Source: Okeania sp.
GTDB lineage: Bacteria; Cyanobacteriota; Cyanobacteriia; Cyanobacteriales; Microcoleaceae
Reading direction: 5' to 3'
Assembly: GCF_035285525.1 (NCBI RefSeq)
Contig: NZ_JAYKGW010000090.1
Span: 36,087-68,086, forward strand
Length of the DNA: 32,000 bases
Shown: positions 1-32,000 of the stretch, one piece after another
How positions within the stretch are numbered: the first letter of the stretch is position 1
How the letters are laid out: each line of letters opens with the position of its first letter
The notes under the pieces: model-generated
Seen by the model: only the letters and a program-made list of their open reading frames with translations
The model's database searches: none
Told to the model about the DNA's origin: nothing
Made by a program: the position numbers and the translations under genes

Positions 1-1209
1 TCGTCCATAAACCACACATTCCAACAAAGAATTACTACCCAAACGGTTCGCCCCATGTACAGAAACACAAGCACATTCCCCGGCAGCAAATAATCCATCC
101 ACCAAACTATCAGCACTCCCCCAAACTCTGCCATCAGTATTAGTAGGAATGCCACCCATAGAATAATGAGCAGTCGGACGTACTGGCATCGGATCGTTGA
201 CGGCATCAATACCAACAAGACGATGAGCTTCTTCCCAAGCAAAAGGCACTCGACTCATAATCTTCTCCCGCCCCATGTGGCGCAGATCGAGATAAATAAA
301 CGGACCGCCAGCACTACCATCCATATTGATTCCGCGACCAGCACGAAGTTCCAAAGTAATAGCACGGGAAGTGATATCCCTGGGTGCTAACTCCATCCGA
401 CTCGGAGCATAATTTTCCATAAAGCGATCGCCTTCACTATTTATGAGGTAAGCACCCTCACCGCGCACTGCTTCAGAAATTAAAACTCCTGCTGGATATA
501 AACCTGTGGGATGAAATTGCACAAACTCCATATCTTGCAGAGGTAAACCTGCCATTGCTGCCATTGCCAAACCGTCGCCAGTGGAAGCATAATCATTGGA
601 AGTGGTATTAAATACTCGACCATAACCACCAGTAGCAAGCATTACCACTTTGGCTCGGAGTACAACTATTTCCCCATCCAAAATATGATACATAACCACA
701 CCTTTGGCTTGACCGTCTTCTAATATCAGACGCATCACATACCATTCCTGATATACTTTTACCCCATTACGCTGGAGGTTATTTACCAACTCATGCAAAA
801 TAGCGTGACCAGTTTTATCCGCAGCATAACAGGTGCGGTTGTGGGAATGACCGCCGAAAGCACGTTGAGCGATGCGACCATCTGGCAACCTGGAAAATAA
901 TACTCCCAAATGTTCCAAGTCAATGATTACATCTGGTGCTTCTTTGGCTAAAATTTCTACTGCGTCCTGGTCTGCTAAATAGTCGGAACCTTTTACTGTA
1001 TCGTAGGCGTGGGCTTTCCAGCTATCTTCTGGGTCTACATTTTGGAGGGATGCTGCTATGCCTCCTTGAGCAGCGACGGAGTGGGAACGAATGGGGTGAG
1101 TTTTGGCAATTATCGCCACATTTAAACTAGGGTTTTTGCGGGCTATTTCTACAGCAGCGCGACAACCAGCAAGTCCGCCACCAACTATAATTATGTCGTG
1201 TTCTAGCAT
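1..1209 (-). CDS. sdhA: Succinate dehydrogenase/fumarate reductase flavoprotein subunit, N-terminal 403 codons (3' end lies beyond window start)
   Basis: Missing from the ORF track because it runs off the window. The reverse-complement translation from the ATG at 1209-1207 reads MLEHDIIIVGGGLAGCRAAVEIA (GxGxxG FAD fold). It continues with KTHPIRSHSVAAQGG (covalent-FAD His motif typical of SdhA/FrdA), then FVQFHPTG and SEAVRGEGAYL. The frame stays open to position 1. Confidence 0.9.
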   Translation of the reverse strand, partial: MLEHDIIIVGGGLAGCRAAVEIARKNPSLNVAIIAKTHPIRSHSVAAQGGIAASLQNVDPEDSWKAHAYDTVKGSDYLADQDAVEILAKEAPDVIIDLEHLGVLFSRLPDGRIAQRAFGGHSHNRTCYAADKTGHAILHELVNNLQRNGVKVYQEWYVMRLILEDGQAKGVVMYHILDGEIVVLRAKVVMLATGGYGRVFNTTSNDYASTGDGLAMAAMAGLPLQDMEFVQFHPTGLYPAGVLISEAVRGEGAYLINSEGDRFMENYAPSRMELAPRDITSRAITLELRAGRGINMDGSAGGPFIYLDLRHMGREKIMSRVPFAWEEAHRLVGIDAVNDPMPVRPTAHYSMGGIPTNTDGRVWGSADSLVDGLFAAGECACVSVHGANRLGSNSLLECVVYGR

Positions 1210-1436
1210 TTAGGTAAATATCAGGTATTTTGGTTCTGTTTCATAAAAAAGTGAGCATATTGCCCACCTTAATTAAACTATATTAAACTAGGAGTTTTAC
1301 TAATGAAATCTAAAAAAAATCTTAAAAGTAGGGTCTATTTCCCATGACTTGAAAATAAATGTTTTTAAGTTGTTTTTTTCTATGAGTAACTATTATGATA
1401 TAGCATTTCCCTTTTCTTGTAAGGTACATTGATAAT

Positions 1437-1722
1437 CCCCCTAAATCCCCCTTTGAAAGGGGGACTTTTTGTTCACTTCCCCCCTTTCACGCGCTATGCT
1501 TTATAAACATCTTTCTCTTTTCATAAAACTTGGGCATTATTGACAAGTTATGTATTTACCATTCGATGGGTATTCCCGGAGAGTGAAGTATTTAACTAGA
1601 GGCTTTTCTCCCCCCATCTCCCCCTATACCCATCCCCCCATCATCAGGGTTTCAGGAGTTCCTTATAAGGGATAGCGCATCATCGGGGGACTTTTTGTTC
1701 ACTTCCCCCCTTTCAAAGGGGG
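1437..1722. repeat. Two direct copies of a 31-nt G/C-run element (gggggactttttgttcacttcccccctttca) at 1460-1490 and 1685-1715, each next to a ccccctttSaaaggggg palindrome
   Basis: Direct reading of the 910-bp sdhA/patatin divergent intergenic region. ORF 1652..1837 lies entirely in this repeat DNA. Confidence 0.7.
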
Positions 1723-2121
1723 GATAGAAAACTGTACCTCGCGCTTGTTGGGAATTGCTATATAGTAATCCTATTTTATTTGTGTATAAAAATCTTAAGT
1801 GCTTATGCAAAATTAATTGTATAAGTCCATAAACCAAATTAATTGGAAATTACTATTATATTTCTCTAATCTGATCGAGAAATTATCAATTATTTCTTTC
1901 TTTTTCTAGTTAAGTGTTCCCTGTTCCCTTTTAATTAAAAAACTTAATAGATTTCTTCGTAAATAGGTGTGGAGCGATCGCTTGTCTAAGACTTTTTTCG
2001 ACCTAGATTTGGTCAATTAAATCTTAAAAAAATCTTGATTTGGATAATTTTTTATACAAAAAGCTGGTTTAATAGTTATTAGTTATTTACCCCAATAAAA
2101 AAATTACCAGGAAGAAAAACT

Positions 2122-3285
2122 ATGAGTGAAAAATACCCTTTTAGAATCCTTAGTTTAGATGGTGGTGGTATGAGAGGAGCTTTATCAGCAAAGATTCTCG
2201 AACAAGTAGAGCAGCAGATTTTAGAAAAAGAAAATAAATCTTTGACAGAATACTTCGATCTAGTGGCTGGAACTTCTACAGGATCGATATTAGCAGCAGG
2301 TATTGCTCTTGGTTTAAAAGCAAGCGAGCTGTTTAAACTTTATGATGAGAATGGCAATCAAATATTTTCTAGTATAAAACGAAAGTTACGAAAGCTTATT
2401 CCTGGTGGTGGTGGATATTTAATTCCTTTTACTCGATATTCAAACCAAGGGTTAAAAGAACTTCTCCAAGAAAAATTAGTTTTTTCTAACGACTTAATCG
2501 ATCGCAAAACAGACCAACTTCCCAGCCTTTTAGATGTAGAAAAATCGCCAAAATCACCAACTTTATTGATTCTTGCCTATAATACCACAGGTGGTTATAC
2601 ACAATATTTTGCTAGTAATGCTGCATACAAAGAAGGTGGTGAACCTGAATGGTTTACATATAAGTCTGTATCAGATTTTTGTCTATGTTCTTCTGCTGCG
2701 CCTACTTTTTTCCCTCCCTATAAATTAATTGATAGCTGTGGAAGAGAACAAAATTATATAGATGGGGGAGTAGCTGCAAATAACCCCGATCTGGCAGCAA
2801 TAACTCATGCTATGTATACGAAAACGCGAGTAAATTCTCAAGAAGATAATTCTAATCCAGCGCTGCCAGCTCTTGACCTTTCTGATATCTCTGTATTTTC
2901 TATCGGAACAGGGAAAGTTGATTTTTCATTTGACTATAAAACAGTGGATAGTTGGGGACTTGTTGATTGGGCAAACAAAATTTCTGATATTTTTCTAGCA
3001 GCTCCTGCTCAGTTTGAAGAAGCAGTAACTAGACAATTAATATTAGGTTTAACTACACATCAACGATATAGACGTGTTAATCTTAATATAGAAGCATTAC
3101 CCATAGACGATCCTGGTATAATTAAGAAGTTAGTTGAAACCTACAAAAAGCAAAAAGACTGTATTAAAAGTTTGGATTTTACAGACATGACAAATAAAGA
3201 ATGGAAGTTAGAAGATTTAGTTAACGATTTTATAGAGAAAAATAAGAGGGATGCCGATCAACATTTTAAAAATCGCTTTGACTAG
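2122..3285 (+). CDS. Patatin-like phospholipase
   Basis: Oxyanion motif LDGGGMRG, nucleophile elbow GTSTG (GxSxG) and catalytic Asp motif IDGGVAANNP appear in the canonical patatin order. The C-terminal ~100 aa match nothing I recognise. Confidence 0.9.
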   Translation: MSEKYPFRILSLDGGGMRGALSAKILEQVEQQILEKENKSLTEYFDLVAGTSTGSILAAGIALGLKASELFKLYDENGNQIFSSIKRKLRKLIPGGGGYLIPFTRYSNQGLKELLQEKLVFSNDLIDRKTDQLPSLLDVEKSPKSPTLLILAYNTTGGYTQYFASNAAYKEGGEPEWFTYKSVSDFCLCSSAAPTFFPPYKLIDSCGREQNYIDGGVAANNPDLAAITHAMYTKTRVNSQEDNSNPALPALDLSDISVFSIGTGKVDFSFDYKTVDSWGLVDWANKISDIFLAAPAQFEEAVTRQLILGLTTHQRYRRVNLNIEALPIDDPGIIKKLVETYKKQKDCIKSLDFTDMTNKEWKLEDLVNDFIEKNKRDADQHFKNRFD

Positions 3286-3312
3286 CTAAAAATTTCAGTA
3301 GTTTTTGGAGAG

Positions 3313-3518
3313 CAGGACTTACACCAAGCCACCAAAAAATCGGGTTTATCAAGGACTTTTCTAGTTTTAGCCACAAGACTGTAGCCATACAGCGCTTTTC
3401 ACTCTCGATGAACCATATCGTCATAAGCAAAATCTTGTAGGGACGCCCTTATGCAACGTCCCTACTGTGGTTTACTGATATGAAAACTGCTGTAAACCCG
3501 GTTTCTGTGTAAGTCCTG
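3313..3518. repeat. MITE-like element (~206 bp) with terminal inverted repeats caggacttacac / gtgtaagtcctg and an internal gtagggacg...cgtccctac hairpin (3437-3465)
   Basis: The inverted termini are at 3313-3324 and 3507-3518, with inner arms aatcgggttt / aaacccggttt. The element fills the gap between the convergent patatin and GDSL genes. The same termini recur at 7211, 7241, 26530 and 26815. Confidence 0.65.
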
Positions 3519-3524
3519 GATTCC

Positions 3525-4754
3525 TCACAAAGAAGTTTCTACAATACTCAATAATTCGTTAATTTCTGTAATTGATGTTATCGCTGTATCTGCGATCGCA
3601 CTATGAACATTAGCAGTAGGATGTACATTGTCAAAAAATAAAAAATTATCAACGTTATCCAGACCAGAATTTAAGAAATTATCTATGACATTCGTTAACT
3701 CAAAATCACCAGGATTAGCAATTGCGTTATCAAATAAAGTTCCAATATCAAGATTAATAATATTAATATTTGGGTCTTGTTCCAATATTTGAGAAGTTGC
3801 TGCTAAGACACTATTATGACCTTCAGTTAATAAAGTTAATCCCTGTTGTTGTTCTGGAGTAAGAGTTTGCGAAAATGGAGCTGCTCCTGAGTCTGGTAAA
3901 TTCGGTAAAAGAAAATTTCTGGATCCAATGCTGGCAAGTTTATTTACTGCTATTGATAGATTATCAACAGTTGACTGTGTATCTATTCCGCCAGTCAAAT
4001 AATCACCTGCTCCTGCCCAGATAACATATAAAGCATTTGGATCGGTGGCTGGAGTTTCTGCAATAAATTCATCAATCTGTGTTTGTAAACCTAGCAATAG
4101 TGGAGGTGTACCGTCTGGTAGTGAATTGTTGAGAAAGTTGTCAACTCCTGTAGTTGCGCCACCAAATGCAAAATTAAGGTTAGGGTTAGCTTCTAATTCT
4201 AACTGAGATGCAAGAGTTTCTATCCATAGGGGACCATTACTAAAACGCCCCTTAAAATAGGGAGGACTTTCGGGCAACAAACCCCCAGTAGTTGCAAAAG
4301 CATTCCCTGTATCAGACAAACTATCGCCAAATACATAAATATCGCTAAATAACAAACGTGGCAATCGACCTTCAAATTGACCACTTTTGAGAAAGTGTTC
4401 TGTGGCAGTAAGTGTGCTATTCTCTATTGCTTCGGCGATATCTGGATAGCGGTCTAGGTAAAAACTGGTGTTAATTAAAGCACTAGGGTCTCGTTGTTCA
4501 AGCTGACCAAAATTTATAAAATGTTCCGTTGGAGTGAGAATATTTTGTTCTACAACAGTTGCAATGTCTGGGTTAGTAGCGAGATAAAAGTCAGTATTGA
4601 AAATCGCGCTGGGGTCACGATCTTCAAATTGACCAACTTCAATGAAATGGGAAAAAGCATCACCGATCGTACCATTGGCAACTCCTGCGGCTACTTCTGG
4701 ATTGTTTTCGAGATAGAATTGTTCGTCAAATAGTTCGTTTATTGTTAATGCCAT
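3525..4754 (-). CDS. GDSL/SGNH-family lipase/esterase with an N-terminal triple ~45-aa repeat
   Basis: Block I motif VFGDSLSDTGN and C-terminal block V motif FFDNVHPT (DxxH) are present. The N-terminus carries three copies of a FYLxxNP(D/E)(I/V)A...HFxxxGQ(F/L)ExR(D/L)P module. I see no obvious signal peptide. Confidence 0.85.
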   Translation of the reverse strand: MALTINELFDEQFYLENNPEVAAGVANGTIGDAFSHFIEVGQFEDRDPSAIFNTDFYLATNPDIATVVEQNILTPTEHFINFGQLEQRDPSALINTSFYLDRYPDIAEAIENSTLTATEHFLKSGQFEGRLPRLLFSDIYVFGDSLSDTGNAFATTGGLLPESPPYFKGRFSNGPLWIETLASQLELEANPNLNFAFGGATTGVDNFLNNSLPDGTPPLLLGLQTQIDEFIAETPATDPNALYVIWAGAGDYLTGGIDTQSTVDNLSIAVNKLASIGSRNFLLPNLPDSGAAPFSQTLTPEQQQGLTLLTEGHNSVLAATSQILEQDPNINIINLDIGTLFDNAIANPGDFELTNVIDNFLNSGLDNVDNFLFFDNVHPTANVHSAIADTAITSITEINELLSIVETSL

Positions 4755-5038
4755 AGTTTATTAAGTCAAAATTCATGCATTCAAAATTCAAAAGTAAGAT
4801 TTTTCTAGCTTACATTAATCAGGATTTAGACAACGACACTAATTATAGTAGCTATATTGGGAATTATGACCAAATGATAAGCTATATATAGCAGTAGTGT
4901 TTAACTTCTGTTAATAACAGGTCGTCCTGCATAGTGATGTTATACAATAAAAAAGAATACTTGGCAAGGAAGTAAGGAATATTTAGTACGGGAGCAAGAT
5001 GCTAGGATATTCACAAAAATAATGATGATGCACCACCA

Positions 5039-6442
5039 TTAGAATGCAGCAGCTAATAATAACACAATTTCTGCTAATTTTTGGGCTGCACCTGGTTGAC
5101 CTCGCAAACTGCGGAGGCGATCGCTCATTTCTGCCAATTTTTCTGGATGACTCAAAAAGTCTAACACCAATTCTGCTACCATTTCTGGTTGAAGTTTTCC
5201 CATCAACTCCGGTACTATTTCATCTTTTGCCCAAATATTCGGCCAAGCAAATAGTTGTCCTTTGCGCACCACAAACCAATTAATGATGGTGGCAAAAGCA
5301 GCACCGACTCCTGGTAAATTTGCCAGTAATCCTGGTAAACCATCCCATGCTCTCATAATATCTAATTGTTGAGTGGGCAATAAAACTATCATTGGTACTG
5401 CTAAGGAACCAAGTTCAGCGGTGTTAGCACCAACAGTAGTCAGGCAAATGCGACATTGAGAAAGTAAATCATAAGCAGGAGTGCGGGCGATCAATTCTAT
5501 TTCTACTCCTTCCGTTGTCACCAGTTTTGCATTTTGAATTTTCCCACTCTCTGTTTCCTGGGAAGGCATTAATAATTTTGCTCCCACACCACCCATTTTG
5601 GCAACTGCTGGATTTTTTTGCGGATCGGCAAAATTGGCTAAAGTAGGTAAGTCAAGGGTGGGAGCAACAGGAATTATAAATTTAGTTTGCGGACGAATTT
5701 TGTGGATGTGTTCAGCGATCGCTAAAGTTAAAGGTACACCTAAAGACAACTTGGTAGGTTTCGATCCAGGCAATAACCCAATTAACTCTAGACCACCCTC
5801 ATCTTTTGAACCGCTCAAAAAATTACTTCCAACTTCCAACTCCTGACTTTCCCCCCTGGGATGGGTTAGGGGTGGGTTGAATTTTGACTCCTGTAGGGAC
5901 GTTGCATGCAACGTCCCTACAAATTCTGACTTCCCCTCCTGGGAGGGGTTAGGGGTGGGTTGATTTCTGACTTCATTCATTAGGTCTCCCACTACAGTAA
6001 ATTTATCAGCATATTTTGGAGACACTTGAGCAACGACTTCCTGCTTCATCACCCCAAATTTATCTATCCAGCGCCACCATCTAGCATCCCACTCAGCATA
6101 AACAACAGTGCGATAACCCAAACGTTTTCCTACCACCACCGTAAAAAATTGGTCGCCTCCTAAAAATAAAACTACCCCTTGAGGATACCAATGCCAATTT
6201 TCTGCCGTCTGACCCCAGAGCAAAAACCGCCAAAAATATTCAGGAGGTTGTACCCGATCTACTTCTGGATAGGAACCAGCGATCGCTACTTCTTTTCCAG
6301 TAGCATGAGGACAAGGGGAAAGAATAACAGAAATTCTGATATCTATATTTGTCTGTTGTCGCAACTGTTGGACAACAGGTCTTACCCAGGTAATTAATTC
6401 TCCCGGACCATTGGAGAGGATAACAATATCAACTTTTTCCAT
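5039..6442 (-). CDS. Lipid-A-disaccharide synthase-related (LpxB-like, GT-B fold) cyanobacterial protein
   Basis: The 467-aa ORF begins MEKVDIVILSNGPGELITWVRP. From memory it resembles the conserved cyanobacterial LpxB-related family (TIGR03492-type). The central linker holds an in-frame repeat-element insertion (see 5843-5974). Confidence 0.6.
   Translation of the reverse strand: MEKVDIVILSNGPGELITWVRPVVQQLRQQTNIDIRISVILSPCPHATGKEVAIAGSYPEVDRVQPPEYFWRFLLWGQTAENWHWYPQGVVLFLGGDQFFTVVVGKRLGYRTVVYAEWDARWWRWIDKFGVMKQEVVAQVSPKYADKFTVVGDLMNEVRNQPTPNPSQEGKSEFVGTLHATSLQESKFNPPLTHPRGESQELEVGSNFLSGSKDEGGLELIGLLPGSKPTKLSLGVPLTLAIAEHIHKIRPQTKFIIPVAPTLDLPTLANFADPQKNPAVAKMGGVGAKLLMPSQETESGKIQNAKLVTTEGVEIELIARTPAYDLLSQCRICLTTVGANTAELGSLAVPMIVLLPTQQLDIMRAWDGLPGLLANLPGVGAAFATIINWFVVRKGQLFAWPNIWAKDEIVPELMGKLQPEMVAELVLDFLSHPEKLAEMSDRLRSLRGQPGAAQKLAEIVLLLAAAF
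5843..5974. repeat. Composite repeat inside a CDS: a perfect 28-bp palindrome (5893-5920) flanked by two ~48-nt direct repeats
   Basis: The palindrome is gtagggacgttgcatgcaacgtccctac. The flanking direct repeats are ctgacttYcccYcctgggaKgggttaggggtgggttgaWttYtgact at 5843-5890 and 5925-5974. The block is 132 nt (44 codons) and contains no stop on the coding (minus) strand. Related gtagggacg hairpins occur at 3437-3465 and 7747-7764. Confidence 0.8.
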
Positions 6443-6470
6443 ATCTAATAATATACTTACTAAATGAAAC

Positions 6471-6595
6471 TATAGCAATCCTAAATAGGTTGTAAGATTT
6501 TATCGTAGGGGTTTGGTATCCCAACCCAAGCACCGAGGGATTTGGTATCCCAACCCCTACAGTTTTTTCTCACAAATCATTTCATGTTGCTATAA
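6471..6595 (+). repeat. MITE-like element X (~125 bp) with tatagcaa...ttgctata termini and an internal gtaggggtt...aacccctac hairpin
   Basis: Its arms are nearly identical to the reverse complement of 14502-14634 (tatagcaatcctaaatagRttgtaagattttatSgtaggggt ... acccctacMgttttttctcacaaatSattt). It sits in the divergent promoter region between the LpxB-like and ankyrin genes. Confidence 0.7.
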
Positions 6596-6613
6596 ATTAT
6601 AGGAGAAAATTAA

Positions 6614-7099
6614 ATGACAGAATTAATAGATGCTGCTAAAATTGGAGATATTTCTCAAGTTGAAACCTTGTTGAGTGGGGGTGCGGATGTCAATGCTAAA
6701 GACTCCGAGGGTTCAACTGCTTTAATTGCTGCTGCCGAAACTGGCCATGTAGAAATGGTGAAAAAATTATTAACTGCTGGTTCAGATGTCAACAGTAATG
6801 ATAATGATGGTTGGTTTCCTTTGATGGGTGCTGCTGCTAGTGGCAACCTAGAAATTTTGCAATTGTTGTTAGATGCTGGAGCTGATGTTAATGCTGCTAC
6901 TAATTTTGGATTGACTGCTTTGATGATCGCTGCTGGTAGTGGTCATATTAATGTGGTGCAAACTTTATTAGACAAAGGAGCAAACATTAAAGCTAAAGAT
7001 AACAATAAATGGACGGCTTTAATTTGGGCAAGTTCGGAAGATCATCAGGATGTAGTGGAGTTGCTCAATAAGGTGCGCGATAGAACTCTGTTTCACTGA
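6614..7099 (+). CDS. Ankyrin-repeat protein (about 4-5 repeats)
   Basis: The motif GxTALxxAAxxGHxxxVxxLLxxGAD(V/I)Nxx(D/N) recurs about every 33 aa. Confidence 0.9.
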   Translation: MTELIDAAKIGDISQVETLLSGGADVNAKDSEGSTALIAAAETGHVEMVKKLLTAGSDVNSNDNDGWFPLMGAAASGNLEILQLLLDAGADVNAATNFGLTALMIAAGSGHINVVQTLLDKGANIKAKDNNKWTALIWASSEDHQDVVELLNKVRDRTLFH

Positions 7100-7210
7100 T
7101 ACCTACCATACACTTTGCTGTAAGCATTTCCTGTGTAATGCTTACACTTGGCTATATTTAGGGTTGGCTAATTAAATATCAAACCTTTTACCGAATAATT
7201 AATAATCAAC

Positions 7211-7405
7211 AGGACTTACACAAAGGTACTATATATAGACAGGACTTACACAAAGACAATATATATAGCACATGCCAAATATAGCGATAACTATAATTTT
7301 TGAAGCGATCGCCTAAACAACTAAAATATGATAACTTATACCAAGACACTATATATAGTTACTGGTAAACCGAGCGATAGGTATAATTTTTAGAGAGCGA
7401 TACGG
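7211..7405. repeat. Nested direct repeats in a convergent intergenic region
   Basis: caggacttacacaaag occurs twice (7211, 7241). RaagRcaMtatatatag occurs three times (~7221, 7251, 7341). agcgataRSTATAATTTTTRRagMgat occurs twice (~7283, 7373), with a period of about 90 nt. Confidence 0.6.
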
Positions 7406-7774
7406 CTAACGCCACGCTCCGCGAACGCCAAGCATTTCTTTATTAATAAAAACTTAAAATAGCCGTCATTTTAATTGCAGGATATTTGAGTTCAGATACT
7501 AGATATTTAGATAATAATTGATGTTTGAACTGAAGTATTGCTCAAGTGTAGCACTAATGCATGGGAATTGGTATAAGTCCTGTGAAAAATACTCCCCTAC
7601 TCCCCTACTTCCTCGCTCCCGATCCTAGATACGGTTAGGGGTTCTATATCTATGGTCTATGGGTAAGTCCTACTTGAAAACTCTAAATTTTTCCTCACCA
7701 AACTAGGAGAAATGTAGAAAAATTAACATCTACAACCATGACGTTTTATGCAACCTCCCTACTGTTAATTTTTT

Positions 7775-10567
7775 TTATGTATACCGTATTGCCTGATATA
7801 TTCGTAATACTTTAATTAACTCTTGAATCTGGATAGGTTTACTTAAATAATCATTCATTCCAGCATCAAAACATAACTGTTTATCAGTTTCCATAGCATT
7901 AGCAGTTACTGCAATAATATAAGGTATTTCTGTAGGCAAAAATTGTTGACAAATTTTCTTTGTTGCCTCCAAACCATCCATTTCTGGCATTTGCATATCC
8001 ATCAGAATAATATCATATTTCCGAAGTTTCAAAGCTTCTAAAACTTCTAAACCATTAGCAGCAACATCTGCCAAATAACCTAATCTTTTTAAAATATTTA
8101 TGGCAACTTTTTGGTTAACTCTATTATCTTCTGCCAATAAAATTTGTAAAGGTAGTTCCTCAGCTAATTGAGGAATTTCTGTGTTTTTATCTTTGGATGT
8201 TTTTGTGGTTAACTTAATGGGTTGTTTCTGAAAAATAGCTAATAATACTTGATAGAGTTGAGATGATTTGATTGGCTTTTGTAATGTTGCTGCAAAATTT
8301 ATTTGTGCTAGTAAATCCGATGTTAATGGCAGACCACTTGAGCTAAGTAATATTAATGGTAAATCTTGACATTTTCTAAGTTTACGAATTTCTCCTGCTA
8401 ACTGCAACCCATCTATTTCTGGCATTTGTAAATCTAAAATAGCTAGAGAAAATGGGTTTTCTTGTTGTAGTAATTGTAAAGCTTCGGAACCCGATCCGAC
8501 TGAGTGAGGTTCAACTCCCCAAGACTGAGTTTGGAGATGCAAAATTTTGCGGTTAGTGGCATTATCATCAACAATTAAAATTTGCTTATCGTCAAATTTA
8601 GCCTCTCCTGGAATTAAATTAATATTAGTAGGAATAACTCCAACTTTGGCTTTTATTGTAAAATAAAATGTTGAACCTTTTCCTAACTCGCTGTCTAGCC
8701 ATATTTTTCCTCCCATCATTTCACTGAGGCGTTTACTAATAACTAAGCCTAAACCTGTACCTCCATATTTACGAGTTGTCGAAGCATCTACTTGAGTAAA
8801 AGACTGGAATAAAATTTGTTGTTTATCTTTAGCAATACCAATACCTGTATCTCTAACAGAAAATTCTATTTGATAAACTAAATCGCATTTTTCGCTATTT
8901 TTTAATTGGTTATTTTTTTGTGAAATATCTTCAGCATTAACTTGCAAAATTACTTCACCAACATCAGTAAATTTAATTGCATTGTTTAAAAGATTGGTCA
9001 AAATTTGTCTCAGTCTAGTAACATCTGTAATGATACATTTCGGTGTAACTGGACTTATATAATAAGCAACTTCTAAGCCTTTTTTCTGAGCTACAGGATA
9101 TAATAAATCTAAGACTTCTTCTATACAACTACTAATCAATACTGGTTGGTATTCTAGCTCTAGTTTCCCAGAATCTATTTTGCTAAAATCCAAGATATCA
9201 TTAATAATTGTTAGTAAAGAATCACCACTTGTTCTGATGGTTTCCACAAAATCTTTTTGTCGCTCAGATAGTTCAGTATTTAACAATAAACTTGTCATAC
9301 CAATTACCCCATTCATAGGAGTCCGAATTTCATGGCTCATAGTTGCGATAAAATCACTTTTTGCCCTGGTAGCTGCTAAAGCATCATCTCGTGCTTTTTC
9401 TAATTCTTGATTAGTTTTAAATAATTCTTGAGTGCGTTCTGCCACTAATTTTTTGATTTTTTTAGTCTGGTTAATATTCGTATTTAGATAACTACTAATA
9501 CCTGCTGTTAAGCATAACCCTAATGATAAAAATAACCAACCATCCCAGCTTTCTTTATTTTTGATATATTTCTGATTTGGAATTAATAAAAACAACCATT
9601 CTCTCTCACCTACTTTAACTGTTTTGATAAAGTTTCTACCTAAATCATTAGTAGCTAGTTTTAATTTGGCTAAAGCATCTACTTCCGTAATATTATTTGA
9701 GTAATTATCCCCTTTCTTAGATGAGGAAAAATAGAGAAATTTTTCTGATTCTGTACTAGCTGAAGTATCGTAAATATAAATATCAAATTGCTCCCCTTCA
9801 GTAGAAAAATTATCTAAATAATTTTCAAATAAATTTTCAATACTAAATACTCCTACAACAAACCCTTGTAAATTTTGGCGGAAATCGGCAATTGAATTAT
9901 TAATTGATTGTTTTTGATATATAGGTTGAAAAATCAAGAAACCATTTGTATTTTCTGTTTTTTCTACTAATTTAATTTTAGCAGTAGCGATCGCTTCCCC
10001 AGTATCGCGAGCTTTTTCTAAAGCTGCTAGACGATTAGAATTAGAAGACAAATCAAATCCTAAAGCTTTTTCATTACCTTGATATGGTTCGACAAAATAT
10101 ACTGGAAAATACTCAGCTTTGAGGTTAGCTCGGACTATTTTTCCGGCTTCGTTATGCTGGGTAAATTGAAAATTAGAATAACCATCTTTTTGTGCCATTA
10201 ATTCATATTTTTCTCTTTCACCAGCAGTAACATAAGGAATCCATTCTAGAGCTTGAATACTTGGCATCCGAGCTAAAAAAGATGAAACAAATTGTTTAAA
10301 TTCTTCTCGATTTACTTCTTGTGAACTTTCATAGAAACTTTTAAGTGATAATAATACATTTATTTCTTCTCTGATTTTATCTTCGATATAATCTACTTTA
10401 TCTAATGCTAAAGATTGAAATTCTATGGAAATTTTTTTTGATTCCCAATTTCTAACTACAGTAAACCCAATACCAGATAATAAAATGCCAATAATTATAG
10501 TTAACCATACTGGTAAATATTGTCTGAATAAATTATTTTTAGCTTGTTCATATTTGTTGGTATTCAT
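7775..10567 (-). CDS. Hybrid sensor histidine kinase: TM-CHASE-TM, HisKA, HATPase_c and two receiver domains
   Basis: Two hydrophobic segments flank a ~300-aa extracytoplasmic domain with CHASE-like motifs (ALEWIPYV...EREKYE). Kinase motifs are the H-box SHEIRTPMNGV, N-box LLNNAIKFT, G1 DTGIGI and G2 GGTGLGL. The two REC domains contain ILIVDDNATN...LDLQMPEIDG and ILLAEDNRVN...MDMQMPEMDG...SKP. Confidence 0.9.
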   Translation of the reverse strand: MNTNKYEQAKNNLFRQYLPVWLTIIIGILLSGIGFTVVRNWESKKISIEFQSLALDKVDYIEDKIREEINVLLSLKSFYESSQEVNREEFKQFVSSFLARMPSIQALEWIPYVTAGEREKYELMAQKDGYSNFQFTQHNEAGKIVRANLKAEYFPVYFVEPYQGNEKALGFDLSSNSNRLAALEKARDTGEAIATAKIKLVEKTENTNGFLIFQPIYQKQSINNSIADFRQNLQGFVVGVFSIENLFENYLDNFSTEGEQFDIYIYDTSASTESEKFLYFSSSKKGDNYSNNITEVDALAKLKLATNDLGRNFIKTVKVGEREWLFLLIPNQKYIKNKESWDGWLFLSLGLCLTAGISSYLNTNINQTKKIKKLVAERTQELFKTNQELEKARDDALAATRAKSDFIATMSHEIRTPMNGVIGMTSLLLNTELSERQKDFVETIRTSGDSLLTIINDILDFSKIDSGKLELEYQPVLISSCIEEVLDLLYPVAQKKGLEVAYYISPVTPKCIITDVTRLRQILTNLLNNAIKFTDVGEVILQVNAEDISQKNNQLKNSEKCDLVYQIEFSVRDTGIGIAKDKQQILFQSFTQVDASTTRKYGGTGLGLVISKRLSEMMGGKIWLDSELGKGSTFYFTIKAKVGVIPTNINLIPGEAKFDDKQILIVDDNATNRKILHLQTQSWGVEPHSVGSGSEALQLLQQENPFSLAILDLQMPEIDGLQLAGEIRKLRKCQDLPLILLSSSGLPLTSDLLAQINFAATLQKPIKSSQLYQVLLAIFQKQPIKLTTKTSKDKNTEIPQLAEELPLQILLAEDNRVNQKVAINILKRLGYLADVAANGLEVLEALKLRKYDIILMDMQMPEMDGLEATKKICQQFLPTEIPYIIAVTANAMETDKQLCFDAGMNDYLSKPIQIQELIKVLRIYQAIRYT

Positions 10568-10708
10568 TGGAGCAAAATATATACATTAAGAAATAGCGAT
10601 TATTATTATAGCGCTTTTCATTAACATAGAATACAAAAATGTAAACCACTGTCATTTCAGTTATAAGTTATCAGTACCTCAATGGAATAGGGAGGCTTGA
10701 AATACTGA

Positions 10709-11080
10709 ATCAATTTTTTTCATCCCCTTGAAAAAGGAATGGGAAGATTATTATCCATTATTTTATCAATTATGAATTTCCAAGGAGGAATAGTTTTAAT
10801 TGATGAAATTGAAAATGGCATACATTATTCAGTGATGGAAAAAGTTTGGCAGTCTATTGATGTAGCAACTATAAAACTTAATACTCAACTTTTTGCGACT
10901 ACTCATAGTTATGAATGTATTGGTGCAGCTCATCAAGCATTTTATAACTCCAACTCTGAATCATATAATTTTTGTTATTTAAGATTAGAGAGAGAAAAAG
11001 AAACTAATTCTATCAAGAGTTTAGTTTATGACAAAGATAATATTGAAACTTCTTTAGAACTTAATTGGGAGATGCGCTAA
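10709..11080 (+). pseudogene. C-terminal remnant of an ABC/AAA_21-type ATPase (Walker B and downstream only)
   Basis: The open frame starts just after a TGA at 10706. It encodes GMGRLLSIILSI, a Walker B-like LIDEIENGIHYS and ATTHS. No Walker A or N-terminal half is present upstream. Confidence 0.6.
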
Positions 11081-11664
11081 ATGATTCAGAATCAAAAAAC
11101 TGAAAATATTAAAAAATCGAAGCTTATTCTTGGTGAAGGAAAAGATGAATAATCTTTCTTTTCTGCACTAATTCAACATTTAGAAATTGATGATATTCAA
11201 GTTCTTAGTTATGGAGGAAAAACCAAGCTTAACGAGGGTTTAAAAACTTTGCATTTAGTCCAGGGTTTTCGGATTTGCGCTCTTTATTAATTACTAGAGA
11301 TGCTGATGAATTATTCAATAATGCTTCTCAAAGTATTGATGGTTTTATTAAACTAATAAAAGATCGTAAAAATTTAACAATCAAAACATATATCTTTGCA
11401 GACAATAAGTCTGCAGGAATGTTATACTACCTTTGTTTAAAAGCAATTGATAGTTATGAAATGAGTTGTATTGAAGATTTTTTTCAGTGCATTAATAAAA
11501 ATACAAATAGAGAACCAAATGAATTTTCTAAAGCTAAAATTTACGCTTGGTTATCTACTCAAACAAAACCAGATAAACGTTTAGATGAAGTTGCTAAAGC
11601 AGGATATATTGACTGTAATAACGAAAAATTTAACGAATTAATAAATTTTATAAAAAGCCTTTGA
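11081..11664 (+). pseudogene. Disrupted partner gene of the ATPase (DUF3226/DUF4276-like, Toprim-like N-terminus); one in-frame TAA and one frameshift
   Basis: The ATG at 11081 directly follows the ATPase stop. Translation gives MIQNQKTENIKKSKLILGEGKDE, then TAA at 11150-11152, then SFFSALIQHLEIDDIQVLSYGGKTKL. The reading frame then switches near 11265-11277 into the frame of ORF 11275..11664. The family call is from memory of the LxxEGKDDxxF pattern. Confidence 0.5.
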
Positions 11665-11986
11665 ATCGAATTATTAATTACCATTCAAATATTCAGAATA
11701 TGCTGCACTCCCTTAAGCACCTAAACAGAATTATTTACACAGTTAAGATTCCACCTTATAAAAGATTATCGTAGAAATCCTAAATAAGTCAGAATCAGGA
11801 TTCATCTCAATATTGCAAAAAGACTTTTTTCTTCCATACATATTCCCTGTTCCCTAAAAATACTCACCAACTATTTATCAATTTCTTATATAAGTCTCAT
11901 ATTTTTCACAGAATAAATTAATATTGATTCTCCATACTTTATACATAAGCGAAAATTAAATTTAATTAACTGGAAGGAACAACATT

Positions 11987-12262
11987 ATGAAAAACATCAA
12001 CAAAAAGTTAGCTTTAGCTACTGCAATGACTGGTGTATTAGCTGTTGGTATTGCTACTCTAGGTAATAATCAAGAAGCTCTTGCTGAAAAAGAAGGTATG
12101 GAGAAATGTGCTGGTATTGTTAAAGCAGGTCAAAATGATTGTGGTGCTAATGGTCATAGTTGTGCAGGTCTAGCTAAGAATGATTCAGATCCTAACGAAT
12201 GGATTTACGTTCCTGAAGGTACTTGTCAGAAAATTGTTGGTGCAAAAATTGTTAATAAATAG
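11987..12262 (+). CDS. bufA: DUF2282 / BufA1-type bufferin precursor peptide (Sec signal peptide plus 4-Cys core)
   Basis: The signal peptide is [33 protein letters not shown] followed by E. The core is [44 protein letters not shown], which matches the DUF2282 pattern EKCYG..K.G.NDC......CAG......W..VP.GTC. It lies upstream of DUF692 and DUF2063 genes. Confidence 0.85.
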
Positions 12263-12640
12263 GCTAAAACATATAAGTTAAAAATTTAGGTAATGATTGT
12301 CAGGCATTTTTGAATAAAGTCATGGTTTAAGAATAATAAAAATAGGAAAGGGGGTGATTTTTTGGAATATATATAAACCCCTTTTCTTCTATTTATTGTT
12401 CGTTAATTAAATCAACTGAAAATTTAAGAATGCCATATTTTTTCATAAAAATAGCTTATACCAAGTGTGATAAATATTTGTTACAAATGGAAGAAGGAAG
12501 AAACATTTAACAAAAAGGAATAAATGATAGAGATAAATATCTAAAATTAATTGGAGCAGCTATTTTTGAGGATTTCCGATAAACATCTATATTTTTGTAG
12601 CATTCTTTTTTCCAATCAGTAGAAGGTACTAATAACTGAA

Positions 12641-13540
12641 ATGGCAACCTATTTAAAATCTAAAAATTTAGAAATTGATATTAGTTCTAAATTGCAAACA
12701 AATCCAAACATTCCCTATATTAATTCACGCTCTATTAAAGGTGCAGGAATTGGATTACGTTCTGTACATTATCAATATATTCTTAGTCAAAAACCCAAAA
12801 TAAATTGGTTTGAAGTTTTATCAGATAACTATCTTTGTGCAGGTGGTTTACCACTATTTAATTTAGAAAAAATTCGTCAAAATTATCCAGTTACTCTACA
12901 TGGAGTAGGAATGTCTCTGGGTTCAACAGACCCATTAAATTTAGATTATTTAACTAGATTAAAAAAATTAGCAGCAAAAGTTGAACCAGATTTAATTTCC
13001 GATCATTTATCTTGGATATCTGTTAATGGTCACTATCTTAATGATTTAATTCCTTTGGTTTATACAGAAGAGGTAATGGATTTTGTGGCATCTAGAATTT
13101 TGCAAGTACAAGAATTTTTAGGCAGACAAATTTTGATTGAAAATCCCTCCCCGTATTTAACTTTTACAGATTCAACTATGTCAGAATGGGAGTTTATTGA
13201 AGGATTACTTAAAACAGCAGATTGTTATTTACTTTTAGATGTAAATAATCTTTATGTCAATGCCATAAATAATAAAATTGACCCCCTACAATATTTAGAT
13301 AGTATTCCTCCGAATAGAGTTAAACAAATTCATTTAGCAGGTTACGAAGCAAAAGAAAATTATCTATTAGATACCCACGGTTATCCTGTACATTCTCCAG
13401 TTTGGGAATTGTATAAAGAAGCATTAACTAGGTTCGGTGCTGTACCAACTTTAATAGAATGGGATACTAATATTCCCTCTTTTGAAGTATTAATGGCAGA
13501 AGCAAATAAAGCTGAAAAATTATTAGAAAATATAAAGTAA
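12641..13540 (+). CDS. bufB: DUF692 / MNIO (multinuclear non-heme iron oxidase) family RiPP-modifying enzyme, BufB-like
   Basis: DUF692-like motifs include GAGIGLRSVHY, WFEVLSDNY, VTLHGVGMSLGS, ISDHLSW, ILIENPS and IHLAGY. The gene sits between the DUF2282 and DUF2063 genes. Confidence 0.85.
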   Translation: MATYLKSKNLEIDISSKLQTNPNIPYINSRSIKGAGIGLRSVHYQYILSQKPKINWFEVLSDNYLCAGGLPLFNLEKIRQNYPVTLHGVGMSLGSTDPLNLDYLTRLKKLAAKVEPDLISDHLSWISVNGHYLNDLIPLVYTEEVMDFVASRILQVQEFLGRQILIENPSPYLTFTDSTMSEWEFIEGLLKTADCYLLLDVNNLYVNAINNKIDPLQYLDSIPPNRVKQIHLAGYEAKENYLLDTHGYPVHSPVWELYKEALTRFGAVPTLIEWDTNIPSFEVLMAEANKAEKLLENIK

Positions 13541-14337
13541 TGGAAGCGATAACTCTACAAAATTTATTTCTACAAGCTGTTTTGGAAAAAGATAGTTTTA
13601 GTATAGAAAAATTAAGTCAACATATTAAAGCACCGAATAATTTAACACCTGCCGAAAGTTTGGCAATTTACCACAATAATGTTGTGGGAAATTTAAGTAA
13701 TACATTAGTCTCAATTTATCCTGTTTGTTGTCAGTTATTAGGTGAAAAATTTTTTAATGCTACGGGATTAAAATTTATTGAAAAGTTTCCTTGTTTATCA
13801 CCAGACTTAGGAGATTATGGGGAAGAGTTTGCAGATTTTTTGGCTAATTTTGAACCTGTAAAAGATTTACCATATTTGTCAGATGTAGCCCGTTTAGAAT
13901 GGCATTGGCATCGTATTTTTGCTGGTGAAAATACAAATGGTTTAGATTTCCAAACTTTAGGAGAAATTCCTCAAGAAAAATGGGGGGAATTGATTTTTTA
14001 TTTACCAAAAAATAGTGTTTTATTAGAGTCTATCTATCCTATTCATAGAATTTGGCAAGTTAATCAATCTGATTATCAAGGGGATGAAGTAGTTAGTTTA
14101 GATGAAGGTGGAGTAAAAATATTTTTGTGGCGACAAGGTTATGATATGCGAATTGATTTACCTAAAGATGATGAGTGGGAATTATTAACAGTTTTTCAAG
14201 GAAATTATCCAGTTGAAATTATCTGTGAAAAATTAGTTGATGTTGAATCTGAAGTGGATGTTGGTTTGTTACTGCCATTGTTTGTGCAACGAGGTTGGAT
14301 TACTAATTTTTCTATAGTAGGGGTGGGTTTTAACTAG
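13540..14337 (+). CDS. bufC: DUF2063 family protein (BufC-like partner of MNIO)
   Basis: The start overlaps the bufB stop (TAATG), suggesting translational coupling. DUF2063-like motifs are YHNNVVGNLSNTL and FEPVKDLPYLSDVARLEWHWHRIF. The last 7 codons and the stop lie inside the 83-bp tandem repeat. Confidence 0.8.
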   Translation: MEAITLQNLFLQAVLEKDSFSIEKLSQHIKAPNNLTPAESLAIYHNNVVGNLSNTLVSIYPVCCQLLGEKFFNATGLKFIEKFPCLSPDLGDYGEEFADFLANFEPVKDLPYLSDVARLEWHWHRIFAGENTNGLDFQTLGEIPQEKWGELIFYLPKNSVLLESIYPIHRIWQVNQSDYQGDEVVSLDEGGVKIFLWRQGYDMRIDLPKDDEWELLTVFQGNYPVEIICEKLVDVESEVDVGLLLPLFVQRGWITNFSIVGVGFN

Positions 14338-14481
14338 AATTTCCATACTTATTCTAAGATTTATATAAACCCACCTTTTCATTTATCAAATAATTAATAG
14401 TAGGGGTGGGTTTTAACTAAAATTTCCATACTTATTCTAAGATTTATATAAACCCACCCTTTCATTTATCAAATAATTAAT
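14315..14481. repeat. Tandem duplication, 2 x 83 bp, each unit containing a gggtgggttt...aaacccacc inverted repeat
   Basis: Unit 1 is 14315-14397 and unit 2 is 14398-14480, and they are nearly identical. A related hairpin (gggggtgatttttt...tatataaacccc) lies at ~12350-12385 downstream of bufA. Confidence 0.85.
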
Positions 14482-14501
14482 CATCCATTCAACTGTTATT
14501 T

Positions 14502-14634
14502 TGTAGCCATAAAAATCATTTGTGAGAAAAAAAACGGTAGGGGTTTAATCTCCAAATTCCTTGGCACTTCCCTTGAGAAACCAAACCTACCCCTACCATA
14601 AAATCTTACAATCTATTTAGGATTGCTATATATT
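14502..14634 (-). repeat. Second, inverted copy of MITE-like element X
   Basis: Its reverse complement aligns arm-for-arm with 6471-6595. The interior hairpin sequence differs. Confidence 0.7.
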
Positions 14635-14798
14635 AGAACATAGACTTATGTAATTTCCTTCTTCCTTCTTCCTTTTTTCTTCTTTATTCTTCCTTCTTTA
14701 CTTCTTTTTTCTTTAGTGTGATAATAAATTAATAACTCAAAGCTAATAGCTAATAGCTGAGAGCTAAATGTTTACCTTAAGTTCTTAAAAAAGAATAG

Positions 14799-16814
14799 AT
14801 GAAAGAAATCCTTTACTTAGAAGTACCAACGCCAGATACGAAAACTGTTTGTCAATGGCTACAATCTCAATTTCAACCTGGTTTTGGCCAAAAAAATATA
14901 ACTCCAGATGGCTTTATTCTCAAACTTCCTGAAGACCCTACTCAGGAAATATCTGTCTTTTTATGGTCATTACAACGAACTACCTATCTGAAAGTATTTG
15001 CTGAAGGAAATATATCTTCAATACAGCAAAAATTTACCTCAAATTTAACTAACAATTTACGAAAAGAATTTCCTCTAAACTATCCAGAACCTCCCCAAAT
15101 TGATCTATCTAATCAGTCAATTTTTACAGCTTTAGCATCTGATTATCCCTTGACAGTTAAATACTTTCAAAAAATGCCTAAAGGAGAGTATTATCTCAAC
15201 CGTTTATATTGGTGGGAAAAACGTTGGCGAGAATCAGTTAAAAATCCTCAAAAACCTAAACAGGTGCTTTGGAAAAAAGAGTCAGAAACTAATAATAATT
15301 CAGTTGAATATGACTTAATTTATGTTGGTGGCGCTCTGGGAATAGTTCATGCAGCAGTCATGGCAAGATTGGGATATAAAGTATTATTATTAGAACGTTT
15401 ACGTTTCGGTACAATGAATCGAGAATGGAATATTTCTCGCTCCGAAATTCAAGGTTTAATTGATTTAGGTTTATTTACAAATACAGAAGTAGAAAACTTA
15501 ATTGCCAGAGAATATAAAGATGGATTTAATAATTTTTTTGATGCTAATAATCCGGATTTTTGTAAAGCAGAAATTCTCCATACTCCCACAGTTTTAAATT
15601 TGGCATTAGATTCAGAAAAATTATTAACTTTATGTGGAAATAAACTCCTAGAAGCTGGTGGAAAAATCGTCGATGAAACAGAATTTATTAAAGCTGATAT
15701 TGAACCAGAAAAAGTAGTAGTTTACACTCAAAATCTATCTACCAAAACTGAACAAATTTTCTCTGGTCGTTTGTTAATAGATGCTATGGGTACTGCTTCT
15801 CCTATCGCTTGGCAATTAAATGGAAAACGAGCTTTCGATAGTGTTTGTCCCACAGTCGGAGCTGTAATAGATGGTGGATTTGAACCAGGTGTTTGGGATT
15901 CAAATTATGGAGATGTTCTCAATAGTCATGGAGATATTTCTCGCGGGAGACAATTAATTTGGGAGTTATTTCCTGGTAAAGATAATGAGTTAACAATTTA
16001 TCTATTTCATTATCATCAAGTTCATCCAGAAAACCCTGGTTCTCTGTTAGAAATGTATGAAGATTTTTTCACTATTTTACCAGAATATCGACGCTGTGAT
16101 CTGGATAAATTAGTATGGAAAAAGCCAACATTTGGTTATATTCCTGGGCATTTTAGTATTAAAGGTAGCGATCGCCAAGTTGCTTTTGACCGTCTAGTTT
16201 GTATTGGTGATGCTGCTTCTCTCCAGTCTCCCTTAGTATTTACTGGTTTTGGTTCTTTAGTGAGAAATTTACCTCGTTTAACTGAACTTTTAGATACTGC
16301 TTTAAAATATGATTTACTCAGTGCCAATAACTTAAATAAAATTCGTGCTTATCAAAGCAATATTGCCATTACTTGGTTATTTTCTAAAGGTATGATGGTT
16401 CCTACTGGTAAGTTTTTACCTCCCCAAAAAATCAATTCTATTTTGAATACATTCTTTGGCTTATTAGCAGATTCTCCCCCAGAAGTAGCAGATACTTTTA
16501 TTAAAGATAGGGCTGATTGGTGGACTTTTACAAAACTAGCTCTCAAAGCAGCCAGAATCAATCCTTATCTTTTATTCTGGATTCTAGACTTTATTAATTT
16601 CCAGGAAATATTACTGTGGATAACCAGTTATATTAATTTCACTTTGTTTAGTTTAATAAGTTGGTTATTCGGATGGTTCCCTAGTTTTGCTCGTTCGATT
16701 CAACCTTGGTTAGAACCTCGTTTTCCTGGTTTATGGTTTTGGATATTAGCTAATAGTTATGCTTTAACTTATAATGTCGGTCAACCACAGATGAATTTCC
16801 AATTACAAAAGTAA
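14799..16814 (+). CDS. FAD-dependent oxidoreductase, CruA/CruP-type lycopene cyclase-like, with a hydrophobic C-terminus
   Basis: After a ~170-aa N-terminal extension comes the Rossmann dinucleotide motif YDLIYVGGALGIVHAAVMARLGYKVLLLER. The CIGDAASLQSPLVFTGFGS motif is recalled from CruA-type cyclases. The C-terminal segments are likely membrane-spanning. The specific function is uncertain. Confidence 0.5.
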   Translation: MKEILYLEVPTPDTKTVCQWLQSQFQPGFGQKNITPDGFILKLPEDPTQEISVFLWSLQRTTYLKVFAEGNISSIQQKFTSNLTNNLRKEFPLNYPEPPQIDLSNQSIFTALASDYPLTVKYFQKMPKGEYYLNRLYWWEKRWRESVKNPQKPKQVLWKKESETNNNSVEYDLIYVGGALGIVHAAVMARLGYKVLLLERLRFGTMNREWNISRSEIQGLIDLGLFTNTEVENLIAREYKDGFNNFFDANNPDFCKAEILHTPTVLNLALDSEKLLTLCGNKLLEAGGKIVDETEFIKADIEPEKVVVYTQNLSTKTEQIFSGRLLIDAMGTASPIAWQLNGKRAFDSVCPTVGAVIDGGFEPGVWDSNYGDVLNSHGDISRGRQLIWELFPGKDNELTIYLFHYHQVHPENPGSLLEMYEDFFTILPEYRRCDLDKLVWKKPTFGYIPGHFSIKGSDRQVAFDRLVCIGDAASLQSPLVFTGFGSLVRNLPRLTELLDTALKYDLLSANNLNKIRAYQSNIAITWLFSKGMMVPTGKFLPPQKINSILNTFFGLLADSPPEVADTFIKDRADWWTFTKLALKAARINPYLLFWILDFINFQEILLWITSYINFTLFSLISWLFGWFPSFARSIQPWLEPRFPGLWFWILANSYALTYNVGQPQMNFQLQK

Positions 16815-16868
16815 AGAAAGAAGAAAGAAGAAAGAAGGCTTTAGTTATCTAGGAGAGAAGGAAGAAGG

Positions 16869-16893
16869 AAAGAGCGAATGTAATTCGCTCTTT
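16869..16893 (+). terminator. Hairpin (11-bp stem, 3-nt loop) downstream of the CruA-like gene
   Basis: The sequence is aaagagcgaat gta attcgctcttt. There is only a short T-run, so terminator function is inferred. Confidence 0.45.
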
Positions 16894-16896
16894 CAT

Positions 16897-16959
16897 TATC
16901 AATTATCAATTATCAATTATCAATTATCAATTATCAATTATCAATTATTAATTATTCAT
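16897..16959. repeat. Heptanucleotide tandem repeat (TATCAAT) x7 plus 2 degenerate units, STRR-like
   Basis: Seven perfect units run from 16897 to 16945, followed by tattaat and tattcat. Single ttatcaatta motifs recur at ~18017 and ~21842, at the other unit edges of the cassette region. Confidence 0.95.
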
Positions 16960-16967
16960 TGAAAAAG

Positions 16968-17047
16968 GCGATCGCTCCCGATCAAAACCAGATTTAGGGA
17001 AAGCCAGAAAGCAGATTTTTTTTCAAAAAACCGGGTTTCTTAAACAA
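16968..17047 (+). repeat. Element P copy 1 (HIP1, then caaaaccagatttagggaaagcc, then a degenerate palindrome)
   Basis: gcgatcgctcccgatcaaaaccagatttagggaaagccagaaagcagattttttttcaaaaaaccgggtttct. It abuts the stop of gene B1. Confidence 0.85.
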
Positions 17048-17500
17048 TTAAATCGGAGCAGTTACTAACTCTTTCTCTACTATTTCTGTTGCTTCTGGAG
17101 GTTTTTCTGCTTCTATATCCATGAGTGCTTTTATCCTTTTAAATAAATCGACTTCTGCCGGTTCTTTGTCTGTTAATTTTTCGTAAAAATAGGGGTCATT
17201 TAACCAGTGGGGAAAAGCTATTTCTAATAAACCATTTTCCCAGAGTTTAAAACGCCAGTATTTTGATACTCGATCATCGACTATCTCAAATAATGGGGCA
17301 CAATGTTTCTGAGGATAATAGATAAAATTGTCATCGCAAATGTAGTACCAAAACTTTCCTTCTGCTTGATCGATAGCATAGACAATATATTCTTTACCTA
17401 CTGTTAATCTAAAGAGGGTTTCTGTGGTTCGATTAACAGCTGGATCGAGATAATTTTCTGGAAGAGATGCGCCAGTGTTGGCAATACAACGAATTTTCAT
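17048..17500 (-). CDS. Hypothetical acidic 150-aa protein B1 (downstream gene of the duplicated two-gene module)
   Basis: I chose the ATG at 17500 (MKIRCIANTGASLPE...) because an AAGGA lies ~10 nt upstream and the paralogue B2 starts at the same residue. The track ORF (191 aa) extends upstream into gene A1. B1 is 100/150 identical to B2 by manual alignment. I do not recognise the family. Confidence 0.7.
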   Translation of the reverse strand: MKIRCIANTGASLPENYLDPAVNRTTETLFRLTVGKEYIVYAIDQAEGKFWYYICDDNFIYYPQKHCAPLFEIVDDRVSKYWRFKLWENGLLEIAFPHWLNDPYFYEKLTDKEPAEVDLFKRIKALMDIEAEKPPEATEIVEKELVTAPI

Positions 17501-17513
17501 GGGTTTATTTTCC

Positions 17514-17822
17514 TTATTGATTTCTTGGTGCTGCTTTGGGATATTCTCGTTTGAATTTAAACTCAACGTCTTGAGCAGTTTTGCGGTTTCTGTACCAGTG
17601 GACTTGTACCGCTGCTCCATCAAGTATTAAACTATTCGTACTTGACATTTTAACCCAGTCTCCTGGTTCGCCGCCATAATTTTCGACGAGTCGGGGAGAA
17701 CATCTCAAAGGTTTTAATGGCGTTCCTTGAATTTCTATGGCTATCCCAGCCTTAGCCTGTTCTAAAAGCAGTTGCTCTTCTAAGTTATTGGGAGTTTCAT
17801 CGGGAATCGGGCCAGTTGTCAC
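17514..17822 (-). CDS. Hypothetical 102-aa protein A1 (upstream gene of the module; GTG start, basic C-terminus ending VQVHWYRNRKTAQDVEFKFKREYPK)
   Basis: The frame is intact, with a GTG start and no clear SD. A conserved TATAAT lies ~45 nt upstream. The stop is 13 nt before the B1 ATG. The paralogue A2 is disrupted. I do not recognise the family. Confidence 0.55.
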   Translation of the reverse strand: MTTGPIPDETPNNLEEQLLLEQAKAGIAIEIQGTPLKPLRCSPRLVENYGGEPGDWVKMSSTNSLILDGAAVQVHWYRNRKTAQDVEFKFKREYPKAAPRNQ

Positions 17823-17875
17823 AGTGTTGTTTTTTTTGCTTGGTAAAAAAGGTTGATTCTAATTATAAAATAAAA

Positions 17876-17953
17876 GCGATCGCTCCTTATCAAAAGCAGG
17901 TTTAAGGAAAGCCAGAAACCCGGTTTTTCCGAAAAACCGGGTTTCTCAAAGGG
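17876..17953 (+). repeat. Element P copy 2
   Basis: gcgatcgctccttatcaaaagcaggtttaaggaaagcc followed by the palindrome agaaacccggtttttccgaaaaaccgggtttct (17914-17946). Confidence 0.9.
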
Positions 17954-18031
17954 CTGGGTTGACATAAAATTAATAGAAACCTGTAGGAGTTTATGGTCAT
18001 TAACCCCCACTCTTTCATTATCAATTATCCA

Positions 18032-18793
18032 TTAAAAAGATACCCAAGATTTAACATCATCAAAACTCCAAGGCGAAGGCGGATTCTTATTGTAGTCAAT
18101 AAAATATTCGTATCCGAGTTGCTCGTATAACTCAGATACTAATTGCTGTAAATCTAATATCGGTTCGATATCTGTTGGCAAAAGGGGAAAAGGGAAACTG
18201 GGAAGGCGATCGCCTACGTTAAAACTGTACAAATCTGGGGTGGGGCGAGTATTACCACGACTAACTAATATACGATAGTGTTTTGATTTGCTATTGTGGA
18301 AAACTGGCATGGCAGAGCCACCTCGTAATAAATCTATTTCTACTAAGTGAGTCATACTTTCTAAGATTTGTTGTCGTTTGGCTAGATACTTCTGGTGACC
18401 TTCTCCTGTTTTATTAGCAGGGGAGAGAACTTCTACAACCGCGACTACTTCTTTTGTGGCTGTATCTTTGACTTCAATGTAGGATTGCCGGACTTCTTCT
18501 CGTAGGGGAATGGCTACTTTCACGGGTTTGACTGAGAGTTTTTGGGCAGTAATGGTTGCTGCCAGCGTAGTTTTTGATTCTCGATTATTTTGTACGCTAA
18601 CGTCTGGTCTACCGATAGTAATGGAGGTTGAGTTGCCGATTTTATAAACCCACTTGTCAGTGACGACTCGGTATTTGGGAGCGAGCGGTGGAACCAGGTT
18701 TCTAGCTATGGCAGCAACCAGTTGATTGTGGAAGTCAGACCAATATTCAGGTTGTTCGAGATAAGGATTCATTCCGGGAAATGGATTGGGCAT
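18032..18793 (-). CDS. DUF4058 family protein (Uma2/PD-(D/E)xK restriction-endonuclease-like fold)
   Basis: I start it at MPNPFPGMNPYLEQPEYWSDFHNQLV, the typical DUF4058 N-terminus. It also carries EVLSPANK and LVEIDLLRGG motifs. The 37 extra residues in the track ORF (MFKKPGFLEKTGFL...) are read-through of element P. Confidence 0.85.
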   Translation of the reverse strand: MPNPFPGMNPYLEQPEYWSDFHNQLVAAIARNLVPPLAPKYRVVTDKWVYKIGNSTSITIGRPDVSVQNNRESKTTLAATITAQKLSVKPVKVAIPLREEVRQSYIEVKDTATKEVVAVVEVLSPANKTGEGHQKYLAKRQQILESMTHLVEIDLLRGGSAMPVFHNSKSKHYRILVSRGNTRPTPDLYSFNVGDRLPSFPFPLLPTDIEPILDLQQLVSELYEQLGYEYFIDYNKNPPSPWSFDDVKSWVSF

Positions 18794-18839
18794 GGTTTTT
18801 CTGAGGTAGTTGGTTTTATTTAATGTAGCAGAATGGGTG

Positions 18840-18907
18840 GCGATCGCTTTCTGAAGACTATCCAGAAACCCGGTTTTTTCCAAAAAACCGGGTTTCTTAA
18901 ACAATTA
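18840..18907 (+). repeat. Element P copy 3
   Basis: HIP1 at 18840-18847 and the palindrome agaaacccggttttttccaaaaaaccgggtttct at 18864-18897. The linker differs from the other copies. Confidence 0.85.
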
Positions 18908-18940
18908 AGCGGGAGTTGTTGCTAACTTTTTCTCTAACGA
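18905..18940 (-). pseudogene. 12-codon 3' remnant of a third B-type gene
   Basis: The reverse complement reads SLEKKLATTPA-stop, matching the B1 (EKELVTAPI) and B2 (DKELATAPA) C-termini. It holds the same position relative to element P. Upstream homology ends where the UPF0175 promoter region begins. Confidence 0.6.
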
Positions 18941-18992
18941 TATGATAACATAATTTTGAGAAAATAAATTCACTTCTTGATTGGAGGACAAA

Positions 18993-19244
18993 ATGCAAAT
19001 TACTTTGGAAATTCCTGATGAGATGCTTCAAGGAAAAGGATTAAACGAAGGAGAATGGTTGCAGGAAATAGCGATCGCTCTATTTCAAAAAGAATTAATA
19101 ACTCTCGCTCGTGCTAGCAGGATTGCCCGAATGCACCAAATGGATTTTCAAAAGCTAATTGCCAGTCGCGGTATCTGCATTCATTACGATGTTGAAGAGT
19201 TTGAACAAGACATTCGGCATTTAGAAGAGCGGGGTTGGTTATGA
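18993..19244 (+). CDS. UPF0175 family antitoxin-like protein
   Basis: The ATG at 18993 is preceded by GGAGGA. The product MQITLEIPDE...EIAIALFQKELITLARASRIARMHQMDFQKLIASRGI fits the UPF0175 pattern. The gene overlaps the next gene by ATGA. Confidence 0.8.
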   Translation: MQITLEIPDEMLQGKGLNEGEWLQEIAIALFQKELITLARASRIARMHQMDFQKLIASRGICIHYDVEEFEQDIRHLEERGWL

Positions 19245-19639
19245 TTATTGTTAGCGATACTTCACCTTTATGTAATCTACAACTGGTTAATTCTCTCTGG
19301 TTATTGCGAGAACTTTATGGTATAGTTATAATTCCTCATGTTGTGGCTGAGGAACTTGCTGCTGCTAGCAATCTGGATATTCAAAATATTTGCCACCTAG
19401 AATGGATACAAATCCGAACTCTTAGTTTAACAAAGGTTGCTGAAAGCCTTCAGAGGAAGCGGGGATTATATCCAGGAGAAGCCAAGGCCATAGCTTTAGC
19501 AATCGAGCTTAAGGCAGACGATCTGCTTATTGATGAGCGACTCGGAAGACGAGAAGCTTTGCAACTCGGATTATCTGTTATTGGTGTATTGGGGATTTTA
19601 GTCGCTGCCAAACAAAAAGGTTTAATTCCAATGGTATAA
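19241..19639 (+). CDS. DUF3368 (PIN-like) toxin-like protein, shortened by an in-frame TAA
   Basis: The product reads MIIVSDTSPL...PGEAKAIALAIELKADDLLIDERLGRREA...IGVLGILVAAKQKGLIP. After the TAA at 19637-19639 the same frame continues PVMDTLIEEAGFRVSDRLYQRIIT to a TGA at 19712-19714. That stretch looks like the normal family C-terminus. Confidence 0.75.
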   Translation: MIIVSDTSPLCNLQLVNSLWLLRELYGIVIIPHVVAEELAAASNLDIQNICHLEWIQIRTLSLTKVAESLQRKRGLYPGEAKAIALAIELKADDLLIDERLGRREALQLGLSVIGVLGILVAAKQKGLIPMV

Positions 19640-19746
19640 CCTGTTATGGATACCCTTATTGAGGAGGCTGGTTTTAGAGTAAGTGATCGTTTATACCAGC
19701 GAATTATTACTTGATCTAGTGAGTGAAGTGTTAAAAAGGGAAGGTT

Positions 19747-19828
19747 GCGATCGCTCCACATCAAAACCAGATTTAGGGAAAGCCAGAAACCAGGTTTTTT
19801 TGAAAAAACTAGGTTTCTTAAACAATTA
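19747..19828 (+). repeat. Element P copy 4
   Basis: gcgatcgctccacatcaaaaccagatttagggaaagcc followed by agaaaccaggtttttttgaaaaaactaggtttct (19785-19818). It abuts the stop of gene B2. Confidence 0.9.
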
Positions 19829-20278
19829 AGCGGGAGCAGTTGCTAACTCTTTATCCTCTGTTTCTGTTGCTTCTGGCGGTTTTTCTGCTTCTCTATCCAT
19901 GAGGTATCTTATCCTTTTAAACAAATCGACTTCTGCCGGTTCTTGGTCTGTTAATTTATCATAGAAATAGGGAATGGTAAACCATTGAGAAAACGCTACT
20001 CTTAACAAGCCGTTTGGCCTTAAATTAAAGCGCCAATATTTAGATAGTCGATCGTCTACTACCTCAAACAACGGGGCGGGATTTTGCATCGGGTAATACA
20101 TATAATGGTCGTCAGCAATGTAGTACCAAATTTGTCCTTTCCATTCATAAAAAGCATAAACAACATACTCTTTGCCAATAGTTAATCCAAATTCTAGGTC
20201 TCTAGTGTAACCTCCATTAGGATCGAGATCATGCTCTGGCAGAGATGCGCCAGTGTTAGCGATACAACGAATTTTCAT
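19826..20278 (-). CDS. Hypothetical 150-aa protein B2 (paralogue of B1)
   Basis: It has the same length and the same MKIRCIANTGASLPE start as B1. It is 67 percent identical to B1, with divergence concentrated in residues ~16-67 and ~85-102. The frame is intact. Confidence 0.7.
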   Translation of the reverse strand: MKIRCIANTGASLPEHDLDPNGGYTRDLEFGLTIGKEYVVYAFYEWKGQIWYYIADDHYMYYPMQNPAPLFEVVDDRLSKYWRFNLRPNGLLRVAFSQWFTIPYFYDKLTDQEPAEVDLFKRIRYLMDREAEKPPEATETEDKELATAPA

Positions 20279-20291
20279 GGGTTGATGTTCC

Positions 20292-20599
20292 TTATTGATT
20301 TTTAGGTGCTGTTTTGGGATATTCCCGTTTAAATTTGAACTCAACGTTTTGAGCTGTTTTGTTGTTTCTATACCAATGGACTTGTACGGAAGCTCCATCA
20401 ATTAATACAGACTGTTTAGTTGTCATTTGATCCCAGTCTTCGAGAGAACCGCCATAGTTGGCCACAAGTTGCGAAGCGTATCTTAGCGGTTCTTTACTGC
20501 CATTAAAGATGGTCTTACTTTGCCCTTTTTGGCATCTTCTAGAAGTAGTTGCTATTCTAAGTTATTGGGTGTTTCATCGGGAATCGGGCCTGTTGTCAC
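20292..20599 (-). pseudogene. A2, disrupted paralogue of A1 (in-frame TAG plus a 1-nt frameshift)
   Basis: The GTG at 20599 gives TTGPIPDETPNNLE, then TAG at 20552-20554, then QLLLEDAKKG. After a frame change it reads QSKTIFNGSKEPLRYASQLVANYGGSLEDWDQMTTKQSVLIDGASVQVHWYRNNKTAQNVEFKFKREYPKTAPKNQ-stop. It is 308 nt long versus 309 nt for A1. Confidence 0.75.
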
Positions 20600-20650
20600 A
20601 GTGTTGTTTTTTGCTTGGTAAAAAAGGTTGATTCTAATTATAAAATAAAA

Positions 20651-20728
20651 GCGATCACTCTTGATAAAAACCAAACTTAGGGAAAGCCAGAAACCCGGTT
20701 TTTCGGAAAAACCGGGTTTCTCAAAGGG
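20651..20728 (+). repeat. Element P copy 5 (HIP1 degenerated to gcgatcac)
   Basis: gcgatcactcttgataaaaaccaaacttagggaaagcc followed by agaaacccggtttttcggaaaaaccgggtttct (20689-20721). Confidence 0.9.
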
Positions 20729-20741
20729 CATAATTAACATT

Positions 20742-21771
20742 AGAGTTGTTGGGAAATAACTTAGGTTAGAAAAAAACTCAAACGAAAACTGATAGATTTC
20801 CTGAGTAATTTGATTACTTATGCTGCCATCAGATATAAGTTCCACGGGTACAGTTGCTGTTAGCATTAATTTGTCATCAAAATCATACTTATGATTACGA
20901 TAAATCTGACTGACAACTCCATAACGTTTCATACCCTTGATATGCGTTTTCACATACTACCCTTGATTGGCTCAATTTCCGATTTTCTAATTTTTGTTGC
21001 TCACTTAACTCTCCCCCTTTTGGTTTTTTATGGGGAATGCGGATATTTTCATACTGATGCGTGGATACCTTGGAAACCACTGTCTACTTGAATCGGAATC
21101 TCTACAGGTATATTTCAAGCGCAATTTCTCCTGATCATGGAACTTCTTATCATGTAGCTTTCCTTCTCGTGCCTGGCTCAATACCAGTACTTTCTGGTTT
21201 TGATTGACTGCAACTAAATGTTTACGAGTGTGACGCTTTTTTTTTCCCGAATAATTCAGTTTTGGTTTTTCTGAGTCAGTTAGTCGTTGCACTGGCCGCT
21301 GAAGTGCCATCCATTATCACTCGTTTTACTCCAGGGAAACGTTCTATGAATCCTTGGACACTGTTAACTTGACGCTCTGGTAGCACCTTTTTTTCTTCCA
21401 GAGCTGCTTCTAATGCTAGGGGTTGTCAGCGATGAACCCAATAATGTGCCTGACTACGGTCGATATCAAATAAGATACCAGCTCAATCAAAAGTTGGGTA
21501 ACACTTAAAGTAGAATAGAATGTCAAACAATTTGTCTTGATTGGTGCGTAAACGAGCCTTACGGCCTCCTCCAATAGAGCGTTGACGAGGTTTTGAGTGC
21601 AATGTTTGCTCATACATTTGAGCAAAGGACTCCAACAAAGATTCAAATGCTTTACGGTTTAATCCCGTTAATCCTCTGAGTAACCTGTCTGGTTTTAAGG
21701 CTCGTTCAATATTTAGCATTTTTATGGCCAATTTCTTCTTGAATCATTTTACCTTATTTCCCAACAACTCT
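20742..21771 (-). mobile_element. Decayed 1030-bp insertion sequence, IS5-family-like (PIF/Harbinger-type DDE_Tnp_4 transposase), with perfect 18-bp terminal inverted repeats and a 3-bp ATT target duplication
   Basis: The TIR agagttgttgggaaataa at 20742-20759 is the reverse complement of 21754-21771. ATT flanks both ends (20739-41 and 21772-74). Transposase fragments lie on the minus strand: LLRGLTGLNRKAFESL...GGGRKARL...FYFKCYPTFD, two in-frame TGAs, then YSGKKKRHTRKH, YENIRIPHKKPKGGELSEQQKLENRKLSQSRVVCENA and KRYGVVSQIYRN. These sit in at least 3 different frames. Confidence 0.8.
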
Positions 21772-21852
21772 ATTAAATGAATAGAAAACCTGTAGGGGGG
21801 TTTCATGTCGCGCAGCAAAATGCTATTCGCCCTTAACCTTTTATTATCAATT

Positions 21853-21889
21853 AAAAAAACGCCCCGGTCGTAATATCGGGGCGTTTTTT
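21853..21889. terminator. Bidirectional intrinsic terminator downstream of the RTX-type gene
   Basis: aaaaaaacgccccg gtcgtaatat cggggcgtttttt forms a 7-bp GC stem flanked by an A-run and a T-run. It lies 53 nt past the stop at 21942. Confidence 0.7.
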
Positions 21890-21941
21890 GGTTGGGGAGC
21901 GATCGCTCCCAACTACTAAACTGGTTTACTCACCGCAGTTT

Positions 21942-24900
21942 CTAAAGCTGAATCCTAAAATCCGTGACACCAATATCCGGCGCACCCTCTAATTTAACAA
22001 ACAAACCGCCATTCCCCAAACCAGCTTTGTTACCATTACTATTGTAAAACAGTTCTCCGCTCTCGTCATTGTAAACAATAAATGCTTTGCTGCTAGCAAC
22101 CTCGGCAGCATCATCAACAACTGCAAATTCCCGTTTGCGACTGAAACTATTACCTTGAAGACTCTTGATAACTTTAAACGCGCTTTTGTCGAGAATAAGT
22201 TTGTCTTCACCCAATATAAAGTCAGTTATTTCATCGGTTTCTGTTTTCTTAAAGTCAGCAAAAATAAAGGAATCTCTGCCTTTGCCTCCAGTTAATATAT
22301 CCTCCCCTTTACCGCCATTGAGTTTGTCTTTACCCTTGCCTCCAAGTAGGGTGTCGTTGCCGTTTTTCCCCAACAGTTTGTCGTTACCGCCCTTGCCATC
22401 TAACACATCGTCTAGATTACTGCCTCTGAGAGTATTTCTACGATTGTTGCCGTTTTTAATAATGCCTTGGTTTGGGTTATTTAAGGAGTCAATTATTTCC
22501 TGACCCGTGAGGTTATCCACAGTCTCAATGAAACCTTCACCTTTGTTGCCTTTTTCGTCGAAAAAGTTGTTAATAGTCAGTTCTTTAGTAATTACTATCT
22601 TACCATTTTTCTCCTCCAATAATTGGGAAGACTCTCCACTAAAGAGTTCCATCAGTTCTTTGTCGATATTTTGCTTGATCGTAGCGATCTTCCCATTTCC
22701 ATCAATATCTATTACTAGATCGGTACCTTGACGCAAAAAGCCAGTCTTGCCTTTAGCTAAACCACCTTCAGAAAGATCGACATCTTCTAGTTCGAGACGA
22801 TCTTTACCACCAGTATCAATGATCTGACTACCAGATGCGTTTTTAGCTTGGAGTATGTATAAATCATCTCCATCACCACCGTTCAAAATATCAGCATCGC
22901 CTCCACCTTCGAGAGTATCTTTCCCATCACCACCTTCGAGACTGTCGTTTCCAGTACCACCATCTACTTCATCATCACCTACACCACCAGATATAATGTC
23001 TTGACCATCACCACCACTAATCACATCTGCTTGATTTCCTGAAGTTGATTTCAGTTGAAAATCTCCCAAGATAAAATCGTTTCCAGTACCACCAAACATT
23101 GTGTCAGCACCTTCACCTCCAGACATAATATCTTCTCCAGCATTACCCCAGATTTGGTCGTCACCACCTTTGGCATAAACTGCATCATCTCCATCAAGAG
23201 ACCTGATAACATCTGCCTCATCTTGACCAACCAAATGATTATCTTGACTGGTATCAACTAATTTTTTGCTGTTCTGTGCGACTCCAAAAATTGTTTCTAA
23301 CTCCTCTATGTCTGTTATATTTGTAGGATTCAAAACCAAGTGAGTTAAATGAGAATATCCTTCGGGTTCAGCGATGGTGTAGGTGACATCAATGGTTGCG
23401 GATGTGGCAGTTACAGTTTTAGGTAGTTTGACTTTCCAAGCATCTTTGGCGCTGTTGACGGTAATAGTTTTACCATCCTGAGTTACTTCTAGATTGCTAA
23501 TTACTAGATCGTCTAAAGTGTAGAGATTTTTTACTTCTATATCGGGATCGCTAAAGTTCTGGAGGAGAAATTCTTTGGGCAGGCTAAATTCTTTTAAACC
23601 ACTGGGTAGATCGTAATCCCAGCGAGCTGGTGTTTGACCAGGTTGACGAATATTACCCTCAGCCAAATCTACGCGATCGACTGCCCATTCGTTATCAAGT
23701 TGTATTTGAGCAGTTTGGCCGTCAGTTGTAATAGCTTCCGAATAAAAGAGACGCGATCGCTGGTCGTTACCAAAGGGATCGAGAATAGGCTCGTTAGCTT
23801 TTTTACTCTTGTTATAAACTGAGTCTGGTACGAGGATGGAGTTAACATCTTCTGTCTCAAACTTAATCAAACCAATTCCAAATAGCAGATCGACTGTACC
23901 ATCTGGTTTTGTTACTTCTACTGCATTTTCATAAGTTTCGGAAGCTCGGATCGCATAATCCTGAGAACTACCTTCCGTGTAAACTACCACATCGCTCAAG
24001 AATGGAGAAGTAAAACCATCGAAAGCTACAGGCTCCCCAGTAGTTGAAGTAGAAGCAGACATTATAAAAACGTTTTCCCCAGGGCTAATAATAGTATTGT
24101 TACCCCCGCCGGAATAAATAAAATTATAGGTGTTGGCATCGGCAACTAATTTATCATCTCCTTCTCCTAAGTGGTAGCTAACCATCGGTACATATTGAGC
24201 ATAAGATGTTTTTGGGAAATTACTCTCTAGAGGTTGAGAGGTAAATGGTTTAACTTTTTGTAAATCATTTTTAGTGAAATTGAAATCAGAGCTTATGTTT
24301 GCGTATTCAGCATTTAAGATTGTGTCTGCTTTATCAGTAAATATAACTTCAGGAATGTAGCTGCTATATACTCCGCCTACTCCTCCTGGTAGTTCTGTAT
24401 TGTCAAAGGCATCTTTTAAACTACTGAAGTCAACCCTGTTCACTTTTCCTAATGCGAACCAATGGGTTCCATCCAGAACTTTTGTACTTTCAAAAACAAC
24501 CTCATCAAATATATCGTCATCTATTCCTAAGGTTAGCGCACTCCTAATATTATCTTTGAGAATAACTTTCCGATAGGCGTCATCTTGATTAGGTTGTCTC
24601 CCACGAATTAAAATGTTTTCTACAAGAGACCAACCAATAGTAAAGGTTTGTTTTGACGGTGACTGCAAGGAATAGCGTTCGTCGCTACCTACTTCTTTTC
24701 TAGCTGAAGATCCCGCCAAGTCAGCAGAAGCTATAATCAAAGATTTTAAGTCAGCATCAATGCGATCGAGAGTGAAGAAAGGTCCACTGCGACTTTCTCG
24801 GGGATCGTAATATTTAATAAAGTTAGAGTCATCAATTTCAACTTCCACTTCTGATAAGTCGGAAACACCTATCTTTCTCTCAAGTGCTTGAGTTTCCAAG

Positions 24901-25856
24901 ACAAGAGTATATTCTGAGTCTTTGAGATTACCTGAAGGATTTAAGTCATTGCCACCAGCACTAAAAATACCGTAGATTCTGCCATCTGTGGGGTGGGTTA
25001 CTAAATGGTTTAATCCTACCTCTCCCCCTAAGTTGACAATCCTCAGAGTATGGGGAGACTTACTCAAGTCTCCACTCAGGGCAGTAATTTCACCAGGGTT
25101 AACAGCAGAAATAAAGGCATCGTAAGTACCTGGAGCGCTTTCAAAATAGACAGAATTAGTGCCACCACCCAAGTCTATAATATCCTGGTAAATAGACGAA
25201 CCTTCTGGCAGTAAAAACAACTCACCTCCATGAATATTTTTCTTAAGATAGGGATTTTTCCAACGCAAAGCATCAGTAAGAGTAATATTTGCTTCTGTTT
25301 CATTGGTGTGTAGCTGTAGGGTATCATTTCCCGAACCTAAAATATAAGGCGCTCCTCTATTATACCCAATCGGAACCTTCAGCCGATCGGGACCTTGGGT
25401 TCCAGTTAAAACCCCCACTGGTAGGTCAATAGCATAAACATCTGGGGGTGAACCGCCTAAGAAAAGATCGGGTTGGCGATCGCCAACATCACCTAAACTG
25501 GTAAAGTCCATCTTTATTCCTTCGGTGCTTGCTTGCAGCTCATCGGAAAGAATAATTCTTTCTATGTTGTCAAGTTTAGTGTTATTATTCTTGTTATCAA
25601 CTTTGAGATTATAAGATACATCTGTTCGATCTAATGATATGTCTGTGCCATTGAAATTTTTTCCATTATACACATCTGAGTCTAAGATAAATACATCTCC
25701 AGCACTTGCAGTAAATTCACTGATAGGGTTGTCAAAAGGATCTTTGTAAGTTCTGGGCTTTACTTGGTTGCTCTCGTCTCCCCCATCAACAATATCATTA
25801 CCAAGACTCAGTTGACCAGCATCAGGACTATCAGGACAACAAGTCAGGTAGTGCAA
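21942..25856 (-). CDS. Large RTX-type (hemolysin-type calcium-binding repeat) protein, probably 5'-truncated
   Basis: GGxGxD nonapeptide runs occur at about 22860-23200 (GGDDQIWGNAGEDIMSGGEGADTMFGGTGND, GGDGQDIISGGVGDDEVDGGTGNDSLEGGDGKD) and 22265-22420 (GKGGNDKLLGKNGNDTLLGGKGKDKLNGGKGEDILTGGKGRD). The N-terminal ~850 aa are unassigned. The annotated start is a TTG one codon after a stop, with no SD, and it abuts an opposite-strand gene fragment. Confidence 0.7.
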   Translation of the reverse strand: MHYLTCCPDSPDAGQLSLGNDIVDGGDESNQVKPRTYKDPFDNPISEFTASAGDVFILDSDVYNGKNFNGTDISLDRTDVSYNLKVDNKNNNTKLDNIERIILSDELQASTEGIKMDFTSLGDVGDRQPDLFLGGSPPDVYAIDLPVGVLTGTQGPDRLKVPIGYNRGAPYILGSGNDTLQLHTNETEANITLTDALRWKNPYLKKNIHGGELFLLPEGSSIYQDIIDLGGGTNSVYFESAPGTYDAFISAVNPGEITALSGDLSKSPHTLRIVNLGGEVGLNHLVTHPTDGRIYGIFSAGGNDLNPSGNLKDSEYTLVLETQALERKIGVSDLSEVEVEIDDSNFIKYYDPRESRSGPFFTLDRIDADLKSLIIASADLAGSSARKEVGSDERYSLQSPSKQTFTIGWSLVENILIRGRQPNQDDAYRKVILKDNIRSALTLGIDDDIFDEVVFESTKVLDGTHWFALGKVNRVDFSSLKDAFDNTELPGGVGGVYSSYIPEVIFTDKADTILNAEYANISSDFNFTKNDLQKVKPFTSQPLESNFPKTSYAQYVPMVSYHLGEGDDKLVADANTYNFIYSGGGNNTIISPGENVFIMSASTSTTGEPVAFDGFTSPFLSDVVVYTEGSSQDYAIRASETYENAVEVTKPDGTVDLLFGIGLIKFETEDVNSILVPDSVYNKSKKANEPILDPFGNDQRSRLFYSEAITTDGQTAQIQLDNEWAVDRVDLAEGNIRQPGQTPARWDYDLPSGLKEFSLPKEFLLQNFSDPDIEVKNLYTLDDLVISNLEVTQDGKTITVNSAKDAWKVKLPKTVTATSATIDVTYTIAEPEGYSHLTHLVLNPTNITDIEELETIFGVAQNSKKLVDTSQDNHLVGQDEADVIRSLDGDDAVYAKGGDDQIWGNAGEDIMSGGEGADTMFGGTGNDFILGDFQLKSTSGNQADVISGGDGQDIISGGVGDDEVDGGTGNDSLEGGDGKDTLEGGGDADILNGGDGDDLYILQAKNASGSQIIDTGGKDRLELEDVDLSEGGLAKGKTGFLRQGTDLVIDIDGNGKIATIKQNIDKELMELFSGESSQLLEEKNGKIVITKELTINNFFDEKGNKGEGFIETVDNLTGQEIIDSLNNPNQGIIKNGNNRRNTLRGSNLDDVLDGKGGNDKLLGKNGNDTLLGGKGKDKLNGGKGEDILTGGKGRDSFIFADFKKTETDEITDFILGEDKLILDKSAFKVIKSLQGNSFSRKREFAVVDDAAEVASSKAFIVYNDESGELFYNSNGNKAGLGNGGLFVKLEGAPDIGVTDFRIQL

Positions 25857-25858
25857 AT

Positions 25859-26278
25859 ATCACAGTAGAAGCAACATCCAACGGTCAAACCGTTACTGAT
25901 ACTTTCACTGTCTCTGTAACTGCTAAACCTGACTTGGTAGTACAAAGTACATCAGTTCCATCTTTTGCAAGAGCAGGTAGCTCTATAAGTATCAGTGGCT
26001 ATGTAAAAAACATAGGTAGTAGTAGCGCAGGTAGTAGCTATGTCAAATATTATCTGTCTGATGACACAACCTTAAGTTCCTCTGACACATACTTAGGTTC
26101 AGATTATGTTACTAGCCTCGGCTCAGGTCAGTCTAGCTATGAGTATGAATCATTAACTATACCGTCAACCACAAGCCGTGGAACGAAATATGTGTTGTTG
26201 GCGGCTGATGCTAACAACACGGTGGCAGAAAGTAATGAAAACAATAATGTTGCTCATGGTTCAATTTACATCTATTAA
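25859..26278 (+). pseudogene. 5'-truncated C-terminal fragment of a surface protein: end of an Ig-like domain plus one CARDB domain
   Basis: The frame reads ITVEATSNGQTVTDTFTVSVTAKPDLVVQSTSVP...NIGSSSAG...YYLSDDTTLSSSD..LG...NNTVAESNENNN, which is the CARDB pattern. No ATG or GTG occurs in this frame before a TTG at 25934. Upstream, the frame runs into the antisense of the RTX-type gene. Confidence 0.65.
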
Positions 26279-26529
26279 TTTCAGGTAAGCTTGATTCACT
26301 GATCGTTCTCCTCAACAACAAACATTAATACCAAAGAGCGATCGCTTCCCATCTCTCAGAAGGCGATCGCTCTTCCATTAGTTTTTTTTATTGTTGACAG
26401 ATTGACCAATTTGTGATATAGATTTCTATCATTATCCCACTTTTGAAATCAAAAATTATGCACTTTTTTGTGGTGAAAAACTATGCAATTTTTTGATAAA
26501 AAAATCATGTAATCCTGGCTAAATAATTT

Positions 26530-26632
26530 AGGACTTACACGGGAGGAACCCGGTTTCTCCCAGAAACCGGGTTTCTGGGTTCAGTTCAAAGGACGATATT
26601 TTGTTGAGAAACCAAGTTTCTGCGTAAGTCCT
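26530..26632. repeat. MITE-like element (~103 bp) with aggacttacac / gcgtaagtcct termini enclosing a P-type palindrome (26546-26575)
   Basis: aggacttacacgggaggaacccggtttctcccagaaaccgggtttctggg...gagaaaccaagtttctgcgtaagtcct. Confidence 0.7.
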
Positions 26633-26814
26633 GTAATTAATAGAAATGATTTCCCACGGAAAAAAAATTGCAAATATTTACAAACAGGTTGCTTTTCTGG
26701 ATAGAGGTGTTACCATAAATCCTGTAATGCAAAAAAAATACTTGTTAGAACAGGGAAAAGAAGAATGTTCTAAGGTATTTGCCTAGCGCTTAGATGACGG
26801 CTAGTTAGAAAATC

Positions 26815-26898
26815 AGGACTTACCCATGAGGAAGGAAATTTCAAGGCTTTCGCTCCTGGTGAGTAATGACAGAAATACGTTGCGTGTGTGTAAGTCCT
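26815..26898. repeat. MITE-like element (~84 bp) with aggacttac / gtaagtcct termini
   Basis: The termini are at 26815-26823 and 26890-26898. It lies immediately upstream of, or overlapping, candidate starts of the giant gene. Confidence 0.55.
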
Positions 26899-26922
26899 AA
26901 AAATATTAAATTATTTGGAACA

Positions 26923-29900
26923 ATGAGCATGCTAGAACCAGATTCAGGATATATTTTCCCACTTCCACCGGAACAGGAACTACAAAATTTGGGGGAAATA
27001 CCCATCGTTGGTGTCGAACCGAATGGGGAAAACCTCTCGCCTTTGTTGGAGGAACCTATTGATTCACCTTTAGTAACTTCAGTTGATGTTGATATAGTTA
27101 GGGAAGAGTCAACTGTCAATGAGAATACCGATATTCTTACGGGTGTAACAGAAGAGGACTCTAATATTTCTTCGATTCAAGTTAGGAAGACCACTAAGAC
27201 AGACCCAGGGAATAATGCTAAAAATGCCCTTAACTTGGGCAAAGTGGGAGATAAACCAATAAAAAATAATGACGATATTGGTTTTAACTCTGGTGGGACT
27301 AAGGACAAAAATGACTACTACAAATTTACTCTCACAGGGAAAGAAAACGAGGTTAGTGTAGTAGTTGATGGTCTCAAGGATGATGCGAACTTACAATTAC
27401 TGGATACAAATGGTAAGGATGTTTTGTCTAAGTCTACACAAAAAGGTAAGAAGACAGAGACTATTGATACGGAGTTGGATAAAGGTACTTATTATTTGCG
27501 AGTTTACCCTCAAGGTAGTGCTAAAACTAAGTATGGCCTCAGTGTTAGTGCGGAGGAAATACTCCAAGACCCTGATAGCAAACCCAGTGGGGCGACTAAT
27601 TTAGGTCCATTGGGTAAGAAGAAAAAGAAAGTCAACGACGAGATAGGTTTTAGGCAAAATGGTACTAGGGATAATAGCGATTTTTATCAATTTAGTTTAA
27701 CTGAAGATTTCAATAACCTAAATATTGTCTTGGATGGTCTGAAAGATAATGCTAATATCAATCTGTTTGATGAAAGTCAAGATATTATCGACCGGTCTCG
27801 GGCAAAAGGCAAGAGTAAGGAAATAATTGACGAGGTATTAGAACCGGGTACTTATTTCTTGGAGGTGGAACCCCAGGGAAGTGCTAAGACTAAATATCAG
27901 TTGAGCTTTGATTCCAATAAAATTGATGACCCCGATGGCAATCGAAATCGGGCACAAGAGATAAAAGTTGGTAAAAAACCAGAGAAAATTAGGGATGAAG
28001 TAGGGTTTGAGGTTGGAGGCCAACGAGACCAAAAAGATTACTATCAGTTTACTTTGAACAAGGATAGCGAGGTTAATCTGAGTCTGGACGGTCTGAAGCA
28101 AAATTTGGATTTCCAACTGTTAGGTGATAAGGGCAATCTGCTTTACAGTTCTACTAATAAAAGTACAGATTCTGGAGTAATTGAAACTATTTTAGATAAG
28201 GGCGAATATTATGTTTTGGTTAAACCTGTGGGTAGCGATCGCTCGGAATATACTCTTTCTCTAGTTGCGGATAGTGATATTGAAGACCCGGACGCTAAGT
28301 TACCAGGAAATAATCTGGGTAAACTCAAAGCAGAACCTATTACGAAAAGAGACAAGATTGGTTTTAAGGAAAAGGGTTTTATCGATCAGAGCGACTTTTG
28401 GGGATTTGAGTTAACTCAGGAAACTGACTTAGATATTAGTTTAGATAGGTTGACTCAAAATGCTGATTTAGAACTATATGATGAAGATGGGACTACCCTA
28501 ATTTATAGTTCTAAAGAAAAGGGCAAAGCTAAAGAACTAATTAGTACCATTTTGGATAAGGGTACTTATTATATCAAAGTTAAACCCAATAGTGGCAGTC
28601 GGACTAACTATGAATTAAGTTTGACTGGTAATACTAAAATTGCTGAAAAAGATGATGCTTTGCCAGGAACACCTTTGGGAGAGTTGGGAGAAAAACCAGT
28701 TACTAAGAAAGATAAGGTAGGTTTTAAACCTTCTGGTAATGTCCGGGATTTTGCAGATTTTTACAATTTCAGTTTGGCTGAACAAAGCGGAGTTAATATT
28801 ACTCTAGATGGTTTGAGTGGCAATGCTACCTTAAGTTTGCTGAGAACTGACGGCCGAGAAATTGAAGTTTCTGACAATAAAGGTAGTAAAGATGAAGCTA
28901 TTAACGAAGTTTTAAGTGCTGGAAATTATTACATTGGAGTTAAAGCGGAAGGTAATGCTAAGACTAAATATGATTTGGGAGTAACTGCTAATGTCCTGAA
29001 GGATGACATTAATAGTCGCAAGAATGCCAAAGAATTAGGTAATCTCAATTCCCAAGACCAGGTGACGGAAAAAGACCGGATAGGTTTTTCCCAAGGTGGT
29101 CTTCGAGATCAAGTAGATTACTACAGTTTTAATCTGACTGAAGCGAGCGATGTGATTTTGACTTTGGACGGTTTGGATCAAGATGCGAATTTGTTATTGC
29201 TGGATGAAAATGACCAAATAGCTCAGTCTATTCTTAAAGGTATTAAAGCTGAAAAAATTGAGAAGAAGTTAAAAAAAGGAACTTATTATGCAGCTATTGT
29301 CCCGGTTGGTGGCGCTAAAACTGATTACCAATTAAGTTTAGACGCTATACAGAAAACTGTAGATTTGTCAAGTTTGAAATTTAACGTCCTGGATGCCCAA
29401 GATGGATTGAAGGCCGGGGAAAAGGTCAAGGTTAATTATCAAGTCAATAATATCGGTAACACTAAAGCTGATACTTTTAACGTTGGGTTCTATTTGTCCA
29501 CAGATGAGGGCATAGACACCGGGGACTTCCTTTTGGATACTGTGGAGATTAAGTCCCTTTCCGGTGGCCAGAATACTAAAAAATTGGCCAAGCAATTGAC
29601 TCTGCCTGATGGTGGGGACAAGTTCTGGCAGGATGCTGGGGACTATTATTTGGGCGTAATAGTCGATAGCGACAATGCGATCGCGGAAGATAACGAACTG
29701 AATAATACTAGCAGTCAGAGCGTTGGTGTTGAGATTTCTAGCGATTTGAAGTTGAGCGGTTTTGATGTGCAACAGGAAACCGTTAACCCTGGGCAAAAGT
29801 TTGATGCTAAGGTAACGGTTGAAAATATTGGTGGTAAAATTAATGATTTCCAAATAGGGTATTATCTGTCTTTGGATAATGAAATTACTACCAGCGATAC

Positions 29901-32000
29901 CTTGATTGGTTCTGAGGAAATCGCATCTTTGGGAAGTAACGCAACTACTACCATCAGCAAGCAGTTTACTTTACCAGAGAATAGCATTAATGGTCAGAAA
30001 AAATACTTTGTGGGAGCGATCGCTGATTACCAAGATGCTTTTGTGGAAGTAAACGAAACTAATAATATTAGTCAAGAAAGAGTTTCTCTGAGTCCGGTGC
30101 CAGAAGATAATGCAGGTGACACATTCAAGAAAGCTCGAAATGTTGGTGTTGTTGGCGATACAACTCAGAAGTTTTCTGACTGGGTGGGTAATTTCTATGG
30201 AGTTTCCGAAGATACCAGTGATTATTACCAGATAGAAATTGATGGCAGAAGCAATCTCAACCTGACTCTTGATGGTTTAGATATCAACGCTAACCTATAT
30301 TTGTACAACAGCGAGGAACGGTTAGAAGAACAATCTGTTAATACGGAAAATAAAAAAGAAGAAATTTCTCGTAAATTATTACCAGGCACTTATTACGTTG
30401 AAGTTAGAGACAATGACACTGGCAATACAACCTATAACTTAGAAATGTCAGCATCACCACTAGAATACCCAGTGCCACAAATTGCTGGTTGGAACGGGGA
30501 TACTGCTCTAGATATTGGTGCAGTTGGAACGACTCCTATCAAGAAAACTGAGTATGTGGGCAACCTCCACGGGTTTAAAGATGACCTGAATGATTTCTAC
30601 AAGTTCCAAGTAGAAGGTGACAGCACTATTCAAATTGATTTGACAGGTTTGATAGGAAATGCCGATCTATATCTTTATGACACGGAAAGTAGTGGTAGTA
30701 TTGCCAGATCGGAGACACTGCAAAAAGTTGATGAAAGTATTGTCAAGAATTTAACTCCAGGAACTTATTTTCTTGAAGTTCAAAGTGTTAACGATGCTAA
30801 AACCACCTACGACTTGCAGGTAGTAGGAACGCCATTACCAAACAATGGTGCTGGAGGAAATCCTGATCGAGCCTTGGATTTAGGAACTCTGACTACACCC
30901 AAGACTGTCAATGACTGGGTAGGAAATATTGATGACAAAGATTATTACAAATTTAACGTCAGTGAAAACAGCACAGTTGAGATAGAGCTGACAGGAATGA
31001 GCGATGATGCTAATCTGGAATTATTCAACAATAAGAAAAAGTCACTCGCGTCTTCTTCCCAAACTGACAATAAAGATGATGGAATTATTACCAATTTATC
31101 TCCTGGTGACTATTTCTTAGAAGTGGATAATTATTATGGTAGTGTAGGTACTCCTTACAACTTACAACTAACAACTACTTCCCGGACAACGGATATAGCT
31201 GGTAACAATTTTGATGCAGCATTTGACCTGGGTGCATTGGGAACCGTAAACCAGACCGAGTGGGTAGGCACTTTTGACGACAGCGACTATTACAAGTTTA
31301 CCATTGCTGGAGATAGCGCCGTTAAACTAGGTCTGACAGGGATGAATGGTAATGCTAATATCACCCTTTACGACAATGAGAAAGAGCGGATTACGAGTTC
31401 TAGTAATTCTGGTAATGCTGATGAACTGATAGATCGTAACTTAGAACCTGGAGATTACTTCCTCAAAGTTGATTTCTCTGGTAGTGGTGCAGATTATAAT
31501 CTCACTGCATCCGCAACTCCAATTGTTGACGCAGGCGGAAATACTAAAGAAACAGCAGGGGATATGGGTGATATTAGTGCGACGAAAACTTTTAGTAACT
31601 GGGTAGGTAACGTCGATCAGAGCGATTGGTTTAAATTTACTATTACTGGAGATAGCGCTGTTAACCTAGGACTAACAGGAATGACTGCCAATGGAAATTT
31701 GTACTTGTATGATGAGACCAAAGAAAACTCAATTGCCAGTTCCACTAAATCTAGTGATACTGATGAAGTTCTAGCAGTGAACCTAAACCCCGGTACTTAC
31801 TACGTCCAAGTTTATGGCGAAAGTGGTAACACAAACTACAGCTTAAGTGCCACAGCAACTGCAATTCCTGACGCTGGCGGAAATACTAAAGAAACAGCAG
31901 GGGATATGGGTGATATTAGTGCGACGAAAACCTTTAGTAACTGGGTAGGTGGGATTGATAATAGTGATTGGTTTACATTTACTATCGCCGGAGATAGCGC
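26923..32000 (+). CDS. Giant repetitive surface/adhesin-like protein (more than 1690 aa, 3' end beyond the window): 6 type-A PPC-like repeats, 2 CARDB domains, at least 6 type-B PPC-like repeats
   Basis: It is missing from the ORF track because no stop occurs before the window end. I translated the frame starting at 27121 through 30600 (each 60-nt line begins on a codon boundary) and read the rest to 32000 by eye. I found no stop after the TGA at 26860. Type-A units (~27190-29345) share IGFxxGGxRDxxDYYxFxL...LDGLxxxAxLxLLD...GTYYxxVxPxGxAKTxYxLS. The CARDB domains (~29350-30100) contain NIGNTKAD...YLSTDEGIDTGD. Type-B units (30110 onward) share WVGNxDxxDYYKF...LTGMxxxANLxLY...PGxYxxxV...YNL. 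The start is uncertain (ATG at 26866, 26923 or 26929). Confidence 0.85.
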   Translation, partial: MSMLEPDSGYIFPLPPEQELQNLGEIPIVGVEPNGENLSPLLEEPIDSPLVTSVDVDIVREESTVNENTDILTGVTEEDSNISSIQVRKTTKTDPGNNAKNALNLGKVGDKPIKNNDDIGFNSGGTKDKNDYYKFTLTGKENEVSVVVDGLKDDANLQLLDTNGKDVLSKSTQKGKKTETIDTELDKGTYYLRVYPQGSAKTKYGLSVSAEEILQDPDSKPSGATNLGPLGKKKKKVNDEIGFRQNGTRDNSDFYQFSLTEDFNNLNIVLDGLKDNANINLFDESQDIIDRSRAKGKSKEIIDEVLEPGTYFLEVEPQGSAKTKYQLSFDSNKIDDPDGNRNRAQEIKVGKKPEKIRDEVGFEVGGQRDQKDYYQFTLNKDSEVNLSLDGLKQNLDFQLLGDKGNLLYSSTNKSTDSGVIETILDKGEYYVLVKPVGSDRSEYTLSLVADSDIEDPDAKLPGNNLGKLKAEPITKRDKIGFKEKGFIDQSDFWGFELTQETDLDISLDRLTQNADLELYDEDGTTLIYSSKEKGKAKELISTILDKGTYYIKVKPNSGSRTNYELSLTGNTKIAEKDDALPGTPLGELGEKPVTKKDKVGFKPSGNVRDFADFYNFSLAEQSGVNITLDGLSGNATLSLLRTDGREIEVSDNKGSKDEAINEVLSAGNYYIGVKAEGNAKTKYDLGVTANVLKDDINSRKNAKELGNLNSQDQVTEKDRIGFSQGGLRDQVDYYSFNLTEASDVILTLDGLDQDANLLLLDENDQIAQSILKGIKAEKIEKKLKKGTYYAAIVPVGGAKTDYQLSLDAIQKTVDLSSLKFNVLDAQDGLKAGEKVKVNYQVNNIGNTKADTFNVGFYLSTDEGIDTGDFLLDTVEIKSLSGGQNTKKLAKQLTLPDGGDKFWQDAGDYYLGVIVDSDNAIAEDNELNNTSSQSVGVEISSDLKLSGFDVQQETVNPGQKFDAKVTVENIGGKINDFQIGYYLSLDNEITTSDTLIGSEEIASLGSNATTTISKQFTLPENSINGQKKYFVGAIADYQDAFVEVNETNNISQERVSLSPVPEDNAGDTFKKARNVGVVGDTTQKFSDWVGNFYGVSEDTSDYYQIEIDGRSNLNLTLDGLDINANLYLYNSEERLEEQSVNTENKKEEISRKLLPGTYYVEVRDNDTGNTTYNLEMSASPLEYPVPQIAGWNGDTALDIGAVGTTPIKKTEYVGNLHGFKDDLNDFYKFQVEGDSTIQIDLTGLIGNADLYLYDTESSGSIARSETLQKVDESIVKNLTPGTYFLEVQSVNDAKTTYDLQVVGTPLPNNGAGGNPDRALDLGTLTTPKTVNDWVGNIDDKDYYKFNVSENSTVEIELTGMSDDANLELFNNKKKSLASSSQTDNKDDGIITNLSPGDYFLEVDNYYGSVGTPYNLQLTTTSRTTDIAGNNFDAAFDLGALGTVNQTEWVGTFDDSDYYKFTIAGDSAVKLGLTGMNGNANITLYDNEKERITSSSNSGNADELIDRNLEPGDYFLKVDFSGSGADYNLTASATPIVDAGGNTKETAGDMGDISATKTFSNWVGNVDQSDWFKFTITGDSAVNLGLTGMTANGNLYLYDETKENSIASSTKSSDTDEVLAVNLNPGTYYVQVYGESGNTNYSLSATATAIPDAGGNTKETAGDMGDISATKTFSNWVGGIDNSDWFTFTIAGDS

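Follow-up and report, generated by a model that had tools for sequence, protein, structure and literature searches.

Element P, which occurs five times in a 32-kb stretch of Okeania DNA (the window, i.e., the whole stretch that was analyzed), is probably an ordinary spacer, made up of a terminator-type hairpin and a HIP1 site, found after every copy of a multiplied and decaying toxin/immunity pair. P would be the intergenic spacer of a minus-strand two-gene module in which B (102 aa) comes first and A (150 aa) second. The locus holds at least three such modules: B1-A1, which is intact; B2-A2, in which B2 is a pseudogene; and a third, left as an A remnant. Interspersed among them are a DUF4058 gene, a UPF0175/DUF3368 TA pair, and an IS. 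The five P copies would have travelled with the modules, so that the ~905-bp period corresponds to the module length (309 + 13 + 453 nt coding plus a ~130-nt spacer). The sequence-only reading had placed the DNA in the Nostocales; its source is Okeania (Oscillatoriales), the name under which NCBI lists the identical proteins, and of this genome the 32-kb window was examined.

Anatomy of the array

The features of the array and its borders are as follows.

16888–16912, second copy 18010–18034, strand not applicable: 25-nt direct repeat bracketing the P2-B1-A1-P1 block
16895–16960, strand not applicable: (ATTATCA)n heptamer tract
16968–17040, minus: P1, 3' flank of A1; HIP1 (16968–16975), 30-nt spacer, degenerate palindrome (17006–17040)
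17048–17500, minus: A1, presumed immunity protein of 150 aa, intact
17514–17822, minus: B1, free-standing toxin domain of 102 aa, GTG start; the only intact B of the array
17862–17867, minus: TATAAT (-10-like) box lying 39 nt before the B1 start; found again at 20637–20642 upstream of B2
17876–17946, minus: P2, upstream flank of B1; HIP1, spacer, perfect palindrome (17914–17946)
18032–18796, minus: DUF4058 gene, unrelated to A and B (Pfam PF13267, E 2e-89)
18840–18897, minus: P3, partial copy; HIP1 (18840–18847), shortened spacer, perfect palindrome (18864–18897)
18898–18937, minus: what is left of a third A gene, its final ~12 codons and the stop (the last 37 nt of A)
18993–19244, plus: UPF0175 antitoxin gene, convergent with A2 (Pfam PF03683, E 3e-21; PADLOC PDC-S70)
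19235–19713, plus: DUF3368 (PIN-like) toxin gene (PADLOC PDC-S70, E 2e-46, profile positions 1–132 of 162)
19747–19818, minus: P4, 3' flank of A2; HIP1, spacer, weakened palindrome (19785–19818)
19826–20278, minus: A2, presumed immunity paralogue of 150 aa, intact
20292–20612, minus: B2 pseudogene; nonsense codon at codon 17 and one frameshift
20651–20721, minus: P5, upstream flank of B2; mutated HIP1, spacer, perfect palindrome (20689–20721)
20741–21772, strand not applicable: decayed IS5-family IS with a DDE_Tnp_4 fragment, between the array and the RTX gene

The P copies start at 16968, 17876, 18840, 19747, and 20651 in a single shared orientation, with start-to-start spacings of 908, 964, 907, and 904 bp, just as the sequence-only reading had described them. 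Five such copies are far beyond chance. For the full palindrome pattern, shuffles give 0.00 expected matches; in the window, the AAACCSGGTTT arm occurs nine times against 0.03 expected, and the 40-nt non-palindromic halves match one another with E values of 1e-5 to 1e-12 (blastn, 1.07-Mb database).

That each copy ends in a palindrome of 2 × 15 nt holds in full for P2, P3, and P5, whose perfect 15-bp stems fold with dG values of -26 to -31 kcal/mol and z scores of about -3.4 to -3.7 (P2: -30.8 kcal/mol, z -3.4). The left arm of P1 has decayed and been lost, and its fold is no better than that of shuffles (z -0.1); P4 carries internal mismatches (z -1.8). Four copies are anchored at HIP1 as proposed, and in P5 the site is mutated to GCGATCAC. 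P3 lacks 14 nt, and most of its spacer is gone. The near-identical length of the TA-containing interval (907 against 904 and 908), which had seemed odd, is an effect of anchoring at HIP1: measured between palindrome centers, the spacings are ~906, 950, 922, and 903.

P is a composite of a 33-nt palindrome and a 40-nt non-palindromic half, and the idea of a bounded element of ~80 bp does not hold, as homology runs on into the 3' end of A in P1, P3, and P4 and for ~130 nt into the 5' region of B in P2 and P5. Three layers may be distinguished: (1) the 33-nt hairpin, (2) a module-specific spacer of ~30 nt, and (3) the HIP1 site (GCGATCGC). The junction with the stop codon of A (TAATTGTTTA|AGAAACC) is identical in P1, P3, and P4, as is the spacer downstream; P2 and P5 have in common a flank of ~130 nt towards B and GCCCTTTG at the opposite side. 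These shared flanks indicate that the copies were duplicated together with their flanks within the array. Over 40 nt, P1 and P4 share 95% identity despite a dS of 0.76 between A1 and A2; hence, the spacers were either homogenized by gene conversion or are under constraint. The same spacer (…AAATCTnGTTTTGnnnnGGnGCGATCGC, then TATAAT, then GTG) also lies between A and B in two further genomes, L001 and L003. In the P copies preceding B, the conserved TATAAT that comes next would be the promoter of the following module.

HIP1, the highly iterated palindrome of cyanobacteria (PMC5861425), anchors the P copies, and rearrangement breakpoints coincide with it: the homology between P1/P4 and P2/P5 stops exactly at HIP1. 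The site is, however, found 23 times in the window, and having it in P is thus not specific to this array.

The B–A module

A profile search with B found 885 proteins. The B domain forms the extreme C-terminus of proteins of 265–2143 aa with RHS repeats, PT-HINT, eCIS_core, or PT-TG. Judged by this homology, B is an unnamed polymorphic-toxin C-terminal domain, and it is likely toxic; B1 has all invariant residues of the family. Neither the AlphaFold model of B (pLDDT 82) nor that of A (pLDDT 74) matched a fold in the PDB. Both the B domain and the A family are absent from Pfam, NCBIfam, and PADLOC, and a Pfam domain was found in none of the 159 A homologues.

B is followed by A with a gap of 11–14 nt in every locus examined (L001–L003, L122–L129, L130, and L137–L139). 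The linkage holds even for remote relatives, where a B C-terminal domain of 44% identity precedes an A of 39% identity (HHalign probability 99.95%). By this behavior, A is the apparent immunity partner of B and would neutralize it. A is under purifying selection (dN/dS 0.10–0.33), and it is intact where B is disrupted in the second module of the window, in L002, and in L003; in L130, both B copies are disrupted and the single full-length A is intact. The sequence-only reading had named A2 as the pseudogene. A2 is intact, with 67% identity to A1 and 88–89% to A from L003 and from L130, and it is B2 that has decayed. Likewise, the supposed B remnant at 18898–18937 is the 3' end of an A gene, with a 5' breakpoint identical to that in L130. 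In substance, the toxin/immunity array that had been offered as an alternative was the right choice.

The TA pair on the opposite strand was correctly recognized; its DUF3368 gene has an in-frame premature TAA at 19637–19639.

The hairpin as a dispersed cyanobacterial family

The hairpin has the consensus AGAAACCCGGTTTyT-NNN-ArAAACCGGGTTTCT and lies 7 nt past the stop codon of A. The palindrome occurs, within unrelated flanks, in at least 118 genome stretches; named filamentous cyanobacteria make up at least 70% of the stretches listed, and none of these (at least 118) encodes A or B. The 40-nt non-palindromic half of P was not found in the 1.07 Mb of palindrome-bearing DNA and, judged from this search, is confined to the spacers of the B–A module.

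Among the matches listed, 128 of 141 palindrome copies lie between genes, although 78% of that DNA is covered by ORFs. The flanking genes in these matches are convergent in 47 cases, tandem in 52, and divergent in 10, and the median distance to the 3' end of the upstream gene is 38 nt. The sequence-only reading had asked whether the element always sits 3' of small genes. For the palindrome it does not: among the matches listed, the neighbors are housekeeping genes of every kind, with a median length of 256 aa and drawn from 170 Pfam families (HSP70, DnaB, and desaturases among them). In the same matches, Watson–Crick pairing in the 15-bp stem is 90% compared with 46% in shuffles, and the innermost variable pair covaries (C-G in 75 copies, T-A in 45). 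Against a role as terminator speak the short T-run after the GC core (TTTCT) and a simple terminator scan, which flagged only one of the five copies. Most likely, the hairpin nevertheless acts as a bidirectional intrinsic terminator or as a stem-loop that stabilizes 3' ends, which would insulate each module. In Planktothrix (L122/L123) and in L137–L139, B–A or TA blocks likewise have related hairpin elements on both sides; this is expected of terminators at operon ends, and an element delimiting modules would look alike.

The hairpin resembles REP/BIME elements, bidirectional intrinsic terminators, and the SDRs of Nostocaceae (Elhai et al. 2008, cited in PMC5861425) in being short, dispersed, and intergenic. 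It is likewise concentrated between convergent genes and just past stop codons, its stem is kept by covariation, and it shows presence/absence polymorphism. In contrast to REPs, which are usually species-specific, one 15-bp stem sequence is common to several cyanobacterial orders, and the family has no counterpart in Rfam.

An origin of the palindrome as a very small mobile repeat of the SDR or REP type, perhaps targeting sites next to HIP1 and inserted independently after each module, is unlikely; the five copies would then reflect a preference for insertion sites and not duplication along with the genes. Orthologous positions may have or lack the palindrome (P3 against L130, which lacks it; L003 against L001), its sequence is conserved over several orders with two covarying subtypes, and the L003 copy directly abuts HIP1, which PMC5861425, referring to Elhai et al., gives as a possible insertion site of SDR5. 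Independent insertion is at odds with the A-stop junction and spacer common to P1, P3, and P4 and with the two-sided flanks common to P2 and P5. Moreover, the L001 spacers keep an apparent decayed half-arm, which suggests loss of the palindrome rather than an empty insertion site. This explanation bears on the origin of the hairpin and would leave the identity of the array unchanged.

Comparison with related loci

The content of the array differs in L130, a related metagenomic locus. The variation among relatives that the sequence-only reading had asked about is to this extent seen; it seems to stem from deletions, at repeats and at HIP1 sites, and from an IS insertion rather than from an exchange of cassettes. 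An internal deletion, a HIP1-to-HIP1 deletion, and the IS insertion explain L130 against the window. The junction between P3 and the DUF4058 gene (whose L130 orthologue has 91% nucleotide identity) equals the L130 sequence minus 175 nt between two HIP1 sites. The IS5-family element ends in perfect 19-bp terminal inverted repeats and is flanked by a 3-bp AAT target duplication; its site is empty in L130.

Cassettes of the integron type had been one of two ideas in the sequence-only reading: P would fold as single-stranded DNA like attC, and a recombinase elsewhere in the genome would move B–A, DUF4058, and TA modules. We consider this, or a system like the rAID arrays named below, highly improbable. 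It would account for small modules in mostly one orientation, delimited by five structured same-orientation repeats, for the embedded TA pair as in sedentary integrons, for the differing content and variable palindromes of related loci, and for the hairpins that bracket B–A or TA blocks in L122/L123 and L137–L139. However, the 32-kb window encodes no integrase or other recombinase and no P copy contains the R-box GTTRRRY, both as already noted from the sequence, and the perfect stems have no extrahelical bases. The palindrome is a generic 3'-end hairpin that, among the matches listed, follows housekeeping genes in many genera without preference for small ones, and the other half of P is the module's own spacer. 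Since homology enters coding sequence, the repeated unit is the whole gene module; the conserved -10 box of B means that the modules are not promoterless, and other genomes carry free-standing B–A pairs without P.

The recombinase-associated immunity-gene arrays of Bacteroidales (rAID-1) reportedly form a further system of this kind. They and sedentary integrons share with our locus the small modules in one orientation, the recurring structured repeat between them, the embedded TA pair, and the variable content, whereas the modules here are paralogues of one family rather than diverse cassettes.

Relation to the RTX gene and to known toxin systems

A gene for a 1304-aa RTX-repeat protein lies directly upstream of the array on the same strand. 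That the B modules are silent spare tips recombining onto this gene through shared junction sequence, as in orphan cdiA-CT or rhs-CT arrays, is scarcely credible. The position and the kinship of B with polymorphic-toxin tips would fit, as would the better conservation between modules of the start of B (~24 codons) and the flank upstream of it (~90% versus ~79% for the rest). However, the RTX protein contains neither a B-like domain nor a KGPIPDE junction (HHalign probability 0.2%), its gene ends at its own canonical terminator, aligned standalone B homologues all have a common start position (Met/Val) and about 102 aa (95–124 aa), and in other genomes lone B–A pairs are set between housekeeping genes, away from any large toxin gene. 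Each module stands free, as B has a start codon of its own and a conserved -10 box (kept upstream of B in the window, L001, L002, L003, and L130). As the RTX gene lacks a B-like domain, the modules are not its orphans.

Polymorphic toxin/immunity modules include the orphan CT–immunity arrays of CDI and Rhs systems. Our locus is like them in sharing the B domain with the C-termini of RHS, PT-HINT, and eCIS_core proteins, in the immunity gene immediately 3' of the toxin, in tandem modules with extra immunity copies and decayed toxin fragments, and in a 5' junction better conserved than the toxin core. It differs in that B is a free-standing gene, that a full-length parent toxin gene is missing at this locus (the RTX neighbor being unrelated), and that its families are not in Pfam, NCBIfam, or PADLOC. 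With type II TA modules and TA/defense islands, the B–A pair shares its small bicistronic form, a patchy distribution, an often pseudogenized toxin, and its neighbors, as it recurs beside bona fide TA pairs (HEPN/MNT, PIN, UPF0175/DUF3368, AbiEii). Unlike in type II TA, the toxin gene comes first, the protector is larger than the toxin, and B is homologous to the tips of secreted polymorphic toxins and not to known TA toxins.

With P as the spacer of the B–A module, the array would change as homologous recombination and deletions occur, both between repeats and at HIP1 sites. Its toxin genes would decay, while the immunity genes would be kept by purifying selection.

Layout of the locus

The array is a cluster of toxin–immunity modules with orphan immunity genes, an arrangement of a known kind. 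Its modules pair B, a free-standing toxin domain of 102 aa, with A, a presumed immunity protein of 150 aa, and they are accompanied by five copies (P1-P5) of a repeat made up of a HIP1 site, a spacer and a 33-nt palindrome. From high to low coordinates, the features are as follows.

Features of the locus (positions in the window)
25856→21942, minus strand: RTX-type gene, followed by its own canonical terminator
21772→20741: decayed IS5-family insertion sequence (DDE_Tnp_4); terminal inverted repeats perfect over 19 bp (TAGAGTTGTTGGGAAATAA), target duplication of 3 bp (AAT)
Next, minus strand: P5, then the B2 pseudogene, A2 and P4
18993-19713, opposite strand: UPF0175/DUF3368 toxin–antitoxin (TA) pair, convergent with A2
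Next, minus strand: A remnant (18898-18937), then P3, DUF4058, P2, B1, A1 and P1
Past P1: heptamer tract, then the convergent CruA-like gene

B2 is a pseudogene with one nonsense codon and one frameshift. The sequence-only reading had regarded A2 as a pseudogene, but A2 is intact, and the remnant beside P3, which had been attributed to B, is the 3' end of A. The host had been placed among the Nostocales; NCBI lists the proteins identical to A1 and B1 under Okeania sp., and Okeania is oscillatorian.

The heptamer tract adjoining P1 is STRR-like, (ATTATCA)n, and spans 16895-16960. At 12641-14337, upstream of the CruA-like gene, a gene for an MbnB/TglH/ChrH-family RiPP-modifying enzyme is followed by a DUF2063 partner gene, which looks like a possible small RiPP locus. 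At the other side, an ORF of more than 1712 aa (26863-31998) leaves the window end and encodes CARDB domains together with 11 domains of the pre-peptidase C-terminal (PPC) type; upstream of it is a separate CARDB fragment of 114 aa (25934-26278).

The repeated unit

A repeat search and MAFFT alignment recovered the five copies in one common orientation, starting at 16968, 17876, 18840, 19747 and 20651 (intervals 908, 964, 907 and 904), as had been read from the sequence. The copies are not due to chance. The full palindrome pattern has 0.00 expected matches in shuffles, the 11-nt arm AAACCSGGTTT occurs nine times against 0.03 expected, and the 40-nt non-palindromic halves match each other with E values of 1e-5 to 1e-12 (1.07-Mb database).

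The copies differ in their preservation. P2, P3 and P5 form perfect 15-bp stems without bulges (dG -26 to -31 kcal/mol, z -3.4 to -3.7), and for these the description of each copy as ending in a 2x15-nt palindrome holds. It does not hold for P1, which has lost one palindrome arm (z -0.1). The stem of P4 contains internal mismatches (z -1.8). In P3, 14 nt and the greater part of the spacer are missing. All copies are anchored by HIP1 as proposed, except P5, where the site is mutated.

A boundary at ~80 bp could not be maintained. P1, P3 and P4 agree in the final ~12 codons of A and in the junction TAATTGTTTA/AGAAACC, and P2 and P5 share ~130 nt that run into the first ~24 codons of B, with GCCCTTTG on the other side. 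As the homology of the P copies reaches into A and B, what is repeated is the whole gene module, flanks included. Between the P1/P4 and P2/P5 types, homology stops exactly at HIP1 (16968, 17876 and 19747). The period of 904-908 bp results because the module length sums to this value (309 + 13 + 453 nt coding plus a spacer of ~130 nt). The interval with the TA pair had appeared oddly equal in length to the A/B intervals. This equality vanishes when palindrome centres are used (~906, 950, 922 and 903), as it stems from HIP1 as the anchor and from the shortened spacer of P3; hence, the 907-bp coincidence was not taken to be meaningful. The P1 and P4 spacers are 95% identical, yet the dS between A1 and A2 is 0.76, which suggests gene conversion or a further constraint.

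The 40-nt half of P (HIP1…ATCAAAACCAGATTTAGGGAAAGCCAG) had no other copy among the matches listed in 1.07 Mb of palindrome-bearing cyanobacterial DNA. Two other genomes, L003 and L001, have a recognisable version of it in the spacers that run from A to B (…AAATCTnGTTTTGnnnnGGnGCGATCGC). In both, as in P2 and P5 of the window, it is followed by a conserved TATAAT, ~40-50 nt upstream of the B start. The palindrome is not a fixed part of these homologous spacers: the window and L003 have it, whereas it is missing or decayed in the two spacers of L001 and at the site orthologous to P3 in the related metagenome contig L130. A metagenome scan with a P-specific 19-mer gave seven matches, six of which were chance matches in unrelated DNA, leaving L130 as the sole homologue. 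HIP1 (GCGATCGC) is found at 23 sites in the 32-kb window. Because the 40-nt half is restricted to the module while the hairpin is widespread and HIP1 is this frequent, P combines three parts: a spacer that belongs to the module, a hairpin of a generic kind and an octamer found everywhere.

The hairpin

An exact-pattern scan of one genome per GTDB species yielded at least 118 palindrome-bearing stretches. Among the matches listed, ~83 stretches are from named filamentous cyanobacteria (Microcoleus, Oscillatoria, Scytonema, Rivularia, Stigonema, Planktothrix and others), and the remainder includes unnamed MAGs and ~17 stretches from other phyla. A few of the copies listed (L004-L121) occur in Planctomycetota and Chloroflexota MAGs. 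The consensus of the listed matches is cAGAAACCCGGTTTyT-NNN-ArAAACCGGGTTTCTg with unrelated flanks, and the 33-nt core, AGAAACCCGGTTTyT-NNN-ArAAACCGGGTTTCT, is common to many genera and orders of filamentous cyanobacteria. No A or B gene was present among the listed stretches (at least 118). The window itself has further sites of the family at 26544-26576 and 3494-3504.

Among the matches listed, 128 of 141 copies are intergenic, although ORFs make up 78% of the DNA; 47 copies lie between convergent genes versus 10 between divergent ones, and the median distance to the stop codon of the upstream gene is 38 nt. The adjoining genes have a median length of 256 aa versus 200 aa for all ORFs (same matches) and cover at least 170 Pfam families, including HSP70, DnaB, desaturases and glucokinase, i.e., housekeeping genes of many genera. 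Asked whether the element always sits 3' of small genes, we can confirm a concentration at gene 3' ends for the hairpin, but a tie to small genes was rejected because its neighbours are not small.

The hairpin consists of two covarying subtypes. Among the matches listed, the stem is exactly 15 bp, and pairing ends beyond AG…CT. The innermost variable pair is C-G in 75 copies and T-A in 45 (Watson–Crick in 90% versus 46% in shuffles), and the outer pair is Watson–Crick in 84% versus 61% in shuffles. Intergenic position at 3' ends and a covarying stem are the signature of a structural 3'-end element, and we infer a bidirectional intrinsic terminator or a stabilising stem-loop. On either strand, the GC core is preceded by an A-rich flank and ends in TTTCT; the tail is no longer than this, and a simple terminator consensus flags one of the five P copies. 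Rfam gave no match at gathering thresholds for the window as a whole and nothing of note at E ≤ 1 for 16800-21000, and a literature search by the palindrome sequence found no paper quoting the hairpin. It may be a mobile mini-element (SDR-like) or a protein-bound terminator.

The B domain and the A family

Neither A nor B matched Pfam, NCBIfam or PADLOC, and sequence profiles against the PDB gave only noise. Foldseek with AlphaFold models of B (pLDDT 82) and A (pLDDT 74) returned no PDB match at E ≤ 0.001; a BECR-type RNase fold for B was a guess that we do not claim.

An exhaustive profile search with B, in contrast, retrieved 885 proteins. The domain extends from an [RK]KGPIPDE boundary motif to …VEFKFK (full motif [RK]KGPIPDE…NYG.GEWVKM…HWFRN..TG..VEFKFK) and occupies the extreme C-terminus of proteins of 265-2143 aa. 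Among these proteins, P0218 has RHS repeats and a pre-toxin HINT domain (PT-HINT), P0254 and P0173 have RHS repeats, P0183 and P0161 have eCIS_core/DUF4157, and P0296 has PT-TG. This C-terminal position in RHS, PT-HINT, eCIS_core and PT-TG proteins is the defining feature of a polymorphic-toxin tip; hence, B has this architecture. Many further free-standing homologues of ~102 aa were found, and all aligned standalone homologues start at the domain boundary and have lengths near 102 aa (range 95-124 aa).

B is followed by A after a gap of 11-14 nt in every locus fetched by a B or A match. These loci come from the cyanobacterium MAG82 (L001), Okeania SIO3H1 (L002), L003, Planktothrix tepida (L122/123), Oscillatoria princeps (L124/125), JGI metagenomes (L126-129), ENA metagenomes (L137-139) and L130. 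The order also holds for distant relatives: a B tip of 44% identity with a Gly-rich N-terminal region precedes an A of 39% identity (HHalign probability 99.95%). From this gene order, A is predicted to be the cognate immunity gene, located directly downstream of B and co-varying with it.

The A genes have dN/dS values of 0.10-0.33, which indicates purifying selection. A1 and A2 are paralogues of long standing (dS 0.76); for each, closer orthologues exist elsewhere. A disrupted B stands beside an intact A in module 2 of the window, in L002 (heptamer insertion) and in L003 (frameshift); in L130, both B copies are disrupted and the single full-length A is intact. Decay of the toxin with retention of the protector is what is expected for a toxin–immunity pair. 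Toxicity of B and its neutralisation by A are predicted from these indirect indications. Extra copies or remnants of A are found in L001 (A-B-A), in the window and in L130.

The tract that breaks B in Okeania SIO3H1 is CAGTTAT (L002 10105-10135) and is STRR-like. In MAG82, a tar-biofilm cyanobacterium, the array reads DUF3095 – A – B – A (L001 488-2152). Its DUF3095 gene has no B-like C-terminus, and the A copy directly after it may be an orphan immunity gene.

Variation at the locus

L130, the only true metagenomic homologue of P, is 82-91% identical to the window at the nucleotide level. It is orthologous on the RTX-downstream side after removal of the window insertion sequence (20741-21772, AAT duplication), the target of which is uninterrupted in L130. 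Synteny farther out is uncertain, as the upstream gene of L130 appears to be a different one (FG-GAP-like). The order in L130 is P; a B 5' fragment fused to a 37-nt A remnant; HIP1, terminator and heptamer tract; DUF4058; HIP1, a B pseudogene and an A2-like gene. The breakpoint of the 37-nt A remnant is identical in L130 and the window. L130 has neither the TA pair nor the B1-A1 module; array content thus does differ in this related sequence, a point that the sequence-only reading had raised as a question.

The P3-DUF4058 junction of the window (18840-18848) equals L130 (971-1153) minus 175 nt between two HIP1 sites, and looks like a deletion between these sites. A 25-nt direct repeat (96% identity; 16888-16912 and 18010-18034) brackets the entire P2-B1-A1-P1 block, a hint that this module was inserted or duplicated into the 3' flank of DUF4058. 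Altogether, the locus is variable, and the events seen are deletions located at repeats and at HIP1 sites, an internal module deletion and the insertion of the insertion sequence. In two genomes of the Planktothrix tepida type, the region just after A differs by an insertion of ~612 bp with a 99-aa ORF.

Neighbours of the modules

The RTX neighbour lacks any B-like region (HHalign probability 0.2%), and the B–A modules are therefore not its orphans. Orphan CT/immunity modules of the CDI/Rhs kind share a junction with an upstream full-length toxin; the RTX gene shares none. Elsewhere, B–A pairs stand alone among housekeeping genes. Thus, of the reading as an orphan toxin/immunity array, the toxin/immunity part is essentially right, but the modules are free-standing.

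B–A pairs recurrently adjoin TA pairs, namely HEPN/MNT (L122), PIN (L124), AbiEii (L140) and, in L137-139, UPF0175/DUF3368, where the toxin is split as well. The neighbourhoods in L122/L123, L124/L125, L137-L139 and L140 suggest small TA/defence islets. In the window, the pair at 18993-19713 (PF03683, E 3e-21; PADLOC candidate system PDC-S70, E 2e-46) is a putative type II toxin–antitoxin system, judged by its adjacent antitoxin and PIN-like toxin genes. Its DUF3368/PIN-like toxin (19235-19713) has an in-frame premature TAA at 19637-19639, with the last 24 codons still readable. Rather than being a cassette that entered the array, the TA pair may have long adjoined the module.

Recombination at the repeats

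The hairpin-plus-HIP1 repeats could also have an active role: a recombination process directed by the hairpin or by HIP1, with its genes elsewhere in the genome, might use them to carry toxin–immunity and TA modules into and out of such loci. In favour of this, orthologous sites differ in whether they have the palindrome, breakpoints coincide with HIP1 sites, spacers are more alike than the synonymous sites of the adjoining genes, and B–A or TA blocks of Planktothrix and of the metagenomic lineage of L137-139 have related hairpin elements on either side. We nevertheless consider such a process very unlikely. If true, it would represent integron-like or rAID-like module shuffling in filamentous cyanobacteria without a canonical integrase or attC.

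An integron or attC-like cassette array, which the layout had brought to mind, is very improbable: the Pfam scan of window ORFs of at least 100 aa and of edge-running ORFs found no recombinase in the 32 kb (the decayed DDE_Tnp_4 element is the sole mobile-element gene), the attC motif GTTRRRY is absent from both strands of all five P copies, the stems are not bulged, the repeat is not cassette-specific, with its hairpin at housekeeping 3' ends and its homology running into A and B, and the modules are probably not promoterless, given the conserved TATAAT upstream of B. The lack of an R-box and of an integrase had already been noted from the sequence.

Implications

Reading the array as a cluster of toxin–immunity modules removes an apparent "cyanobacterial integron" as a lead. 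It demonstrates that periodic structured repeats can come from a multiplied gene module that carries its own terminator-type hairpin and HIP1, and it provides concrete cases in which HIP1 sites coincide with deletion breakpoints. The 33-nt hairpin, located at gene 3' ends and without an Rfam family, is a convenient candidate for termination studies in what is, to our knowledge, a Rho-less phylum. The toxin domain B and its 150-aa immunity family, unannotated in Pfam, NCBIfam and PADLOC, form widespread free-standing pairs in filamentous cyanobacteria. In these multicellular organisms, B–A pairs may act in kin discrimination or addiction.

Follow-up and report, generated by a model that had tools for sequence, protein, structure and literature searches.

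The window, that is the whole 32-kb stretch of DNA that we analysed, carries on its reverse strand two adjacent small genes, termed A1 and B1, which are listed together with their surrounding features in Table 1. An earlier note on this DNA had described the two genes as tightly linked, and this could be confirmed: the 13-nt gap is exact, and a Shine–Dalgarno-like AAGGA motif lies in the spacer upstream of B1, with no such motif in front of A1. The ATG of B1 is an internal start inside a 191-aa open reading frame. In their sizes, their gap and their shared orientation A1 and B1 correspond to two small, presumably co-transcribed genes, as found in type II toxin–antitoxin systems. The same note had taken A for a basic and B for an acidic protein. 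Whereas the latter holds, with a pI of 4.8 for B1 and a range of 4.2–5.3 across the B family, the former has to be abandoned, as the computed pI of A1 is 6.8 within a family range of 5.2–9.6.

Table 1. Features of the A–B modules in the analysed window.
Feature	Position	Strand	Description
A1	17822..17514	(-)	102-aa open reading frame, GTG start, no Shine–Dalgarno motif; stand-alone toxin-domain gene
B1	17500..17048	(-)	150-aa open reading frame, ATG start; putative gene of an acidic immunity protein
A–B spacer	17501..17513	(-)	13 nt; A stop codon plus spacer: TAAGGAAAATAAACCC, followed by the B ATG
TATAAT	17867..17862	(-)	candidate −10 element, 40–45 nt upstream of the A1 start
Upstream hairpin	17914..17946	(-)	perfect palindromic hairpin, 15 bp, AGAAACCCGGTTTTTCGGAAAAACCGGGTTTCT; in the spacer upstream of A1
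Downstream hairpin copy	16964..17044	(-)	degenerate hairpin copy and tail, CTGGCTTTCCCTAAA...GAGCGATCGC; downstream of B1, 83% identical to the upstream copy
A2	20599..20295	(-)	toxin pseudogene; TAG at codon 16 (20554..20552) and a 1-nt frameshifting deletion
B2	20278..19826	(-)	intact putative immunity gene, 67% identical to B1; orphan (P0046)
Third-module remnant	18862..18936	(-)	75 nt; last ~30 nt of B and hairpin; abuts a DUF4058 gene

The TATAAT hexamer upstream of A1 had previously been reported as conserved, and we indeed found it identical in copy 2 of the module and at the same place at loci of other genomes (L001, L005, L006, L012, L014, L016). A matching −35 element was not found by a two-hexamer scan. 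The 96-nt stretch containing the upstream hairpin yielded a fold of −30.8 kcal/mol (z = −3.7); the downstream hairpin copy folded no better than shuffled sequence, and Rfam gave no RNA family in the whole window. The hairpin repeats flanking the module had also suggested an integron-like cassette array. This reading was set aside, because in other genomes the same spacer reads as the terminator-plus-promoter gap between tandem modules and because no integrase is present.

Copy 2 comprises A2 and B2. A2 was matched in two frames by tblastn, its lesions being seen in the DNA alignment; the toxin of this copy would have been lost, with B2 surviving as an orphan immunity gene. The third element was detected by blastn with 84–88% identity over 73–76 nt. 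From the at least three local copies or remnants counted earlier, two modules remain, whereas the third is a short remnant and not a module. Comparing copy 1 with copy 2, the DNA identity was 0.93–0.96 between the upstream spacer and roughly codon 20 of A, 0.44–0.62 in the middle of A, 0.82–0.89 over the 3′ end of A, the gap and the 5′ end of B, 0.53–0.69 in the N-terminal half of B and 0.84–0.91 at the 3′ end of B and beyond. This profile bears out the mosaic that the earlier note had outlined, with conserved ends enclosing a diverged middle of A and a diverged N-terminal half of B. Other toxin–antitoxin genes are located nearby (UPF0175/DUF3368 at 18981–19639).

As anticipated from the sequence, neither protein could be placed in a known family. 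Searches with A and B against Pfam, NCBIfam, PADLOC and PHROGs gave no usable match, the only scores listed (DUF5370, E 0.064; BchM, 0.02; phrog_4927, 0.053) lying far below the cut-off, and the comparison of A and B profiles with PDB sequences yielded nothing below E 0.1. The AlphaFold model of A has a pLDDT of 86, and the model of B predicts a β-rich domain followed by helices. Foldseek analysis of both models, as had been suggested, returned no significant match in the PDB, with best E values of 0.12 for A and 0.29 for B at a TM of about 0.3. A RelE/barnase-like fold of A, suspected from its helix-then-sheet topology, was unsupported by Foldseek. Likewise, A showed no match to a known toxin–antitoxin toxin superfamily in Pfam, PADLOC, PHROGs, PDB sequences or PDB folds, and no DNA-binding domain was detected in B with Pfam and NCBIfam.

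A profile search with A against a library of 1.84 billion proteins, in which the relatives are cluster representatives, resulted in 836 relatives at E ≤ 1e-3, 114 of them at E ≤ 1e-10. Domain architectures were counted for the best 148 of the 836 relatives, including 100 of 150 aa or longer, and in 92 of these 100 representatives the A-like domain was positioned within 25 aa of the C-terminus. The domain measures roughly 90 aa and stands at the very C-terminus of Rhs, CdiA-like, type VII-signal and eCIS-core proteins, and the N-terminal domains of the scanned representatives comprised RHS_repeat, TEN_YD-shell, PT-HINT, eCIS_core, T7SS_signal, WXG100_2, Fil_haemagg_2, DUF637 and PT-VENN; Rhs_assc_core was present in 16 of 92. 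In P0202, PT-HINT extends to residue 1595 and is followed from residue 1598 by the A-like domain. Phage-associated proteins also occur among the relatives, besides the Rhs, CdiA-like, type VII and eCIS proteins, and some relatives are fused to an eCIS core domain and encoded inside eCIS gene clusters. Full-length proteins carrying the A junction, a search for which had been recommended, were found as such Rhs, CdiA-like, type VII and eCIS tips, examples of the junction being ...KKGRIPDEQPRNLQEQ..., ...KKGPIPDEAPQNLEEQ... and ...RKGPIPDELPANLNEQ.... The domain family thus occupies the C-terminal-most position behind varied N-termini, and the window gene consists of the domain alone. All near-invariant residues of the family are kept in A1 (R44, Y49, G50, W56, K58, H75, N79, E87, K89). 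The same junction is also contained in a full-length cyanobacterial toxin (P0149), and homologues of its N-terminal scaffold end in an A-like domain, EndoU_bacteria, Ribonuclease (PF00545) or CdiA_C, i.e. in alternative C-terminal toxins on one scaffold.

For B, we identified 159 homologues of about 150 aa. A B homologue is encoded directly downstream of a cyanobacterial secreted scaffold (L083; gap of 12 nt, E 1.5e-67) and directly downstream of two Rhs proteins (L084, E 4.7e-38; L128, 4-nt overlap, E 9e-34). The position of an immunity gene downstream of its toxin is equally seen for the 13-nt gap in the window and for 60 distinct intact pairs with gaps of 9–18 nt, in which the stop codon typically overlaps a GG-rich motif. 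Variable patches of the two proteins co-vary to a degree that exceeds their overall divergence (partial r 0.42, with 0 of 2000 permutations reaching this value), in agreement with the co-diversification proposed earlier. Based on gene order and co-variation, B is the predicted immunity partner of A. We consider it likely that A1/B1 constitutes a stand-alone toxin–immunity cassette, whose polymorphic-toxin family is unnamed in the searched libraries. The core of the original interpretation, a toxin A with an immunity protein B akin to the C-terminal cassettes of polymorphic toxins, is sustained by the full-length junction proteins and the B homologues downstream of them.

The same A–B pair recurs at more than 100 related loci, far above chance. 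A rival reading is a silent orphan cassette, i.e. a promoter-less or start-less spare C-terminal module that is activated only when recombination joins it to the 3′ end of a full-length toxin gene at another place in the genome, as is known for cdiA and rhs orphan modules. The GTG start of A without a Shine–Dalgarno motif had originally been said to fit an orphan C-terminal module as well, and solo toxin cassettes are described for polymorphic toxin systems (PMC3482391). The full-length cyanobacterial toxins with the same junction, such as P0149, the occurrence of the modules as tandem arrays at related loci and the homogenisation of module ends within genomes would fit as well. However, the first codon of A in the 60 distinct intact genes is ATG in 30 and GTG in 30, always at one and the same position of the alignment, with an in-frame stop 1–37 codons upstream. 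These stops, together with the conserved start codon, exclude A as the tail of a longer open reading frame. The dN/dS values of 0.18 for A and 0.17 for B reveal purifying selection on both genes, which filamentous cyanobacteria maintain as a closely adjoining small pair. Conservation of the TATAAT and of the leader extends across genera, and in Microcoleus the pair is found in one syntenic housekeeping neighbourhood. A therefore has a translation start of its own, and the view of A as a start-less orphan fragment does not stand. A parent gene is also absent from the 32-kb window, where none of the large open reading frames has an A-like C-terminus and A1 is not downstream of a full-length toxin of its family; nor did we find a P0149-like scaffold in about 120 related A–B loci. 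Considering both sides, we judge a silent cassette to be very unlikely. A 1304-aa RTX protein (21942–25856) had been a candidate parent; it contains HemolysinCabind repeats only and lacks an A-like C-terminus.

The proposal that the conserved ends act as a recombination handle may hold in an altered form. In comparisons of tandem paralogues, pS amounts to 0.26 over A codons 2–20 and 0.23 over B codons 111–150, as compared with 0.47–0.85 in the interior, reflecting ends homogenised between these paralogues, whereas between distant genomes the module ends are as saturated at synonymous sites as the rest. The low pS of the ends shows putative exchange between modules and not with a parent gene. 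Positive selection on the variable patches was unsupported at this resolution, with regional dN/dS values of 0.24–0.42.

Decay of the module affects its two genes differently. B followed A at all 42 loci of an A-first scan and was truncated at one of them (L123), the only locus of the 42 with an intact A next to a truncated B, while a broken A with an intact B occurred at at least six. In a B-first scan, about 30 of 78 loci carried B without an intact A. Decay of A beside an intact B is what one would expect of a harmful gene and its protective partner, and it argues against the idea that the stand-alone cyanobacterial A has been domesticated to a non-toxic, regulatory or enzymatic protein with B as its partner or regulator. 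Such a role could account for the long-term maintenance of the pair in the syntenic Microcoleus locus, the purifying selection on both genes and the non-basic character of A. It is nevertheless highly improbable in our view, given that none of the near-invariant residues of the toxin family is missing from A1 and that A has been lost repeatedly with B remaining intact.

The retention of orphan B genes is easier to explain if the toxin comes from outside, and therefore points to an exported toxin over a purely internal module. Accordingly worded, this alternative states that the 102-aa toxin is a small effector, produced alone, that reaches neighbouring cells either as non-covalent cargo of a contractile injection system or by another export route, and that it serves competition or kin discrimination between filaments, with B shielding the producer and orphan B shielding against the toxins of neighbours. 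Besides the widely kept intact orphan B genes, the divergent specificity patches in tandem arrays, the relatives fused to an eCIS core domain inside eCIS gene clusters and the concentration of the A–B family in mat-forming filamentous cyanobacteria are consistent with it. In the window, however, A1 has neither a signal peptide nor an adjoining adaptor or secretion-system gene, and genes of this kind are not recurrent neighbours at related loci either; we regard export of A as unlikely. That A possesses an undescribed toxin fold and enzymatic activity, and that the tandemly diversified stand-alone cassettes of mat-forming filamentous cyanobacteria are expressed and act from cell to cell, letting filaments discriminate kin or exclude one another, with orphan B protecting from the toxins of neighbours, appears to us rather unlikely.

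For the preferred reading of a stand-alone toxin–immunity cassette, we propose the following mechanism. Both genes would be transcribed from a promoter containing the candidate −10 element. A would be weakly translated from its GTG without a Shine–Dalgarno motif, and B from the motif-preceded ATG 13 nt downstream; as a motif-preceded start of B follows a weak start of A, any production of toxin would be accompanied by immunity protein, probably in excess. A may be an enzyme that is toxic in the cytoplasm, with a catalytic centre probably formed by R44, K58, H75, N79, E87 and K89. An enzymatic activity is a guess, since the model of A has no significant fold match in the PDB. Its target is probably nucleic acid, as suggested by the acidic partner and by the cyanobacterial scaffold, whose other C-termini are all RNases. 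On average, A proteins are not basic; for a nuclease this would be unusual, and it counts against this explanation. B would bind A one-to-one and block it, and the match between the two would be set by the variable patches, comprising residues 21–40, 61–70 and 80–85 of A and residues 11–30 and 41–50 of B. A trafficking domain is missing from A. The most likely place of action of the pair is the producing cell itself, where it would resemble a chromosomal toxin–antitoxin or addiction module, and paralogous modules within a genome would swap their ends by gene conversion. The toxin-first order and a B protein without a recognisable DNA-binding domain are unlike classical type II toxin–antitoxin operons and likewise count against the preferred reading.

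Although unnamed, the family is large, with at least 836 cluster representatives containing the A domain and more than 159 members of the immunity family, and naming and testing the pair would close a gap in the annotation of numerous genomes. With its 102-aa toxin, six candidate catalytic residues and naturally diverged pairs, the stand-alone cyanobacterial form offers convenient material for studying the activity and the specificity code. For the biology of the hosts, the pair bears on the question of addiction modules versus filament competition in filamentous cyanobacteria.

Among known systems, the orphan cdiA-CT/cdiI and rhs-CT/rhsI modules, reportedly described by Poole et al. 2011, resemble A–B in combining toxin-tip and immunity genes, in forming tandem arrays and in having conserved ends that are possibly recombinogenic. 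Unlike these, A–B is found without an upstream full-length gene, and A has a conserved initiation codon, a candidate promoter and a record of purifying selection. Type II toxin–antitoxin operons with the toxin gene first are exemplified by higBA and mqsRA. They share with A–B the two small, translationally linked genes, the upstream toxin, the acidic partner and the chromosomal location, but B lacks a detectable DNA-binding, autoregulatory domain, and the relatives of A are tips of secreted toxins, with no toxin–antitoxin match in PADLOC or Pfam.

Short, formerly unannotated C-terminal domains of polymorphic toxins have been reported as PT1–PT9 by Nachmias et al. (bioRxiv 10.1101/2021.10.19.465003), with PT5 found in Microcoleaceae. 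When peptide stretches of PT1, PT2, PT3, PT5, PT7, PT8 and PT9, deduced from the mutagenesis or cloning primers of that paper, were compared by eye with the conserved motifs of A, none were alike; for PT5, the primer-derived stretches REWFDSDAIRHEALT and TGNPVGGKFHTTKGEQYA are unlike A, and an identity of A with PT5 was rejected. For PT4 and PT6, the paper gives no occurrence in cyanobacteria (bioRxiv 10.1101/2021.10.19.465003). Ntox6, which Zhang et al. 2012 (PMC3482391) describe in Microcoleus with delivery of the PVC type and which is known here by description only, could be the A domain.

The closest correspondence is with the polymorphic toxin systems, in which C-terminal toxin domains of Rhs, CdiA, LXG/WXG and eCIS (DUF4157) proteins are accompanied by downstream immunity genes (Zhang et al. 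2012, PMC3482391). In contrast to these, A in the window is devoid of a trafficking, repeat or pre-toxin part, a stand-alone A with its own conserved start codon is the rule in cyanobacteria, and the A and B domains match no Pfam or NCBIfam model. Shared with them are an A-like domain at the extreme C-terminus, following PT-HINT or PT-VENN pre-toxin domains, B-like genes directly downstream, alternative C-terminal toxins on one scaffold, as well as solo cassettes and orphan immunity genes. A–B adds a new family to a well-known type of system without being a new type itself, and it leaves the picture of how polymorphic toxin systems work unchanged.

The two-gene module consists of A1, encoding a candidate toxin-domain protein of a family termed A, and B1, encoding the putative immunity partner of a family termed B. 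Both genes are separated by 13 nt, and an AAGGA before the B start is overlapped by the A stop codon, whereas inspection of the sequence upstream of A1 yielded no AAGGA-like motif. The computed pI of 4.8 for B1 agrees with its predicted acidic character; that of 6.8 shows that A1 is not basic, contrary to the earlier note. A tblastn search detected one further module in the window, where B2 shares 67% identity with B1 and A2 was recovered as a two-frame split. DNA alignment revealed that codon 16 is a TAG and that 1 nt has been deleted, identifying A2 as a pseudogene. Locally there are two modules rather than three, the third trace being a 75-nt remnant. Copy comparison confirmed the described mosaic of conserved and diverged segments as genuine. 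The DUF4058 gene seems to have taken the place of an earlier tandem module or to have split it, and the DDE_Tnp_4 fragments are a decayed insertion sequence beside the decayed toxin copy A2.

Coordinates of the modules, neighbouring features and related loci (window positions; for L-numbered loci, positions within the locus)
Feature	Position	Strand	Remarks
A1	17822..17514	minus	102-aa ORF, GTG start
B1	17500..17048	minus	150-aa ORF, ATG internal to 191-aa mechanical ORF
A2	20599..20295	minus	pseudogene
B2	20278..19826	minus	intact
Third trace	18862..18936		last ~30 nt of B plus downstream hairpin; abuts DUF4058 gene
DUF4058 gene	18032-18904	minus	E 3.5e-89; between A1 spacer and third-B remnant
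DDE_Tnp_4 transposase fragments	21005-21731	minus	between RTX gene and A2
UPF0175 gene	18981-19244	plus	between the two A-B copies
DUF3368-matching gene	19235-19639	plus	between the two A-B copies; 10-nt overlap with UPF0175 gene
MbnB/TglH/ChrH-type gene, then directly DUF2063 gene	12641-14337	plus	RiPP-modifying enzyme, E 2e-107
91-aa ORF	11987-12262		upstream of MbnB/TglH/ChrH-type gene
Two short ORFs	10739-11664	plus	match AAA_21/AAA_15 ATPases at the C-terminal end only, DUF3226 over most of its length
TATAAT	17867..17862
Palindromic element	17914-17946, 18864-18897, 20689-20721, 26544-26576		degenerate at 17018-17040, 19785-19818
ATCAATT repeat	16888-16950		~nine tandem copies of 7 nt; between module and convergent 671-aa gene
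L083			B 12 nt after 520-aa cyanobacterial secreted protein P0149; E 1.5e-67 vs B profile
L084			B 22 nt after 1679-aa Rhs protein, DNA 68% G+C; E 4.7e-38 vs B profile
L128			B overlapping 2143-aa Rhs protein by 4 nt; E 9e-34 vs B profile
L123	283-735		B profile positions 93-148 remain, overlapping A end
L002 (Microcoleus vaginatus)	5449-7012		B alone between two KGK-domain genes of unassigned function
L001 (cyanobacterial metagenome-assembled genome)	488-2152		DUF3095 gene, 15 nt, B without A, then complete A-B pair

The structure models of A and B were confident (pLDDT 86 and 87, respectively). Neither protein gave a usable match in Pfam, NCBIfam, PADLOC, PHROGs, PDB sequences or by Foldseek against the PDB. 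The decisive evidence came from searching exhaustively with a profile of the A alignment, which identified 836 representatives at E ≤ 1e-3. Among the best 148 of these, the match lay at most 25 aa from the C-terminus in 92 of the 100 representatives of at least 150 aa. N-terminal to the match, these proteins carry, among other domains, Rhs/YD repeats together with PT-HINT, haemagglutinin repeats combined with DUF637 and PT-VENN, a type VII secretion signal plus a WXG100-like domain, or the core domain of extracellular contractile injection systems (eCIS). An Rhs-associated core was present in 16 of the 92 relatives with a C-terminal A-like domain, and two eCIS-core relatives were located within contractile-injection gene clusters. 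Such C-terminal placement behind varied N-termini is the hallmark by which C-terminal domains of polymorphic toxins are defined. The junction search proposed in the earlier note likewise led to full-length proteins with an A-like C-terminus, for example with ...KKGRIPDEQPRNLQEQ... in P0149 and ...RKGPIPDELPANLNEQ... in P0166. Ten positions (R44, L45, Y49, G50, W56, K58, H75, N79, E87, K89) are 92–99% conserved over 87 fused relatives, and A1 retains all of them. Against viral models, Foldseek matched A to a "hemagglutinin" (E 4.8e-05) and weakly to a siphovirus minor capsid protein (E 0.037); MuF-type phage carriers of toxin domains have been described (PMC3482391), and these matches at most hint at a link to them.

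A clear B homologue lies directly 3' of three full-length toxins (L083, L084 and L128), marking B as the predicted cognate immunity family of A-like toxins and supporting, together with the A-like C-termini, the original toxin/immunity reading. No B adjoined either of the two eCIS-linked toxins among the neighbouring genes checked. The N-terminal 412 aa of P0149 represent a scaffold occurring in Nostocales, other members of which terminate in EndoU_bacteria, Ribonuclease PF00545 or CdiA_C, indicating that the A domain occupies the slot of RNase toxins in sister proteins.

A homologues form 26 clusters, nearly all of 102 aa, from Okeania, Crocosphaera, Oscillatoria and unnamed cyanobacteria, and at least 159 B homologues of ~150 aa occur in filamentous cyanobacteria; the window's own A1 and B1 are annotated as hypothetical Okeania sp. 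proteins. Scanning the B alignment against one genome per species and then applying A and B profiles yielded 78 B-first loci, most with A immediately 5' of B (60 distinct intact pairs, gaps of 9–18 nt). In the 60 intact genes, the codon aligned with A residue 1 was ATG (30) or GTG (30), and an in-frame stop was found 1–37 codons 5' of the start, often at the adjacent codon. A is thus a fixed-length gene, and these features rule out that it is the tail of a longer ORF. The dN/dS ratio was 0.18 (A) and 0.17 (B), reaching up to 0.24–0.42 in variable stretches and nowhere near 1; the divergence rates of A and B are similar and correlated (r 0.78). A view of A as a start-less orphan fragment is not supported, given its start, the upstream stops and its dN/dS. 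A-B could alternatively be a silent reservoir cassette, although the conserved start codon, the selection acting on the A protein and the failure to find a parent gene in the window or the related A-B loci make this less likely.

As the B-first set is biased, being found through B, the analysis was repeated with loci sought from A in metagenome contigs. B followed A in 42/42 A-first loci; a broken A with intact B occurred in at least six distinct loci, an intact A with truncated B in one (L123). B lacked an intact A in about 30 of the 78 B-first loci, Microcoleus vaginatus included. An upstream gene that can be dispensed with, beside a downstream one that is kept, matches the prediction for a toxin and its protective partner. 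The truncation in L123 may stem from deletion or from misassembly; if genuine, this locus would be a natural case of toxin without immunity.

After removal of overall divergence, the variable patches 21–40, 61–70 and 80–85 of A co-vary with 11–30 and 41–50 of B (partial r 0.42, reached by 0/2000 permutations), a signal to which relatedness and block inheritance could contribute. Tandem paralogues differ by 39–64% (A) and 27–80% (B) in these patches and by only 13–25% elsewhere. Their synonymous differences (pS) were 0.26 for A codons 2–20 and 0.23 for B codons 111–150, compared to 0.47–0.85 in the interior, and the module ends are saturated between distant genomes. Low values only at the paralogue ends indicate homogenisation within genomes, a pattern pointing to modules that undergo gene conversion or unequal exchange with one another.

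Conservation of the TATAAT and of an A-rich leader extends to copy 2 and to other genera; a simple two-hexamer scan detected no -35 partner. Upstream of A1 and of A2, a 15-bp palindromic hairpin is followed by a tail ending GCGATCGC, with degenerate copies downstream of B1 and B2, and in tandem arrays of other genomes this stretch is plain spacer from one B to the next A. The dispersed palindromic element GAAACCCGGTTTTT-N-AAAAACCGGGTTTC, followed near the modules by CTGGCTTTCCCTAAA...GAGCGATCGC, has 14 matches in the window vs 0.5 expected by chance; since it flanks the modules and is also present ~6 kb away, it is perhaps a small repeat of the Okeania genome, either mobile or terminator-like. 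The ATCAATT run, immediately 3' of the module, gives rise to a series of promoter-like matches that are spurious.

In M. vaginatus (L002–L004), the A-B site lies between amidohydrolase and amidase genes, flanked by ~150-aa KGK-domain (PF08872) genes. Several neighbouring ORF families recur in 49–60 related loci, suggesting a conserved neighbourhood, which may include these genes. In L001, GAAAACCAACTATG just before the first B ATG resembles the A-B spacer GAAAACCAACCATG before the second B. Within the window, we take the UPF0175 and DUF3368-matching genes to be a putative toxin-antitoxin pair, the DUF3368 match being weak (E 4.4e-05, below the Pfam cut-off). The pairing of MbnB/TglH/ChrH-type and DUF2063 genes suggests a peptide natural-product cluster, and the two short ATPase/DUF3226 ORFs seem to be relics of a further two-gene system.

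Sequence comparison shows that A is homologous to the C-terminal domains of toxins and B to genes downstream of A-like toxins, and the pair is demonstrably tightly linked, under purifying selection and subject to asymmetric decay; its interpretation builds on these results. A would be a putative cytoplasm-acting enzyme, with nucleic acid as probable target, and B would block it by binding directly via the variable patches; A would be initiated weakly and B by coupling, keeping immunity in excess. With A carrying no trafficking domain, the pair would work inside its producer as chromosomal toxin-antitoxin modules do; alternatively, A could be exported as a small effector.

The initial observation was thus largely correct. 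PT5, PT1-3 and PT7-9 (10.1101/2021.10.19.465003) were rejected as identities of A by eye from primer-derived peptide stretches. Ntox6, reported from Microcoleus with PVC-type delivery (PMC3482391), might be the same domain. A-B represents a new and unnamed family of toxin and immunity protein whose kind is well known, seen here in stand-alone form. It differs from classical orphan cassettes in two defining features, as it does from type II toxin-antitoxin systems, whereas it works like the polymorphic toxin systems (PMC3482391) and belongs among them.
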